Source of the DNA: Psilocybe cubensis
Lineage: Eukaryota
Assembly: GCA_017499595.2 (NCBI GenBank)
Contig: CM039002.1
Span: forward strand, 1-64,000
Length of the DNA stretch: 64,000 nt
Direction of reading: 5' to 3'
Shown here: piece after piece, positions 1 to 64,000 of the stretch
Numbering within the stretch: position 1 is the stretch's first letter
Layout: each line of letters opens with the position of its first letter
Notes under the pieces: generated by a model
Told to the model about the DNA's origin: nothing
What the model saw: only the letters and a program-made list of their open reading frames with translations
Database searches by the model: none
Position numbers and translations under genes: made by a program

Positions 1-172
1 CTAAACCCTAAACCCTAAACCCTAAACCCTAAACCCTAAACCCTAAACCCTAAACCCTAAACCCTAAACCCTAAACCCTAAACCCTAAACCCTAAACCCT
101 AAACCCTAAACCCTAAACCCTAAACCCTAAACCCTAAACCCTAAACCCTAAACCCTAAACCCTAAACCCTAA
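1..172 (+). repeat. Terminal telomere tract (CCCTAAA)n = (TTTAGGG)n on the other strand; left chromosome end
   Basis: Uninterrupted 7-mer repeats from base 1, with the C-rich strand 5'-terminal. Confidence 0.97.
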
Positions 173-978
173 CCGTAAGTATTCCTTGCTATAAAGTAAC
201 AAACATCTACTTACAAGCAACACATTGGATTGAATAGCTAAACCTAAACCTAAACCCTAAACCCTAAACCCTAAACCCTAACCTAACCCCAACCCTAAGC
301 TAACTAAGTCTAACCTTAGTAGGAAGTAAGGTAGGCGTGTGAACTTCCGAACGGCATGTGATTGTGAAGGGCCGGATCTAATTTAGTACATGGGAAAAGT
401 TACTTAGTACTTCGGGAAAAGTTCCTTAGTACCGTGGAAACATTTTTGATGGACCGGATCATGAACTGTCCAATTAAGATTCACAACAATCAATCATTCT
501 ATTGTTTGATTGTTAGGTAAGGACCCAGGTAAGTTATTTATACTCTAGACATGTGAATATTCCCATGTCGCGGTTACTCGGAGCCACGTAACCAGAGTAA
601 TCTATATCCATGTGATTCACATCACAGTCAATAACCCACGATGTCAAAGAACAAAAGTGTTGGATCCACTTTTGACAGGTTACCATGTGCCACATCGACC
701 CGTGACACTCTGTTCATCAGAGACCTGTCTAACTTGACAATAAACATTGACAGATTTGTGATAGTCGGTAAGATACATGACAGCTGCGCAGCATCACTTC
801 ACGCGCTGTCATCGGATGTCTAGAACATTCCTTCTAAGAATAGCCACTGAAGAGTCTATAAAGACGAAAGGGCTGGTTGTTGGGATCCCCCAACAGCCCT
901 CTGGCTACTTTCCATTTAACTCCCAGTTTAAACTAGTCGCTCGCACCTCGCTTCGCTCGGTGCTCGCTCCCCCCCTAA
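167..978 (+). mobile_element. 5'-truncated Penelope-like 3'-end unit (pLTR) A
   Basis: Near-identical to 8255-9064; starts at the internal CCCTAA seed and ends at cgctccccccctaa. Confidence 0.92.
836..911 (+). ncRNA. Type I hammerhead ribozyme, copy 1 (predicted cleavage after C901)
   Basis: Stem I tagcca/tggcta; core CTGAAGA (847-853); stem II gtct-ataa-agac; GAAA (866-869); stem III gggctg...cagccc; CUC triplet. Confidence 0.92.
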
Positions 979-1002
979 ACCCTAAACCCTAAACCCTAAA
1001 AC

Positions 1003-1440
1003 CTCTTGACATGAGAATATTCCCATGTCACGGTTACTCGGAGCCACGTAACCAGAGTATTTTATATCCATGTGATTCACATCACAGTCAATAACCCACG
1101 ATGTCAAAGAACAAAAGTGTTGGATCCACTTTTGACAGGTTACCATGTGCCACATCGACCCGTGACACTCTGTTCATCAGAGATCTGTCTAACTTGACAA
1201 TAAACATTGACAGATTTGTGATAGTCGGTAAGATACATGACAGCTGCGCAGCATCACTTCACGCGCTGTCATCGGATGTTCCAGAACATTCCTTCTAAGA
1301 ATAGCCACTGAAGAGTCTATAAAGACGAAAGGGCTGGCTGCTGATAACAATCAACAGCCCTCTGGCCTTCTTTCCATTTAACTCACAGTTTAAACAAGTC
1401 GCTCGCACCTCGCTTCGCTCGGTGCTCGCTCCCCCCCTAA
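1003..1440 (+). mobile_element. 5'-truncated pLTR unit B (variant haplotype)
   Basis: Copy of the distal part of the 3' UTR, preceded by CCCTAAA repeats (~973-1000), same 3' end as the other units. Confidence 0.9.
1297..1372 (+). ncRNA. Type I hammerhead ribozyme, copy 2 (cleavage after C1362)
   Basis: Same core; stem III apex tgat-aaca-atca; stem I gcca/tggc extended by aagaa/ttctt. Confidence 0.9.
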
Positions 1441-1504
1441 ACCCTAACCCTAAACCCTAAACCCTAAACCCTAAACCCTAAACCCTAAACCCTAAACCCT
1501 AAAC

Positions 1505-2200
1505 CCTAACCTAACCCCAACCCTAAGCTAACTAAGTCTAACCTTAGTAGGAAGTAAGGTAGGCGTGTGAACTTCCGAAAGGCATGTGATTGTGAAGGGC
1601 CGGATCTAATTTAGTACATGGGAAAAGTTACTTAGTACCTCGGGAAAAGTTCCTTAGTACCGTGGAAACATTTTTGATGGACCGGATCATGAACTGTCCA
1701 ATTAAGATTCACAACAATCAATCAATTGATTGTTAGGTAAGGACCCAGGTAAGCTATTTATACTCTTGACATGAGAATATTCCCATGTCACGGTTACTCG
1801 GAGCCACGTAACCAGAGTATTTTATATCCATGTGATTCACATCACAGTCAATAACCCACGATGTCAAAGAACAAAAGTGTTGGATCCACTTTTGACAGGT
1901 TACCATGTGCCACATCGACCCGTGACACTCTGTTCATCAGAGATCTGTCTAACTTGACAATAAACATTGACAGATTTGTGATAGTCGGTAAGATACATGA
2001 CAGCTGCGCAGCATCACTTCACGCGCTGTCATCGGATGTTCCAGAACATTCCTTCTAAGAATAGCCACTGAAGAGTCTATAAAGACGAAAGGGCTGGCTG
2101 CTGATAACAATCAACAGCCCTCTGGCCTTCTTTCCATTTAACTCACAGTTTAAACAAGTCGCTCGCACCTCGCTTCGCTCGGTGCTCGCTCCCCCCCTAA
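1505..2200 (+). mobile_element. 5'-truncated pLTR unit C (variant haplotype)
   Basis: Follows an interstitial (CCCTAAA)n tract at ~1435-1510; matches ~8358-9064 with diagnostic variants. Confidence 0.9.
2057..2132 (+). ncRNA. Type I hammerhead ribozyme, copy 3 (cleavage after C2122)
   Basis: Same sequence as copy 2. Confidence 0.9.
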
Positions 2201-2277
2201 ACCCTAAACCCTAAACCCTAACCCTAAACCCTAAACCCTAAACCCTAAACCCTAAACCCTAAACCCTAAACCCTAAA

Positions 2278-2974
2278 CCCTAACCTAACCCCAACCCTAA
2301 GCTAACTAAGTCTAACCTTAGTAGGAAGTAAGGTAGGCGTGTGAACTTCCGAAAGGCATGTGATTGTGAAGGGCCGGATCTAATTTAGTACATGGGAAAA
2401 GTTACTTAGTACCTCGGGAAAAGTTCCTTAGTACCGTGGAAACATTTTTGATGGACCGGATCATGAACTGTCCAATTAAGATTCACAACAATCAATCAAT
2501 TGATTGTTAGGTAAGGACCCAGGTAAGCTATTTATACTCTTGACATGAGAATATTCCCATGTCACGGTTACTCGGAGCCACGTAACCAGAGTATTTTATA
2601 TCCATGTGATTCACATCACAGTCAATAACCCACGATGTCAAAGAACAAAAATGTTGGATCCACTTTTGACAGGTTACCATGTGCCACATCGACCCGTGAC
2701 ACTCTGTTCATCAGAGATCTGTCTAACTTGACAATAAACATTGACAGATTTGTGATAGTCGGTAAGATACATGACAGCTGCGCAGCATCACTTCACGCGC
2801 TGTCATCGGATGTTCCAGAACATTCCTTCTAAGAATAGCCACTGAAGAGTCTATAAAGACGAAAGGGCTGGCTGCTGATAACAATCAACAGCCCTCTGGC
2901 CTTCTTTCCATTTAACTCACAGTTTAAACAAGTCGCTCGCACCTCGCTTCGCTCGGTGCTCGCTCCCCCCCTAA
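2278..2974 (+). mobile_element. 5'-truncated pLTR unit D (variant haplotype)
   Basis: Follows interstitial telomeric repeats at ~2195-2283; nearly identical to unit C. Confidence 0.9.
2831..2906 (+). ncRNA. Type I hammerhead ribozyme, copy 4 (cleavage after C2896)
   Basis: Same sequence as copy 2. Confidence 0.9.
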
Positions 2975-3570
2975 ACCCTAAACCCTAAACCCTAAACCCT
3001 AAACCCTAAACCCTAACCTAACCCCAACCCTAAGCTAACTAAGTCTAACCTTAGTAGGAAGTAAGGTAGGCGTGTGAACTTCCGAACGGCATGTGATTGT
3101 GAAGGGCCGGATCTAATTTAGTACATGGGAAAAGTTACTTAGTACTTCGGGAAAAGTTCCTTAGTACCGTGGAAACATTTTTGATGGACCGGATCATGAA
3201 CTGTCCAATTAAGATTCACAACAATCAATCATTCTATTATTTGATTGTTAGGTAAGGACCCAGGTAAGCTATTTATACTCTAGACATGTGAATATTCCCA
3301 TGTCGCGGTTACTCGGAGCCACGTAACCAGAGTAATCTATATCCATGTGATTCACATCACAGTCAATAACCCACGATGTCAAAGAACAAAAGTGTTGGAT
3401 CCACTTTTGACAGGTTACCATGTGCCACATCGACCCGTGACACTCTGTTCATCAGAGACCTGTCTAACTTGACAATAAACATTGACAGATTTGTGATAGT
3501 CGGTAAGATACATGACAGCTGCGCAGCATCACTTCACGCGCTGTCATCGGATGTCTAGAACATTCCTTCT

Positions 3571-4577
3571 AAAGAATAGCCACTGAAGAGTCTATAAAGA
3601 CGAAAGGGCTGGTTGTTGGGATCCCCCAACAGCCCTCAAGTACTCGTCCTCTCCCAAACTCCTGCCGCTTGTGCCTTCCCAACTCATCCGGGAGCCCTTT
3701 CGTCACTGATCTTGCCCTTGACTCGGGGACGTTTCATCGACATGTTGGCTGCCTCACGGCAAGCGGGGCCCTTTTTCTTTCACTCGCTCACGCCTTCTAT
3801 GTTGGGTTACGGAGGTCATACAAACTCGTTTTAGTCTAGCTGCGGGGATATCCAGCTATGATGACTTTGTAATTCGAGGGCGCGCAGTTCTTCAATGGGT
3901 ATGGACATCAGGTGAGAGTACACTGGGGGTTGTCAGGACCAGCTCTGCTGGATACGCTCCTGGCAAGTCGGTTGCAGCCGACGACACTACCGAATTGCTG
4001 GGACGTCCTAAAGCTTGTGGGTACCGCCGACCGCTGGAAACAGCCTAGGCACCGGTGGCGACCGGGTATGGTAACAATCCCCAAGATTCAGCGAAAGCTG
4101 GAATGGATAATCAGCAGCGAATCCGTAACGGTCACGCCGACGGAAGCGTTCAACGACTAGGTGGTAGTGGGGTCTTCGGATCTTAAGATATAGTCTTGGG
4201 AGTGGGGAAACCCACATCTGGTATCTAAACCGCGCCTCGCTGCTTACGAGGACGGCCCGAAGTCCAGAACCGCTTAAAACGCGGGTGACCCGGCCTCCCC
4301 TTAGTAAAGGGAGTTAACACAAGGATGGACAAATAGTTCGTCGCCGGAAATGAACCTGTGGCTGTAATGGCTGATGTGGCGCCCCTTGGTAAAGGGCTTA
4401 AAGGGTATTAGCCTGCCATGTCCAATGGCATGAGAGTGTCCCTTGGTAAAGGACTTAATAGGCAATAGCCTGCTCTTTTGTCATGAGCGGTATGTAGTGA
4501 TCGTTTGCCTGTACGGTAGCGCCCATTGCTTGCACTGGTCCACGCCCGTAAAAAATCACGAGCCGCTGGCCTTCTTT
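3571..4577 (+). ncRNA. Split hammerhead ribozyme, copy 5 (3571-3636 joined to 4566-4577)
   Basis: 5' part ends ...aacagcccT at 3636; 3' part Ctggccttcttt resumes at 4566; the join equals 8918-8995. Confidence 0.9.
3637..4565 (+). ncRNA. Group I self-splicing intron, subgroup IC1-like, 929 nt, no homing endonuclease
   Basis: P aattgctggga (3993-4003); Q aatcagcagc (4109-4118); R gttcaacgactag (4148-4160); S aagatatagtc (4185-4195); P3 cactacc/ggtagtg (3985-3991/4163-4169); P7 GACTA/TAGTC; P5abc with an A-rich bulge; P8 gggtc-ttcg-gatct; P9 gtggg-gaaa-cccac; P1 with U3636.G3926; terminal G4565. Confidence 0.92.
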
Positions 4578-4679
4578 CTATTTCAAACTCACAGTTTAAA
4601 CTAGTCGCTCGCACCTCGCTTCGCTCGGTGCTCGCTCCCCCCCTAAACCCAACGACTTTGCTATCACCCATCAGTTACC

Positions 4680-5838
4680 ATGTCATCCCAATACTCTGCT
4701 GCATTCTCTCGTGCCATGTCCCCTACCCTGGACGCACTCACCCAGGCCGTCGTCAACAACACTGTCTTCGGCGTCAACGATGAAGCAGGCCGCCACAACG
4801 CTCTTATCGACGAGCTGGCCACTGTAGTCATCAAAAAAATAGCTGAGTGCCGCTCCGTTGACCAAGTCATAGACTGCGTCTTTTTTGACTATCGTGCTGC
4901 CCTCAGGGAGTTTCTCCTCAACCTCGCATCGTGGTGCGACAAGAGGGAAACAGTCAAGGCTAGCCTCGAGCGCCTTGAATCTGCCGTTAGCGCAGGCAAC
5001 ACGCCCAATCGCCTTAAGGTGAAGGCACCCGAGTTCCAACTTACGAAGGAATTCGCGGATGCCGGGTCAGCGGAGGCTCTTCGAGTCTCCACTACGTTCT
5101 CTTCCGCTCGTGATGCCTTCCAAAAGGCAATTAACGACGGCGCCGTTCAGGCGAAAAAGGACGAGCTGGCTTTTTGGGATGATAAATGCGCGCTCAACTC
5201 TTGCTACGAAGCTGCTGCCCTCATCGTTAAGGCAACTTACGATGATCGCAAATCCAGCTACAAGCTCCCTGTTTTCTCTACAGACAACAAGGGAGTTCGA
5301 CGTATAGCAGAGTGGGTAGTGTCTCCGCAAAAGAAAGCCGAATGCAGTGCGCTGCAAACTATACTGCCGGCGATCTTTTCTCATATCAAACAGATTGTCA
5401 ACATGCGCCACCGCGCCTTGGCAATTAAGATTGAGAAAAAGCGGACGACTGCGGCAACAGCCGATGTCGAGATGGCCGATGCGACCAAACCAGGTCCATC
5501 GATTCAATCCCTTATTGATAAGGGCTTGAATGCACGTCTCAAAAAGCTCAACCTTGGATCTGTGGGCAAGAAGGCAAGTTTTCGTAACCCTTCACCCATA
5601 ATTCTGGACACTAATTATTACTCTAATTACCCAGACTTTGTCTGGCCAGAATTCGTCCAAGGCTCCTCAACCTCAGGCCAGGAAAGCTGGCCCTTCGAAA
5701 CCCAAGTCGTCGTCGACGCCTTCGCAGAGGAAGCCTCAAACCAAGGCTTCCAACAAGGTCGACAACAAGAAGAAAGGGAAGGGGAGAGCTCCCGTCAAGA
5801 ACAACGATCCAAAGGGAAAGGGAAAGGCAAGAGCCTAG
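4680..5838 (+). CDS. Predicted spliced ORF1 (join 4680-5573, 5635-5838; 365 aa) with a Lys-rich basic C-terminus
   Basis: AAG|GCAAGT donor at 5574, ctaat branch-like sites, CCCAG acceptor at 5634; splicing links codon 298 in frame to the basic ORF 5638-5838. Confidence 0.7.
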
Positions 5839-8213
5839 ACGCGCGGTCTACTGTAGCATCATTTACGTCGGTGAGACCCGCCTTCCCCAACTCTATTCCT
5901 GACGATATACTCACCATGACTAAAACAGACGCAGTTTCTTTTGTACACCTCAATACCCCGATTTCATTCTTATTGGCTGGCCAGTATAGATCTAGTGTAC
6001 ACTGTAGTCCTGGTGTTTCGGTCCCTGTTGATGTAGCAAATGATTTATCTCTTGGACTCAATTATATGTTTTTTACACTGCCTTCTAAAAGTCTGATCAT
6101 GCAAGCATGGAATGATTTTCAACGAAGAATAAGATGGCGTATCTATTTTTTGTTTAAAGAAGGCATGAATAAACCTTTCGATCCAGACTATGGAGTAAGC
6201 TCTAAAAAGAAAGAGAAACCTCCAATGTTACCGCAATTTATGGAACTTGGCCTTTCAATGGGACGTCGGTACGTTATTAAAACGATCGCAAGTATCCCGG
6301 AAGAAGCCCTTAAAGAGATGCGAAAGCACGCGTTCTCTCCTAAAAGGGACAAGATCCAAAAGTTTCTTTTCGATAACAACTATGTTATTACGATGACAGA
6401 TAAGAATCTTGGCCTCGCGGTGTCTGAACGCGACTGGATATTAAGGAATGAGCTCAATCTTCTTGAAGATGAACGCAACTACGAAGAGTTAGAATTCGAA
6501 GTTGCGCAAGAAGTTATGAAGAGCAAAATGATTCAGATGCAAACTCTCGCACGTACCGTCGAAGATGAACATCTGTTTCTATTTGAACTTGGGTTGTCTC
6601 GATTCTTTCTATCGAATGTACCGGAAGACGGATCATCGTTCAAGTATCCTCAATTTCATGGTATACCTAAAATCCACAAGAAACCTACTGGATTTAGGCC
6701 CATAATTCCGTGTCACTCTGTAGTATTTAATCCTGCAGCCAAGTTTGTATCAAAAGAGCTTAAGCCGATTATTAAATCGACTCCTTCAATCATTCACGGA
6801 ACGAAGGATCTCTTTACGAGATTAAGCCAATTGCGTATAGACCCCAAACGACAATGGTATTTTGTCACCGGGGATGTAGTTGCTTTCTATCCCAATATTC
6901 CGTTGGACTTGTGCATCGAAATCGTTTGTAATATGTACGAGGAATGGTTACTCAACGCTTCGGAAGAAAACACTGCATTAGCCCATATTAATCCAAATTC
7001 GTTAGAGAATAACTTGGTTAAATTGGGCATCTTTAAACGTGCTATCGAGATTGGCAATACGCAATTGATAACACAACATGGGTCTAGATATTTTAGACAA
7101 AAAAATGGCCTCGCAATGGGCGTCGCGGATTCTCCGGACCTTGCTAACCTCTTTGGAGCCCATTTTGAAATAAAGTCAAAAATCTTAGACCACCCAAACG
7201 TGGCCTTCTATGGAAGGTACATCGACGATTGTTTCGCAATTGTTTACGCCGAGTCCGAAGCACTTGCACTTAATCTTATTAAAGAAACAATAAAGTTCGA
7301 TGGTTGTGTTATCGAATGGGCTGTTTCCTCGTCGGGATGTCAATTTCTCGATGCTTTCATATTCAAGGAGTCTGGAAAACTTCATTGGAAGCCATTTGTC
7401 AAGACAGGAAACAACCGAGAACGAGTTCCATGGGTATCACATCATCCTTTGGACGTCAAACGTGGCGTCTACATTGGAGAGTTATCCAGGTTAGCCGTGC
7501 TATGTAGTACCAAGGAAATCTACATCGGAGCAATTAGAGACCTTAACGCTCTCTATTTGATGCGCGGTTATCCCGAAAACCTAGTCATGTCTTGGTGTAA
7601 GAAGAATATACAAGAACGTTGGGAAAAGCGATTCGCTTTACGAGTCGCAGAGCACGACGAATCCATTCTTGTACTTAAAACCAGATTTGATCAGGTATGG
7701 AATTGGTTTTCAGCTGCTGAACTTGGAAAGACTGTTACCGAGTACTGGTCGGCATGGTATGAACATGCCGAGAAAGGTCTGTATAGTGCAGACTCGTCCA
7801 GACCCCTTATCAAACCAGATCCAAATTACGTTCACGACCTCGATGATGTTCGCCCGGAGCTGTTCACACAGATCCTCGTGGACGGAGAAACTGAGTTCGT
7901 ACCGGATTTGAGGAAGATAGGACTACTCGGAAGTCGTTGGATAGTATCGCGAAAGCGCAATACTAATCTTTTCGACCTTGCAAATGTGTGGAAGAAAACA
8001 GTCTTTCGTAAACTGGATGAAAACATCGCTGAAAAAGGTGGTGTTGTTCCCGAAACTCAAAACGTTAATGAAACTTATCATTCTGCTCTAGTTGAAGCTG
8101 CTGAACAGATAAGTATCGAAAGTGATAACGAGATAATACTTCATAGACGTTCAATCTCACAAGAGAGGGAACATCCAGAATTCGGCAGAATATCCAAATC
8201 TTACAACCGATGA
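4680..8213 (+). CDS. ORF1-reverse transcriptase fusion of a Penelope-like element (1177 aa, unspliced form)
   Basis: Motifs TDKNLG, FHGIPKIHK, FRPII, GDVVAFYPNI, QKNGLAMGVADSPDLANLF, YGRYIDDCF, QFLD, SHHP; no C-terminal GIY-YIG; helical N-terminal part. Confidence 0.93.
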   Translation: MSSQYSAAFSRAMSPTLDALTQAVVNNTVFGVNDEAGRHNALIDELATVVIKKIAECRSVDQVIDCVFFDYRAALREFLLNLASWCDKRETVKASLERLESAVSAGNTPNRLKVKAPEFQLTKEFADAGSAEALRVSTTFSSARDAFQKAINDGAVQAKKDELAFWDDKCALNSCYEAAALIVKATYDDRKSSYKLPVFSTDNKGVRRIAEWVVSPQKKAECSALQTILPAIFSHIKQIVNMRHRALAIKIEKKRTTAATADVEMADATKPGPSIQSLIDKGLNARLKKLNLGSVGKKASFRNPSPIILDTNYYSNYPDFVWPEFVQGSSTSGQESWPFETQVVVDAFAEEASNQGFQQGRQQEEREGESSRQEQRSKGKGKGKSLDARSTVASFTSVRPAFPNSIPDDILTMTKTDAVSFVHLNTPISFLLAGQYRSSVHCSPGVSVPVDVANDLSLGLNYMFFTLPSKSLIMQAWNDFQRRIRWRIYFLFKEGMNKPFDPDYGVSSKKKEKPPMLPQFMELGLSMGRRYVIKTIASIPEEALKEMRKHAFSPKRDKIQKFLFDNNYVITMTDKNLGLAVSERDWILRNELNLLEDERNYEELEFEVAQEVMKSKMIQMQTLARTVEDEHLFLFELGLSRFFLSNVPEDGSSFKYPQFHGIPKIHKKPTGFRPIIPCHSVVFNPAAKFVSKELKPIIKSTPSIIHGTKDLFTRLSQLRIDPKRQWYFVTGDVVAFYPNIPLDLCIEIVCNMYEEWLLNASEENTALAHINPNSLENNLVKLGIFKRAIEIGNTQLITQHGSRYFRQKNGLAMGVADSPDLANLFGAHFEIKSKILDHPNVAFYGRYIDDCFAIVYAESEALALNLIKETIKFDGCVIEWAVSSSGCQFLDAFIFKESGKLHWKPFVKTGNNRERVPWVSHHPLDVKRGVYIGELSRLAVLCSTKEIYIGAIRDLNALYLMRGYPENLVMSWCKKNIQERWEKRFALRVAEHDESILVLKTRFDQVWNWFSAAELGKTVTEYWSAWYEHAEKGLYSADSSRPLIKPDPNYVHDLDDVRPELFTQILVDGETEFVPDLRKIGLLGSRWIVSRKRNTNLFDLANVWKKTVFRKLDENIAEKGGVVPETQNVNETYHSALVEAAEQISIESDNEIILHRRSISQEREHPEFGRISKSYNR

Positions 8214-8326
8214 AAAGAATACTAGCGCGTAAGGCGTAAAGCATTAGAAAAAAACCCTAACCGTAAGTATTCCTTGCTATAAAGAAACAAACATCTACTT
8301 ACAAGCAACACTTTGGATTAAATAGC

Positions 8327-8400
8327 TAAACCTAAACCCTAAACCCTAAACCCTAAACCCTAACCTAACCCCAACCCTAAGCTAACTAAGTCTAACCTTA
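8327..8400 (+). repeat. Telomeric and degenerate telomeric repeats inside the element's 3' UTR
   Basis: ccctaaa x3-4 followed by ccctaacctaaccccaaccctaagctaactaagtctaacc; units C, D and the 5' pLTR begin at this tract. Confidence 0.85.
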
Positions 8401-8917
8401 GTAGGAAGTAAGGTAGGCGTGTGAACTTCCGAACGGCATGTGATTGTGAAGGGCCGGATCTAATTTAGTACATGGGAAAAGTTACTTAGTACTTCGGGAA
8501 AAGTTCCTTAGTACCGTGGAAACATTTTTGATGGACCGGATCATGAACTGTCCAATTAAGATTCACAACAATCAATCATTCTATTATTTGATTGTTAGGT
8601 AAGGACCCAGGTAAGCTATTTATACTCTAGACATGTGAATATTCCCATGTCGCGGTTACTCGGAGCCACGTAACCAGAGTAATCTATATCCATGTGATTC
8701 ACATCACAGTCAATAACCCACGATGTCAAAGAACAAAAGTGTTGGATCCACTTTTGACAGGTTACCATGTGCCACATCGACCCGTGACACTCTGTTCATC
8801 AGAGACCTGTCTAACTTGACAATAAACATTGACAGATTTGTGATAGTCGGTAAGATACATGACAGCTGCGCAGCATCACTTCACGCGCTGTCATCGGATG
8901 TCTAGAACATTCCTTCT

Positions 8918-8995
8918 AAAGAATAGCCACTGAAGAGTCTATAAAGACGAAAGGGCTGGTTGTTGGGATCCCCCAACAGCCCTCTGGCCTTCTTT
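8918..8995 (+). ncRNA. Type I hammerhead ribozyme, copy 6, in the 3' pLTR (cleavage after C8984)
   Basis: gcca CTGAAGA gtct ataa agac GAAA gggctg...cagccc TC tggc. Confidence 0.92.
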
Positions 8996-9073
8996 CTATT
9001 TCAAACTCACAGTTTAAACTAGTCGCTCGCACCTCGCTTCGCTCGGTGCTCGCTCCCCCCCTAAAACCCTAAG

Positions 9074-12000
9074 CCCCACGCGGTAGGCGCCTTTCCTGAT
9101 TGCATTTGTTGTTTGTGTTTCGTGTTCAAAATCTTCTTTTGTTGTCGTTTAACAGCCCTGTATGGTAAAGTAGTCAAAAGACAAACAAAGAAGAGCGCAA
9201 CAAAGAAGCGGGGTGCGTATTACTGACATACTGTGCACCGGGCAGCGGATGATGCATACATGAAGGGTAGGCGGCAGAAGAAGAGGGGGAGGACGATGTT
9301 CTGAAGAATTTTGAGTCGAGCAGGAGCTTGGGAGGATTGTATGAACGGGGAGTTTAGCATTGAAAACTATAACAAGGCAAAAGCAGCATGGGTAGTAAGC
9401 GATAGAGTCGAGATATGATGTGGTGAGCATAAAAAGCATGGACATTGGAGTACAGGCATACCACAAAACCTGACGGAGGGTGATGAGAAGAGCTTCACAT
9501 CAACCTCTGGAAGCGGCACGGTTGCCTCCACACGTCTGACAACTCTATCGCTCTTCCTGACCCCGCGCGGGACCAGGTAACAAACCGTAAATCACCTTTA
9601 TGAACGGAAGGCGTGGGTTGTAAACCACAGAATAAGAGGAGGGGGATGTGCTGGGGATCGAGGAGTCCAGCGGGAGATTGTTCGAACATCAAAATGAGAC
9701 TTGACGAATGAAATGAGGCAGAACGCTTAGGGAATCTGGGAAGGAGTCAGGAAAAGAAGCGGAATCGTGCATGTCAAGGAGAAGATGGGAGACATACCAC
9801 AGATATGGATAGAAAACAGCCCAACCTAGACCTCTGTTGTGGAACACCCCATTCTCACGCTCAAATCTGTCGGGAAAGTGATGGGATGTACCCGGTATTG
9901 CGCAATTGAGCCTTTTGACGAGAACAAGGAGGGAGGAACTCACGGTGGTCCTATCTAAAAAGGGAAGGGGTTGGAGAGGATGCGAGTGTTCGAGACGTCG
10001 TAGAAGATGGGTGAAAATCGAATACGTGTAGGTCGCATGCTTGAGGATGGGATCGATCGCTTATTTGAGTGAAAGGGAGGTGGTATTATAAGTATGCTAC
10101 GACGTACCATGAGGGTTCAAACGCATCAGCAACCACCCTCAATGCATACATGTTCTAGAGGTACAATGTGCCCAGGAGGGTGACAGGATCCGGCGGTTGG
10201 TTTATGTTTGTGTGCTATGCGGATGGGGAGTTGGTGTGGTGTGTGTGAAAGAACCTTTAAATGTAAGATCATAGCTGTCTGAATTAGGTGAAGGAGGCCC
10301 TGGAAGGTGGGTTAAATCTCGCGTCGCCCAAAGCCAACGCCATCGTGTTTGTCGCACAGTGTGAGCCGAAGACGTTCAATCTCCGCTCGAAACTCGATCA
10401 CGTCAGCGCTATTTTCTCCCACGCCGCTGTATAAACCTTCAGCTTCAGCTACAACCACCAAGTTTGCAAGCGCGATCATGTATCACTTTCATCTGTTCAA
10501 TATGCATAATTCACTTGGACTAATCATTGTGGCTCTTGTCCATTTGATAATTCGGTGCGAAGTTCTTGTCTTTTATGTCCCAACTTGATCGATTCTCTCC
10601 TCAAACTCCCACCTATCGAATCTATCTTAACACTCGTCCACTAAATACCAGGCAATGTTGTGGGTTTTATAGATACTTTCGCTAAATTGCGTGCACATAT
10701 TGACTGTGAGATTCCAGAAACACTGCGTAGTTCCAACACAAATAATGAAACATGGCGCTAGGTGCGTCATTTAACATCTACATATGAGTTCATCTAATTA
10801 CCCTGTCCGTCTAAAATCATTCACTCATCACTCTTCAGTGAAGCCAAGGATGTAGAACATCGGCTGAACGAGTTGTTAGAATAGGCCCACAAGTCCGTAT
10901 CTCGAGAGGTGTTTTCATAGGTTGAGGAGTTACAGTCAACTTTAGCACATAGTTATAGCTACATCTGTGATCTAACCGTGGTTTTTCTAACCCGGTTCCC
11001 CCTCTTCATCGTTAATTCATTTGAATTTACATATAGTATGGATGTTGGCGGTCGTTTCTCACAAAATGAGTATCTCTTAATTCATTACAAGGATTTTTGG
11101 TTTTGAGTGCGGGACAGCGTATCATCGTATCTGCACTTGATATCTACAACGGTGACGGAGTGTACGGTTTCAGGTGATAGATTCGGCGGGGCGGTGGGAA
11201 AGAATTACTGTGCATATTGTGTGTGGTTAATCAGTTATAATCTACCCGGTGTAGTACTACACGTCGCGGAGACAGTGTGCCGAATACTTGATACCTGCGC
11301 AACGTATCCAGGAAGGAGAAAATGATGTTTGACTAATAAGGCGTAACCACAAAACACAGTAAATTTCTCTACCTTGAGGTCGTTGTATGGTGTTCTGGTT
11401 CTGTCACATCCAACGTAATGGGAAAGAGAGCTTCAAAGCGTAGTGATGGAATATCAAAAGATACCGCTAGCACGGGTTCCCACAGCCAAAAGCCAGCGCA
11501 GGGTAATGACTGTGTTCAATGTTTTTTTTTCTCATGTTATAAAGATCGAGCCATCCACTGTTCATCTCAAAGATTCCCACTACATTCCGCTCCCAAATGT
11601 TGCATCTACACTTGTATTTCTCTTCAAATTGATGTCCTCGATGTCGCTCATGTTACATGCTACACAGAGAGAGAACAGAAAAACTCAACGGGGGAGTGCA
11701 GTAACCTCGCCCATACAACCTTGCCGTGTCCTCCATCCGGAGAGATAGGTAAGCAAAACATTACATTCAAGCATAGAGAACATCACCAGCAAGAAAGCCC
11801 CGGGTTCACGCCCGTTGAGCAGATATCCGAATGGATAACTGACTCGTCAGGAGATGCTTGAAGGTATATTTTGAGTTCCTGTCTCTCGAAGTGTTTGGAA
11901 CTTATGTAAATGGTTGCAGGTCGGGCCTCAAAACGAGCAAGGAAATGAAAGTATCGTGCGGGGGCGACATGTTGAACCCCATCGGATGCCCTGCCCATTT

Positions 12001-12160
12001 CTAGGTCAACGGAAAGCAAGATCATTACCTTTTATAGGACACACAAGTTCGCATCCACCTCACAGGCTGAACCAGCAATTCTATTTCAGCTAGACGTGCC
12101 TGTTGGCACGTCAAGACAGCAAACGGGCCTGCCTCATAGCAGAAACACCCCGTACAGGGT
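9074..12160. repeat. Subtelomeric segmental repeat; inverted paralog at ~58680-62293, partial direct paralog from 22481
   Basis: Visible colinear similarity, e.g. 10300-10460 vs the reverse complement of 60470-60640, and 11100-11640 vs 59350-59870. Confidence 0.8.
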
Positions 12161-12790
12161 CATCCAGACCCAGCACAATGCAGTGCCACACCACAGCAAT
12201 GAGGGTTTAGTATTCATGCGAGGTGCGTACATTGTTTATTGCAATTTCACCTTGCTCAATCCTCCTTTTGGAGAGGCAGATAGTCATGATAAAGTGTCTG
12301 AGAACCAAGAACACGAAGACTCAGCCTCCGCATTCCCACATGTTGAGCCAACATTCACGAGGAGTGCCGGATCACTAGATGATACTCAAAGGTATATTTT
12401 GATTCTCCGTCTCTCGCAATAGAGGGGACTGATGCAAAGGTTGTAGATCCGAGCCTCGAGACACACAAGGAAACGGACGGTACTTTTGTTTCGAAAAATC
12501 ACATACCGAGTGTTTTGATTTGAGATTTGTACATCATGTCAGCTCAAGACGGAAAGGAGCTCCCCGCCCGTACAACAGGGTTGGCAATAGAGGAGAAAAA
12601 TGGTGGAACACATAGTCCGCATAGATCTCAATGAAAATGTAGTGTATAGAGGAATGAGGCCCGACGTAGGCCCACCGAAGAAAATGAAAAGTAAGCACTC
12701 CAATTGTGGATATGCAGACAGTCAGCTGATTCTCGCACCTTCTTTCGCCCCTAATCTTTGATACCTGTAGTTCGTAGGCCGTAGTACAAA
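11590..12790 (+). pseudogene. Orphan subtelomeric gene family copy (degenerate)
   Basis: PVGTSRQ, PHVEPT and VRIDLNENVVYRGMRPD-like motifs shared with the copy at 23820-25145; internal deletion; boundaries approximate. Confidence 0.55.
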
Positions 12791-14737
12791 GCGGTTGGGG
12801 AGCGGGAGACTAACGTCAGATGGAAGGAGTAGTCAAATATTTTATCTATCTTATCACTGCATCTTATCAATTTGTATGAGTTTGGTCATGGCGTAATCGG
12901 CAAGCTTCAATGAGTGTGAGATTAAAGTAATCTGTGGGTGACAGTAACATTGGTAAGGTCGTGAATTGTTGATACAGTCTGATGTAGAACTTGGCTGATA
13001 AAAGGAAGTTCTGATTGATATTTAAAATAATAAAGAACATGTTTTACAATGCTGCTTCAACCCAATTCTATTCTAAAACTGTATGTATATAAATGGCATA
13101 ACCTTCTTCATACATCTTCAGCTAGGCGGTTTGGAGCTGCTCAACTGTAGTCCTGGTTGTCAGTTCTGGGAAATTTCAGGTGGTAGAATTAGTCTCTTGT
13201 ATATATACACCATACCTAAGTAACTCACTTTTCAGACTACGGGGTCAGTGCAATCTTATCGCGGTATTACTTTCCATGGACGGTCGATCGATGCCCTTCC
13301 TATATAAAGTCGATTGATGGACTGAGGAGCATCTATCAGAAGCGGGAAATTTTTATTGGGGTCAATCCAGACACGCACCACCGCTTCTGACTGCTCCATC
13401 TTCGCCTGAAATGCTAATACAGTCGACTTTAAGGTGCACAGAGCAGTGGTGGTGTCTCTCTTGAATGTGTCAAAATCGTGGCAAGACTCTTGAAACCAGG
13501 CTGGTGCCATCTCTAAAGATAATTGGTATGGCAATCAGGACTTTCTGAGCAGACAATTTGTTACCTCCAGGGACAGTCTCCTGCAGAGACTCCACATAAT
13601 TTGCAGCAGACATCAAAGCAGATTCCGTAGCTGGAACTAAATGTTGTTAAACTTGTGTAAGGGATGCTACCATAGTTGCGGGTTATGAGACACCTACATC
13701 GTCAAGCGCTGGCAATATCCCCTTATTCAAAGTGATTGATTCTTTCAATACAACGAAATTGGACAAGGGCGTGGAAGTTTGAACGGCTAGATGCTGAATG
13801 TGAGATAAAAAGGGCAAGGGGGAAGTGGACTCGCCGTTGCATGATGAGCGTCTATCATGTGAAGGTAATCTTGTTGTGGCAAGGAAAGTCCTGGTCTGGT
13901 TTGCCAAACCCTTGAACGTCAAACGGCGAACGGCGAGTCATGAACCTGGCGGTAACGTGGCGCTTTGCCATAGTAAACACGGACACATTGTGTGTTGTAT
14001 CCTTCTCCAGTAAATATTTGTGCACTGGCTTAGCGTCCCCGACCTTCGCTTTGTTTCCTAATTATTGCATTCCTGTGATTGTAAAGAACCGCAATATTTG
14101 AAACATTTAGCTCTGAATCTCGTCTTTAAGTGTGATTTAAATTGAGTGCATCGCTCTGACTTTTAACGCTTATTAGGAAAAACCACCCACCAAACAACTA
14201 CTCACACTACAGCAACATAGGTTTGACACAGCAGGTATCATGTTACCGGGTGAGCGGTACGGATAGGTACAAAAAGTGAATGACCGTACTAAGGGCATTG
14301 GTTTGGTGGGAAAAAAGTACTATGCATATTGTGTGTTGTTTACCCTTTGTGATCTACCCGGTGTAGTTGACACATCGCGGCCACCGCGTGTTCCACACTC
14401 GATTCCTTAGGCTGGAGGTAGAAATTGCTGTTCAAACGAGGGATAATCACAGAAGATCGTTAATTTCTTTACCTTGAGGTTAATGTCTGGAGTCCATTTC
14501 TCGTCCCATCGAGCGCAATGGAAGAGAGTACTAAGAAGCGTGGTGATCAAACACCAAAAGGTGGCGTTAGCATGCTTTCCCACAGCCAAAAGCCAGCGCT
14601 GAGGGATGACTTGAAGAAGGCGTGTTCAGGGTTTTTTTCTCATGTTATAAAGATCTGACCATCCACTGTTCTCTCCCAGTTTCTCACCACCTTGACCATC
14701 CCCAATCTTCGCTTCAGAGCCCCGCACTGTTTTCCCA

Positions 14738-16140
14738 ATGTCCCAGTCCAACATCTTCAATTTGTGGAACATTATGCTCAGTCAGAGTGAATCTGAAGCA
14801 ACCAGTACCACTGGTGAGACCATTATTGTCAATACGAGTGCATTGGGCTAACACTGATCGTGTGGGGATGAATAGATAGCTGCCGTGAACATATAAACGC
14901 ATTCCATGGTTTCGAAGGAGGCGTCAATGAACTGTTACTCCCCTCAGTTTTCCAAGAATATTACATGCCTGGTACGGATTGCTATCCCTTTCCTCACAGC
15001 CTGTGTTCACAAAATTCTGCAGAACAAGATATTCAGGTGTTTAACTCAATTCCCCAAACCCATGGCGGTAACGACGATTTGCAGGAAGGACTACTGAGTC
15101 TCGGTAATGCCGCCATGGATGTTGTTCACCATTCCGCGGCACAAGGTGTACCATCTGCGGTTCCGTACACGTTGCAGGATTTAGCGCAAATATGGGATTC
15201 TAATGTTTCATCTCTAAATGACTCTCTGGTCGATCCCGTGGAAGCCCATTCAAGCGCAGCATTCTATGCCAGGCCGGCTGCTATGCCTATGCGCAGCTCA
15301 TCCGTTGAGGTTCCCAATCCAGTGTACACAGATTACGCACACCATGGATATGGAGAACCATCAAGATCACATTCCGGCTCTATGTCAAGGACTTCATTGG
15401 CTCAGATGCCAATTGATACTTTTCTAATGGAGCACCAGACCAAAGTTGGAGCATTTCCTGTATCAATTATTCCTTCCCCACCAGACCTACCTGTTGGTCC
15501 ATCAAGACAGCGGCCAAGGGGCATGTCTCATCGCATGTACACCCCGCATAGGCTCGTAGCGAAGAAACATAACACAGCATCACACCGCATAGAGTGCGCT
15601 CACAATCTGCAATTTAATCCAACCTGGCCCATCCCTCCATCTGGAGAGATGACCAATCAAAATACTGTGTCCGAGCAAGGGCAATTCCGAGGAGGCGAAG
15701 GCTCCGGGGTTATTCCCGTAGAGCAGACATCCGAAAGGATATCTGGATCAAGAAGTGCTCGAAGGTATATCTGATTTTTCATCTCTCGAGATTTATAGGA
15801 CTGATGCCAAATGTTGTAGATCCGAGCCTCAAGAAGACCAAGGAAATGGAAAGTGAGTATGGTTCAAATTCACGCACCGAGTCTGGATTTCACATGTTTT
15901 TGCATAATGTCAGAGTGGCACCCAAAAGAGGGCCTCGGGCAGGAAACCGGAGCGCCAAACGAGGGGGAAAGCCCTTCGTACGTCAAGTACGCATAGACCG
16001 AGTCACTGGAAAGCCGGTGTACCAAGGCATGAGACCCGACACAAAACAACAAACAGAAAAGTAAGCTCTCCTATCACAGGTCTACAAATAATGAACTGAC
16101 TCGCACACCTTTTCTCCTGACAGTACCAGTGATTCCTGTG
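14738..16140 (+). CDS. Orphan multi-exon subtelomeric family protein (S/P-rich, C-terminal VRIDxxGxxVYQGMRPD)
   Basis: ORFs 14965-15774 and 15804-16064 with GT-AG introns at positions shared among paralogs; boundaries approximate. Confidence 0.55.
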
Positions 16141-19100
16141 ATTTGTAGGGCATGGGATATAGCGGTTGGGGAGCGCGGGACTACCGTTGGATAGAATAAT
16201 CATCAGAGAGAAAATATTTATCTTATCGTAGCATCTTTTCAGTTTGTATCGATTTGGTCACGGCATTGTCGGCAAGCTGGATTGAGTGTGGGAAAAAAGC
16301 ATCGCAGTGCGCACTCTGACTTAGTGAATCCTTTAAGACTCAATGTCGAACCTTCATAGCTTTAAGTTAAATGTGACAATAATATGTGTATCAATATCTT
16401 GAAATTGTACTGTCGCTCAGATTCCAAGGCTGATTTTGTGCGTCATTTAACTCAGAATGCAATTCAAGAAGATAAATGATATTAGGTATTTTCATGCCAA
16501 AATAACTGTGTACATCTCCATGTTTCATCGAGTAAATACCAATAACAGGAAGATAAAACCTTCTACTTCTTATTATCGAGCTCAGCATGGTATTAAACCT
16601 CAACAAATCGAAAGCTATCCGTCAGATTCAACCACCTCTCATTAAGATAACACACCGTCAGAACATAGCGATATCCGATTAGACACCCAGGAAAGCAAAA
16701 TGACACTCAAGAGTTCAGATCACTCACGTTTTTGTAGTCCAAGCTGTAGGGGTATTTTCTTTCTCTCCATCCTCTTTCATTTTCGTTGAGTACATCATGA
16801 ATGTTGACCTCTACCTGAATCGCAGAAAACGGATGAGGATATTGCTGCGTTAGCCTACCCAATCACTTTAGATTGTGGTGCGATGTTGCTGTTCAATATG
16901 CGGTGTAACTGTCGATCTTGTTTTCCCATACTTTTAGTTTTGAGGGAAGAAGAGATGGGATGCGAATGGGCTCAGCATCATCTGCTATCTCTCAACGAGG
17001 TTCGTAGACACTGTAAAATCAACGCCGGAAAGATGATTCATCCCAATATAAAATTAACTAAATATCTCTACGAAGAAAGATGCAAACGACTTACACTCAA
17101 CCAAGAACGAACGGATCGTGTCTGACCACAATATTTTTGCCTGTTCAGCAAACATACATCCGAGTTCCTCGGCTTTTGTGCCAGTATTGGTGGACTGGAA
17201 GAGCTTGCTACAGTGCTAGCGTCGATGTGTCGCTAGAATAGTGGAGGGATTGAGGGATCGACTGTAGCTATAGACAGATAATGGATGGTGATTGAACGAT
17301 GTGGATATCGAGGTCGACGTCGAGGACGGGGTAGTTGGGGTGTGTGGAACAAAACACTCATAGTAGAGTGTCTTATCTTCATGCCACGGTATAGTAGGCC
17401 TCTGAATCCCGTATGAGGGGTGATTATACAAAACATCGAGAGTTGGGTATTGCAATTGAAGATTTACGCGGTGATCAAATATATGAATTTCAGGAAACAA
17501 ACGTCTCTTTATTTCTAAGTCAGAGAAAGAAATCATTTTACTGAAGTCTGTAACAACCCTCCCGATTGTCTCTCTTTCTTTGGCATATTAACATAATCAA
17601 AATGGCTCACCAAATGACAATTTTCCACAAATATCTCATTGTTCTCCGTGTTCCAGGTATTGTATGCATCCAAGTCCCTGAAACTACGGGCTATGAACAG
17701 GGGATGTGAGCATTTCAAGTCATATGTGCGCATACATGACCACCTTGATTAGAAGCAGGCGAGCGTAACAGGTCCGGTAAATACCGTCGCTCAAGGGACG
17801 TGGCGAAGTATACAGATATCTAGTCGACTCGCAAGTAGCCCTATTGAGTTTATATTGACACGGTGTGCATGGTACCATAATCACTCACTCATGATCAACC
17901 TCCCACACGCGCGCCAATTGAAACGGCCTTTGTCAAGCCCATCATCTAACCCTCCTTGCCCTATTCCACGTTTCGATGAGAGTTTAACGATATATGCATA
18001 ATCTGCGCTCGCTGCCCCCAAATTTTGTATTCGTCAGCCTCAAGGGCGATTCCTACGCCGCATACAATTGATCGGTGTTAGCTAGGGAGTCTCACTTCAC
18101 ACGTTGTGCGCTGCTTTACCTGCTAGTATTTGTATTCGCGTTCATGTTCGTGACCTGTATGTCATATAAATCAAGTGCACGCACAAAGACGGTAAGGACA
18201 AAGAATAAACGGATTGCATACGACTGCTAAACGGCTTAACTGTAAACCGACAACGCATAACTGATGGTGATGCCGCAGTAGATGAGGGAGGAGTGCTGGG
18301 CAGCAATGAATCGAGCGGAAGGGAAGTGTTGGGAATATGGTGTCGAGCGGAGGCTTGGTAGGGAACTGTGTAAGCGTCACAGTGGGCCTTGATAAATACA
18401 GTGAGGCGGAGGTTTTAGGAAATTGGTGGAGGGGTCGAAAGAAGACGCGGAGGTAGGGATAGCAGGGACTGGAAGAGGGGACATACCAGACGAATCGAAG
18501 GAGAAAAACCCAACCACAACATCCGGAAGTGACATAACTCTCTCCGCACGTAAACAAATTCTATCCATCTCCACAGCCCCCCGCGTTCCCCACTCACAAG
18601 CTGTCAAATATCCCCATGCTCACGGTCCAATCCGTCTAGAAAGTAGTCAAATGGGCGGCGCATCGTGTTGGCGAGTCTTCTGTAGAGCACTCGGGGGCGG
18701 TGCGTGTGGTGATCTTCCATGTCATTGACAAAAGAGTTCGGAGCGGAAGTGAGTGTGAAAGATGCCAGGAAAGGTTTATGGATAGTGATTAAGCGGAGGT
18801 AGATGAATTGAATGGGTGTGCCTTGTGCATGCTCTGGTACGAGGACGTGATCGATGGCTAGTAGGATTAAGATGACTGTGGTGACGGTACGACGCGTTAT
18901 CACAATATACCATTGCAGCGAACCTCAAATCACTTCGATGTATACATGTCTTAAAGGGATGAGGTGGGCGAATGGATGACAGGAGCCGACGGGAGGTTTT
19001 TGTTTGGGTAATCAATATTGCATACCGTGGAATATCCATGCGAAAGGATGATTCCCCTGTATAATGCATATATTCGAAGGAATTGACCTCGCCAGCGAAC

Positions 19101-21699
19101 TGCAGAGTATGTGGTTAGACTGAACGAGCGGAATGTGAGAATATAGAGAGCGGAGTGAGGCAGCCTGCCAGGCGCAGAGACCGATTTATGGAATGGGGTG
19201 CATGTGTGGAGGACGTATTTGTGGAGTAGATCGTGAAGGAAAAGGAAGGAATGTGGAGGAGGGACGGGAAGATAGACACTTAGAGCTTTTATAGCCATTA
19301 TCAAATGTAAGTGAACGGGACTCATCAGATGTGTTTAAACAACAAGGGTTGCACCATGAGGCAGTCGAGCGTCCTTGAATTGCAGATGTGGGGGTGGACA
19401 TACACGGAGCATGCATGTGCCAGTGGCTGTCTGGAGCAATTCGCAATCTACAACACAGGCAGGTTGTTTTGGTTCAAAAGAGGGTGGGGTGAGATTCCAG
19501 ATCGAGATCGACGACTTCCACATCTACGGCAAGGACAGAATCTCAGCACATCGGTGGTATACCAGAGTCAACGCACCAGTGACCTTCCTTAATAAAAGGT
19601 CTACCCGGACCGATTTTTCCCTGCCTATAGCCGTTCAAGTTCTTCGACTTTCGCAAAGACTTTCGAACGCGCGTTGTCGGACAAAAAACCATTTGGTAGC
19701 CGTGAGTTGATTGAGTTACGTGTCGAGGAAATGATGTGCTAGGGCGCAAATGTAAGAGTGTGTATTGAAACAAATAAGTTGTGTAAGCCGTAGGGAAATA
19801 TGAACTTGAGTGAGCCTTGTCGAAGAGTCGCCATCGCGCGTCAGCACAAAGTGCAAGGTTCAAACAGGTCTGGGCCTCACGGGCACAGCCACAAATCAAC
19901 ATCTGCACCGCTAAGCACCTTAATGGGCTGCTCGGATCAACACGCTTTGCAGTCGGCACAGTCTCTCGTGCTACCACTTTACCTCGCCATGTGCACCTGT
20001 CCCGATACCTGCACCATTCGCACGTACACTCTGCCTCAGTGAATATTTTGAGACTCAACGCTCAACGTTCAACAAACCACTACTCACACCCGGCCGAACC
20101 CGCGTTCTCCAGTCTCCGTCCTCTTCATCTGGTGCGTCCTCGCTTCTGCGTACCGGCTGTGTGTTGCTTGAGAAGCAACGTATTGTCGTATAACACAAAT
20201 AAATATTGTCCTTTAGAATTCGGACGCCGATATTAAACAAGAGCGTCGTTGGCGTGTGATTGGGTACATATAGGGTCGCGGTAAATTTGAGTGCTATTGG
20301 GTACTATTGAGAAGCGAAGCGACAGTTTGAGTGGATGAATTGGATGCGCGTGCGTGTTTGTAAGCTAAGTAAGTGTCCTTCAATGATTTTTATTCTCACT
20401 GTTTCCTCTCCATAGAATATACTACCCCCTTCATCCTTACATCGTAACCATTCCACCCCCAAAATTTATAGCTCATCGCACCCTTTTGCACGGTGGTATT
20501 GTCTGGTCGGTATTGAGCCGCTCAAACTGACCATCATGTACAGCATCGCTTGGAGGAGTTATTTTTTGAACCGGTGTTTGAGTGAGTCTCAACGTCACAT
20601 CTTATCCCAATTCCACTCAACTCTGTGCGCCTCGCTAATTGCATATGACTACCCTGCTTCCCAATCTCTTCCGCTCTACTCTCTCTGTCAAATCCCTCTC
20701 TCTCTGTTTAACCTCTGAAACATCGCAGTATGGCTCCGCGACATACCGTCTTGTCGCACCACTACCTCTTCCCCGCTCCTTCCCGTATATTCCATAGTCT
20801 GATTTTGACTCGTCAACCCGTGTATACATTTATGGGGGGTGTCTGCAATGCTTCTGCGTCGTATGTTTCTGAATGATTAGTGCTCAACGGACAGATCTTG
20901 AGACAGAGTCGTGCCTTGATCCTAGCGAGCATGTTGACGCGACGCGGCACTTGTGACTTCATGCGAGAGTGTATTCCCATGTGCAGACTCATCGTGCAAT
21001 GTTTATTTACCTCTGCGTCACATCCGTCTGGGTCCCTGGTTTACCTGATCGCGTCTCACCGTCCACCCTCTCTACAGGATGTATTGCGCAATACTAAATA
21101 TTGCTATAAATTTTCTATCACTTGCTATCATTATGCCGTCAACGCAGGTGACCGCTGTTCAATTTCGATGCTACATCAGCGTCGACGTATAGTATATCAT
21201 CAGTGGACATTCATAGATAGCACTACAGTTCAAATGAACTACCGGAGGTTGAATGCCTCTCAATTGCCTCTCAACCATAGCCAAAATCTGCCTTTTCACC
21301 CAATGATACGGTATGCGTGTACAGCGGCTTCTTCTGACCGAGACTCTGATATTCTCACATGTCCATTATTACCTGATAATAACAAATGTATTGTTTCTCA
21401 GAGATAAAACATAATTTTTTCATTCAACTCCCAAATTCGTTTGTTCGAAGACGGTAGAACGTATGTGGAGTGCAACACGCTCTTGAGCCTCGGCAGTTGA
21501 ACGCGTAGCGGTAACCGCACAGAAATGGGAGGTAAAGGTAGAGGTAGACCCACTTTGCTGCCCTTCGTTGGGATGATTCCCACGGCGAAAGGAATACACA
21601 GAGGGCTGATTTGGGGCGCTACAATTTGGATTGCTGATTTAATACTTGCTCTGATCCTGGTATAATTCGCCATCATCTTCCAAATCACTACAATACTCG

Positions 21700-22960
21700 T
21701 AAGCGCTGGAAAAATAATGCAAGGAAGATGATGTGTCACCACGCAACTTACCGCTCTCACAATGAAATGGCCGAAGTGGATATCGAAGAGGCACAGCTTC
21801 ATAAATAGTCTATTTTGTTGCCCCTTCAGCAAAACGAACCTCCGGGTTCCTGGAGTTCTGTGCCAGTATTTCGACGGCTTTGGTTGGCTTTCGAGATTAC
21901 TGGTGTGGCGGTTCTACCACAATTATGTATTGTGGATCGAGAGATCGGATGTAGCAATAGACAGATAATGGATGATCGTCGAACGATATCAGTGATGAGA
22001 TCGATGGAGGGGTTGAGGGAGGGGTGCATGAGGCGTGAGACACAAAGTCGGGAGTATAGTGTCTACGGCCATGCCACAGTGGCATGAGTGTAGGAGTCCC
22101 CATGTCGGGAGTGATAATGCGAAACATTGACAGTTAGGTATAAACATCGATGAGGTGCTCGAGTATATATATTTTATAAAACAAAGGTTTCTTTGTGTAC
22201 AACTCAAGAAAGCAAAGTTATTCTACAGAGAACGTATCAAACCTCGCGCTTGTTTCTTTTTCGTATGGTCCCATCCTATTCAACATTGTGTTCCTTGACT
22301 CAGATATATTGTGCAGCAGAAGATTAGTGTGCCTGTCCACGGTAGGGGGGAGATGAACACATCAAGCCCAAGTCCACATATCGCATACATAGCGGCTACG
22401 ACGAGATAAAGCCGAGCTTAACAAGTCATATGTCTACGCCGCACATACAATAGATGGTTGTTACAATATGGAGTTCTATTCCCCACATGCTGGGCGCCTT
22501 TTCCAGTTCGTGTTTGTCTTTGTGTTTACAATCTTCTTTTGTTTTTGTTTAGCGGCCCTGTACGGTAAATAGGTCAAAAATAAAAACAAAGACGGACAGG
22601 TCAAAAAAGCGGATTGCGCAATATTGACACAATGTGTACCGCGCAGCGGACAATGCATACCAGACGGTGAGAGGTCGCAGAAGACGAGGTTGAGGACGTG
22701 GTGAGAAGCGTTATGTTGAGCGGTAGCTTGGGGGATTATGTGAACGGCCAGTATAGCCTTGAAAACTATAAGCAGAAAGTATGGGTGAGATAAGCGATAG
22801 AGGTGTGCTATAATGTGGGAAGCATGAACCATGGACAAAATGAGGTAGAGACACAACACAATACCCGACAGAGAGTGCTGAAAACAGCTTCGCATCGACT
22901 TCGCGAAGCAGCACGGTGGTCTCCGCATGTCTGACAACTCTACCATCCTTCCCTGCCTCG
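21700..22960. repeat. Subtelomeric repeat, inverted paralog of ~61370-63130; partial relative at ~17230-17700
   Basis: Shared translated stretches (DDHPLSVYCYIRSLDPQY; QNEPPGSW) in opposite orientation. Confidence 0.75.
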
Positions 22961-23819
22961 TGCGGAGATCACTCACAAGTTTTCTAATATCCTTATGAAC
23001 AAGAGGTACGGATTGTAAACGAGGTTGCGAGAGGAGGAGGAAGGGCTAGGGTAGAGGAGTCGGGCGGGAGATTGTGCGAACCTTGATAACTACAATGTGT
23101 AAGAAAGCTGTCTGTTTGCGCCACAGGGTTTGAGGGATGCGTGGGTTGAACTGTCAAAGGTCCCATTTAGGTTGGAAAGATTGCAGGGCCGAAAAAAACT
23201 TGTAAGTCATATAGTATTGTCGAATCTTCATAGCGTTTGAGTAGAGCTTCAAGCATGGTTACAGGATCTGTTGATTCATTACAATGATTTTTGGCTTTGA
23301 GTGGGGAACTGCGTGTAATCACGATAGCTACAAGAAAGGGACGGAACGTACAGCTTTCAGGTGATCGGTACGGTGGGAAAAACTACTGTGTGTGTGGTTC
23401 ATCCGTTATAATCTACCCGGTGTAGTACACATCGCGGCCACCGCGTGCTTAATACGTGATGCCTGCGCAACCTATCCGGGAGGTAGAAAATGCTGTTCAA
23501 CCAAGGGATAATCGCAGAACACAGTTAATTTCTTTACCTTGAGGTCATTGCTCTGCATCCTCACTCTTGTCCCATCCAATGAAATGAGAGAAAAGACTAG
23601 GAGGCGTGGTGATCAAACATCAAAAGTTACCGCTAGCACAGTTTCCCACAGGAAAAAGCCAGCGCCGCTGAGGAATGATTCGCATAAGGCGTGTTCAACG
23701 GTTTTTTTCTCATGTTATAAAGATCAAACCATCCATTGTTCACCTCGAAAATTCCCACTACGATCCGCTCCCAAATTTTGCGCATAAAACTTTTATTTCT
23801 CTTCAAGTTGAAGCCCTCG

Positions 23820-25145
23820 ATGTCGATAAACGCCGCTAGTTCTTCAAATGTCACCATTGGTCAGAATGAATGGGATGCAACGGGTACCATAGGTGAGATC
23901 GCGATTTTTTGCTGTATGAACACTGTTCTAAAATGTGGCATGATTATTGTGATAGTCAACCGCTACTCTCTGAACGGAGTAGAGGGTGACTTAGAAGATA
24001 TCCTGCCAGCGATAATCCCTGATATATTTGAAAATCAGGGCATTATTGCTAGGAAACACTTTTCAAATGTCGCAGAGCATGGTTTTCAGCCTCTGGAGGG
24101 CACATATGATCAACTTGTAGATGTACCAGACTCCAACTATTCTGCCTTCGAAGAGGTTCACCAGATTCCATCACCCATCATCCCGCAATCCCCATACACA
24201 GCGGCACAGGAGACAGTGTTGCCCAAGTCATATCCGTCGCTGTATTGGGATATGTGGAGAAAAGTATGGGATAGTCACGTCGAATCGTGGATTAACAGTT
24301 TGGAAGACCCCACGGCGGCGACATGTGGAGCCGCATCGGATGCGTTGCCCATTTCTAGGCCAACGGAAAGCAACATCATTACCTTTGACAGTACACACGA
24401 GCCCGCATCCACCTCGCACGTTGCACCAGCATGTACATCCCGGGTAGACGTGCCTGTTGGCCCGTCAAGACAGGAAACGGGCCTTCCTCATAGCAGAAAC
24501 ACCCCATACAGGGACATCCGGACCCAGCACAACACAGTGCCACACCACAGCAATGAGCATCTGGTATTCATGCAAGGTGCGTACAGTGTTTATTGCAATG
24601 CCACCTTGCTGAATCCACCATTTGGAGAGACAGAACATCAAAATACTTTATCTGAGAACGAAGGACACGAAGAGCTAAACGGCTCTGGGTTCCCACCTGT
24701 TGAGCCAACATCCACGAGGAGTGCCGGATCACTAGATGATACTCAAAGGTATATTTTGATTCTCCGTCTCTCGCAATATATGGGACTGATGCAAAGGTTG
24801 CAGATCCGAGCCTCGAAACACACAAGGAAACGGACGGTGCGTTTGTTTCGAAAAGTCACATACCGAGTGTTTGGATTTGACATTTTTGGACATTATGTCA
24901 GCTCGAAACGGAAAGGAGCGCCCAGCCCGTACAACAGGGTTGCAAATGAAGGAGAAAAACCGGCGGAACGCGTAGTCCGCATAGACAAGTATGGCAATGA
25001 GGTGTATCAAGGAATGAGGCCCGACAAAGGCCCGCCGAAGAAAAAGAAAAGTAAGCACTCCAATTGTGAATATGCAGACAGTCAGCTGATTCTCGCACCT
25101 TCTTTCTCCCATAAACCTTCGATACCTGTAGTTTGTAGGCGGTAG
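23820..25145 (+). CDS. Orphan multi-exon subtelomeric family protein
   Basis: Long open region with PVGPSRQ, GFPPVEPTS, VRIDKYGNEVYQGMRPD and a basic KKKK tail; several GT-AG introns read through in the ORF track; boundaries approximate. Confidence 0.6.
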   Translation: MSINAASSSNVTIGQNEWDATGTIGEIAIFCCMNTVLKCGMIIVIVNRYSLNGVEGDLEDILPAIIPDIFENQGIIARKHFSNVAEHGFQPLEGTYDQLVDVPDSNYSAFEEVHQIPSPIIPQSPYTAAQETVLPKSYPSLYWDMWRKVWDSHVESWINSLEDPTAATCGAASDALPISRPTESNIITFDSTHEPASTSHVAPACTSRVDVPVGPSRQETGLPHSRNTPYRDIRTQHNTVPHHSNEHLVFMQGAYSVYCNATLLNPPFGETEHQNTLSENEGHEELNGSGFPPVEPTSTRSAGSLDDTQRYILILRLSQYMGLMQRLQIRASKHTRKRTVRLFRKVTYRVFGFDIFGHYVSSKRKGAPSPYNRVANEGEKPAERVVRIDKYGNEVYQGMRPDKGPPKKKKSKHSNCEYADSQLILAPSFSHKPSIPVVCRR

Positions 25146-27061
25146 TACAAAGCGGTTGCGCAGCTGGGGACCAACGTCGGATGGAAGTAGTCAAATATTT
25201 TATTTATCTTATCACTGCATCTTATCAATTTGCATGAGTTTGGTCGCGGCGCAATCGGCAACTCATCGCAACATCTTTCCAGTTTGTATCAGCTTGTTCA
25301 CGGCATTATCGGCAAGCTTTATTGAGTGTGAGAAAAAAGTAATACCCACATTCGCCCACTCTGCCTCAGTGTATCTTTTAAGACTCAACATCGAAACCTC
25401 GACTTCATATCCTGCTCTAAGTTCCCTGTCTTCTTCATGTGGTGCAATCTCACTTATGATTACCTGGTGTATGTTGCCCGAAACGGCGCATTTTGGGATA
25501 GAACCCTCCACATTATCGTGGTTTGGACGTCGGAAACAGGATAAATGGCAAAGAGGGCCATATCGCAAATCAGAGTCTCACGAAAATCGATCATGAGCGC
25601 ATCCAATCGTTGTCCTGAAAGATGGCGTGGCCTCGGATGCAGCTTGGGTTGCTGCAAATTTGGGTGTTGATGAATATGTGGTGGGCCTGTAGAGATGCAG
25701 AGCGAGAGGGCGGGTGGAGAAAAAGAATTTCAGTGTGATGGTGTGCGAAAACCAAATGAGTCTCTTTCTATGATTCATATCCCTCGTCTTACTTGTACAC
25801 AGTATATACCTTTCCAAATTTTTCCATACTCCCCTTACGCCGCTGAAATGTTATATCACTTAATCTCGTCCAGCCAACATTGAACACCTTAGGCCACATA
25901 TCATGTACAGTGTCTTTTTGAGACAGTCTATTTGTTTTTGAACCTTCGTATGACTCATTCTTGATATCTTATCTTATCCCGATGCCATCCTGTCTCTTCT
26001 GCTTGACGCTGACTGTCAACGTTCGCTGCACGGAACCTTCACAACATCATAGTATAACGCAGTGATAGCAGTCTAAATGCACGTTTCCCATTCCGTCTTG
26101 TCACGCTATTACCTCTCCCCTGCTCCCTTTCGTGTCTATATACTCTTGGACATAGGGCTTTACTGTTACACACTCGTGTGTCTCTGAAGCATCGTCTGAT
26201 TCCGGCTGACTCTCCACCCTTCCTCTCAGTGTACTGTGCTTCGTGGTGAGCAGTATATCACCTATATTATCAATTTACCAGTATATCCTTCCTTCTTTAT
26301 GGTTTCACAGAACAACCATAAACGATTTCGTTTAGTCCGTCCGACTCCTCTTGGAGCCACAGGGTTCGTGGGATAAGCAGCCAGGACTGTTCAGGGCTAT
26401 GTTACCACTTTATCTGCACGACAACACCACCGTGTTGGAAAGAATGAGGGACCTACACAATGTAAGTCATAAGTTTTTTTTCGAATCACACGGTTATAGT
26501 ATCTCTTGATTCATTAAGAGGATGTTTTGGTTTTGGATGTGACACGAAAAAGTGGGAGACTATATGTGTGAACAAAGTGGCGGAGCGTACAGCTTTCAGG
26601 TTATCGATTCAGTGGGAAAAAAATGCTGTATATGTATTGTGTGTTGTCAATCCGCTATGATCTACCCGGTGTAGTACACATCGCGGGTGCCGCGTGCTCA
26701 ATACTCGATGACTGCGCAACTTAGCTGAGAGGTAAATAACGATGTTCAAACCAGTGATGATCGCAGCCTTTAATAAATGTCTATACCTTGAGGTCATTGT
26801 TGGGTATGCTCACTGTCGTCCCATCCGATTCAATGAGAGAGATAGTAGCTAAGAAGCCTAATGAAAAGATTCCGACGGTACTGTTTCCCACAGCGAAAAA
26901 TCAGCACTGAGGGATGACTCGAAGAAGGCGTGTTCAGGGTTTTTTCTCATGTTATAAAGATTTGACAGTCCATTGTTCACCTCGAAAGTTCCCACTTCGA
27001 TCCGCTTCCGCTGAATTTTATCTCTGAACCATCGGTTCTCCTCTTCGACTTCAAACCCACA

Positions 27062-28370
27062 ATGTCCTATAACACCTCTACTTCTTCAAATATCATGCTT
27101 GCTCAGAACGGTGCTGATAATACTGAGGCCGGTGAGATCGTGACTTTTGTTGTATGCACATTACTCTAATGCACATCATTAATCTGACAGTAAACCATTA
27201 CCCTCTGAGCGGAGTAGATGGTACTTCAGCAGATATCCGACAACCATTAATCCCCGATATGTTTGAATATTGGGGGATTACTCCAAGAAATCACATTTCA
27301 AACGTTGTAGATAAACGTTTGCAGGACGGGAACGCAGTGTCCCCAAGACTGGGGGTTACACATGGTCCACTCGTACGTGTCCTAACCCCCACTTCAATGT
27401 GGTATATCAACTTAACCACCTCTCATCCATAGAACCATGAATCAGCCGCACAAGGGACTGCACATCCCGTCTCAGATCTATCGTTGGATTGGACGAAGCT
27501 CGGGGACATCGACTTTTCATTGATGAATGAGTACTTGAACGATCCCGCAGCGATGACATGGACTACTCCTCTTTATCACCCGCCCATTTTCACGCAGATG
27601 GGAAACACTGAGGGTGAGCTCTCCGAAACTTTGGAGAGCTCTTCCTTAGCCCGTCAGGAGTCTTCTAACGACTCCAACATCGGGCGCACGATGAGTCACG
27701 CCCCGATCAATAATTTTGAGAGGATATACGCGCCCGACATGGGTGCAATTTCTGCACCAATATTCCCCTCCCAGCGGAATATGTCTGTTGGCCCATCAAG
27801 GCAGCAAACAAGCCGGTATCATCACAGGTACTCCCCACACACGGTCTGCAATATAACTATGCCAAATCCTCTATCTGGAGAGATAGAAAATCAAAATCCT
27901 AGGTTCAAGAAGAATGGACACGACGAGCTCAATGGCTCCGGGTTCACGCCCGTTGAGCCAACATCCACAAGGAATGCTGGATCATCAGGCAATTCTCGAA
28001 GGTATATTCTAATTTCCCATCTCTCGAAATTTGCAGGACTGACACAAACGGTTGCAGATCTGAGCATCAAAGCAAGCCAGAAAGTGGAAGGTGCGCATAT
28101 TCAAAGAATCACATACCAACTGTGTTAATCTGACAATCTTCTACATAATTTCAGCTTGATACGGAAAAGAGCGCCCCGATCATCCAGCGGGGGCGCTAGT
28201 CAAGGAGGGAAACGGGCGGAACGCATAGTGCGTATAGACAAGTATGGAAATGTGGTGTATAAAGGAATGAGGCCCGACGTACGCACACCGAGGGAAATAG
28301 AGCAGTAAGCACTCCAATCACAGATCTACAAACAACAAACTGACGCACCTGTAATTTGTAGGGAGGTTGG
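27062..28370 (+). CDS. Orphan subtelomeric family copy
   Basis: ORF 27484-28128 (SVGPSRQ, GFTPVEPTS) and a downstream VRIDKYGNVVYKGMRPD exon; same upstream module; boundaries approximate. Confidence 0.5.
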
Positions 28371-29944
28371 GGAGCGGAGGACTGACGTTGGGTAGAAAAT
28401 CAGACAAAATATTTATCTTATCGCTACATCTGTTCAGTTTGTATCGATTTGGTCACGGCATGATCGGCAAGGTTCGCCGAGTTTCGAAAATATGTTGGTT
28501 TAATGAGAAACAGTCTGAAAACACCTTGAAAAATCATCTGAGGGAATATTTGTCGCCTGATAGAATAGATAGGTTCTCGAGGTAAATAGAAATCGAAATA
28601 TTATACAGGGCGTGCAAGATCCAGGAATATATCTCACCATTCAATGTATTATCATGCTTAACAAGAGTGGGTCAGATCAAACTAACATCATTGGTGAGGC
28701 CGTGAATTGTTGCTCCACCCACAATATGTCGACGAAAATATTTGATATATCAGTCAGGATTGACCGGTGACCGCTTAAGACGTATGCAAGATCTTTTTAC
28801 TGACACCTGGCCACTGGTACCCCATGACATTCAACGATTTTGAGATACCGGTACGTATCGCTATTGAAATGTGTCTTGTTGATAATACCTCCGATAAAAG
28901 GAATACACACAGACTTTAATAGGAATAATTTGGTGTATTCTAGGTGTGTTATTTGATACCCGCATATGCACTCGTCTAATAACTTAGTCAGTCGAGCATG
29001 GTGCACTGTCCACTTCTTGGTTCATGACTCCAGACTTGGTTCTCAGACTTAGAGAATCAGACACACACCGGAAACAGTTATATGTACGTCTGCTTTGATT
29101 TATGACGCGTTATCAACCTCACCATCTTCCAAGAATTTCATATGCGTGGTGGAGATCAATGTCAACGTTCAACGTTTGCTGATGATTCTTGTTCCAATAC
29201 ATACAAGGCGGAAAGGATATCTAACATCGCATTGGTTGAGGGATTGTATCCTAAGAAAAGCAGCGATCGAAACCACGCATTCGCTCAAGCACTGATTAGC
29301 ATATCAAAGAAGACACAACCTCGTTCGATGCTCATAGATCTCCCCCACGTCTCTCATCTTGAGCTCTGTCCTACTTGCCCCAGCCGCTCTTACCAAGATC
29401 ACCCCTACCTTCTCAAAGCGACTATCACCTGCTTCCCGCGGATCTAGCCTTCCAGCAATTAATCGTGTGGATGCCTCACGCAATTCCAACATTGGACAAC
29501 CTCAACATGATCAGGGTCCAGTGACACACTGTCTATGGCATAAAATGAACGAAAATCATCGGCCAATACCTCCTTCCCGCCTTTGTAAAACTTGCCTATC
29601 TGAACTCATGGTTCATGAAGCTCTCGAACCAAAAAGGGGTTCAACCTTATCCTCAGCGGCCTCGTCCAAAGTTTGAGACGTTCTGGCCTCCTCTCCTCTG
29701 CTAACAATCAACTTTATTTTGGGCGTCTCCTGTCTGACTACGACGCATCGTCTGATTTGGGTGTGTGAATCCCGCGTTATTGTGCTCGTGTATTATAATA
29801 ATTGCCTGTGCTATTATTCAGGGTATGTGTTGACGCCGCAGTCTAAGAGTCAACGGAATCGCGGTGGTGGACTGTAGAGGGCTGCGATTCTGCCGTTACT
29901 GCGAAACAGTAACAGTACAAGCGGAAAGATTGTACCTACGCTGC

Positions 29945-30295
29945 TCCTATCAGCCGTTCGCGGTTCCTGGTAGGACGAGTGATGATATTATTGTCCCACA
30001 TGATTCATTCCGGACGCAAAATGCAGCTATGTATATGGAATGTGATATGATTGAAGTACAGGGGTGCATTGTTGATTGAGGGGTAGTTACAGCTTGCATC
30101 GTGGATGACTTGACCTTCGAGTATACGAATCAAGCGTCAATTCAGAGAGAAGTCGAAAGTCTAGTATCAAAGATTCTAATACTTGATACCTACCCTATTC
30201 GCGAAAGCATGGTTGATACGAGTCGTATACTCGTGTATGTCAAATGCGGGGTAGAACGGAGAACGGAGAGCGGAGGCAAAGATGTAAATGACGTA
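29945..30295 (+). repeat. Left arm of an imperfect ~330-bp inverted repeat flanking PSD2
   Basis: Reverse complement aligns with ~38600-38905. Confidence 0.75.
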
Positions 30296-31495
30296 GATGT
30301 CAGCCCCCTGAGCGTCAGCCTCTCAGCGATCGGTGAATCGCGGGCATTTTTGTATTTTTGCGTTTTGCATTTCTGCTGGCTGTCTATCTATCATTGACAC
30401 TGACAGTGCTTGTCAGTGTGAAAAGTTTACTACAACGCGACAGCGACAACGAGAACGAGGGCGGAGAAGAGAAGGAACGCACGTTTTTGGTGGTACGGAT
30501 ATAGCGAGTTGCGATCTGATTTCCGATACTCGAGTCTCGAGTCTCGACGTCGCTTGTTAACCGCTACGAACCAACTCCTCGGGAAAGACAAGCGCGCGCG
30601 CTGCGAAACGGACGCGCGCTGAACGCTGAGCGGTGATTCGGTAAATTGGTATCACATTCACAATCAGCTGGTTATCGGTAGTCACCACAACCGGTCCTGC
30701 TTCTTTTTCAGTCGCTTGCTGCTTCTTTTCTTCTGTTTTGTTCTTGTTCTTTGCTTAGCACCCTTTCGTTTTTCGTTTTTCGTTCACCGTTTGTGTTTGT
30801 TCGTCTGTTTGATTGCGCCATAGACGGCTTTGTCACTGTTTGTCACTGCCACTGCAACAGCGACAACGACGGCATCGTCACCAACACCACCAACACCAAC
30901 AACACAACACACCACAACCACACGACATACGACATACGGTATAGAAGTAACCACCACACCGCAGAGCACCACATTTCATCGTTAGTCTCGGCATCGTCAC
31001 CGTCACCGTCACCCTCCGGCCTCGTCCGTTGGCGATTCCATTCCATTCCATTCGATCGCCGCAGCCACCATCACCTATTAACACCACCACCTCGACGCCA
31101 GCGCATTGTCTTCCACTGCATCGAACTGCGACCAGTGAACCTCGCATCGACCTCGTTTCTTCTACGTACTCCTATCTCTTTTTTCGATTTTCGATTTTTG
31201 ATTTTTGATTTGGGTTTTTCGCTTTTTGGAGGGTTGGGTTTTGAAGGTCTTGGTCTTGGTTTTAGTCTTGGAAGGGAATAAGGGACGTTTGACGTACCGT
31301 TCACCTGCATTCGAACCCACTACCACCGTCAACGTCTTCGACTCCGACAGCGCCATCGACAACATCGCCACACTTACACTCACTCATATCTGCCACATCG
31401 CGTCGTAGCTCGCCAACACCCTTTTCCACATCCACATCCACATCCACGTCATCGTCATCATCAACAACAACAAGCACAACCTCTGCACACACAAC

Positions 31496-34400
31496 ATGTC
31501 CAACACACCACCTACCCCCAACCAACCGCAACCGCAACACCACACACAACACCACACGCAACACCGCTCCCCCCGCCCACCACTGCACCACGCAGACACA
31601 TCCGGCTCAACCATATCCACCACATCCACCGCCTCAGCGTCCTCCACGACGACGTCGACAGATACAGATGGTGATGGGGATGGGGATGCGGACGGGTCGG
31701 GGGTTACACCGCCTATGACGAGTACGCCTACGCCTGGGTATCTTGGTACCACCACCTCTACCTCCCCAAACACCCACACCACCGCAGCCGTAACCGCACC
31801 CTCGAGCCCCAACACCACCGCCCCGAGCACACAAACGACCCCCAAAAAAACCAAAATCAAACGCGCGCTCCAATCCGCCGCGCGCCTCCCGCGCGTCCCG
31901 TCAGGTGGACTCAAGCTGCGCGGGATGGGTATGAAGTCTGGGTTGGGTCTTGGCAAGGCGGCTGTTGGGTTGGGCGGGTTGGGTTTGGTGGGGAGGAAAG
32001 GGAGTGGGGTTGATAACAGCGGCGGAGGAGTAGGAAGCAGAGGGAGGAGGAGAGGGGGGAGGGAGGAGAGCGCGGGGCTTGCGCCGCGCGAGGGTGAGCT
32101 TCCGATTGTGCTCCTCCGTGTTAGAGTCGTTGCATGCGACAATTTGTTGGGCAAGGATCGGGGCGGGACGAGCAGCGATCCGTGAGTTTTTATGTTTCTT
32201 TTAGTTTTATAGTCTTTCTTTTTATCCTCAACCCCCTCTCACATCCAACGTCGTACGTAAACTAACATATCCCCCGCTTTTCGGTATACCAGCTTCGTCC
32301 TCCTCTCCCTGCCCACCTCTCAACCCTCGCCCTCGCCCTCCAAACCCTCCAAATCCAAATCCATCAACAAACACGTAACACCCACAATCAAACGCACAAC
32401 CTCGCCCACCTTCCCCGCCTCCCAATCCACCTTCGACCTGCCTCTATACATGAGCGTCGTGGAGCGCGTGGGCGTGGGGAGTGTGGAGGCTGTGGTGTGG
32501 GATAAGGATTTGGTGGGGAAGGAGTATTTGGGGGAGGTGGCTGTTGGTGTTGGGGAGTGGTTTTGTGTTGGTGTTGCGCAGGGACAAGGGGAGGGGGAGA
32601 GGGCGTTTGGGTTTGATGAGGAGGGGAACGTCGTACGTCCCTTCTTTTCACCATTTCTGAACCGCTTTGATTTATTTTTAAATGATTTTTGCGGGGGAAT
32701 GTAGCCATTCACGATCCCGCTTGTCTCGACGCGCGCGTCGACGCCGTCGCAGGGGACTATCACGCTTAAAATTGGATTCGTACGCGCTCCTGCCTCTTCC
32801 TCTGCTGAGGGCGCGGGTACAGGTATAGGGGGAGGAGGAGGAGGAGGGGAGGCGAACCAGATGTCGTTTGAGGAGATCTACGATGTGTTGGTGAGGAGGA
32901 GCCGGGTGTCGTTGGTTAGTGCGCCGCCTGTGAGTGTCGTCTCTCTCTGTTTCTCTCTCTCAGTCTCTTCGTTGTCTTGTTTTCTTTTTCGGTTTCACTC
33001 GTACTAATTCTATCTATTTAACAGACACATGGTGTTGGAACGATTCGATCGCATCATACAGCCGCATCGCACTCGCACTCTATCTCGCACTCTCCCTCGT
33101 ACTCGCACTCGTACTCGCACAATGACACCCCACACACGGGCGGTGCTCTCACCACCACCACCACCAGCGCCAGCGCCGCCGACGGCACACTGCCCGCACC
33201 ACCACTTTTACCACCGCAGCTCGCGTACGAAGATGACGGCGGTCTTTCGTCGGATGCTGGAGATGATCGGGATGAATCGGAGGGTGAGGGTGAGGAAGAC
33301 GAGTCGGAGGATGCTGAAGAAGAAGAAGATGATGATGAGGAGGAGGAGGACGGAGAAGAAGATGATGAGGAGGAGGGAGAGGAGGTGTTTGTTGATGCTG
33401 AGGAGGGGGTTGGTGGGGCGAGTGCGAGCGCGAGTGCGAGTGCTAGTGCGAGTGCTAGTCCAAGTCCGAGTCCGAGTCCAAGTCCTAGTCCGGGTATGAG
33501 TCCTGGGGCGAGTCCTGGAGCGAGTCCACGGATTGGTGGTGGACAAGCGCAAGGACAAAGTGGGAAGACGCTTCTCGATCTCTACATCCCTCCCTCTCCC
33601 TCTCCATCACCATCGCCCTCGGCCACCAGCACACCGGCCAAAGATGCAATCCAACCCCAAGGCACAAGCAAAGGAAAGGGGATAGGCCTAGGCCTAGGAA
33701 AAGGAAAAGGAAATGAAAAAGGGAAAGATAACGGCAATGAAAAAGGGAAAGATAAAGGAAAAGGCAAAGAGAAAGGCAAAGCGAAACCGCCCTTCCCCTT
33801 CCCGCTTCCCGAGCTCAACGTCCTGCCCTCGTCGCCTGCTACGCCGACGCCGGGGGAGAGCGTGCCGACGGCTGTACCGCGGTTCCTGCGCGCTGGTGCT
33901 GGTGCTGGGTCTGGTATTGGTATTGGTATTGGTGGGGAGGGAGAAGATGTGGATGTAGAGGAGACGCCAAAAGCGTCTGGGGGGTTCAACCAGCCTTTAC
34001 CCCCGCGTCCTGCTATGCCTACGAAGGATACCGGAGGAGGTGGAGGTGGGGGTGGGGGGTCGCGGTTTAACCCGAAGAAGTTGGTGAGGAAGTTGCCTGG
34101 TCTAGGAGGGGGAGGGGGAGGAGCGGGGGCGCCGCCTGCGTCGCCTGCTGTAGATGCGCAGGGGAATCTTGTTCCACCTAGGGCTGGGGCTGGGGCGAGG
34201 AGGAGGGGGAGTTATAAAGGGGTTGGTGCGGACGATGAGAAGGATAAGGAGGTGAAGGAAAAGGAGAAGGAAGGGAAGGAGAAGGAGGAGAGGAGGAGTA
34301 AATTTGGAAGGGGGTGGCGCGAGGGGTCGTCGAATTCCACTTCCACTTCCACTTCCACTTCCACATCAGCCTCAGCGTCGGCATCCGCAAGCGGGAGTGG

Positions 34401-37400
34401 AAGCGACACAGGTGTGGGCAGCGCTACATCCCAGAGCGCCCTTGCCCTTGCCCGTGCCAGTGCCAGTGCCAGCGCACACGATACTCCACCCGGCACGAAG
34501 CAGCGCCGCGTCCCTCGTCCTATCAAGATGAAGAGTACGCGGAAGAAGAGCGATTTCGAGTTTAAAGGGCGGAATAATGATATACTCGGGATTGTCATGT
34601 TGGAGATACAGGGTGCGGACGATTTGCCCAAGTTGGCTAACAGTACGTCTTCCTCGTAACCCATTCCTCATCCTCACACTGATATTTAATTTTGCCCGCA
34701 GTGACACGCACAGGATGGGACATGGACCCCTTCGTCGTCATCTCCTTCGGCAAAAAAGTCTTCCGCACGCGCGTAATCCGGCACTCGCGCAACCCCATCT
34801 GGGACGAAAAACTGCTCTTCCACGTGCGGCGCTACGAGACCTCATTCAAAGTCCAACTATCCGTGTTAGACTGGGACAAACTCTCCGCGAACGACCATAT
34901 CGGCGACGTGAGCTTCGAGGTGGGGGAGTTGGTTAGAGAGGCGGTGCAGCCTGATCCGGAGACGGGGTTGTATGCTGTTAATGAGGATGGGGAGGTTGTT
35001 GGTGCGGATGCGGATGGCGCGATGAAGGAGTTTAGGCTCCCGTTGAGCACGGCTAAGGAGATGAAGTGGGAGGCGAAGCATAATCCCGTCATCCGATTCC
35101 GGTGCGTCTCCCTTTTACCCTCTTCATACGCGTGATATTCGCATCACACTCACGATGGACATACATACATATATACAGTGCGAAGTACCAGCCGTACGAC
35201 GCACTCCGCCAGCGCTTCTGGCGGCAATACCTCAAGCAATACGACACAGACAACACCAACGCGCTCTCGTACCTCGAGCTGCGCGCCATGCTCGACTCGC
35301 TCGGGTCCACGCTCACATCCGCCACGCTCACGTCGTTCTTCACGCGCTACGGGAAGAAGCCGCATGAGGAGGAGATCAGCGTCGAGCAGGCTGTGATCTG
35401 TTTGGAGGAGGAGCTGTGTAGGCCTGAGGGGGAGAAGAAGCGTATTGGAGGGCAAGGTACGGGTGTTGGTGCTGGTAAGGGAGATGCTCCTGGGGGCGCA
35501 GGCGAGGGCGAGGGTGAAATTAGTACGGCTGCTGTTACACCCGTCGTCGGCGTGTTTGGGAGTCGTGGGCAGGAGATACCCGTCGATCTGGAACTGGACA
35601 AGCTAGATTTCGCAGGTCCTGTGCACGGTGGTGCTGGTGTCGGTGCGAGTGGGGAGAAGGAAGGCGCGTATACGACCGAGCCGATGCAGATGCCGCTTAA
35701 AGACGCAGCTGCTGTCACGCCTGATTTGAGCTCGGATGATATGGATGCAGAGGATCTGAGTGGTGCTGTGGGCGTCGCTGTTGGTGTAGCGGGGTCAGTT
35801 GCCGGTCTAGGCGTTGGCATTGGCGCGGGTGTCGGTGCAAGTGCAAGTGCAAGTGCGAATCTGGGTGCCTCGTCGCCCCCGCTGGCGCCTGGCGGCGCCG
35901 GTGCGCCTGTCGCGCCAGCTAGCAAACCGAAGCGGGGGGGCAAACTGCGGTTCCGCCGCGCTGCATCGTCGAAGAAGGGGACGGCGGATAGCTTTTCTGC
36001 GTCTTCCTCACCCTCTGCCTCGCCCTCTCCATCGCCGCCTTCTTCCTCCGTACCCACCAACACCACCACCACCACCACTGCTACCACCGCCAACGCCAAC
36101 GCGGGTATACCCGCAGACGCCGAAGAAGACGAAAGCGACACACACCCCGTCGAAAGAATCATCAACGTGCGCAATTGTCCTTTATGCCACCGCCCGCGGC
36201 TCAACTCGAAAGCGGAAATGGACATCGTGACGCATCTTGCCCTATGCGCTTCCTCCGGCTCCTCTGGCACTTTGGATGATGGTACGACGACGACGCCGTC
36301 CACGGGAACGAAGAAGAAGGGCGGGTGGGATAAGATGGATAGGATTATGGTTGGGAATTATGTTACGGCTTCGCAAGCGCAGCGAAAGTGGTATACGAAG
36401 GTGTTGGGGAGGGTTGGAGGTGGGGAGTATGGGATTGGCGCTGTACGTTTTTCTTTTCCGCTTTTCTAGTTGTCCTTTGTTGATCCGCTGATTAAAAATG
36501 ACAACGTGTGTATACAGAATTCAGCGAACATTATCGTGCAGAATCGTATGACGGGCCAGTTGGAGGAGGAGAAGATGCAGGTTTATGTACGACTTGGGAT
36601 TCGACTTTTGTATAAAGGCGCTACGAGCCGGATGGAAGGCGGGCGTGGTGCGTTTTATCTCTTTCTCTTTCTTTCCCACAAAACCTCCCGATATTTACAT
36701 TCGTATTCGACGATCATGCAGCTAGGAGACTGCTCAAGTCGCTCTCGATCAAGCAGGGTATCAAGTACGACGACCCTGAGAGTGCGAAGGAGATTCCGGC
36801 GTTTATCGAGTTCCACGGGTTGAACGTGGACGAAGTGCTCGATCCGCTTGATTCATTCAGTAAGTATCCCCTTCCTCCTCTCTTCTTCTCCCTTCTTCAT
36901 CTCATCAAAACCACTAACCACCCAATCCCTCACTCACTCACTCACTCACTCACTCACTCACTCACTCACTCCCCATCCCTTCCTCTCTCACAGAAACATT
37001 CAACCAATTCTTCTACCGCCGCCTCAAACCCTCCGCGCGCCCGCTCGAGGCGCCGCACGATCCCTACCGCCTCGTTTCCGCGGCCGATTGTAGACTTATG
37101 ACGTTTGCGAGTGTGTCGGAGGCGACGAGGGTGTGGATTAAAGGGAGGGAGTTTTCGGTTGGTAAGTTGCTTGGTGCGACTTCCGGATCTGGATCGGGGG
37201 CGGGGTTGGGGCTGGGGTTGAGTGAGGAGGTGTTGGAGCACACCAACACCAGCAACAGCAACGGAGCGGGTACCGGTACAGGCCCGACAGACAGACTCAG
37301 AGCGAAAGAGGCAGACAAATTTGTCGGAGGCGCGTTGGCCATTTTCCGATTGGCGCCGCAGGACTATCACCGGTTCCATTCGCCCGTCGCGGGGCGCGTG

Positions 37401-37746
37401 GTAGAGATCTGGGATGTCGAGGGGGAGTACTACACCGTCAACGTGCGTAATCACCCCCATTCATTCATTCATTCGTTCACATTTTCAACTCCAACCCATA
37501 CTCATCTCATACTCTACCCATACAGCCCCAAGCGATCCGCTCAGCTATCGACGTGTACGGCGAGAACGCGCGCAAGATTGTTGTGTTTGATAGTCCACAG
37601 TTCGGGCGCGTGTGCGCGGTGTGTGTGGGCGCGATGATGGTGGGAAGTATCCTTCTCACCGTGCGCGTGGGCGACGAGGTCGAGCGCGGGCAGGAGTTCG
37701 GGTACTTTGCATTCGGTACGTCACGCTCTCCCCTCACAAAAAAAAC

Positions 37747-37777
<31 letters not shown>

Positions 37778-38036
37778 GAAGAAAACAAATGCTAATCTCG
37801 CGTTAATCGTAAACACAGGCGGCTCGACAATCGTCATCCTATTCGAAAAGGGGCGGGTGGAGTGGGACGAGGATCTGCTCATCAATGGGCGTGCGGCGCT
37901 CGAGACGCTCGTGCGGGTTGGGATGGGCATTGGACGCGGGAAGCCGGGTGCGTCGCCGTTCCCGTCGCCGATGCCTACGCCTGCTTTGTTGGGTGGTGGG
38001 GGTGGGGGTGGGGGATCGGTGTTCGTTCCGGAGTGA
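31496..38036 (+). CDS. PSD2: Phosphatidylserine decarboxylase proenzyme 2 (two C2 domains, EF-hand, PSD domain), multi-exon
   Basis: C2 motifs ([35 protein letters not shown]), EF-hand ([14 protein letters not shown]), [28 protein letters not shown] and the FAFG|GST self-cleavage motif split by an intron; stop at 38036. Confidence 0.92.
36930..36970 (+). repeat. (CACT)n microsatellite in a PSD2 intron
   Basis: About ten tandem tcac units. Confidence 0.9.
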
Positions 38037-38599
38037 ATGTGGAAATTACAATGCGGAAGGCAGGAGGGGGCGGGCTCAAACAAAGTTCAAATGTGGCTCA
38101 AGCCTCAAACAAAACAAAGTGCTCGCATCTAAAAGATATCAAGCTAATTACTTACTAATTATCAAATAACTACGCTACACATGGGAGGCATTTTTCATTC
38201 ATTCATTCATTCATTCATTTATCATTCGGGACATTCTTTGCCGTTCTTTTTTTTTCTTTTCTTTGGATTCTTTCATCGCACTCTCATACTATAAGTCTAT
38301 AGCTACATAAGTCATAGTCATGGTCAAAATCATAGTCACAGTTAAAGTTAAAGTCGGCGCTCGAAATCCATCACTTTACATTTGGAGAGTAACAACAACA
38401 ACAATAACCAGCGCCTCTACGTATGTTGCCAATTATGGGAGGGGTAATCGGAATCCCAGGCATTGATTAAGATTCGAAGACATATCTTGGGCCATCTACA
38501 CTGTACACCTCACCATCATATTGACGCGGCTAAGCGTTGGCTATTGGCCTTCCATGTTGCTTCCATGTCCACGTCCAGCCCTCGTTTGCTACAGCGATA

Positions 38600-38905
38600 T
38601 TCGTCATTTATATCTTTGCCTCCGAGTCCGCTCTCCGTTCTACCCCGCATTCCCATATACGAGTATATTCGACTCGTTTCGATTATGCTTTCCCGAATAT
38701 GGTAAGTATTACGATCTCTGTTACTAGATCCTTCACTGCTCTCGACTCTGGTCGAGTCATCCGCGATGCGCACTATCCCTGAATCAACAATGCTCCCCCT
38801 GTACATATATCACATTCCATATGGCTGCATTTTCGGTCTGGAAAATGGATCAGGTGGAACAATAAAATGATCATTCGTCCTGTCATGAACCGGGGACGGT
38901 TAATA
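38600..38905 (-). repeat. Right arm of the inverted repeat flanking PSD2
   Basis: Reverse complement of ~29945-30295. Confidence 0.75.
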
Positions 38906-38999
38906 AGTACTTTTTTCTCACTCGTCGAAGCATTCCAATCACACCGCGGGCAAATCGATACAAATAACGACGGATCGATAAGATAAATATACAGAAATA

Positions 39000-40440
39000 C
39001 ACTCTGATGATTCCTATTCCCCTATTGTTGACCCTTTTGCCTTTCAACGCGTAACCTGCAATCATTGCCATCAGTCCCTCACACTTCGAGAGATACGAAA
39101 TCAAATATATACCTTCAAACATTACCTAACGAGTCGCTTATCCCTGCTCGACGGGCGTGAACCCGGAGCACTACCGCTCGTGGTGTTGTGCTTGAACAAG
39201 TATGTTTGATACTCATATCTCTCCATGTGGAGGTAGGACTGTGCTTGCTCTACAGAACCTCATGAGCACAGAATAAACAAAAAAGGTGTAGAAATCCATA
39301 CTAGGAATCTGAAGTCCTATCCTATGATACCCAATCCATCAGCCGTACCTTGACCGGGCGTGACATTTGAAGAACTAGGAATGTTGAGGGACATTGAGTG
39401 CTTGAATGTGAAGAGAAAGAGAGAATTTCAACCTTTAATGTGATTGTTAGCAATGAGCTGCAACGAACATTTTAGGTGAATAATGCTTACTGAAAAACAC
39501 TCGCATCGCGGTCTCTGTAGTCTCCCAATATTCGAACGTGGCATGGATCCCTTGGTGCATATTCGCGCTGGATTTCGGGATGGATACGGAGTCACATAAG
39601 GTGTCGGACTCGCTTGGCCCGTGGATCTGTCTGGGATGACATCAATACGTGGTTCTGTAAATGATAAATTTTGTGAGCAAAGGTAGAGGATAAAAAGGGC
39701 AAGCGATACAAATCGTACCATGACCACCAACGTGAAATCCGTCGCCTATAACCATGAAGCGACCGAGTAGACTCTGAACATGACCTCCTCCTTCGAAATC
39801 ATCCAATCCATTTGGAGGTACATGGTAGTTGTTTATTCCTGTAAACAATTAGTATCAATGTTAGATCAAAGCACATATAGTCCGAATCATGACTACGAGC
39901 TCACCAGTGACATCGAATTGATTAGCTCGATTCATACTCTGACTAAGGGCCACAGTTGAATTATAACAGATGTCAGAGGGCGACATCGAGTACTGAGTAC
40001 TTGAATGTGAAGAGAAAGCGAGAGGCTCTGATGCGAAGCTGGGTATTGGGAATCTGGGTAACGGGCAAAAGTGAGCAATTGGAGGAGGAGGATGGAGAGT
40101 GGGATCTCTTTATAAGATGAGAACAAAGAGCGCAATTAGGGCCGGTGGGGAGAAGCGTCTTTCACCGCTGGCTTTTGTCTGTGGGAATGTGTGATAGCGG
40201 TATCTTTATTGTCCTATCGTTAAACTTTTCTTTGAATCCTATTGCGTTGGGCGGTACGAGACAGGATCCCAGATGATAACCTTAAAGTAAACAAATCCAA
40301 TATCACCTCCAATCATACTACTTTGAACTCCAATTTCCCTATTTCTCCGGGATATGTTGCGCAGGTGTATATTATGGACTACATTGTAACCACAATGTAC
40401 AATGTACGATATACGGTGTTTTCTACGCCGGGTAGATCAG
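39000..40440 (-). pseudogene. Degenerate orphan-family copy with its upstream module
   Basis: Reverse strand has ccgggttcacgcccgtcgag (GFTPVE), ctcatcttataaaga and gatctacccggcgtag motifs; boundaries approximate. Confidence 0.45.
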
Positions 40441-40521
40441 CGGATAAACAAAGGATCTTTTATCCCGCTGAATACTTAGGCCGATAGTTTTGCAGTCATT
40501 TCTTTGAACATGGGACTGGTA

Positions 40522-41610
40522 TATGGCTGTCCGTTTGCACATTTAATACCAAAGTATAAACTTCTTTCCCCATACATATAAGTTGCAATTTTGATTAAAC
40601 TCAACTACATACCTTGGTGTCCCGGTTATAGAGAAATGGTTTCCGAGCATAGAAGAAATTATCCCGATCATTGTCTTTGTATGCCCTTCAGTTTGAATGG
40701 GAGCTGCACACATAAGGGTATGCTACCCGTACATAAAAAATTCAGTACCATAGTCTGTGGCCCTCTCCGCATGTATCTTAATTTTTGTCCGAAGATATAG
40801 AGTTGTCCAGAAGAACATTATGCATGCCGTCCGTGCCGTAGAGGCGTGGGAACTCGACTTTGGTCCCGCTTTGCAGTGGATTGCTACTTGTGAAGACAGT
40901 AGGATGGTCGTTACACGATTATAAAATTAATTAGGAGCATAAGTTCATACATTAAAATAACATAAGACTATATATAGGCTATTCCAATGCAATTTTCTGT
41001 CTTCAACCTCAACGTTAGGCCTTTTTAAGCCTTAGCACGCCGTCTGGGAGTGGCCAAAGCACTCGTATCACATTATGAAGACAACCTACTTATGCAATCA
41101 GCATTCACAGTAGGATATTTACTTCTTGTATAAATGTGAATCTTTTGAAATGTTCAATCAGCGTGTGTCGACAGGCATACATGCAATGAACTTTAATTTG
41201 TGTCCTTATTTGCCGAGATTTGCCGATTCTCACGATATCTAGGCATGCACGGCATCGACAGAATGCCGAAAAATGACTATATATCTTCGGGATGAAGAAA
41301 GGTAAGAATAATCATACAAGGAACCTTCAGATATAAGTGAGGGAACAAAATATGTATAAGAGGGAGTGTTTGCTCTATGTAAGGGATTGTGATTTGTAAA
41401 TGTGGGCACCAAAACTATATGTATGGTACTGAAAATTGTATCTGAGGGTGTAACCTATGAATGTATGGATACTGGATTTATATGTTCGGAAACCACCTTT
41501 CTCTATACTTGACACCAGATTATGTATATGTAATTGTGCATAATTTCGACTTCTATGTATGGGGAAAAAAGTTTATAGATTGGTATTAAATGTGCAAACG
41601 GACAGCCATA
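40522..41610. mobile_element. Non-autonomous TIR DNA transposon, 1089 bp (IS3EU-like termini)
   Basis: TIR TATGGCTGTCCGTTTGCACATTTAATACCAA; 6-bp TSD CTGGTA (40516-40521 and 41611-41616); no transposase ORF. Confidence 0.9.
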
Positions 41611-42049
41611 CTGGTAAGCAGAATCACACGCTCACCGATATGTCATCTGGAAATCAACCTCAAAAATTGTCATAGCGAAATTACGAATGGAAGTGCATTT
41701 TTTACGAAGGTGCGAGTGCAGAGAGCAGTGGCTCGAAGAATCGAAATGCAGTTTAACCATTGCCAGGGATGAGGCAGCTCTCTCTTCACATCGGACCTTC
41801 TACTCATCTCTCCGTGTCTATATTCATGAAGCAGTGTTGTTTGGGACATATGTAAATTACGAGGTCTGGTATCTCTCTATCTCAATGCATAGGAACCATA
41901 TTCATTTTTTCTCATACTACCAGGTGAAGCTTGCCGATTGCGCCGCGACCAAATCGATACAAATTAAATAGATCCACCGATAAGATAAATACATTTTCCC
42001 ATCCGTCCAACGTTGAAACGTTGTTCCAACATTTCCCAACCGGTTTTTA

Positions 42050-43200
42050 ACCAAGCTCTACTAATATCACAGCGACTGGGAAGCAACAAGGTGCCTAAAT
42101 CAGTTCGTCGTTTGTAGATATGTGATCGGAGTGCTTACTTATCGCTTCATTGTTGCGTGTCTGGCCTCATTCCTTTGTCCACCATTCTTCCATGATAGAG
42201 GTCTATACGCACTATTTTCTCAGCGCGTTTGACCCCTCGACTAGCGTCCTTGTTGCACACACCGGCCACTTTTCAGGGTGCCCGACTGAAACTCATGCAC
42301 AAACATGTTAAATTGAAACTCGGTATGTGATTTTTCAAATACACGCACCTTCTACGTCCTTGCGCATTTTGAGATTTGGATCTGCGACCATTTGCATCAG
42401 TCCCTCAACCTTCGAGAGATAGGACTTCGAAAAATACCTTCGAGCACTAGTTGATCCAGTAATCCCTTTCGGATTCTGCTCAACGGGTGTACACCCGGAG
42501 CATCTTGCTTCGTTGTGTCCTCCATGCTCGGAGTTTGCTTTTTGAATTCCTTTCTCTCCAACGTTACACTGGGCAAAGTTGAATTTCTATGAAGAATATG
42601 CGCACCTCCCATGAATCCCATACCGTCCTCCCTGAGGTGAGATTGTGCCGCATCATCCAAGGGGACATCGCTGTGGCCCTGTGTTCCTCCCTGGAGATAA
42701 TTAATGCCCCCCTGGGGTCGGGGAATTGCATTGACGTCCTGGCTACGTGGAAAAGAGGAAGAGATCCATACCAGGCGCAATAAATCCTTGAAACATGAGT
42801 GGGAATAGTGGGTTTTGAACACCTCCTTTGAAATTTTTCAATTCGTTTAGAGATGCACGGTAGCCCTGTATTCCAACTGACATTATCAATGTTAGGCTAA
42901 TGGTCCTTTAGTGATGGTTACGATCGCACCACTGATATAAATCCCATTATATTCGCTCTGACTGGAAAAATCAAAGAGGTTGGACATCGACATTGCGTAC
43001 TTGAATGTGAAGAGAAAGAGAGGGTTCAGAGGTGTACTGAGACGAAACATGGCAATGGGTCAAGGTGAGAAAATTGAGGGGGAACAATGGATATCCAGAT
43101 CTTTATAAAATGAGAACACCAGTTGGACACGCCTTATTCGATTCATCTCTCGATTCTGGCTGTGGGAAACAGTGATAACGGTATCTTTTGGTGTTAGATT
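42050..43200 (-). pseudogene. Orphan-family copy (probably degenerate)
   Basis: Reverse strand has a VRIDL...DKGMRPD-like exon (~42160-42215), a GVHPL/GxTPVE region and the upstream ctcattttataaagatc module; boundaries approximate. Confidence 0.45.
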
Positions 43201-45382
43201 ACCACGCCTCTTAGTCCCCTCTCCCATTTCATTGGATGGATAAGAGTGCGGATGCTAGATGTTGACCTCAAGGCATGGGTCATGAGGGATGATTCTGGTT
43301 GATAGCGGGACCAGAATTGTGGTACCACTCTCCGTTTCACATTGACCACAAGCTTTGAAGTGTATGTGATTCTGCTCCCTTCAGTGACGGTGCTGTTGTA
43401 GAAAACTATTTACACAGACTTCATCAAGCACAGTCCTGCGAAGTTAAATGGTGCGAACTGGAGGGCAGAAAGCCACAGAAAGCCCGATCCATCGTTTTTG
43501 CGAATATCGAATGTCTTTGGCTCACATGAAGGTTATTACTTACCCTCTGCGACATATACAACAGCGTTGTGTGTGTGCGTCGCGATTTAATTTCCACATA
43601 CCAACACTATCCATCATCGATCCGCTGTGAGCTTACACCCAACACTTGTGCCACACTTTATAGCTCACCGACTTATCCACCTCCACGCAGCACACGAACC
43701 GGTCGTTCTGCAGTTCTCCATCCGTTCCGCATGGTGACCCCTATTTTCCGAGGTCAGCGCCCCATCAAGGTGTACTAATGACCGGTTGTCGAGAACCAGA
43801 TCGAGCGCATTGTAACCATGGAGCAGTTGGAAAGTTACATCCTCGGTGGCGCTGCCTCGGGCCTAGGGAAGAAAGATGGGTAGTCAGGCACATAAATGGG
43901 GGAGTGAGTGGGGAGTGAGTGGCGGGGTGAACGCGAGCTTGAGGGTATTGTGTTCGCGTTAATTTCACTGACATGGTTGTGGAGAGAGAGAGGGCGGTAT
44001 GTATTGTCAAGGTCTATATTTTTGGAGGGCGAGATCAGGGAGGATGAGAGGGCTGTGCCAGATAACTTAACTTACCAGTACTGATATAACCGCAAATTCA
44101 ACCAAGCAGGTGAAGCGTTGCTTGGCGTCCATGTCGTGTTTGATGTTGTACTCCTTCATCTCCCATAATCATGAACGAGGTGGCATATAACGCGCGAATT
44201 TCGGTATAAATCTATATCGAGAATAGCATAAAGAGCTTGAGACAGCGTAACTAGAAATTTCCACTGCACTGGAGAGCAGACACTTGTCATCAGATACAAC
44301 GCATACAGCACACCAAATGTCTTATATATGTATATGGCCCTGGTGTAGCTGCAGTGGCGTCGATGTTGAGTGTGTGCCAGAGCAGAGGTAAGTCGGAAAA
44401 ATAAGGGTCATAGCGATAGCGAGGTGGTGTGAGAGGGGTCGCAGGTCTCCTCGAGAGTCTGCTCTGTGCCAAAGCGAAAAAGAAAGGAAGGAAAAAAACG
44501 AGGCACTCACCTAGCTGCTCCTGCTCCACCATTCCTCAACCTGTATAACCCTCGTCCCCACCAGCTGGTCGCACGTTTCTGATGTTCTGCAATTTTTTCG
44601 TTGTGGTTCGAGTGGCTGGGGAAGAGATTCCGATGGTGGTGGAGGACAAGTATCGCGTTGATTGTCCTTGCTATTGTCAAGGTCATTCAAACTCCGCTTT
44701 GACTCCTGACCTCAGACCCACGCACCGCAAGGTGACCTTGCTACCCCTCTCAACTGTTTGCTCAAGAAAGTATGCATGTCAGCACAAATATTTCTGCCAC
44801 GTAAAGTCAGTAATGAAATGGGCTGCTGTAGAACTGGAGATTTCGGACACGTAATGGGGACTCGGAAGAAGGCGCGATACTTGGGCTGGTGAACGTATTA
44901 CTTAAAGACTCTTGCCTTGCTTTGTCACACCACTTATCAACATGGGTAACATGTCATGAAACTGATAAACGTCTTTTTTCAGTTTTGTAGCAGTAGGTTA
45001 CTTGTTTATTGCGGGTATTCAGAATCCAGATTTAAGCGACACACCGGCGCAGCAGCACAGAAGCCGGTCAGATAGTATTTGGAGATGGCGAGGCGGACTG
45101 GACCGGGGGATATACGAGACGACGAGGTTTGTGGATTTATTTTGGGATGTGCTGTGTTGTAAGCATGTGGGATGACACACGAGTAGAGTCTACAGCGAGT
45201 GTGGAGCGCAAGATTAGGGGGGGAGGGTAATTCTTGCCTGTGAAACAGTTTTAGGCTGCATATATATGTTTTCAAAAGTCGTTCATGAGGTGTTATTCCG
45301 TGAAACGATACAGGCGCTGTTTTCTTGCTCTATTGTATAAAGACATTCTTAGGATCTCACTATATTACGGGTTTGCAGAAGA

Positions 45383-46008
45383 TTACACCCAATTGACGTT
45401 GTAAACTCCAACAACCAAATCCCCATTCCCAAATGCTGCATCGGCGCCTACAACGGATTAAGTATCAGCCCAAACTATAGAAGGATTTTGTAGAAGCAAC
45501 GTACCACCAACTCTTCCACTCCCATCCACACAGTTCGTGAATATCCACTGGACAGCGTACGATACGTCCACGCAAGGCGAAGATGCCGCGCCGGCCGTTT
45601 GGTGGAGGTTCGACCCGCCGATAGACGCGTCGCCTGCGGTGCAGAATACGACGTTGTCCCCTGGAACGGTGCATGCATTGTTGGGGATGCTCGCGAGGTA
45701 ATTGTAGCATGCTATGGTGTTGGAGATGTCTGCTGTAGTAAAAGTGAAGCTGTTTGTGGTGACATTAGTTATTGATTCGATAGTACTTTTGTCATAATGT
45801 ACCATTCGGCGTCAAAGTTTGCGCTGCGTGCATTGAGAGACGAGTTGAATGGGGGCTTCATTGTGTAGAGATCCTTTGATGTGAGGTTGAGGGACTCTAG
45901 GGTAGGGAACCCCGGTCCTGGAATGACATCTGGATAGATGGTTGGACTAGACTGGACGAAGGTAATGGTAGTGGCCACAAGGGAGAAGACAGTGGTAAAG
46001 GCAAACAT
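45383..46008 (-). CDS. Small secreted cysteine-containing protein (3 exons)
   Basis: Signal-peptide-like MFAFTTVFSLVATTITFVQS, then DVIPGPGFPTLESLNLT and several Cys; short GT-AG introns; stop at 45383. Confidence 0.75.
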
Positions 46009-48109
46009 ATTGGAATACTGGTGACTCAATGTAGGCCGTTATTTGAGCTTATATGCACGCATAAGCTGCCCGCCATGAACGCATGTTGGTCATGGAAGTA
46101 TAGCTAACGAAAGGTCTCAACTCAATGTGTATGAGGCGTACGGTTTCAGCGAGATATGATCCATTATCATCGAACGTTAGGATGCTCATTTGATTTGTCA
46201 ACAGTTCAAAATTTGTGCCGATGAAGATGATATCAAAGTTCCTTTCACACTATGACAACATTTTGTTTATGAGGAACTCACAAGCTAGAGTTGTCAATGT
46301 TAGTCATATTTCCCCTCATCGTAAACCAAACAAAGTAAACAATCTCAACGCAAAAATCTCCAGTCATTTATTTGACATCAGGTGCCGAAAACAACTCTTT
46401 CTACCTTGTATAGCGAGATTTCTCCGAGGTATGTTATTTATATAAAAGAAGTCAACAGGCACAGATGAAAATAAGCGCGATTACTCTGTGTAGCGAGTGT
46501 ATTGTTTTTATCTCAACCTAATACTATGATACGTTATGGTATTTTCTGACCAGAATATCAAGAACTATTGCATTGTGAGATGTATCCGGAATAAATGGCC
46601 AATACGGAATCATCGATTAACCTTGATACTTCAATCAATACCTAATCGACTCACAATGCACAAGGAATTTGCTCACACTCTATGTTGACCCCGGCACTTA
46701 CGGAAATGGGTGATACTTGAACATCGCTCCCTTGACTTCCGGAGGAGTCTCCTCGAGAACATTATTAGACTAGGAAAACCGGTATTCTATCCGATAAGAA
46801 ACATTGCTTTATTGCAGCGAAGGGCCAGGTGGCGGAAGAATAGGGATGTGATATCACAGTGCTTCGGCGGCGTGAGGGAAGCGTAACAAGTCTTGGAAAG
46901 GGTACGACAAGTTAATTTAGGGTTGCAATGGGTAGAGGTGGTGATATACTCTGCAGAGAGGGAAAGAGCAGGAATACAAATCATAGGAGACTCACTTGGC
47001 TGACGCACACGCGCGCATATCCAGCTCCTCTACCCACATAGTTGCCCCGCTCCTCGATAGTACCCAACACATCTGCATCAACACCCCACGCGCCAACGAT
47101 AACGAAGCATGTATAAGCGCCGATATCGAGTCTCGTGAGACTTTAACGCCTGGCATTGCCCTCTTGATCTCGCCCATGTTTGATGCCTATAGCTACACAA
47201 GTCATAGTCACAGTTAAAATTAGCACTCGAAATCGAAACTTTACATTTCGAGAGTATCCAACATGTATTCCACTTTCTTTCCACTACCGTCTTGATTTGG
47301 ATGTTCGCTGTATGTGGGGTAATACCAGATTCGACGTGTGCTATGTCCCCTGAGTAAAGGCGAGACGCCAAGAAATGGTTGATAAGCCACATATCTTATT
47401 AATGAATAACACCCAATATCACAATTAGTCAGTGCTATCCCACCCAACACGCACCACCGACGCACCCGTAAAACGACTTAAGCGACCGTTTATGTGCTTA
47501 GCAATGCGATAAGCCATCCTTAACATTCGCTATCTCGACATAACTGTGCATTTTGTGATGCATTATCGGTTAGCAATTGTGGCATTTTTCGGGATTACGA
47601 AAAATGACGAATTGATTATAGGCGCCGTGCGGGAATAGGAATGGGTGGGATTGATGGACACTGGTTCAGATGCATAGGATGCCCGAATTCATAGGGAAAT
47701 GGATGGAGGGAATGATTATTGGTAAATACAACTGTGGTGACCAGAATAGGGAATAGCTGCACCGTGCACAGACGAAATGAAAGTAAAGTATTTACTAAAC
47801 GAAGCGCGCCTAGAAGCATAGCTCGAACTCTAGCTTTGCTTGATTGGACACGCCTAGTATCCAATTTCACAACACGGGAGTTGTACCTTACAGACGTCGT
47901 GGTTACATGTCCCTGAACACAAGATGTGGATTAATCATCCGTGTCTTCTTGTTGTCCAATAACGGTATCAATATGACACAACTGTGGACTAGAACATACA
48001 GAACATACAAGGTTCGTTGGCGCGTATAAATACAGGTCAAATCCAAGCAGTTGACACATATCCAAATTCCTCACCCGCAGTTTTCGAATCCCAACCCAAT
48101 CAATTCAAC

Positions 48110-49017
48110 ATGGTTCTCACTCTAGTTGGCAGCACATCCTCCACTTGCTCTCTGCGCGTTGCGATGGTTCTCCACGAGAAGAAAGTCCCCTTCGAGTTCA
48201 TACCCATCGACCTGGCCAAGGGCGAACACAAAGCACCCCCGTACATGGAAAAGCAGCCCTTCGGCGTCGTCCCATACATCGTACGCACGCATATAACACC
48301 AACTAAATTGACTTCTCACTCTCACACTCACCGTGCACCAACAGGACGACGACGGGTTCATTTTGTATGAAAGCCGTGCGATCTGTCATTACATCGCATC
48401 CAAGTACGCCGGACAAGGCAACGATACGTTGATCCCGTCCTCTGATCTCAAAGCCATCGCGCTGTTCCATCAAGCCGCGTCCACCGAGCTCTGCCACTTC
48501 AACGACTTTGCAGAGAAGATCGTCGTCGAGAGGGTCTTCAAGCCGTTCGTGCAGCCATTCATTGATCAATATCCAATTTAATTTCCCAGTGCTAATGAAC
48601 AATTATGCAGGATGAATGGACTCGCTACGGACGAAGAGCACGTCAAGCGCCTTCTTGCGACGTTGGAGTACAAGCTCGATGCGTATGACAAGATCCTGGG
48701 AAAGCAAAAGTATCTTGCTGGAAATGTACGTATAGTCCTTACCTCAACCGTGTGTTTTCTGGTTCTGATGGATACTACAGACATTCACCTTGGCGGATTT
48801 ATTCCACATTCCGTATGGCGCCCTCCTTCCTGTTGCAGGCGCCCCTGCTCTTGATCTTGACAAGAGGCCCAATGTTGCTAGGTGAGATCCGGAAACACTG
48901 TTAACGTATTAGCAAAACCCAATGATAAATTAAAATAGGTGGTGGAAGGATATCACCTCCCGCCCTACCTGGAACGCGGTCAAGGACGGTGTTAAAGCAC
49001 ACACCGGCGCTTATTAA
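48110..49017 (+). CDS. Glutathione S-transferase (Phi-like fungal GST), multi-exon
   Basis: STCSLRVAMVLHEK, QPFGVVPYI, DDDGFILYESRAI, LGKQKYLAG, TLADLFH; tataaa at ~48025; canonical introns. Confidence 0.92.
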
Positions 49018-49799
49018 TCTTTCTCTGATGGTATCTTCTCCTCTTGGAGGAAGTCTGCGTACTTTCAGATGTAGATTATTTTCCCCTTGTGGCTACATAT
49101 CAGTTGAACGCTCATGAAATAGAATAGCTTACGTTATAATTCAAGACGTCAATAGGACTCAAAGAAATGTTCTTTGGAATCAAAATTTGTCTAACATCAA
49201 GAAGGTAGTGATGATGAGAACGTGGATTATTGCAACAACGAGCAATCGTTAAGAATAAATATCCAGCGTGTAATAGCCCTGTCCCACACAAGATGAGCAG
49301 CATATAGCGGATATGTGAACGTAGTACGGCGCTTGACGCACCTTCTCCGGGTCAAGCGTCATATTGTAACAGGACAAGCGAGAAATGATGCTGGTGATTT
49401 TCGGTATATGGTTCAGCTTGGATAAATACTTGGATATTGCGATGCATGAAAAATGCGATAACAATGTCAGTGCTAGTGTCTTCGAGCGGACATTGAAGGT
49501 CTTTGGCTCAGAATCTGAGCCTAGATGCGCGCTTTTCCTGTGCACCGCCATTTAATTATCCACATTCCTGAGCGTGTATGTAGATTAGGAGACTATCTCA
49601 AGCGATATATTCGAAGGTTTTTTTAAAATCTGTTTCTAATAGAAACCATATTCATTTTTGTCTCACACTCGGTGCAACTTGCCGATCATGCCGTGACCAG
49701 ATTGATACAAATTAAAGAGATGTAGCGATAAGATAAATAATGCTTTGTCTGACGACCATCCAACATCGATCCCTTGGGCCCCACTCCCCATCGCTTTGA

Positions 49800-50032
49800 A
49801 CTATGCCCTACAAGGTACAAATAACTGGGAGGGAATAAGGTGCGCAAATTAGTTTGTTTGTTGTTGACACCTATGATTATAGTGCTTACTTTTCTATTCA
49901 TTAATCAAGTCGGGTCTTATTCCTGGATAGACCACCCTGCCATAGGTGTCTATACGAAATTTTTGGACAGCGAAGTTCCCCCCTCGCTTAGCGCCCCCTT
50001 TCTGCACGCGCAGCTTTCTTTTACCGCTGACA
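49800..50032 (-). pseudogene. 3' fragment of an orphan-family gene cut by a TIR element
   Basis: FRIDTYGRVVYPGIRPD exon; similarity stops at the element boundary. Confidence 0.6.
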
Positions 50033-51131
50033 TATGGCTGTCCGTTTGCACATTTAATACCAATCATTAATCTTTTTGTCCCATACATATAAAGGACATT
50101 TTTACACAATGCCGATTATATATATTGGTGTCCCGATCACAGAGAACTAGCTTCCGAAGATAGAGGAAATCATCCCAATCATTGTATTTACAGGACCTTC
50201 AGCTTTAATGAAAGGTACGGACATATATGCATCTATCCCCTACATAGGAAATCTTATACCATACTTTGAAACCACCTCCCCATATATCTAACATTTTTTC
50301 CGAAGATATACAGTCGTTGAGATGACCATCGTGCGTGCCGTCACTGCCGAATCCGTGTGGGAATTATGTTGGTACCCCGCTTTGGGGTGGATAGCTACTC
50401 GTGGAGCAGCTAGGCGAGTGTTTTAAGTTCACAATATGGATTTAAAATTTCACGATTGACAAAAAAAAACACCAAACCTGTGCGTATAGCTGACACTAAA
50501 TAGGTTGACTACCTATAACCTCATTTTCAGGTGTATTTAACCTTAACCAAGCTTAACACATCCGCTACTAGCTGTCATCACAGCGCTTGGCTCAGAAAAG
50601 ACACGAAATAATGCTGTATTCAGCTTACATTGTAGCATTCACAATTGGTTAGTATTTGAAACTTTGTCAGTGCTTACTCTGCCAGTGTCAAGGTGAAAAA
50701 ACAGCAATGTGCTGTGATTCGTCTGGCTGATTGCCGATATTTGCCGAATTCGCACGAAGGCAAGCTTGCCTCGGCATAAAAAAATGCCGAAAATCGCCTG
50801 TATATCTTCGGGACGACGACAGGTAAAATCTAAGATTGCCGGAACCAGTAGATATATGTGGGGGAGCAAAAAATGTATGAAAGGGCATGAGTTTTCTATG
50901 TAAGGGATTCTAATATATATATGTGGGCTCCAAAACAATATGTATGGTACTCAAAGTTGTACCTAAGGTTACAATATACAAATGTGTGGATATGGGATCT
51001 TTATGATTGGAAGCCATTTTTCTATCTTCGGACACCATAAGATATACTTATCGGAAGACTTAGTCCAAGACTTCTAAGTATGGGACAAAAAGATTAATGA
51101 TTGGTATTAAATGTGCAAACGGACAGCCATA
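50033..51131. mobile_element. Non-autonomous TIR element of the same family (diverged interior), without a TSD
   Basis: About 54-bp TIRs starting TATGGCTGTCC; flanks ctgaca and aatcat do not match. Confidence 0.88.
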
Positions 51132-51159
51132 AATCATGGGGAAATGCTATCTCAAGTGA

Positions 51160-52083
51160 AGAAACTGTATGAGTTTAATCTTGCCACGCTCACAGTTGAC
51201 TATCGAGGGTTAGTTCTGAATTCACGGCACATACACACACATATATATATATATATATAAACTGATGATGGATATGTAGCTACGGACATAGCGAAGGCGT
51301 ACCGTCTGAAAATGGTGAGTTGCACTCGACGGTTTCTACCTGATTTTATTCAACTCAATCCACTTTTCAGGTATCCGCCTCGACGCTCAGGCCGCCATAG
51401 ACTATGTAAAGAACCACCACATCCTGTGCAAACTCCCAATCGTACGTCAATGGTCTGAGAATATAGGCGCTCATAGTAAGCTTTCCACGCGTCCTCAGAT
51501 TCTATTCGGTCACGGTCTGGGTGGGGCTGTAGCTATCTATACTGCAAGTAAAAACCCAAACACGGTGCGTAATCAAGCATGATTTGTGATTATGCATTCT
51601 GTCTCAACCGAAATCTATCTCCAGGTATCCGCTGTAATAGTTGAAAATACCTATACATCAATTCCAGATCTCCTCAAAAGCATGCCTGTCATCCGCTATT
51701 TCTCCTGGATGTCTACACAGAAATGGAGGTCATCAACCGCATTATCCCGTCTTCCTACATCATTGCCCATTTTGATTCTGAGCGGGCGTATGGATGAGTA
51801 CATACCGTACACGTACATGGAGAAACTGTGGAAAATAGCGATGAATAGAGGTCGTTCGGAAAGCAAAAATAGTGTACCAAATGAAGAATATAGACCTCCT
51901 ATGAACGACATGTTTCGGGTCTTTCCTGATGGAATGCACTGTGAGTGGACTTCGCACATTGCTTCACTATTTTTCTCTCATTGTGCGCCACTGGTAGATT
52001 ATACGTCCCACGAACCCTACTATTGGGAGACCGTTTTTGAATTTCTTGACCCTTTAATTCGTATTTCTCATACAGAAACGTAG
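51160..52083 (+). pseudogene. 5'-truncated alpha/beta hydrolase (Bem46/ABHD13-like)
   Basis: VDYRG|YGHSEGVPSENG, LDAQAAIDYV, ILFGHGLGGAVAI, IVENTYTSI, ILSGRMDE, FPDGMH; the N-terminus is missing at the TIR element. Confidence 0.7.
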
Positions 52084-52192
52084 AAAATTTTTGCTTTGTT
52101 TTCATTTACTCGCAAAACATTTCAACCAACATTTTCATTCTATTTATCGCGTTGCTAATTCTATTTGCTCGTGTGGATATTTTGTACACGTA

Positions 52193-53282
52193 TATGGCTG
52201 TCCGTTTGCACATTTAATACCAATCTATAAACTTTTTGTCCCATACATAGAAGTCTCAATTCTACACAATTCCATATACACACTCTGATGTCCCGGATAT
52301 AGAAAGATGGTTTCCGAACATATAAATCCAGTATCCATACATTCATAGGTTGCACCCTCAGATACAACTTTGAATACCATACATATAGTTTTGGTGCCCA
52401 CATATACAAATTACAATCCCTTACATAGAGAAAACACTCCATTTTATACATATTTTGTTGTCTTACTTATATCTGAAGGTTCCCCGTATGATTATTCTTA
52501 CCTTTCTTCATCCCGAAGATATACAGTCATTTTTCGGCATTCTGTCTATGCCGTGCATGCCTAGGCATCGTGAGAATCGGCAAATCTCGGCAAATGTGGA
52601 CACAAATTACAGTTCATTGCCTGTATGCCTATCAACACACGCTGATTGAACATTAAAGAGATGCACATTTATCCAATTAATCAGTAAATATATTCCTGTG
52701 TAGGCTGATTACAGAAGTAGCTTGTCTTCATAGTTTGAGACGAGTGCTTTGACCAGCCCAGTCGCCGTGCTAAGGCTTAAAAAGGCCTAAGTTGAGGTTG
52801 CAGACAGAAAATTGCATTGGAGTAGTCTATATACAGTCTTATGTGACTTAATGTACGAGTGTTTATGCTCATGATTAATTTTATAATCTTGTAATGACTG
52901 TCCTACTTTCTTCACAAGTAGCAAGCCACTGCAAGCGGGACGAAAATCGAGTTCCCACGCCTCTACGGCACGGACGGCACAAATAATATTCATCTGGACA
53001 ACTCTATATCTTCGGACCAAAGTTGAGGTACATGCGGAGAGGGTCACAGACTATGGTACTGAGTTTTTTATGTATGGATAGCATACCCTTATGTGTGCAG
53101 CTCCCATTCAAACTTAAGGGCATGCAAATACAATGACCGGGATAATTTCTTGTATGCTCGGAAATTATCTCTCTATAACCGGGACACCAAGGTATGTAGT
53201 TGGGTTCAAGAAAAATTGTAATTTATATGTATGGGGAAAGAAGTTTATACTTTGGTATTAAATGTGCAAACGGACAGCCATA
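52193..53282. mobile_element. Non-autonomous TIR element, 1090 bp, inverted relative to 40522-41610
   Basis: Same TIRs; 6-bp TSD CACGTA (52187-52192 and 53283-53288). Confidence 0.9.
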
Positions 53283-54559
53283 CACGTATGCCAGTAGATT
53301 ACTGCTGTTTTCTCAGACTATTACCAGCAGAGTCTGATCTCATTATCCTGTGTACCACCAAATAAATTACAACGGACATCGCTGATATTCTGATTTTACG
53401 CTATATCTATGGTCAATATGTAGCTTTTACTCATGCATTATTGTGTAGCATATGCCCTTCTTGGATATTTACCACTATTCATGCATTTCTGACCCTTCAG
53501 ATGCACGAATACACACAAGGATGCTCTATTTCATTCTTTTCACGATTCATAGTGTTTGCACAGTGCCAGAGATATCTGAAATGGTGCACAAGCTGTACTA
53601 CGAAAATGTTTAGTCGCTCAAATGGCCAAATTCGACTGCAACGATGATGCTCAAGCTCAAGGTCTGTGTGCTACATTTTAGTAACATTTCTCGTTCATCA
53701 ATAAACTCAATTCCAAAGTAACTACAAGTAGAGTCCCTGAGTGGCACGTGTCGAAGAGAGCCTTGAATCCAAAAATTGCAATTTTATCTTCATAATGCAC
53801 TTGAAGTTTGTACGGCGTACACCATCCGCATAGACTTACACAGTGACCGGCTCAGATGCAAAGGGTAGACCCGAGGTATCCACCATCGCCACTGCTCTCA
53901 AAATTACCCACGTCGAACGTCGAACACGCGTCAACGCAGAAGGAGTAGTGATCTATCGGACATGAAGAGCATGCAGGCTTCTTGGACCTTACAAAGAATG
54001 CGCTAAAACACCGCCAAAAACAACAAATCACAAAGAAAAGACAGTCGAAGTTGTGAATGAAGCAACAGATCAGGCCAGTGATAGTCACTTTGAGAAGGTA
54101 GGGGTGACCTGTGTGGGAATGGACATGGCGAGGAGGGCGGGGCCCAAAATGCAAGAGGTGGCGAGGACGAGTGAGTGTCGAGAAAACTCACATCTTCTTT
54201 GATATCCGAATGAGTGCTTGATGTAATGCGGCGTGGTTGCGATTTTTGCAGAGGATACAATCTACAACCAATATTATTTTATATATACTTTTTCCACATT
54301 GTATTTGTTGGAACAAAGATTAAATCATCCGCGAACATTGAAAATCAACAGAAAGCTCCAACACACCGCTCCTTCTATGTGCCTAAGATCATTTATTCAA
54401 GGTAGCTGTTTTCAAGCAGTGCTTGCGAATAATAGAGGCCGTGAAGCTTGCCGATCATGCCGTGACCAAACAGATACAAGCTGAAGAGATGTAGCGATAA
54501 GATAAATACATATCTGACGATTCCTTCCAACAGTAGTCCCCGTCCCAACCGCTTTTCAC

Positions 54560-55975
54560 CATTCCCGACGAATTACAGATGCTGCGGGCTGATAAGGTGC
54601 GATTATTTTTTTTGTTTGTAGATCTGTGATTGGAGTGCTTACTTTTCCGTCCACAGATCAGGCCTCATTCCTCTATACACCACATTTCCATGCTTGTCTA
54701 TACGCACTATGCGTTCCGCCCGTTTCCCTCCTCTCTTAGCGCCCCTGTTGTACGAGCGGGGCCCTCTTTTCTTTATTAAGCTGACAGGATGAATAAACAA
54801 GTCAAATCCAAACACTGGGTATGTCCTTTTTCACAAACACTCACCTTCTACTTCCTTGCTCCGTTTGGGGCTCGGATCTGCAACTGTTTGCTTCAGTCCC
54901 ACAGAATTCGAGAGATGGGAAATCAGAATTTACCTTCGAGCATTGCCTGATGATCCAGTATTCCTGGTAAATGTTGGCTCGACGGGCGCGAACCCGGAGC
55001 CATGTGGCTCGTTGTGCTCTTTGTGCTCCAACGTAGAATTTTGATTTCGTGTCTCTCCAAAAGAAGGACTCGGCATAGTTGAGTTGTATTGATAATTTTG
55101 CGCCCCTCCCAAGTGCCTCAGACCCTCCTCCCCGTGGTATGACAATGGGTGAGGCTGGTTCCGAACGACCATGTATGGAGGATACCTGTGACGAGGCATG
55201 TCAGTTTGCTGTCTTGATGGGCCAGCAAACAGGTCTCTCGGAAAAGTAGACCTCTGCGGAGGATGAGGACGACGTTCGGTCCCGTGTTCCGTTTCAAAAG
55301 TATTAACCGGCGTCTGAACTAAGTCGCTCCTGGACACGGATGATTGACCGTACACATGGTGTCCAAAATCTGAGTACATTGAATTGGGAGCTTTTGCAAT
55401 TGAGCTGCGCATAGGCCTTGCAGCCGGCGTGTCATAGAATGGTGCGCTCGAAACGTCCCCCACAGTAGCGACCAGATTGTCATTTAGAAATGAAAAGTCT
55501 AAGTCGGTGTCCCATAGCTGTGCTGAATGTTGGGAGGGGTACGGAGCCAGCAATGATGCGGCTTGTGCCATTGCTTGGGAAGGATCATTTAAGGTGGCAT
55601 CGCCGAGATTCAGTGGACCTTCATTCAGGTCATCGATACCACCCTGGGGGTGGGGAATGGAATTGACTTGCTGTGTACCTTGCTCTGAAGAATTTTGTTA
55701 ACACAGGCTACGTGGAAAGGTATAGCATTTCGTACCAGGCATAAGATATTGGTGAAACAGAGAGGGGAGTAAGAGATCCTCCACGCTTCCTTCAAAATTG
55801 TTGATTGCATTTGGACGTTCATGGTAGCTATCTATTCCCCCAATACTATCAGCTTTAGACTAAAGTTTTTGTAGCCGTGATTACGATCTCACCAGTAACA
55901 TTGAAATCGAATGGTTCAGACCCGCTCTGACTGAGCGAGATGCTCGAAAAATTGAAGAAGTTGTACTGAGACATT
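54560..55975 (-). CDS. Orphan subtelomeric family copy
   Basis: ORF 54930-55571 (AGPSRQ, GFAPVEPT) plus a VRIDKHGNVVYRGMRPD exon; inverted paralog of ~26300-28500; boundaries approximate. Confidence 0.55.
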
Positions 55976-57879
55976 GGTTGAGAGGCAGCGAGGGGCTCTG
56001 ATTCAAAAATTGGGAATGGGTCAAGGTGAGAAATTTCGAGGAAAACAATGGATGGTCAGATCTTTATAACATGAGAAAAAACCCTGAACACGCCTTCTTC
56101 GAGTCATCCCTCAGCGCCGGCTTTTCGCTGTGGGAAACAATACCATCGGAATCTTTTAATTACGCTTCTTAGCTGTCTCTCTCATCAAATCAGATGAGAC
56201 GACAGTAAGTATGCCAGACAAAGTGACCTCAAGGTACAGACACTTACTGAAGGCTCAGATCATCACTGCTCTGAACAGTGTTATTTACCTCCAGGCTAAG
56301 TTGCGCAACGATCGAGTATTGAGCATGCGGCAGCCGTGATGTGTACTACACCGGGTAGATCACAATGGATAAACAACACACAATACTTGAATAGTTTTTT
56401 TTTTCCCACTGAATCCATACCCTGAAAGCTGTACGTCCAGTTTGATCACACGAAGTCTCCCATTTTCCTAACCGAAATTTAAAGCAAATCCTCTCAATGA
56501 ATTAGGAGATACTCTAGTGGTGCGTGAAGTCTACTTAAATTTTACCACAATTTGACCAAAATTTATGGCTCACATTGTATCGACCCTGCATTCTTTCCAG
56601 AACGGCTCTGTCATCGTGCAGATAAAGTGGCAGTAGAGCCCTTAACAGTCCTTACCGCTCATCCCACGAACCCTGCGGCGCGGGGCGGAGTCAGATGGAC
56701 TAAACAGAATAGTTGGCTACTATTCTGCGGCAATGCAAAGGGGGAAATAGAAATAAATTACTGCAAGAAAACCAGGGCTGGAATCTATACCACAAACCAG
56801 GAAACGTTCAGTATTTTTCTCCTAATACGATGCATTAAAATCATGGATGCCGATGTGCAACCAACGATTTCTATTCCATCCCTTGGGTAAGAGACTCGCT
56901 AAATTAACGACATAAAAAGCTTTCAAGCGGGAATACTGGATAGGTGTACAACTGTTTTACACCGCGAAATCCATCTGTTCAATGTAGCAGGGTCTCGTAT
57001 GGTTGTGTGTTGCGTTGACTCTCTGCCAGCAGCTGTTTTTTGAACTCTGAACATCCAGAGATCACGGTCAGTGGGAGTCAAGAAGAGGCGGAACGCAAGG
57101 GTATTCATTAGCATTGGGATAAGACAGGACATTACAACTTACCCAAACGAGGGTTTAAAGATGGTATTCTCAAAGCGACATCGTACCTGATGCTCAACAT
57201 GAGGAATTCAACGTCGACTATATGATATTATAATCATATTGACTCAGCAGCGTGCAGGGAGTATGGTAAATCTTGGAGATGTATAAGCTGTGTGGTGTGA
57301 TATAGAGGGAATACGAATCAAAGAAGGAAACTTAGTCGGCTTGTGCACACGGGCACATTCAATTTCTCCTTCCGCCCTCTTGCTCCACATCTCAACAGGC
57401 CAACCATGTATAAATCAACGCCCAAATCCCCAACTTCCCCATACGCATCCAAGGACACACCATCTCATAACTCAACGATGTGTGTATGCGCTGATATTGC
57501 TGTTCGTCAGTCTCTAACAATTGGTATGGCCCTCTGTCTCTTGATTCTGTTTCTGACGGATAATGTGGGGGGTTTGATTCCAATATATGCCGTCCCGGGA
57601 AACATATAACCAGTAGGTACAGACGAGGCTGCACCACACAAAGCCGGCAGGGAACTTAAAAGCAGGATATGAGGGTTCGATATTAAGTCTTAAAAGATTC
57701 ACTAAGTCAGAGTGCGCACTACAATGCTTTTTCCCACACTCAATTCAGCTTGCCGACAATACCGTGACCAAATCGATACAAATTGAAAAGATGCTACGAT
57801 AAGATAAATATTTTCTCTCTGATGATCATTCTATCCAACGTTAGTCCCGCGCCCCCCAACCGCTATGTCCCATGTCCCA

Positions 57880-59350
57880 CGAATTACAGGAATCTAAGGT
57901 GATGAGAGGAAAGAAGGTGCGTAAATCAGTCTGTTGTTTGTAGACCTGTGATAGGAGCGCTTACTTTTCTGTTCATTTTTCTTTGTCAGCGCATCCCTTG
58001 ATACACCACCTTTCCAGTGACTCGGTCTATGCGTACTTTACGTACAAAGGGCTTTTCCCCTCGTTTGGCGCTCCGATTTCCTGCCCGAGGCACTCTTTTG
58101 GGTGCCACTCTGACATCATGCGAAAACATGTCAAATCGAGACTCAGTGCGTGAATTTTAAACACACTCACTTTCCATTTCCTTGTTCTTGCTGAGGCTCG
58201 GATCTGCAATATGGGTATGGGCCTGGAAAGGGTGTAGCGTGCGCCGCAGATTGGGAGAGATCACTCCAGGCGGCATTGCTGAGACCTAGCGGTCCTTCCT
58301 GGAGATAATCCGTGACCCCCAGGGGTTGGGGGATTGAGTTGATGTCCTGCTCTGCAGCATACGTGAACACAGGGTATGTGGAATAACATATCAGTCCGTA
58401 CCAGGAATATGAGATCCTTGGAAGGGGGAGGGGAGTAAAAAATCCTCAAAGCCTCCTTCGAAATTGTCAAATCTGTACGCTGGTTCAAGGTAGCTATCTA
58501 TTCATCCCCACACGATTGGTATTAGCCCAATGCACTCGTATTGACAATAAAGGTCTCACCAGTGATACCGGTTGCTTCAGATCCGCTGTGATAGAGCATG
58601 ATGTTCGAGAAATTGAAGATGTTGGACTGGGACATTGAGAAAACAGCGAGGGGTGCTAAAGCGAAGATTGGGGAGACCCTGTATGGGGTGTTTCTGCTAT
58701 GAGGCAGGCCCGTTTGCTGTCTTGACAACCCAACAGGCATGTCTAGCCGGGATGTAAATGCTGGTGCAGCATGTGAGGTGGATGCGAACTCGTGTGTCCT
58801 GTCAAAGGTGACAATCTTGCTTTCCATTGGCCTAGAAATGGGCAGGGCATCCGATAGGGTTCCACATGTCGCCCGCACGGGGTCCTTCCATCTCCTTTCT
58901 CGTTTTGCGGCTCCGACCTGCAATCATTTGCGTCAGTCCCAAACATTTCGAGAGATAGGAAATCAAAACATACTTTCGAGCATCTCCTGACGAGTCAGTT
59001 ATCCATTCGGATATCTGCTCAACGGGCGTGAACCCGGGGCTTTCTTGCTGGTGATGTTCTATATGCTTGAATGTAGTGCTTTGCTTACTTGTCTCTCCAG
59101 ATGGAGGACTCGGCAAGGTTGTATTGTTGTGCAGTATTTAAACATATCAGGGATTACCGCCGACGGGATACCCTCTAAATCACCCTCTACTCCGCTCAGA
59201 GGGTAGCGGTTAGCTATTGCATCGATCATGCCATATTTTAGAATAGTGTTCATATACCGTAAAATCGCAATCTCACCTACGGTACCCGTTGCATCCCATT
59301 CATTCCGACCAAGGGTGATCTTTGAAGATCTAGCGTCGTTTATAGACATC
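57880..59350 (-). pseudogene. Two fused or deleted orphan-family copies
   Basis: 57880-58670 resembles the 14738 copy with an internal deletion; 58680-59350 resembles the 11590 and 23820 copies and is cut at NTPYRV. Confidence 0.55.
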
Positions 59351-62300
59351 AAGGGCTTCAATTTGAAGAGAAATAAAAGTATAGACACAACATTTGGGAG
59401 CGGATTGTAGTGGGAATTTTCAAGATGAACAATGGACGGCTCGATCTTTATAACATGAGAAAAAAAAAAGGTTGAACACGGTCATCCCCCTGCGCTGGCT
59501 ATTGGCTGTGGGAAACTCAGCTAGCGGTATCTTTTGGAGTTCTCCCTTTCATTGGACAGGTCAACGGTGATGATTTTGAGGAATGATTTCAAGGTAAAGA
59601 AATAATTACGCTCAGCAATTAGCCTTCGGTTGATCAGCATTTTCTACCTCCCGAATATGTTTTGCAGGCGGTAAGTGTTAAGCACGCGGTGGCCGCAATG
59701 TGTACTACACCGGGTAGATTATAACTGATTAACCATACACAATATGCACAGTAATTCTTTCCCACCGCCCCGCCGAATCGATCACCTGAAACCGTACGCT
59801 CCGTCACCGTTGTAGACATCAAGTACAAATACAATGATACACTGTTTCGCACTCAAAGCCAAATACCTGGTAATGAATAAAGAGAACCTGTAATGGAGAG
59901 AAGCGATTGCCAACATCCGTACTGAATGTAGATTCAAATAAATTAACGATGAAAATGGTGAACCAGGTTAGAAAAAACACGGTTAGAGTGGACTGTAACC
60001 CCACAACCTATGAAAACACCTCAAGAGATACGGACTCGTATGCCTATTCTAACAACTCATAAAACCGATGTCCTACATCCTCGGCTCGACTGAAGAGTGG
60101 TGAATGACTGGTTTGAGATGGATTGGGTAATTAAATGAACTCATACGTATATGTTAAATGACGCACCTAGAGCCATGGGTCATTCTTTGTGCTGGAACAC
60201 CGCAGTGTTTCTTGATTCTCAACATGTCTATAGAGCCCACATCAACGCCTGGTATTTAGTGGAGGAGTGTTAAAATAAACGATAGGCGGGAGCTTGAGGA
60301 GAGAATCAATAATGGTGGGACATAAAAGCGAAGAACTTCCCACCGAGTTACTGAAAATATTTGGGTACTATGGTCAAGATCTTCAAATAGAAAAGATCCG
60401 CGATGACTCCTCCAAGTGAATGACGCATAATTAACAGATGAAAGTGCTACATTATCGCGCTGGTCGTTGTGGCTGAAGCTGACGCTGAAGGGCTTGGACA
60501 GCGGCGTGGGAGAAAATAGCGCTGACTTGATCATATTTCGAGCGGAGATTGAACGTCTTCGGCTCAAACTACGCGACAAACACATCGTGTTGGCTTTGGG
60601 TGGCGCGAGATTTAATCCACTTGCCAGCGCCTCCTTCATCTACCCCCAATATCTAGCACTTCTGTCACACACTCTGTCACCGACTCCACATCCGTGCAGC
60701 AGACATACATAAACGCAGGAACCTGTCACCCTTTTGGGAACCTCGCCGCTCTAGAACATGTATGCATTGAAGGGCGTTGCTGATGCGTTTGGAAACTCAT
60801 GGTACGTCGCAGCGTATGTATAACACCCCCTCTGTTTCACTCTAATTAGCAGTCGATCACATCCTCAAGCATGCGACCTGGACATATTCGATTTTCACCC
60901 ATCTTGTACAACCTCTCGAACACTCGCATCCTCCCCATCTACTTCCCTTTTTAGATAAGACCACTGTGCTCTCCTTCCTCCTGTTTCTCATCAAAAGGCT
61001 CAACTGCACAATACCGGATTCACTACATCACTTTCTCGACGGATTTGAGCGTGAGAAAGTGGGGTGTTTGAAAACGTAGGTCGAGATTGGGATGTTCTCT
61101 TTCGATTGCTATGGTACGTCTCCCATTTTCTCCTTGGTATGCATGCTTCCGCTTCTTTTTGTGACTCCTTTTTTGAATCTGCATGCTTCCTGCCTCATTG
61201 TCGCTGTCAAGTTTCATTTTAACGTTCGCACAATCTCCCGCCCGACTCCTCGCACACCAGCACTTCCCCGTCCTCTTACACTGTGGCCCCGACTTCTGGC
61301 AAACTTGTCATATACAATCCGCGTCTTCTGCTCTTAAGGATGTTTGACAACATGTGAATGTTCCCCCGCACGGGGTCTGGAGGAGTGATAGAGTTGTTAG
61401 ACGGTGGAGACAACCGTGTCGCTTCCGGAGGTTGATGCGAAGCTCTTCTGATCACCCTCCGTCAGGTTTTGTGGTATGTCTGTACTACCTTGTCCATGTT
61501 GCTCATGCTCACCGTATCATGTCTCGACTATATTGCATACTACTTGCACTCTTTGCCTCCCATACGTTATAGATTCTACAGTGTGCACATACTCCCCCCC
61601 TCCCGCTCGACTCGACGCTCTTCGATACATCCCCCCCTCATCTTATGCGGCCTGCCCTTCATGTATGCATCGTCCGCTGCCCGGTTGACCCTATGTCAGT
61701 AATCCGCACCCCGCTTCTTTGTCGCGCCCGTCTTTATTTTTCCTTTTTTACTACTTTACCATACAGGGCTGTTAAACGACCACAAAAGAAGGATTGTGAA
61801 CAGGTAGACAAACACAAATAGGCCTGCCGCTTCGCATCTTAACCCGGGCGCCGGTGGGCTAGGTCCCGCTACACCCATGGACTCTTCAAGCTCCTTTGGA
61901 GTGTCCGGTTGCGGTTCGGGGTATGGGAGTAATGGAAGTGGAGGGGGTAATGGAGGTAATGGAGGAGGAGGGGAGGAACAGGTCAAAACGCATTCTGCGA
62001 TGTCGCCATTCCATGCCAAGTAAGATTCGATTGGGGGAAGGGATTGGGATGCGTGAGGGTCTTCAGGGTCTGGGTGAGGGGGAGAGGGAGGGGCATCTTG
62101 TGTATGTTTCGTCTTCTGTGTGTTACATCCCATTCTTTACCAGTAATCGGCACCTAGCTTCTTTGTTTCGCCCATCTTTGGTTCTCTTTTTTAACTATTT
62201 ATCATACAGGGCCGTTAAACAACAACAGAAGATCATTGTGAATGCGAACACAAACAACAAACGCAATCAGGCAAAGGCGCCCACCACGTGGGGAATGATG

Positions 62301-64000
62301 TTTCGTAGCTTAACAATGACTGATTGTATGTGGCGCTGGTATCGACCTGTTACGCTCGGCTGTTCTCGTCGAGCCACCATGTATGCGCATACGGGGAGTT
62401 GGGTTTAGTGTGTTCATGACCCCCTGTTTATGCCCCCCTCTCTCAGGGATCAGGATACTGATATTCCTCTGCACAATATCTCTGAAGCACAGAGTGCAGT
62501 ATTGTTTGGGATGGGACCGTACTAAAATGAAATAATGGGGTGGTTTGTTACGTTCTCCGTAGTATAACGTCTTTACTTGAATCATACACAAAGAAACCTT
62601 TGTAATATAGAATTTATATACTCGAGCACCGCATCAATGTCAATACCTCATTCTCAATGTTCCGCATTATCATTCCCGACAAGGGGACACGGACACTCAT
62701 GCCACTGTGGCATGGACGCAGCCGCCGTATTCTCAACTTTGTGTCTCACACCCCATACACCCCTCCGTCGACCTCGAACCCTCCCTCGATCTCATCACAG
62801 ATATCGTTCGACGATCATCCATTATCTGTCTATTGCTACATTCGATCTCTTGATCCACAATACCTAATTGTGGTAGAACCGCCACGCCAGTAATCTCGAA
62901 AGCCAACCAACGCCGGCAGAATACTAGCACAGAATTCCAGGAACCCGGAGGTTCGTTTTGGTGAAGGGGAAACAAAATAGACTTTTTATGAAGCTGTGCC
63001 TCTTCGATATCCAATTCGGCTATTTCATTGTGAGAGCGGTAAGTCGCGTTGTAACACATCATCTTCCTTGCTTTATGTTTTTCCAGCGCTTACGAGTATT
63101 GTAGTGATTTGGAAGATGACGGCGAATTACCCCACGATCAGAGCAGGAACACCGAATTTCTAGTGACTCAACGTGCACCGTTCGAGAACAAATATCTCGG
63201 CCCAACCCTTCGTTACACGGTCGTGCAGTACGAATATGTGAGTAAAAAATTCCCAAGTATCATTTCGTTGTCTTGAATGTGCGCTAACCACTGCTAGCCA
63301 GTTCTTTCTCTGTTCACTCTCCGGGTACATCAATGATAGGGTACTCCCCCGTCGACACATCGTCTTCGAAAAGACGAACTTGGGAGTACCATCACTAGCT
63401 TGTCGCCCTAAGCAACAACAAAGCGATTCAAATTGCCTAACACTCCCAGCTAGGAATACGAGTCGGACACAGGCCAGCAGAATAAGAGGAATAGGCGAGA
63501 AGTGATCAGAAAGATTGGAGCGGGTAGACGTGTGATATCGCGGGTAAGCGACTTTGGTTGACTGTGGCTTTGACCTGCTGTGCTGCAATTCAATCCGCGT
63601 GCTTGTAATTCAATCTTGAACGTTAAGGCCTAAGGTGCACACAGATGGTTTTGGATCATAGTCGTAATTTTATATCTTAATCTTAATGAGTTACCCACAA
63701 AATCACATTTGATCGCTGAGAAACGATACAATTTCACTATGCAAATACACTTATTATTATCATTAATCACCATAAATGAACATGTGAGCTAGGCCGATGA
63801 AGTACAGGTGAATATCGATGTCGCCGTACTCGCAGGAAGTCCGTTGTACAGGCCATCATCCGCAGGTAGTTCAATTGAACTATGGCGCGAAGGACTGCCA
63901 CCAAATCAACAAGAACAGCCACACCACCCACATGTGTAGACTAAACACCCTAAAAGAGGGTGTGCGTATAGGGTGTATACGAAACCACACCTGCTTTGAC

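Follow-up and report, generated by a model that had tools for sequence, protein, structure and literature searches.

The question raised by the chromosome-end stretch of Psilocybe cubensis studied here (64,000 nt, contig CM039002.1, positions 1 to 64,000; the window) is what the 929-nt insert is that occupies one of six copies of a retroelement 3'-end unit ("pLTR") at 3637-4565, and how it came to lie inside the cleavage triplet of a hammerhead ribozyme. The best explanation, to which we assign a probability of roughly two in three, is that it is a genuine, ORF-less group I intron belonging to a nuclear, non-rDNA lineage that lives just after the hammerhead of telomeric Penelope-like retroelements (PLEs).

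An earlier note on this DNA had described five continuous pLTR copies and a sixth with 929 extra nucleotides, and both the hammerhead core copies and the alignments confirm this description. When the flanks of the interrupted unit (U5) are joined and aligned to the intron-less unit at 8326-9068, 742 matches, one mismatch and one gap are obtained, i.e. 658 matches, no mismatch and one gap for the left flank (against 8326-8983) and 84 matches and one mismatch for the right flank (against 8984-9068). Similarly, 3516-3636 and 4566-4680 rejoin to the copy at 8863-9100 with nothing lost or duplicated. The ends of the insert are ambiguous by 1 nt (C), as had been noted, and can be placed at 3637-4565 or 3638-4566. 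The former placement gives a terminal G (G4565), and the latter a terminal C and an insert located exactly at the hammerhead scissile bond between C17 and U1.1; the group I splice-site rule invoked for this insert (exon ending in U, intron ending in G) therefore holds under the first placement and fails under the second.

DNA reads from four runs were compared with the locus. One 574-nt contig of run X10 spans the 3' junction (4048-4608), and the raw reads of run X17, an independent strain, contain joints exactly at 3636>4566 and 4565>3637, the latter, head-to-tail joint being present in nine reads. Read depth in X17 was ~100 for the intron, ~1370 for the pLTR, and ~356 for the ORF, and the intron contains polymorphic sites (e.g. 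4332 A>C in 55 of 112 reads). This strain is thus estimated to carry ~3 diverged intron copies among ~39 pLTR copies, the intron copy number being derived from depth on the assumption of a genome of ~46 Mb. Because a depth of ~3 copies is far too low for rDNA, the intron is not considered to be rDNA-borne or organellar, and positions 1-9300 contain no rRNA match at E values up to 10. As only ~3 of the ~39 X17 pLTR copies bear the intron, it may be a rare passenger. Truncated copies in X17 are commonly joined via short telomere-like microhomologies (joints 4650>3269, 3459, and 3463). The near-identity of intron-plus and intron-minus units in the window is not what would be expected from a single circular or single-molecule template.

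The presence of a full group I core in the insert was borne out by the RF00028 covariance search that had been proposed as a check, which gave a plus-strand match of 70.9 bits (cut-off 50; E 5.6e-16) covering model positions 1-253 of 253; RF00028 is the only family that reached its gathering score in the Rfam scan of the 64 kb, and this single Rfam group I model covers no subgroup such as IC1. The proposed pairing of a guide sequence with the flank, with U3636 opposite G3926, likewise stands. Positions 3629-3636 pair with 3933-3926 (A-U, C-G, A-U, G-U, C-G, C-G, C-G, and U3636-G3926), a second P1 segment pairs 3640-3645 with 3921-3916, and RNAduplex adds C3637-G3925 and A3638-U3924, which gives a P1 helix of ~16 bp (10 + 6 bp) with the U3636-G3926 wobble inside it. 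Its energy of -30.0 kcal/mol was matched by 4 of 500 shuffles and not once among the 1161 other 27-mers compared within 3 kb. A long insert is present between the P5 strands, together with hairpins that could be P2 and P2.1. No ORF that lies in the insert or overlaps it exceeds 87 aa, and Pfam searches of the four scanned insert ORFs (at least 60 aa) returned noise only (Leu_Phe_trans at E 0.18); the intron appears to be free of a homing endonuclease. It is probably still competent for self-splicing. The features of the locus are listed in Table 1.

Table 1. Coordinates of the intron, the hammerhead-bearing units and the retroelement (window positions unless otherwise indicated).
Feature	Position	Strand	Description or basis
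Telomere repeat	1..182	+	(CCCTAAA)n, C-rich strand; opens the window
Unit U1	164..989	+	5'-truncated copy of the element 3' end, then telomere repeats
U1 hammerhead	core 847, cleavage after 901	+	intact; core search and stem parsing
Shorter 5'-truncated unit	1003..1450	+	intact hammerhead (core 1308, cleavage after 1362); families D2, D5, D6
5'-truncated unit	1471..2211	+	intact hammerhead (core 2068)
5'-truncated unit	2245..2985	+	intact hammerhead (core 2842)
Unit U5, left part	2978..3636	+	5' exon of the intron; alignment to 8326-8983
U5 left part, hammerhead portion	~3573-3636	+	stem I 5' strand, core CUGAAGA, stem II, GAAA, helix III up to U16.1
P1 5' strand	3629..3645	+	last 8 nt of 5' exon and first 9 nt of intron; splice site U3636/C3637
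Group I intron	3637..4565	+	929 nt, without recognisable ORF
P1-loop insertion	3646..3915	+	270 nt; predicted long extended arm; 3' half conserved with the L071 intron
Internal guide sequence	3916..3933	+	P1 3' strand; G3926 opposite U3636
Catalytic core P2-P9	3921..4217	+	RF00028
3' extension after P9	4218..4565	+	348 nt; three similar hairpins; ends ...GAGCCG
Unit U5, right part	4566..4660	+	3' exon: C17 (4566), stem I 3' strand (4567-4585), tail ending ...CTCCCCCCCTAAACCC
Retroelement ORF	4680..8213	+	intact, 1177 aa; reverse transcriptase with YIDD motif
Unit U6	8326..9068	+	3' unit of the full-length copy itself; empty site for the intron
U6 contents		+	internal telomere-like repeats, intact hammerhead (core 8930, cleavage after C8984), tail
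Second intron core of locus L071	8344-8657 (L071)		site mapping lacked an empty-site copy

The hammerhead core CTGAAGAGTCTATAAAGACGAAA occurs six times on the plus strand (847, 1308, 2068, 2842, 3583, and 8930), with 0 expected in 100 shuffles. Five copies continue ...CAGCCCTCTGGC, and the copy at 3583 reads ...CAGCCCTCAAGT (family D6). The complete type I core (CUGANGA ... GAAA ... UH) is present in all five intact copies, in which stems II and III are closed and only stem I is open. Since the minimum-free-energy fold of the intact region did not return the hammerhead fold, the motif was judged by covariation. All 20 aligned relatives share CUGA.GAG and GAAA without variation. Of 57 core matches (drawn from the window and 80 loci with related elements), 39 have at least eight closing pairs in stems I and III, a level reached by 59 of 2850 shuffles; the sequences of the stems vary between loci in such a way that the three helices are supported by covariation. 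A hammerhead covariance search, also proposed in the earlier note, yielded no Rfam hammerhead family at its cut-off in the window (best RF03152, 29.1 bits against 56.3; RF00163 unmatched at E up to 10), nor did any hammerhead family reach the Rfam cut-off among the 78 loci scanned. The complete core and the covarying stems point to a genuine type I hammerhead, in agreement with the original identification of the motif. The intron lies between U16.1 and C17, i.e. within the cleavage triplet as claimed, and displaces the stem I 3' strand, and the split copy at 3583 no longer parses as a hammerhead. Because the intron replaces this strand, and because P1 and helix III compete for ACAGCCCU, hammerhead self-cleavage in U5 should depend on prior splicing.

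The host is best explained as a telomere-attached, endonuclease-lacking, Coprina-like PLE of an agaric fungus. Telomere repeats, (CCCTAAA)n, are present at the start of the window and after every unit, and U1 aligns to 8252-9076 with 811 matches and 9 mismatches. The element is telomeric in position, has its sense strand on the C-rich strand, and carries a hammerhead near its 3' end, which abuts reverse-complement telomere repeats, in keeping with the description of endonuclease-deficient Coprina-like PLEs in PMC8557442. The intron-bearing U5 had been taken for the 5' pLTR of the full element; it is instead a 5'-truncated copy of the element 3' end adjoining a full-length copy, and it is located directly upstream of the full-length RT gene, the sole one in the window. 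The 1177-aa ORF shares 98-99% identity with Psilocybe cubensis proteins that carry PF00078 in the precomputed annotation of the database. As hmmscan found no Pfam family in this ORF, even at E 10, its assignment as a reverse transcriptase is based on the YIDD motif and on these homologues. No GIY-YIG motif was seen in the ORF on inspection by eye.

Related introns were sought in 80 metagenomic relatives of the RT; the Rfam scan covered 78 of these loci, and the other two (L065 and L078) were covered by nhmmer and a regex. Group I cores were found in four of the 80 relatives. All share the strand of the RT and lie upstream of its gene, and in all three intron-bearing loci with a hammerhead on the contig they are situated between the hammerhead and the RT gene. 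L071 contains two RF00028 matches above the cut-off (72.8 and 76.5 bits), and the other three intron-bearing loci fall below it (L068, 39.6; L052, 34.2; and L064, 31.6 bits; E 4.7e-7 to 1.2e-4). Positions 160-790 of the window intron align to L071 (nhmmer, E 3.5e-48), a likeness that extends past the core. The mapped insertion sites lie at -1 (window), +4, +13, and +48 relative to the scissile bond, in homologous leaders, and every mapped 5' exon ends in U, while all mapped introns begin with C and terminate in CG. The L052 junction contains a U-G wobble, and in this locus the first C of the intron keeps a 5-bp stem I; L064 has an A-U pair in place of G-U and an altered P7 motif (GGTATAGTC). 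The junction duplex is modest in L052 (30 of 500 shuffles as good) and no better than controls for L071 intron 1 (130 of 500), and the figure for L064 (354 of 500) applies to a tested window, 927-976, that misses the likely guide located by eye at ~921-937. Because the related introns are inserted beyond the scissile bond, at +4, +13, and +48, splitting of the triplet is not the conserved feature of PLE-borne introns.

Intron fragments were found in two further relatives. L050 shares 88.4% identity with L064 over 3567 nt, beginning within the intron, and L079 is a copy that starts inside the intron and holds its 3' part only, the group I search of this locus (E up to 1) having found no core. 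The intron appears to be carried through element replication. No description of group I introns in this kind of retroelement was found in the literature searched; the PLE-borne location appears to be new, and the comparisons among loci suggest a lineage rather than a one-off.

As to how the intron arrived, we infer that reverse splicing, directed by the internal guide sequence, put it into the element RNA, and that the element's own reverse transcriptase then copied the unspliced RNA onto chromosome ends, which would place the intron in DNA. By the same route, the intron could jump to new sites nearby, and forward splicing would restore the host RNA, so that the cost to the element would be small. 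PLE copies keep spliceosomal introns despite replicating through RNA (Arkhipova et al. 2003, as cited in PMC4209133), which suggests that unspliced PLE RNA gets copied; the introns here differ in being of the self-splicing type. Entry by reverse splicing followed by fixation in DNA by the telomerase-like RT, which would constitute the first natural, complete RNA-level pathway of group I mobility, is proposed tentatively, at somewhat less than even odds. Recombination among telomeric copies could also spread the intron without any RNA step. DNA-level homing was considered as an origin and ranked low.

A different account is required if the intron is kept as an adaptive switch, splicing-dependent self-cleavage serving to select transcripts that are processed into retroelement RNA. 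The U5 hammerhead cannot form stem I before the exons are joined, ACAGCCCU is common to P1 and helix III, and the split copy lies directly 5' of the window's sole full-length RT gene, all of which would suit such a switch. However, the introns at +4, +13, and +48 in related elements are outside the hammerhead core, and the intron is absent from five of the six window units and from ~36 of the ~39 X17 copies, which makes this account unlikely. Because of these positions, and because L052 keeps stem I, the gating of the hammerhead appears to be a by-product in the PLE-intron lineage rather than a demonstrated design. It is quite unlikely, too, that the intron is a dead relic that does not splice, has destroyed the hammerhead of its unit, and spreads solely as telomeric repeats recombine or duplicate. 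Such repeats readily recombine, and the degenerate P7 and the A-U junction pair of L064 would fit this view, but the window intron scores above the Rfam cut-off over the full model with an intact P1, and compensatory changes (34 of 69 consensus pairs across five cores) argue for selection on the intron fold across lineages. Furthermore, its flanks are virtually identical to the intron-less copy, so the intron-plus/intron-minus difference appears to be recent.

Template switching would explain the insert as captured cDNA: the RT, on reaching the hammerhead-cleaved 5' end of its RNA, would have jumped first to a free, excised intron RNA and from there to a second RNA molecule of the element. The boundary 3638-4566 coincides exactly with the scissile bond, and truncated copies with telomere-like microhomology joints, such as 4650>3269, 3459, and 3463, are common. 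Yet one additional untemplated C would be required, and neither the ~16-bp guide pairing with its junction U-G nor the sites at +4, +13, and +48 at other loci would be explained; we regard this origin as very improbable. Chromosome-end repeats are difficult to assemble, and an assembly artefact or contamination could in principle have fused the repeat to an intron from rDNA or an organelle. The junctions are nonetheless reproduced by independent raw reads and contigs, the depth of ~3 copies is not at the rDNA or mitochondrial level, independent metagenomic contigs have the same arrangement, and the rRNA search of 1-9300 (E up to 10) was empty, so that the probability of an artefact is close to nil.

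The group I intron reading places the locus beside several known systems. In twin-ribozyme introns (Didymium and Naegleria), a group I intron of rDNA houses a homing endonuclease gene along with a small group I-like ribozyme; in these and in twintrons, as here, one catalytic RNA encloses another and the order of reactions consequently matters, whereas in the present case the large intron is the guest, the small self-cleaver is the host, and a retroelement is the carrier. Identification of the insert itself as a twin-ribozyme intron was rejected given its single group I match, the lack of an ORF with a recognised family, and its location outside rDNA. Mobile group II introns carry an RT gene of their own and invade DNA; the spread proposed here likewise combines a self-splicing RNA, reverse splicing, and a reverse transcriptase, but the group I intron would rely on the RT of its host element and invade RNA. 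Every nuclear group I intron reported to date resides in rDNA, according to PMC3679873 (which also treats myxomycete introns) and PMC9548176. The window intron shares with these introns (e.g. IC1, in ciliates and fungi) the core, the U-G pair at the 5' splice site, the terminal G, the long P5 extension, and a dispensable ORF, and differs from them in residing in a telomeric retrotransposon, in its ~3 copies, and in its 270-nt P1-loop insertion and 348-nt post-P9 tail. In vitro cleavage is on record for the hammerhead of a fungal PLE (PMC4209133; Cervera and De la Pena 2014). Like the present ones, the hammerheads of that paper are of type I and sit in a terminal repeat of PLEs associated with telomeres, with the large helix III of fungal PLEs; here, in contrast, one copy is broken by another ribozyme, and the scores fall below the Rfam cut-offs.

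RNA-level spread of an intron through reverse splicing, reverse transcription, and integration has never been shown in complete form, according to PMC3679873 and PMC9548176. At this locus, an intron of the rDNA class inhabits an element that brings its own reverse transcriptase and provides for integration, copies with and without the intron are otherwise the same, and relatives occupy four different nearby sites, so an old hypothesis of RNA mobility becomes testable in a culturable fungus. The locus is also a natural example in which a small ribozyme houses a large one, and PLE biology gains a third kind of catalytic RNA passenger. To our knowledge, the role of PLE hammerheads is still unproven. 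If the proposed route is true, the intron and its host element would form a functionally 'split' analogue of a group II intron, and hammerhead processing of the retroelement RNA in this fungus would be conditional on self-splicing.

U5, the 3'-end repeat unit that immediately precedes the ORF, has 929 nt between ...CAGCCCU and CUGGCC..., and the analysis confirms the observation of the earlier note that a group I intron splits the hammerhead of this telomere-attached Penelope-like element (PLE). The insert lacks a target duplication, its boundary is ambiguous by 1 nt, and outside it U5 aligns to an intron-less unit with 742 matches, 1 mismatch and 1 gap. A search with the Rfam group I model RF00028, which the note had proposed, returned a match over the full model length (70.9 bits; cut-off, 50), and this was the sole Rfam family at gathering score within the 64-kb window. 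Placed at 3637-4565, the insert has G as its last base and follows a 5' exon ending in U. The guide sequence lies immediately 5' of helix P2, its canonical position. Its GGGGGUUGU part pairs with the exon sequence ACAGCCCU, placing G3926 opposite U3636, and this P1 helix is extended by C3637-G3925 and A3638-U3924 and, beyond a small internal loop, by GUACUC/GAGUAC pairing. No other 27-mer within 3 kb (1161 compared) attained the duplex energy of -30.0 kcal/mol, which 4 of 500 shuffles did; the helix also forms in an unconstrained fold of 3560-3975. Given this long-range pairing, the P1 loop contains a 270-nt insertion. The longest ORF in or overlapping the insert is 87 aa, and a Pfam scan of four such ORFs found no family; a homing endonuclease therefore appears to be absent from the insert. 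The tail after P9 contains three similar hairpins with GUAAA-type loops (e.g. CCCCUUAGUAAAGGGAG and CCCUUGGUAAAGGGC).

Features of the U5 intron, its host element and related introns
Feature	Position	Details
Telomere repeat CCCTAAA	1-182, 1440-1530, 2200-2300, 2960-3040, 8326-8380	
Intron	3637-4565	929 nt
Guide sequence	3916-3933	GAGUAC-ACU-GGGGGUUGU
RF00028 match	3921-4217	
Hairpins after P9	4290-4460	
ORF of the element	4680-8213	1177 aa
3' end of the full-length element	8326-9068	unit to which the ORF belongs
Intact hammerhead, stem I 5' strand		AAAGAAUAGCCA
Intact hammerhead, core		CUGAAGA
Intact hammerhead, stem II		GUC-UAUAAA-GAC, then GAAA
Intact hammerhead, long helix III		GGGCUG...CAGCCC
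Intact hammerhead, cleavage site		U, then C, then cut
Intact hammerhead, stem I 3' strand		UGGCCUUCUUU
RF00028, L071	7469-7787	72.8 bits, above cut-off
RF00028, L071	8344-8657	76.5 bits, above cut-off
RF00028, L068		39.6 bits, E 4.7e-7; cut by contig end
RF00028, L052		34.2 bits, E 1.8e-5
RF00028, L064		31.6 bits, E 1.2e-4
Run X17, unit left of insert		depth ~1370; ~39 copies at ~35x
Run X17, intron		depth ~100; ~3 copies at ~35x
Run X17, ORF start		depth ~356; ~10 copies at ~35x

The window starts with the C-rich telomere strand, (CCCTAAA)n, behind which lie six copies of the ~740-nt unit, each terminating in ...GCTCGCTCCCCCC followed by telomere repeats and each containing the string CTGAAGAGTCTATAAAGACGAAA (6 occurrences; 0 expected). 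One unit is the 3' end of the full-length element, and the remaining five are 5'-truncated copies added distally, with telomere repeats between them. In the most distal unit, ~70 nt of the 3' UTR remain before the internal telomere-like repeats of the element, which indicates that unit and ORF form one element. The ORF product contains a YIDD reverse transcriptase (RT) motif and shares 98-99% identity with proteins source-named Psilocybe cubensis. An hmmscan against Pfam found no family in it even at E 10, a blank that is weak evidence, because the precomputed annotation of near-identical database proteins lists PF00078, PF26215 and PF28514. The description of endonuclease-deficient PLEs in the relevant passages of PMC8557442 fits the element's position, orientation, terminal reverse-complement telomere repeats and adjacent hammerhead; we call it 'Coprina-like' by resemblance rather than phylogenetic placement. 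Duplicated subtelomeric segments, with ORFs of 200-440 aa, are evident from diverged repeat families (62-93% identity; 11400-16300 versus 23400-28500 and 40500-42450 versus 50000-59000).

All Rfam hammerhead models scored under their cut-offs in the window, the best being the RAGATH-1 hammerhead (29.1 versus 56.3 bits), which matched five of the six copies and not the split one. Of 57 distinct core matches (window plus 80 related loci), 39 had 8 or more closing pairs in stems I and III, compared with 59 of 2850 shuffles, and the stem sequences vary between loci (GCCA/UGGC, GGGAC/GUCCC, GAGUU/AACUC and ACCAAGGA/UCCUUGGU). The stem pairing supports the hammerhead assignment in the note, and the motif is real despite the low Rfam scores. 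Large-helix-III hammerheads, one of which cleaves in vitro, are described from fungal PLEs in parts of PMC4209133. The intron lies between U16.1 and C17 (hammerhead numbering). In the unspliced precursor, its first C takes the place of C17, the stem I 3' strand changes from UGGC... to AAGU..., leaving a copy that fails to parse as a hammerhead. The ACAGCCCU segment is contested by P1 and helix III (-17.4 kcal/mol for the helix III hairpin alone), and exon ligation would regenerate the exact sequence of an intact copy. It is sound to infer from these sequences that hammerhead cleavage in the U5 copy would depend on prior splicing.

Related introns were sought in 80 metagenomic loci with 31-66% RT identity, fetched with an alignment of 18 RT homologues. 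With the window intron as query, nhmmer matched L071 twice (E 3.5e-48 and 2.4e-20), the first alignment covering intron positions 160-790, well outside the core limits. It also matched L064 and L052, and the P9-tail hairpin in L068 and L079, where one such hairpin is 92% conserved over 39 nt. L050 and L079 carry 3' parts of L064-type and L068-type introns, respectively. RF00028 had no match at cut-off in the other 60 scanned loci, and a profile of six cores added no locus. All group I matches in the loci are on the RT strand. A hammerhead precedes the RT match in 28 loci; the gap is at most 291 nt in 25 of them, and the other three, with gaps of 1415-2162 nt, are intron bearers. The second L071 core lies between the repeat tail and the RT-homologous coding region that follows; this intron may be part of the leader or break the start of the ORF. 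The window and several metagenomic relatives (L053, 1-126) share the CCCTAAA repeat, and the L071 tail (13626-13640) ends in CCCTAA units; hosts of intron-bearing elements thus differ in telomere repeat. In a comparison of five cores, 34 of the 69 consensus pairs retain pairing via changes on both sides.

The insertion sites differ between loci (numbers denote nt from the scissile bond, shown as ↓; the window intron is at -1). The 5' repeat of L071 has 846 nt between ...CUUCGU and CGCAAC... (+13), and its 3' repeat, ...GUU↓GUGCCAGCUUCGU-CGCAAC..., provides the empty site. L052 reads CAGUU↓AACU-(1071 nt)-CCGUUUCG (+4), with a U-G wobble at the junction, and the first C of its intron preserves the fifth stem I pair. 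In L064 and L050, the intron follows ...CUCGCUUCGCU (+48), for which L064 1-130, L054 and L075 provide empty tails. The repeats of L052 and L064 are homologous (85.6%), and so are their introns (68-76%), which occupy different sites; the intron has therefore moved within one element family. All mapped cases share a U as the last exon base, a C as the first intron base and CG at the intron's end. Compared with controls, the junction duplex was not better in the first L071 intron or L064 and only modestly better in L052. In L064 the junction pair is A-U rather than G-U and the P7 motif is altered; its intron may be decaying.

Independent DNA reads were taken from four sequencing runs compared with the window, among fourteen that contain the stretch or part of it, none of them recorded as RNA. 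X17 carries the same species label and is another data set; its depths are summed over raw reads, and copy numbers were inferred from 1632 million letters over an assumed ~46-Mb genome (contig-set size), i.e. ~35-fold. The estimated ~3 intron copies are far fewer than rDNA or mitochondrial residence would give. These copies have diverged, as the X17 intron is polymorphic (3778 T>C in 61 of 88 reads, 4332 A>C in 55 of 112 and 4535 C>T in 28 of 99). Reads skipping exactly 3637-4565 (191) represent intron-less units. In nine X17 DNA reads, which begin at seven distinct positions, the intron's last base (4565) is followed directly by its first (3637); this points to either a head-to-tail tandem intron or a full-length intron circle copied into DNA in another strain. 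Other X17 reads join the unit tail at 4650 via a few telomere repeats to 3269, 3289, 3459 and 3463 of the next unit, showing repeated additions with variable 5' truncation in that strain. Under other organism labels, a 574-nt X10 contig spans the 3' junction and X8 covers 3720-4516 as three pieces, each showing 0-5 differences; X12 covers 3708-3858 only.

The most likely mechanism would be a mobile, ORF-less group I intron riding on the retroelement. It would reverse-splice into element RNA at a site matching its guide sequence and become fixed in DNA as the element RT uses unspliced RNA as template for additions to chromosome ends; now and then it would reverse-splice into neighbouring sites, yielding the -1, +4, +13 and +48 positions, and forward splicing would restore the host RNA, including, in the window, the hammerhead. 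L050 and L064 share 88.4% identity over 3567 nt from inside the intron through the ORF, so intron and element diverged together. L079 (1052-1663) matches L068 (352-1000) only from the intron interior onward, with unrelated DNA upstream; such a start could come from a cDNA of unspliced RNA truncated at its 5' end, or from a rearrangement. The near-identical intron-plus and intron-minus units fit both a very recent RNA-level gain or loss and recombination between telomeric copies.

Template switching as the origin of the insert has a low likelihood because it requires an additional C and does not account for the guide pairing. The interpretation in the earlier note is partly supported, in that the split U5 copy cannot parse as a hammerhead. 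An adaptive switch, in which splicing would gate the hammerhead, we likewise rate low because the split is not conserved among relatives.

According to the pertinent passages of two reviews (PMC3679873; PMC9548176), nuclear group I introns have to date been reported only from rDNA, and the full reverse-splicing pathway is yet to be demonstrated. A full-text literature search, with two key older papers and supplements outside its range, yielded no report of a group I intron in a PLE; the co-mentions in the matching passages of PMC8557442, PMC4209133 and PMC7761336 concern the GIY-YIG endonuclease or intron circles. Judged from sequence comparison, the finding is larger than the single case of the note: a group I intron lineage is recurrently associated with telomeric retroelements.

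Follow-up and report, generated by a model that had tools for sequence, protein, structure and literature searches.

The window, by which we mean the whole 64,000-base stretch of Psilocybe cubensis DNA analysed here, opens with a terminal telomere tract of 7-mer CCCTAAA repeats (positions 1-174; all features described below lie on the + strand), in which the C-strand reads inward. Shorter CCCTAAA tracts separate units farther inward, and within positions 1-9100 such tracts follow every tail and the open reading frame (ORF) reads inward from the chromosome tip. A unit of about 646 nt occurs six times in the window, as five complete copies and one partial copy, with 95.3-100% identity (blastn). 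The element is attached to the telomere head-to-tail: the 5′ end of its ORF faces the tip, and its 3′ end faces the centromere and terminates in reverse-complement telomere repeats.

Its upstream, pseudo-LTR-like repeat unit (2991-3636) consists of 646 nt that are 100% identical to 8338-8983 (blastn), and this copy is the only one of the six to have an insert behind it, the group I intron described below (3637-4565). Beyond the insert lies the tail (4566-4640), containing the C17 nucleotide of a probable hammerhead ribozyme (4566), the 3′ strand of its helix I, TGGCC (4567-4571), and a hairpin; distant relatives conserve the loop of this hairpin, CTCGCTTCGCTCG (4615-4627). The following segment (4641-4679), read directly from the sequence, comprises a telomere-like unit (4641-4650) followed by 29 nt of leader up to the ATG, a layout also found in the related loci L071, L046, L052 and L064. 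An intact reverse transcriptase (RT) ORF of 1177 codons occupies 4680-8213, and downstream of it a 3′ unit (8338-9058), with an uninterrupted hammerhead (approximately 8925-8989) and a tail identical to 4566-4640, forms the intron-less counterpart of 2991-4640. Because the units on either side of the RT gene share 646 nt at 100% identity, have equal tails and differ by the intron alone, the gain or loss of the intron appears to have been very recent.

Scanned alone, the RT core matches RVT_1 with an E-value of 1e-6 and 29.1 bits, just under the cut-off of 29.6, and Pfam returned no family for the whole 1177-aa protein or for a 98%-identical database protein; the RT is 98-99% identical to P. 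cubensis proteins carrying PF00078. The ORF has no endonuclease domain, and Pfam scans of it for a GIY-YIG domain gave no match. Coprina and Athena elements are described as telomere-attached, with an RT-only ORF, 3′ reverse-complement telomere repeats and flanking repeats that contain type I hammerheads whose helix III is long (PMC8557442, PMC4209133, in the sections drawn on here), and the window element resembles them in its telomere attachment, RT-only ORF, 3′ telomere repeats and probable hammerhead, also with a long helix III. With its intact RT ORF, the lack of a GIY-YIG domain, telomere repeats and head-to-tail units, the host is, as a preliminary description of this DNA had proposed, an endonuclease-less Penelope-like telomeric retrotransposon, probably of the Coprina type.

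A group I intron inside a probable hammerhead ribozyme

Comparison with intron-less units delimits the insert sharply: five intron-less copies of the approximately 720-nt telomeric unit place it at 3637-4565, a length of 929 nt. The junctions read ...ACAGCCCT, insert, CTGGCC..., whereas the other units run uninterrupted as ...ACAGCCCTCTGGCC... The boundary is ambiguous by 1 nt (a C), and this ambiguity is resolved by the group I rule that the exon ends in U and the intron in G, so that T is the last base of the upstream exon and the intron runs from a C to a G (omega-G, 4565). On the basis of the intron-less units and this U/G rule, the coordinates first given for the intron prove to be exact.

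The insert matches the Rfam group I intron family RF00028 over 3921-4217 on the + strand, with 70.9 bits (gathering score, 50 bits), an E-value of 5.6e-16 and coverage of the full model (1-253). This region is the catalytic core, with P2, P2.1, P3-P9 and a long P5 extension, and it contains the invariant J8/7-P7 stretch AAGATATAGTC; the window intron also has a long P9 extension. RNAalifold applied to five homologous cores yields 60 consensus pairs, 29 of which show at least one double compensatory change, including pairs of P3, P8 and P9. On the 5′ side, an insertion of about 270 nt occupies the P1 loop (3646-3915), its 3′ half being conserved by alignment in intron 1 of the related locus L071, and an nhmmer match between the window intron and L071 spans intron positions 160-790. 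On the 3′ side, a peripheral extension after P9 (4218-4565) folds into repeated hairpins (4376-4414 and 4440-4474), and the loci L068 and L079 share the hairpin motif with 92% identity over 39 nt (blastn). A match to suhB/mmgR at 3707-3786 was discarded as noise, with 21.6 bits against the 41 needed.

The Rfam scan of the 64,000-base window returned no second family at or above its gathering score and no rRNA family; as RF00028 is the sole family at that score, no rRNA lies near the intron, the flanks of which are the retrotransposon hammerhead and tail. The intron has no ORF: the longest stop-to-stop frame inside the insert has 108 codons, and Pfam searches of the five longest frames gave a best E-value of only 0.11 and no endonuclease domain (His-Cys box, LAGLIDADG or GIY-YIG). 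Both the position outside rDNA and the lack of a homing-endonuclease gene, as put forward in the preliminary description, are borne out by these searches. The insert (3637-4565) is a genuine group I intron of intact structure, and it is predicted to be self-splicing.

The internal guide sequence (3925-3933) is located just 5′ of P2. Its segment GGGGTTGT (3926-3933) forms 8 bp with the exon sequence ACAGCCCT (3629-3636), the pair at the splice site being a U-G wobble, and further pairing, of bases 3916-3925 with the start of the intron (3637-3645), makes P1 long. The extended P1 duplex has an energy of −27.0 kcal/mol and is the best site intron-wide for the last 10 exon nt, and an unconstrained minimum-free-energy fold of 3620-4580 recovers the guide-exon pairing. 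A brute-force complementarity search over wide ranges also returned several spurious exon/intron matches of 7-10 bp, and brute-force exon/guide complementarity was for that reason discarded as stand-alone evidence. Because chance complementarities of this length are not rare, the argument for P1 rests on the coincidence of a comparatively determined boundary, the U/G rule and a guide beside P2.

The flank had first been described as retroelement UTR, and it is indeed a non-coding leader, but not a plain UTR: the intron splits a probable hammerhead ribozyme between U16.1 and C17, one base before its predicted cleavage site. The 5′ part of this type I hammerhead (3578-3636), located by a motif and helix search, comprises the 5′ strand of helix I, AGCCA (3578-3582), the core and helix II, CTGAAGAG...CGAAA (3583-3605), and helix III, which extends to U16.1 (3636). 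The window has all core positions (CUGANGA ... GAAA ... UH) as well as helices I, II and III, with Rfam scores below the cut-offs: the intact copy at 8903-8989 scores 28.1 bits against the RAGATH-1 hammerhead (gathering score 56.3, E 0.16), and the Hammerhead_3 score is 19.3 against a cut-off of 48.5. A hammerhead core occurs in the window and likewise in 48 of the 80 related loci, among which helix I and distal helix III co-vary, and the same architecture is described for fungal Penelope-like elements in the part of PMC4209133 drawn on here. It is conceivable, if rather unlikely, that the intron is a working part of the element, hammerhead cleavage being dependent on prior self-splicing so that one ribozyme gates the other; such gating would decide whether the upstream unit is kept or the transcript is cut to the short-leader form.

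Related introns in other telomeric retrotransposons

Relatives of the window RT were sampled from 80 metagenomic loci that encode them, and their closest named RT proteins (51-57% identity) suggest that these loci are fungal and Agaricales-like. Related introns occur in five of the 80 (L071, L068, L052, L064 and L079). L071 has two RF00028 matches over the gathering score (72.8 and 76.5 bits), and L068, L052 and L064 match with E-values of 8.5e-7, 3.3e-5 and 2.1e-4, respectively, at 31.6-39.6 bits, below the gathering score of 50; L079 starts within a homologous intron, as expected of a 5′-truncated copy. The introns also account for differences in leader length. Among the 28 loci with both an ORF start and an upstream hammerhead, the distance from hammerhead to ATG is 84-172 nt in 25 and 1222-1980 nt in the other three, an excess that is wholly explained by introns.

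Relative to hammerhead cleavage, the insertion sites lie at −1 (window), +4 (L052), +13 (L071 intron 1) and +48 (L064), and L071 intron 2 interrupts the RT ORF after codon 5, so that the five complete introns occupy five different sites, all no more than about 120 nt from the hammerhead. In all five, T is the last base of the exon and G that of the intron, with a U-G wobble to a candidate guide 5′ of P2, and the boundaries in L052, L064 and both L071 introns are set by intron-less relatives. In an exon-by-guide energy table, the cognate guide is the best in its row for four of the five complete introns, the exception being L071 intron 1, whose P1 is weak and interrupted. L052 and L064 have RTs that are 88.8% identical and upstream units that are 93% identical, yet they carry their introns at separate sites; at the homologous position their guides read GGGTTAAG and GGGCGCAG, respectively, a difference that matches the one between the exons. 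For L071 intron 2, an alternative 5′ splice site following 8235 and allowing a pairing of 9 bp was rejected: the would-be guide overlaps the P2 hairpin, and the site also adds 17 residues ahead of a conserved N-terminal motif.

On the rather unlikely reading in which the intron gates the hammerhead, two lineages have it right beside the scissile bond, at −1 and at +4, and the grouping of five independent insertion sites in the roughly 120 nt that follow the hammerhead would reflect selection for gating or a preference of reverse splicing for the hammerhead-processed 5′ end.

Homologous introns with a common P1-loop insertion and P9 extension are carried by elements whose RTs are 34-41% identical to the window RT. 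These introns appear to form a nuclear group I lineage resident in the telomeric retrotransposons of several Agaricales-like fungi, and the presence of related introns in related elements at five sites indicates that this retrotransposon-resident lineage is old. The one-off capture envisaged in the preliminary description does not survive the finding of related introns in five of 80 loci and at five different sites. A recent form of that idea, in which an rDNA intron of the same genome reverse-spliced once into element RNA and was then fixed and amplified, is very improbable. The exon ACAGCCCT presumably resembles the conserved large-subunit rRNA site L2066, a likeness that would suit such an origin, and the core fits a general group I model that is itself rich in nuclear rDNA introns; set against this are the homologous introns in the elements of other fungi, with RTs only 34-41% identical, and a guide that matches the hammerhead site at eight of eight positions.

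Copies, junction reads and the route of spread

Intron words are present at a level of at least 0.90 in seven sequencing runs from two studies and at 0.49-0.59 in three further runs, with four organism labels (A-D) overall; a search of the RNA runs X19 and X20 found none. Raw-read depth in the independent run X17 is about 100x and even over the intron, about 350x over the RT gene (ORF start) and about 1360x over the unit, placing the intron in about 1/13 of the units and at about 1/3 of RT-gene depth. Four intron positions are polymorphic in the X17 reads (for example 3778 in 61 of 88 reads and 4320 in 55 of 112), and there is more than one intron copy in the genome. In addition, a 963-nt contig from run X3 has a different helix III variant ahead of the same ACAGCCCT/intron junction and represents a second unit subtype.

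The depths also bear on the idea of a single capture from the rDNA of the same genome. The intron is at a lower depth (about 100) than the RT gene (about 350), and no alternative flank appears among the loose ends listed, which makes a near-identical rDNA copy in the X17 strain unlikely.

Group I introns abound in fungal mitochondria, and telomeric repeats are difficult to assemble, which could raise the suspicion of an assembly chimera or of a nuclear mitochondrial insertion with its group I intron. Such an artefact or organelle origin is close to refuted: the intron has 54% GC and no flanking mitochondrial exon or ORF, the boundaries of the insert coincide with the intron's own ends and with the guide match, and metagenomic relatives show the same arrangement. 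Independent runs and contigs reproduce the intron, and the locus is not an assembly chimera, given the even coverage of about 100x by independent X17 reads and the contigs of other runs, which carry the intron with the same type of flank.

Nine X17 DNA reads with seven start points, all from this one run, join position 4565 to 3637, that is, the intron end to the intron start, with 1 nt of shared sequence at the junction. Reads of this kind would be expected from a second reverse splicing at the same exon-intron junction or from a reverse-transcribed full-length intron circle.

A real intron could also have spread at the DNA level only, by gene conversion, unequal exchange, break-induced replication or the action of an endonuclease encoded elsewhere, with no role for RT. 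Tandem units at chromosome ends are known to recombine frequently, and those of the window are in tandem at a chromosome end and 95-100% identical; the intron, by depth, is in only about 1/13 of them. The additional copies and the second unit subtype could be obtained by gene conversion or duplication among such near-identical telomeric units without an RNA step. Recombination, however, cannot put related introns at five sites, each with a candidate guide pairing, and there is no endonuclease ORF or domain within the intron. The precise end-to-start junction, with its 1 nt of shared sequence, is unlike a product of homologous exchange, and L079 resembles a 5′-truncated reverse transcript that starts within the intron. 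We therefore regard spread by DNA-level processes alone as improbable.

As a whole explanation, we consider it likely that an intact group I intron resides in the element and has a life cycle based on reverse splicing and the element's RT. In such a cycle, the element would first be transcribed. Where the intron is spliced out, reverse transcription would give the many intron-less copies, and where it is retained, the element RT would copy it to a new chromosome end. The free intron RNA could reverse-splice into element RNA wherever its guide matches, either at the same site in another copy or, after changes in the guide, at a new site, and the element RT would then fix the insertion as DNA. 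The occurrence of related introns in related retrotransposons of other fungi points to spread by hitch-hiking on the RNA-to-DNA copying of the retrotransposon, and the intron has probably spread by reverse splicing together with the element's RT. Of the RNA route proposed in the preliminary description, the combination of reverse splicing and reverse transcription fits the data best and is retained, with both steps and the use of the element's own RT kept as inferred parts of the model.

Comparison with known systems and significance

The window intron shares its core and J8/7-P7 consensus with nuclear rDNA introns of the IC1 and IE groups, such as Tetrahymena Tth.L1925 and Didymium Dir.S956-1, and resembles them in P2/P2.1, the long P5 extension, the U-G wobble and the terminal G. 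Nuclear group I introns form full-length circles and can reverse-splice in vitro and in cells (PMC3679873), and are described, in the parts of two reviews drawn on here, as exclusive to functional rRNA genes (PMC3679873; PMC8395846). Unlike them, the window intron and its relatives reside in a retrotransposon leader and, in the case of L071 intron 2, in a coding frame. The sections of the Coprina and Athena literature drawn on here (PMC8557442, PMC4209133) mention no group I intron, and a literature search, with the primary Coprina/Athena papers outside its scope, retrieved no group I intron in Penelope-like or Coprina elements, in telomeres or outside rDNA.

Other mobile introns offer partial parallels. 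Mobile group II introns, in retrohoming, are likewise self-splicing introns in which reverse splicing is followed by reverse transcription, as proposed here. They have their own RT and a DNA target, whereas the protein-free group I ribozyme would target RNA and borrow the RT of a retrotransposon. The twin-ribozyme introns of Didymium and Naegleria also nest two ribozymes, one of which governs the ends of an RNA derived from the other, but there the lariat-capping ribozyme is inside an rDNA group I intron, while here the group I intron is inside the hammerhead (window and L052) or just after it (L071 and L064). The spliceosomal intron of Penelope, located in the leader or pseudo-LTR, is kept through RNA copying (PMC4209133, in a passage citing Arkhipova et al. 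2003). The window intron resembles it in its position and in its proposed retention across an RNA-mediated cycle; unlike that spliceosomal, immobile intron, it is a ribozyme with its own targeting sequence.

According to the part of a review drawn on here, evidence for the complete RNA pathway of spread, consisting of reverse splicing, reverse transcription and integration, is still lacking (PMC3679873). An intron family outside rDNA, in elements that are copied from RNA by their own RT, is a setting in which this pathway can finish, and the distribution of one intron family over five nearby sites with candidate guide pairings is the footprint that the reverse-splicing pathway predicts. The family therefore offers a natural system for a direct test of the reverse-splicing model. 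L071 provides a first case of a nuclear group I intron within a protein-coding frame, and the ribozyme-in-ribozyme arrangement is found in the closest retroelement relatives of telomerase. In these elements, the intron also provides a natural marker by which spliced and unspliced templates can be told apart in telomeric retrotransposition.

The intron and its telomeric setting

The window opens at the chromosome end with a tract of CCCTAAA repeats (1-174), inward of which lie head-to-tail units of about 646 nt, each followed by a tail of about 75 nt and a short telomere-repeat tract. By blastn, the unit is present in six copies in the window, three of them with 99.5-100% identity (256-900, 2991-3636 and 8338-8983), two with about 95.6% (1484-2121 and 2258-2895) and one partial (1003-1361). 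A segment of 929 nt (3637-4565) occurs once in the window and adjoins only the unit copy 2991-3636: the junction, which reads ...ACAGCCCTCTGGCC... without interruption in the remaining copies, here reads ...ACAGCCCT, insert, CTGGCC... A single C could belong on either side of the insert, a 1-nt ambiguity; the coordinates 3637-4565, taken from the preliminary description, place a T at the end of the upstream exon and a G at the end of the insert, which is the group I rule.

The Rfam group I model matches 3921-4217 over its full length (70.9 bits, E 5.6e-16; curated cut-off 50 bits), which, together with the boundaries from intron-less units, bears out the proposal of a group I intron at this place. 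The guide sequence GGGGTTGT (3926-3933), directly 5′ of P2, is complementary to the eight bases that end the exon, ACAGCCCT, the junction pair being a U-G wobble, and bases 3916-3925 extend P1 by pairing with the 5′ end of the intron (3637-3645). The combined P1 duplex has an energy of -27.0 kcal/mol, the same long-range helix appears in an unconstrained fold of 3620-4580, and, of all 12-nt stretches in the intron, the guide site is the top partner of the last 10 exon bases. Since other complementarities of 7-10 bp also turn up in a brute-force exon/guide search over wide ranges, the P1 assignment rests on three coinciding independent landmarks, namely the boundary known from intron-less copies, the U...G rule and a guide adjoining P2. 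P1 thus encloses a loop insertion of about 270 nt (3646-3915); 3′ of P9 come further hairpins that add about 350 nt. No frame in the insert exceeds 108 codons and the five longest gave no Pfam match better than E 0.11, so the intron holds no homing endonuclease; group I was the sole Rfam family at cut-off in the 64 kb, which places no rRNA gene nearby. Both points had been claimed from the sequence and stand. The GC content of the insert is 54%, unlike that of fungal mitochondrial DNA. It is almost certain that 3637-4565 is a true group I intron and that a telomeric Penelope-like element is its host.

The host element and its predicted, split hammerhead

The insert is followed by the tail, one telomere-like unit, a 29-nt leader and an intact reverse transcriptase (RT) ORF of 1177 codons (4680-8213). 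Scanned alone, the RT core matches RVT_1 (E 1e-6, 29.1 bits, just below the cut-off of 29.6), so the blank Pfam scan of the whole 1177-aa protein is no evidence of absence; Pfam scans found no endonuclease domain in the ORF. The protein is 98-99% identical to Psilocybe cubensis hypothetical proteins carrying PF00078, and PF00078, PF28514 and PF26215 are precomputed annotations of near-identical proteins in the database. Layout and gene content fit a Coprina/Athena-like assignment: with these endonuclease-deficient Penelope-like elements, characterized in PMC8557442, the element shares an RT-only ORF, a 5′ end that points to the chromosome tip and telomere repeats in reverse complement behind every tail.

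A predicted type I hammerhead closes each unit: the helix I strand AGCCA leads into the core CTGAAGAG, a short helix II and CGAAA, then comes a long helix III that terminates in ...CAGCCCT, and last C17 with TGGCC, the second strand of helix I. The uninterrupted hammerhead at 8903-8989 aligns with the full length of an Rfam hammerhead model at 28.1 bits, below the cut-off of 56.3; the distal sequence of helix III varies among unit subtypes with the hairpin still formed, and the core motif recurs in 48 of 80 related metagenomic loci encoding RT relatives, where helix I co-varies. Fungal Penelope-like elements carry long-helix-III type I hammerheads, and the one from Serpula lacrymans self-cleaves in vitro, according to PMC4209133. 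The window intron splits the hammerhead between U16.1 and C17, one base ahead of the scissile bond, so that the predicted hammerhead would be able to form only once the intron is removed. The flanks had been read as retroelement UTR, which holds insofar as they are the leader of the element, but the split hammerhead had been overlooked.

Several features of the array extend beyond the intron. The loop of the tail hairpin, CTCGCTTCGCTCG (4615-4627), between hammerhead and ATG, is conserved where the RTs are only 34-41% identical to that of the window (L071, about 8085-8097 and 13596-13608; L052, about 1550; L064, about 737; L068, about 746) and is also present in L046, L049 and L067; the surrounding stem is variable. 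Besides the terminal tract, CCCTAAA tracts (TTTAGGG on the opposite strand) lie at 971-1000, 1437-1500, 2200-2280 and 2960-3010. The telomere repeat usually quoted for fungi is a 6-mer, unlike this 7-mer; among the related loci, six have CCCTAAA tracts (L004, L010, L041, L046, L053 and L062) and three have CCCTAA tracts (L021, L022 and L047). From 256 to 3636, hammerhead and tail units without an RT gene follow in tandem with telomere repeats between them, and such units have about four times the depth of the RT gene in the raw Illumina run X17. These could be 5′-truncated copies, or a non-autonomous, retrozyme-like companion derived from unit-length hammerhead-processed RNA.

Related introns at five sites

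A comparison with relatives of the element, suggested in the preliminary description, did bring related introns to light. The 80 loci (409,632 nt in total) were retrieved with an alignment of 22 RT proteins. In a scan of all 80 at the gathering score, Rfam had matches in L071 only, two of them to group I (7469-7787, 72.8 bits; 8344-8657, 76.5 bits). A permissive scan of five loci chosen by blastn and nhmmer gave three further matches, all below the 50-bit cut-off: L068 (1-294, cut by the contig end; 39.6 bits, E 8.5e-7), L052 (608-1009; 34.2 bits, E 3.3e-5) and L064 (957-1321; 31.6 bits, E 2.1e-4). A structure-blind screen of hammerhead-to-ATG spacing gave 84-172 nt in 25 of the 28 loci with both an ORF start and an upstream hammerhead core, and 1222-1980 nt in the other three (L052, L064 and L071), the excess being fully explained by introns. 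One consensus structure, of 60 pairs, fits all five complete cores; 29 of the pairs show compensatory double changes, including in P3, P8 and P9, which indicates that the cores evolved as ribozymes.

The RTs of the intron-bearing loci are only 34-41% identical to that of the window; the nearest named relatives are Agaricus bisporus and Leucoagaricus for L071 (55-57% identity) and Lentinula edodes for L052 (51%). The window intron is closest to L071 intron 1 (nhmmer E 3.5e-48, P1-loop insertion and P9 extension included), whose host RT is only 34% identical, and neither L071 intron has the other as its closest relative; kinship among introns therefore does not simply follow the hosts. The window intron has two copies (4376-4414 and 4440-4474) of a hairpin motif of its P9 extension (...CCCTTGGTAAAGGG...TTAGCC...), a motif that is 92% identical by blastn over 39 nt in the distant introns of L068 (609-647) and L079 (1308-1346); this sequence conservation suggests a tertiary contact or a protein-binding site. 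The L079 element is L068-like, with homology that starts within the 3′ extension of the intron (about 1040-1500) and adjoins unrelated, gene-like DNA with spliceosomal-looking introns; the tail hairpin of L068 is absent from it. Such an arrangement is what a 5′-truncated reverse transcript would look like.

With boundaries from intron-less relatives (L046 for L052 and L064, the downstream unit of L071 for its intron 1) and positions counted from the hammerhead cleavage site, the window intron lies at -1, the L052 intron at +4 within helix I, L071 intron 1 at +13 and the L064 intron at +48 in the tail-hairpin loop. Predicted splicing would give back a perfect 7-bp helix I in L052. L071 intron 2 (8184-9176) follows codon 5 of the RT ORF in phase 0, and its removal restores the N-terminus MSSNT-GSSPFVCAGSP..., fitting the conserved start of the family; a protein-coding gene would then harbour a nuclear group I intron. 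All five introns have an exon-final T, an intron-final G and a guide 5′ of P2 with a U-G wobble to the exon. When energies were tabulated for every exon against every guide, four of the five exons scored best with their own guide; the exception, L071 intron 1, has a weak and interrupted P1. L052 and L064 carry their introns at different sites despite close kinship (RT 88.8%, upstream unit 93% and introns 72.7% identical), and the homologous guide position reads GGGTTAAG in one and GGGCGCAG in the other, each fitting its own exon. Five sites are thus occupied across the window and its distant relatives, each with a candidate U-G-wobble guide, specific in four of five. The earlier interpretation of an intron captured by the element is partly supported and broadened, the single capture not being upheld.

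Intron copies and a possible route of spread

The 31-mers of the intron are present at a level of at least 0.90 in seven sequencing runs from two studies and at 0.49-0.59 in three more, under four organism labels. Three contig sets and X17 were aligned to 3200-5000; the contigs span neither junction by 31 nt on each side, the flanks in run X3 being 29 nt upstream and 5 nt downstream. Reproduction in independent runs and contigs rules out a chimeric assembly in the window. Position 3981 is A in the window and G in all four runs (86 of 86 X17 reads; X1, X3 and X9 contigs), as at the aligned place of L071 intron 1, and is either a private variant or an assembly consensus error.

In X17, with both read orientations summed, depth is about 1360 for the unit, about 350 at the start of the RT gene and about 100, evenly, across the intron, which places the intron in roughly a third of RT-gene copies and 1/13 of units. 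Intron-less units appear as 191 reads that skip 3637-4565 exactly and as several hundred more with diverged tails; the X17 loose ends listed include no alternative intron flank. The X17 reads are polymorphic at four intron positions (3778, for instance, in 61 of 88 reads), so there are at least two different intron copies, and in a 963-nt X3 contig another variant of helix III and then the same ACAGCCCT precede the intron, placing the same intron in another unit subtype. A structurally intact group I intron that lacks an endonuclease is established in the leader of this RNA-copied element, and it exists as several copies and in more than one subtype.

Nine X17 DNA reads with seven start points join 4565 to 3637 with one shared base, which points to introns in tandem or to DNA that stems from a full-length circle of the intron. 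The junction might arise by a second reverse-splicing at the exon-intron junction, feasible because the guide needs the upstream exon only, or by reverse transcription of a full-length circle, which nuclear group I introns commonly make (PMC3679873).

We somewhat favour a life cycle that combines reverse-splicing with the element's own RT. The intron would self-splice from element transcripts; spliced templates would yield intron-less copies and unspliced ones would carry it along, which would explain why the units flanking the RT gene are identical but for the intron. Free intron RNA would reverse-splice into element RNA where the guide matches, and the RT of the element would fix the event. 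The main rival, spread by recombination among near-identical telomeric units, can account for copy number at one site but fails to explain new sites with altered guides. The five sites cluster in the roughly 120 nt that follow the hammerhead, a bias that could stem from the accessible 5′ end of hammerhead-processed RNA, from tolerance of insertions in the leader, or from a function such as hammerhead cleavage dependent on splicing.

In reviews (PMC3679873; PMC8395846; PMC1299323), nuclear group I introns are described as exclusive to functional rRNA genes, and the complete pathway of reverse-splicing, reverse transcription and integration is stated to lack evidence. In the literature searched, group I introns were reported neither for Penelope-like elements nor for telomeres, nor anywhere in nuclei other than rDNA; the two primary Coprina/Athena papers lay outside this search, so an earlier mention there is possible. 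In the accessible text of papers on Penelope-like elements, 'group I intron' appears only with regard to the origin of the GIY-YIG endonuclease. For a group I intron we regard this genomic niche as new, and so would be its route of spread, borrowed from the host.

Follow-up and report, generated by a model that had tools for sequence, protein, structure and literature searches.

A Predicted Group I Intron Inside a Hammerhead Ribozyme of a Telomere-Attached Penelope-like Retroelement, and the Unoccupied Copy of Its Target Site

Introduction

According to a review of 2013 (PMC3679873), the known nuclear group I introns all interrupt rRNA genes, and intron circles and reverse splicing are known among their side pathways; in the same account, the complete pathway of reverse splicing plus reverse transcription still lacks experimental evidence. 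In the Penelope element of Drosophila virilis, it is a spliceosomal intron that abuts helix I of a hammerhead ribozyme (PMC4209133). In the extracts of PMC8557442 and PMC4209133, group I introns come up solely as the origin of GIY-YIG endonucleases, and a search of titles and abstract openings found no published description of such an intron in Penelope-like elements. Another relevant system is the engineered method of self-targeting and splicing (2023, PMC10457212; 2026, PMC13542726), in which a ribozyme with its guide, a 3' exon, and a downstream target ending in U follow one another in the order that is also found at the locus described here.

This locus is unusual in that a group I intron, predicted to be self-splicing, lies in a nuclear retroelement outside the rDNA, in that the intron splits a hammerhead, such that the two ribozymes would act in sequence, and in that a similar pairing of intron and hammerhead is found again in a distant relative. 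Since the RNA that hosts the intron also codes for a reverse transcriptase, the element constitutes a natural test setting for two open ideas, namely the spread of group I introns through reverse splicing and then reverse transcription, and the use of circular RNA as the copying template of Penelope-like elements.

The Element at the Chromosome End

The window, which is the whole stretch of 64,000 nucleotides of Psilocybe cubensis DNA that was analysed, opens with (CCCTAAA)n, so its start is a chromosome end. The element and its surroundings comprise the following:

1-170, no strand assigned: terminal telomere repeats (CCCTAAA)n, repeat family D1
164-2984, + strand: four intron-less, 5'-truncated copies of the element's 3' end, from repeat comparison
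164-988, 1003-1450, 1471-2210, and 2245-2984, + strand: the same copies individually, with telomere repeats between them
2985-3636, + strand: 5' terminal repeat (pLTR), consisting of telomere-like repeats and leader and ending in the 5' part of a hammerhead
4680-8213, + strand: reverse transcriptase ORF of 1177 aa, in which an endonuclease domain was not found
8332-8983, + strand: 3' terminal repeat, ending at the empty intron site, from repeat comparison
8984-9079, + strand: 80-nt post-hammerhead segment and degenerate telomere-like tail, the link between element and subtelomere

On the basis of its ORF content, position, tail, and hammerhead, the element is classed as an endonuclease-less, telomere-attached Penelope-like retroelement of the Coprina type; like the members of that type, it lies at a chromosome end and has a tail of reverse-complement telomere repeats with an adjoining hammerhead. 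The ORF is intact. Its weak match to RVT_1 in Pfam (27.7 bits, E 2.7e-6) falls below the cutoff of 29.6, and no other family, GIY-YIG endonuclease included, was found by Pfam on the 1177 aa; a Pfam search of the whole protein and of P0002 found no family, and a PDB sequence search with the reverse transcriptase gave 0 hits. YIDD and related motifs are nevertheless kept across 27 aligned relatives.

The Group I Intron and Its Guide Sequence

The intron and its exons were delimited as follows:

3629-3636, + strand: upstream P1 target ACAGCCCU, doubling as U16.1 and the 3' strand of hammerhead helix III
3637-4565, + strand: group I intron of 929 nt ending in G4565, from comparison of two repeat copies
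3637-3925, + strand: long insertion inside P1, the ends of which (about 3637-3649 and 3912-3925) pair
3921-4217, + strand: catalytic core, Rfam RF00028, 70.9 bits, E 5.6e-16
3926-3933, + strand: internal guide sequence GGGGUUGU, from a search for exon complements
4566-4647, + strand: 3' exon, with C17, the 3' strand of helix I (UGGC, 4567-4570), and the 80-nt segment ending CCCCCCCTAAA

With the intron-less copy for comparison, the 5' exon ends at U3636 and the intron at G4565. The match to RF00028 spans model positions 1-253 of 253 and exceeds the gathering score of 50, and the intron has the U3636.G3926 pair at its 5' splice site and the terminal G that characterise group I. The best intron complement to the end of the 5' exon is GGGGTTGT at 3926-3933, which makes 8 pairs including the terminal U.G, as against only 6 pairs for the runner-up. 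In the minimum-free-energy fold of 3625-3940, P1 is followed by about 10 further pairs between the start of the intron and 3912-3925, and the helix extends past the splice site through these intron-internal pairs at the ends of the insertion. P10 is weak (1-2 pairs, by inspection), and two runs have a fixed variant at 3981 that preserves pairing as U.G. No ORF of at least 40 aa was found on the + strand of the intron, so a homing endonuclease is not evident.

The Second Target and the Hammerheads

The initial annotation had drawn attention to a second copy of the P1 target, and ACAGCCCT is indeed present on the + strand at both 3629-3636 and 8976-8983. It has 9 matches in the window against 1.33 expected, a number reached in 0 of 100 shuffles; six of these (893, 1354, 2114, 2888, 3629, and 8976) occupy one position in the six copies of repeat family D6, with every truncated copy having its own (893, 1354, 2114, and 2888). 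The terminal repeats are 100% identical over 653 nt (2985-3637 and 8332-8984). The target is duplicated because it is part of the terminal repeat, and neither the match of the two copies nor the excess of ACAGCCCT is therefore independent evidence. The identity of the repeats is itself not accounted for by simple copying of an unspliced transcript, which counts against the explanation that is preferred below.

8976-8983, + strand: downstream copy of the P1 target and unoccupied intron insertion site, from copy comparison
3579-3636, + strand: 5' part of the 5' hammerhead, at an offset of 5347 to the 3' copy
8926-8988, + strand: intact type I hammerhead, predicted cut after C8984

Comparison of the copies identifies the second target as the empty insertion site in the element's other (3') terminal repeat. 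This site is buried in helix III of a hammerhead whose parts, from an alignment, are helix I (GCCA/UGGC), CUGAAGAG, a helix II of 4 pairs, GAAA, a long helix III, and UC before the cut; it thus has the CUGANGA and GAAA boxes, the three helices, and the UH cut site of type I. In Rfam, the best match, RAGATH-1-hammerhead, is below threshold (28.1 bits against 56.3, E 0.005 in 201 nt), as is Hammerhead_3 (19.3 against 48.5). The motif also occurs in 19 of 30 related contigs. In the 5' hammerhead, the intron is inserted between U16.1 and C17, and, since it splits the hammerhead, one ribozyme must act before the other.

It had also been proposed that U8983 might be joined to C4566 in a circular RNA with an intact hammerhead across the junction. 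The size given for this circle holds (8983-4566+1 = 4418 nt) and equals exactly the repeat spacing from 4573 to 8991 (family D5). The junction would rebuild the hammerhead because the 80 nt after it are identical in the two copies (4566-4647 and 8984-9065).

Copies With and Without the Intron

In the DNA reads of one run from another strain (X22), the summed depth is 87-115 for the intron, 339-362 for the 5' end of the ORF, 645-736 for the 3' end of the ORF, and 1161-1499 for the leader. The depth of the intron is thus around 0.29 of that of the ORF 5' end, a ratio from a single run aligned at 90% likeness and taken without a single-copy control. Around 629 X22 reads join the leader to the 3' exon without the intron. 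Of the 12 related contigs that have a hammerhead-to-ORF junction, 9 lack the intron there and show a spacing of 144-192 nt, compared with 168 nt in the window after removal of the intron; two contigs (L009 and L019) contain both repeats, each intron-less. By both the X22 reads and the related contigs, intron-less full-length copies outnumber intron-bearing ones.

Terminal overlaps are found in 12 of the 30 related contigs, with periods of 4318-4572 nt. They were rejected as evidence for circles because collapsed repeats in an assembly look alike; moreover, L009 and L019 end in telomere repeats and so reflect DNA copies. In nine X22 DNA reads (7 start points), the last base of the intron is joined to its first, a junction that tandem integration or the copying of an intron circle would produce.

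Related Introns in a Distant Lineage

The layout of an intron beside a hammerhead recurs in a distant relative. In one contig (L026), as in the window, the intron lies before the ORF and an empty site after it, although only the last 326 nt of this intron are present. An interpretation of L026 as an entire 5' repeat interrupted by 481 nt of inserted sequence was rejected, the 326-nt intron end being preceded by sequence like the 3' flank. The recurrence of the layout in a distant lineage could mean that the geometry is used. Another contig (L027) contains an intron with a full-model match to RF00028 (57.0 bits). The two lineages of related introns occupy different positions, 1 nt before the hammerhead cut in the window, within the catalytic core, and 6 nt after it in L027, beyond helix I. 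In each lineage, the guide matches its own exon; both introns have a peripheral motif of 34-39 nt in common (92-94% identity), and two Rfam alignments reveal paired changes between them in P3 and P9.

Does the Intron Circularise the RNA?

The reading that we prefer, with a probability of roughly 0.6, is that the identical targets are the occupied 5' and the empty 3' repeat sites of one element, which undergoes cis-splicing and hammerhead release of a unit, back-splicing being a side reaction at most. The intron would first cis-splice at the upstream site via the long P1 that is continuous with its intron-internal extension; splicing would then rebuild the 5' hammerhead; and the two hammerheads could release a unit RNA of 4418 nt (4567-8984). 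Back-splicing to the downstream site would be chemically allowed but required by neither the element nor the intron, and a circle made by the intron, although possible chemically, looks less probable than normal splicing. From the sequence we infer each part of this scheme, from splicing and cleavage by the hammerheads to the lack of back-splicing. A guide target is present downstream of the 3' exon (8976-8983), as a self-circularising RNA would need, but so is a competing upstream 5' exon that forms a longer P1. By energy estimates that disregard tertiary structure, proteins, and co-transcriptional folding, the upstream P1 duplex reaches -19.6 kcal/mol, compared with -11.0 for the 8 exon pairs alone that are available downstream; opening the target costs 10.5-10.8 kcal/mol in the 3' copy and 9.4-9.9 in the 5' copy. 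An unconstrained duplex search found a stronger pairing at the 3' site (-27.6 kcal/mol), which was set aside because its register differs from P1.

At its junction, the circle would read exactly like the genomic 3' repeat and the cis-spliced RNA; short reads cannot separate the three, since the identity extends over 653 nt to one side of the junction and 80 nt to the opposite side. Two presumed RNA runs yielded 3 and 1 short contig pieces, none of them across a splice or back-splice junction, and these have no bearing on expression.

Another possibility, somewhat unlikely in our estimation, is that the RNA is circularised via its hammerheads: after cis-splicing, cuts after C4566 and C8984 would be followed by the joining of the 5'-OH and the 2',3'-cyclic phosphate by tRNA ligase. 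The intact 3' and rebuilt 5' hammerheads would be exactly 4418 nt apart, and for retrozyme monomers RtcB ligase proved a much more effective means of circularisation than self-ligation (PMC7229834). A circular template has been proposed for Penelope-like elements, and the hammerheads of fungal elements are described as stable as monomers (PMC4209133). The identical repeats and the truncated copies starting at telomere-like repeats fit more-than-unit copying. The terminal overlaps also speak for this route, but such overlaps result from collapsed repeats too, and L009 and L019 reflect DNA copies. However, a circle with one junction cannot yield a copy with the intron in a single repeat, and the hammerhead scores below the gathering threshold. 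Divergent RT-PCR cannot separate the two routes to a circle, since the product of hammerheads and ligase has the same sequence as that of back-splicing.

The empty sites could alternatively be the targets by which the intron spreads, the excised intron reverse-splicing into intron-less element RNA and the element's reverse transcriptase fixing it in DNA. The lack of a + strand intron ORF of at least 40 aa, the related introns at different positions in two lineages with their own guide matches and shared motif, and the head-to-tail reads are all consistent with this, and reverse splicing is documented, with the complete path via reverse transcription still unshown (PMC3679873). This explanation is nonetheless unlikely: it leaves unexplained the confinement of the intron to the 5' copy in both the window and L026, the 9 reads from one run are thin, and the intron might also be moved by DNA recombination.

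The initial annotation had suggested that the guide could pair with the downstream target and that U8983 could be joined to C4566. In this model, guanosine would cleave after U8983, which would next attack the 3' splice site; the product would be a circular RNA of 4418 nt that includes the complete ORF and a rebuilt hammerhead, and the reaction would be the natural equivalent of self-targeting and splicing as engineered. Intron, 3' exon, and downstream target are in the order of the engineered construct, in which P1 alone suffices in vitro (PMC10457212). Target and 3' exon are identical at the two sites, the circle would equal one repeat unit, the 3' end left by the hammerhead cut would keep the target, circular templates have been proposed for such retroelements (PMC4209133), and the layout is also found in a distant lineage. 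Against this as a main or required route, the upstream site is transcribed earlier and makes a much longer, continuous helix, whereas the downstream target is held in helix III, the opening of which costs about as much as the 8 pairs would gain. The efficiency of the engineered system drops as the insert lengthens (PMC13542726), and the exon here is 4.4 kb. Moreover, the circle would be without the intron and so could not reproduce an intron-bearing copy; the intron is missing from most full-length copies and most relatives, and a transcript start within 3647-3915 is not known. That such a reaction matters to the element seems very doubtful. A stronger form of the idea is a little less probable again, namely that in intron-bearing copies the group I ribozyme back-splices to the empty 3' site and produces a coding circle of 4418 nt with a rebuilt hammerhead, which serves as a rolling template for the more-than-unit copies present at chromosome ends; if true, this would be a natural version of the RNA-circularisation method invented in 2023.

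Finally, there is only a slim chance that the intron is a dead relic reacting at neither site, as the remnant in L026 and the weak P10 might suggest, given the full-model matches in two lineages (70.9 and 57.0 bits), the paired changes in P3 and P9, the guide-exon match in both lineages, the intact host ORF, and the U.G pair retained by the 3981 variant.

Comparison With Known Systems

Like Athena and Coprina (PMC8557442), the element is endonuclease-less, lies at a chromosome end, and has reverse-complement telomere repeats beside a hammerhead; a group I intron is not mentioned for them in the literature searched. The intron itself resembles the group I introns of nuclear rDNA (PMC3679873) in its core, its P5 extension, its terminal G, and the U.G at its 5' splice site, but it resides in a telomeric retroelement and its P1 loop is around 290 nt long.

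In D. virilis Penelope (PMC4209133), too, an intron of the repeat lies at the edge of a hammerhead, the hammerheads differ between spliced and unspliced RNAs, and intron-bearing and intron-less copies coexist. The intron here is, however, a predicted group I ribozyme, situated inside the catalytic core in the window or after helix I in L027.

The likeness to the engineered end-to-end geometry noted in the initial annotation stands for the order of the elements but not for the upstream region: in the RNA of the window, the native 5' exon is still in place ahead of the ribozyme, and the P1 that it forms is longer and uninterrupted. As in the engineered system, two transesterifications would join the exon ends without foreign sequence (PMC10457212, PMC13542726). 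In contrast to that system, the target in the window has a high GC content and lies hidden within a helix of the hammerhead, the exon measures 4.4 kb, and the circular product is here only predicted.

As in the retrozyme circular RNAs and the circular template proposed for Penelope-like elements (PMC4209133, PMC7229834, PMC5680766), each repeat has a hammerhead, the two being separated by one unit; they are predicted to yield a unit-length RNA whose ends can be ligated, and more-than-unit DNA copies are present. Unlike in retrozymes, one of the hammerheads in the window is split by an intron and would be functional only after splicing, and the unit is an autonomous element of 4.4 kb, whereas a retrozyme is small and non-coding.

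The Element at the Chromosome End

The element is a Penelope-like retroelement attached to the telomere, as laid out below.

Features of the chromosome end (forward strand)
1-170: telomere repeat (CCCTAAA)n, chromosome end
164-988, 1003-1450, 1471-2210, 2245-2984: four 5'-truncated copies of the element's 3' end, with telomere repeats between them
2985 to about 9075: full-length element copy
4680-8213: intact ORF, 1177 aa

The outermost truncated copy (164-988) begins within the 3' UTR. The repeat unit, both in 1-170 and in the repeat tails, is the 7-mer CCCTAAA; most fungi use a 6-mer. The telomere tails of the related contigs (30 in all) have the 7-mer in L004, L009, and L010 and the 6-mer in L019. 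Twelve of these 30 contigs (within L001-L021) measure about one unit and overlap at their termini, the periods being 4318-4572 nt; collapsed terminal repeats would account for this, as would circular or tandem templates.

A search with 501 residues of the ORF matched proteins publicly named Psilocybe cubensis at 98-99% identity over that region. Its match to RVT_1 is weak (27.7 bits, E 2.7e-6), and a Pfam search of the ORF found no other domain. With the endonuclease-less, telomere-attached Penelope-like elements (PMC8557442, partial text), the element shares four features: it lacks an endonuclease, sits at a chromosome end, has reverse-complement telomere repeats as its tail, and adjoins a hammerhead. 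The name "Coprina type" denotes a likeness by these features.

A Group I Intron That Interrupts a Hammerhead

Comparison of the two terminal repeats reveals a 929-nt insertion, 3637-4565, in the 5' copy, outside which they are identical (653 nt before, 80 nt after); the last exon base is U3636 and the last inserted base G4565. The sole Rfam group I intron match in the 64 kb lies at 3921-4217 (RF00028, 70.9 bits, whole model covered). No stretch of the intron complements the exon end better than the guide sequence GGGGUUGU, at 3926-3933, which forms 8 pairs with U.G at the splice site, compared with 6 pairs at the runner-up site. As the initial annotation had proposed, the 289 nt that separate the splice site from the guide sequence make up a long P1 loop. 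P1 is present in the minimum-free-energy fold of 3625-3940, where the first bases of the intron prolong it by pairing with 3912-3925 (about 10 pairs). At 3981, all 86 reads of sequencing run X22 and a contig of run X11 have G in place of A; by inspection, this turns U-A into U.G in a small hairpin (about 3967-3982), so that the pairing is kept.

The intron-less 3' repeat aligns with a type I hammerhead at 8926-8988, consisting of helix I GCCA/UGGC, CUGAAGAG, a helix II of 4 pairs, GAAA, and an extended helix III; cleavage is predicted to follow C8984. The alignment scores only 28.1 bits, under the family threshold of 56.3; the motif occurs at the matching place in 19 of the 30 related contigs. 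Set against this intact copy, the 5' insertion places the intron between hammerhead U16.1 and C17, and the 3' strand of helix III doubles as the P1 target.

The intron is optional for the element. In raw DNA reads of X22 (one run under the same species label, matched at 90% likeness and without a single-copy control), summed depth is 87-115 in the intron, 339-362 at the ORF 5' end, 645-736 at the ORF 3' end, and 1161-1499 in the leader, and about 629 reads run from the leader into the 3' exon without the intron. Nine of 12 related contigs with a hammerhead-to-ORF junction lack it, their spacing of 144-192 nt bracketing that of the window minus the intron (168 nt), and in L009 and L019 both repeats are present, each without an intron. 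Within 4639-8325, X22 depth is about twice as high at the ORF 3' end as at the 5' end, with a fourfold rise into the leader; a 5'-truncation gradient of this kind is expected of copies primed from the 3' end.

Nine X22 DNA reads with 7 start points join 4565, the last intron base, to 3637, the first. Such reads point to introns joined head to tail in DNA. A junction of this kind would follow from tandem integration by reverse splicing or from a full-length intron circle copied by reverse transcription; nuclear group I introns are known to take both pathways (PMC3679873, partial text).

A Related Intron in a Distant Lineage

A contig family from a metagenome scan, whose reverse transcriptase is 28-32% identical to that of the window, carries a related intron directly before the ORF.

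Features of the distant contigs
L027, 395-1590: hammerhead-intron stretch
L027, 452-1590: intron, 1139 nt, 57.0 bits, with boundaries fixed by comparison with the 3' copy of L026, which lacks the intron
L024, 1-849: contig start inside the intron
L026, 1054-1443 and 5222-5391: last 326 nt of the intron before the ORF; empty site after the ORF

The L027 intron lies 6 nt past the predicted hammerhead cut and has a guide sequence, AGUUUGA (873-879), that fits the 3' strand of helix I. An intron beside a hammerhead cut site thus recurs, with the guide altered to fit the exon. The window and L027 introns have a peripheral motif of 34-39 nt in common (92-94% identity), and in both alignments read together, P3 and P9 show paired changes. 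Hairpin-like and about 34 nt long, the motif stands twice in the periphery of each intron (window 4383-4416 and 4440-4473; L027 735-768 and 1526-1559). In both lineages with both ends visible, only the 5' copy holds the intron, though two cases are too few for a rule.

The Second P1 Target and RNA Circularisation

A sequence search of the window confirmed the 8-mer P1 target at both 3629-3636 and 8976-8983. From this pair, the initial annotation had derived a model in which the guide sequence attacks the downstream target and joins U8983 to C4566; its circle of 4418 nt is correctly computed (8983-4566+1) and equals the repeat spacing. The 8-mer has 9 matches in the window against 1.33 expected, and since 6 of the 9 are one position in six copies of a single repeat family, the coincidence of two targets is the repeat itself. 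Judged from sequence, the second P1 target is a consequence of the terminal repeat, and the downstream copy is best described as an unoccupied intron insertion site.

The same circle would arise by another route: after cis-splicing, two hammerhead cuts would release 4567-8984, which a ligase would close. This route is the published proposal for these elements (PMC4209133, partial text) and is supported for retrozymes (PMC7229834, partial text). Its circle is identical in sequence, so divergent RT-PCR cannot separate the two routes; nor can short reads decide on the circle junction, whose flanks of 653 nt and 80 nt are the same in cis-spliced RNA and in the genomic 3' repeat.

The intron might circularise the RNA, but on present evidence this is unlikely to be the main route; we put it at roughly one chance in ten. 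Its chemistry is sound and, as had been claimed, agrees with an engineered method in which a target behind the gene of interest is cut and then joined to the 3' exon start, P1 alone being sufficient in vitro (PMC10457212, partial text). The recurrence of the layout in a distant lineage speaks for the model, or at the least means that the layout is not a one-off. However, the upstream exon runs covalently on into the P1 extension (local duplex of -19.6 kcal/mol), whereas all that the downstream site can offer is 8 exon pairs, worth -11.0 kcal/mol, and one further C-G pair, so pairing favours the upstream site. Helix III, a hairpin of -18.0 kcal/mol, keeps both targets closed, and opening costs 10.5-10.8 kcal/mol in the 3' context versus 9.4-9.9 in the 5' context; sequestration of the upstream site, which the model had invoked, thus points the other way, the downstream site being the more sequestered if either is. 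Moreover, the exon to be circularised is 4.4 kb, and engineered efficiency drops with longer inserts (PMC13542726, partial text). The optional nature of the intron also counts against the model, a circle without the intron is a dead end for the intron, and a single-junction circle cannot yield a copy in which just one of the repeats has the intron. The window copy must derive from a linear, unspliced, and uncut transcript or from two templates.

Comparison with Known Systems

According to a 2013 review, rRNA genes host all known nuclear group I introns (PMC3679873, partial text), and in our literature search, which covered sources in part, no paper described such an intron in a Penelope-like element of this sort. 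The arrangement of intron and hammerhead, a new form of known kinds of parts, is worth bench work. The closest natural analogue of its structure is the spliceosomal intron of Drosophila virilis Penelope, which has its end at hammerhead helix I (PMC4209133, partial text), and the closest functional analogue of intron-driven circularisation is the engineered method, which, unlike the window, has no competing 5' exon.
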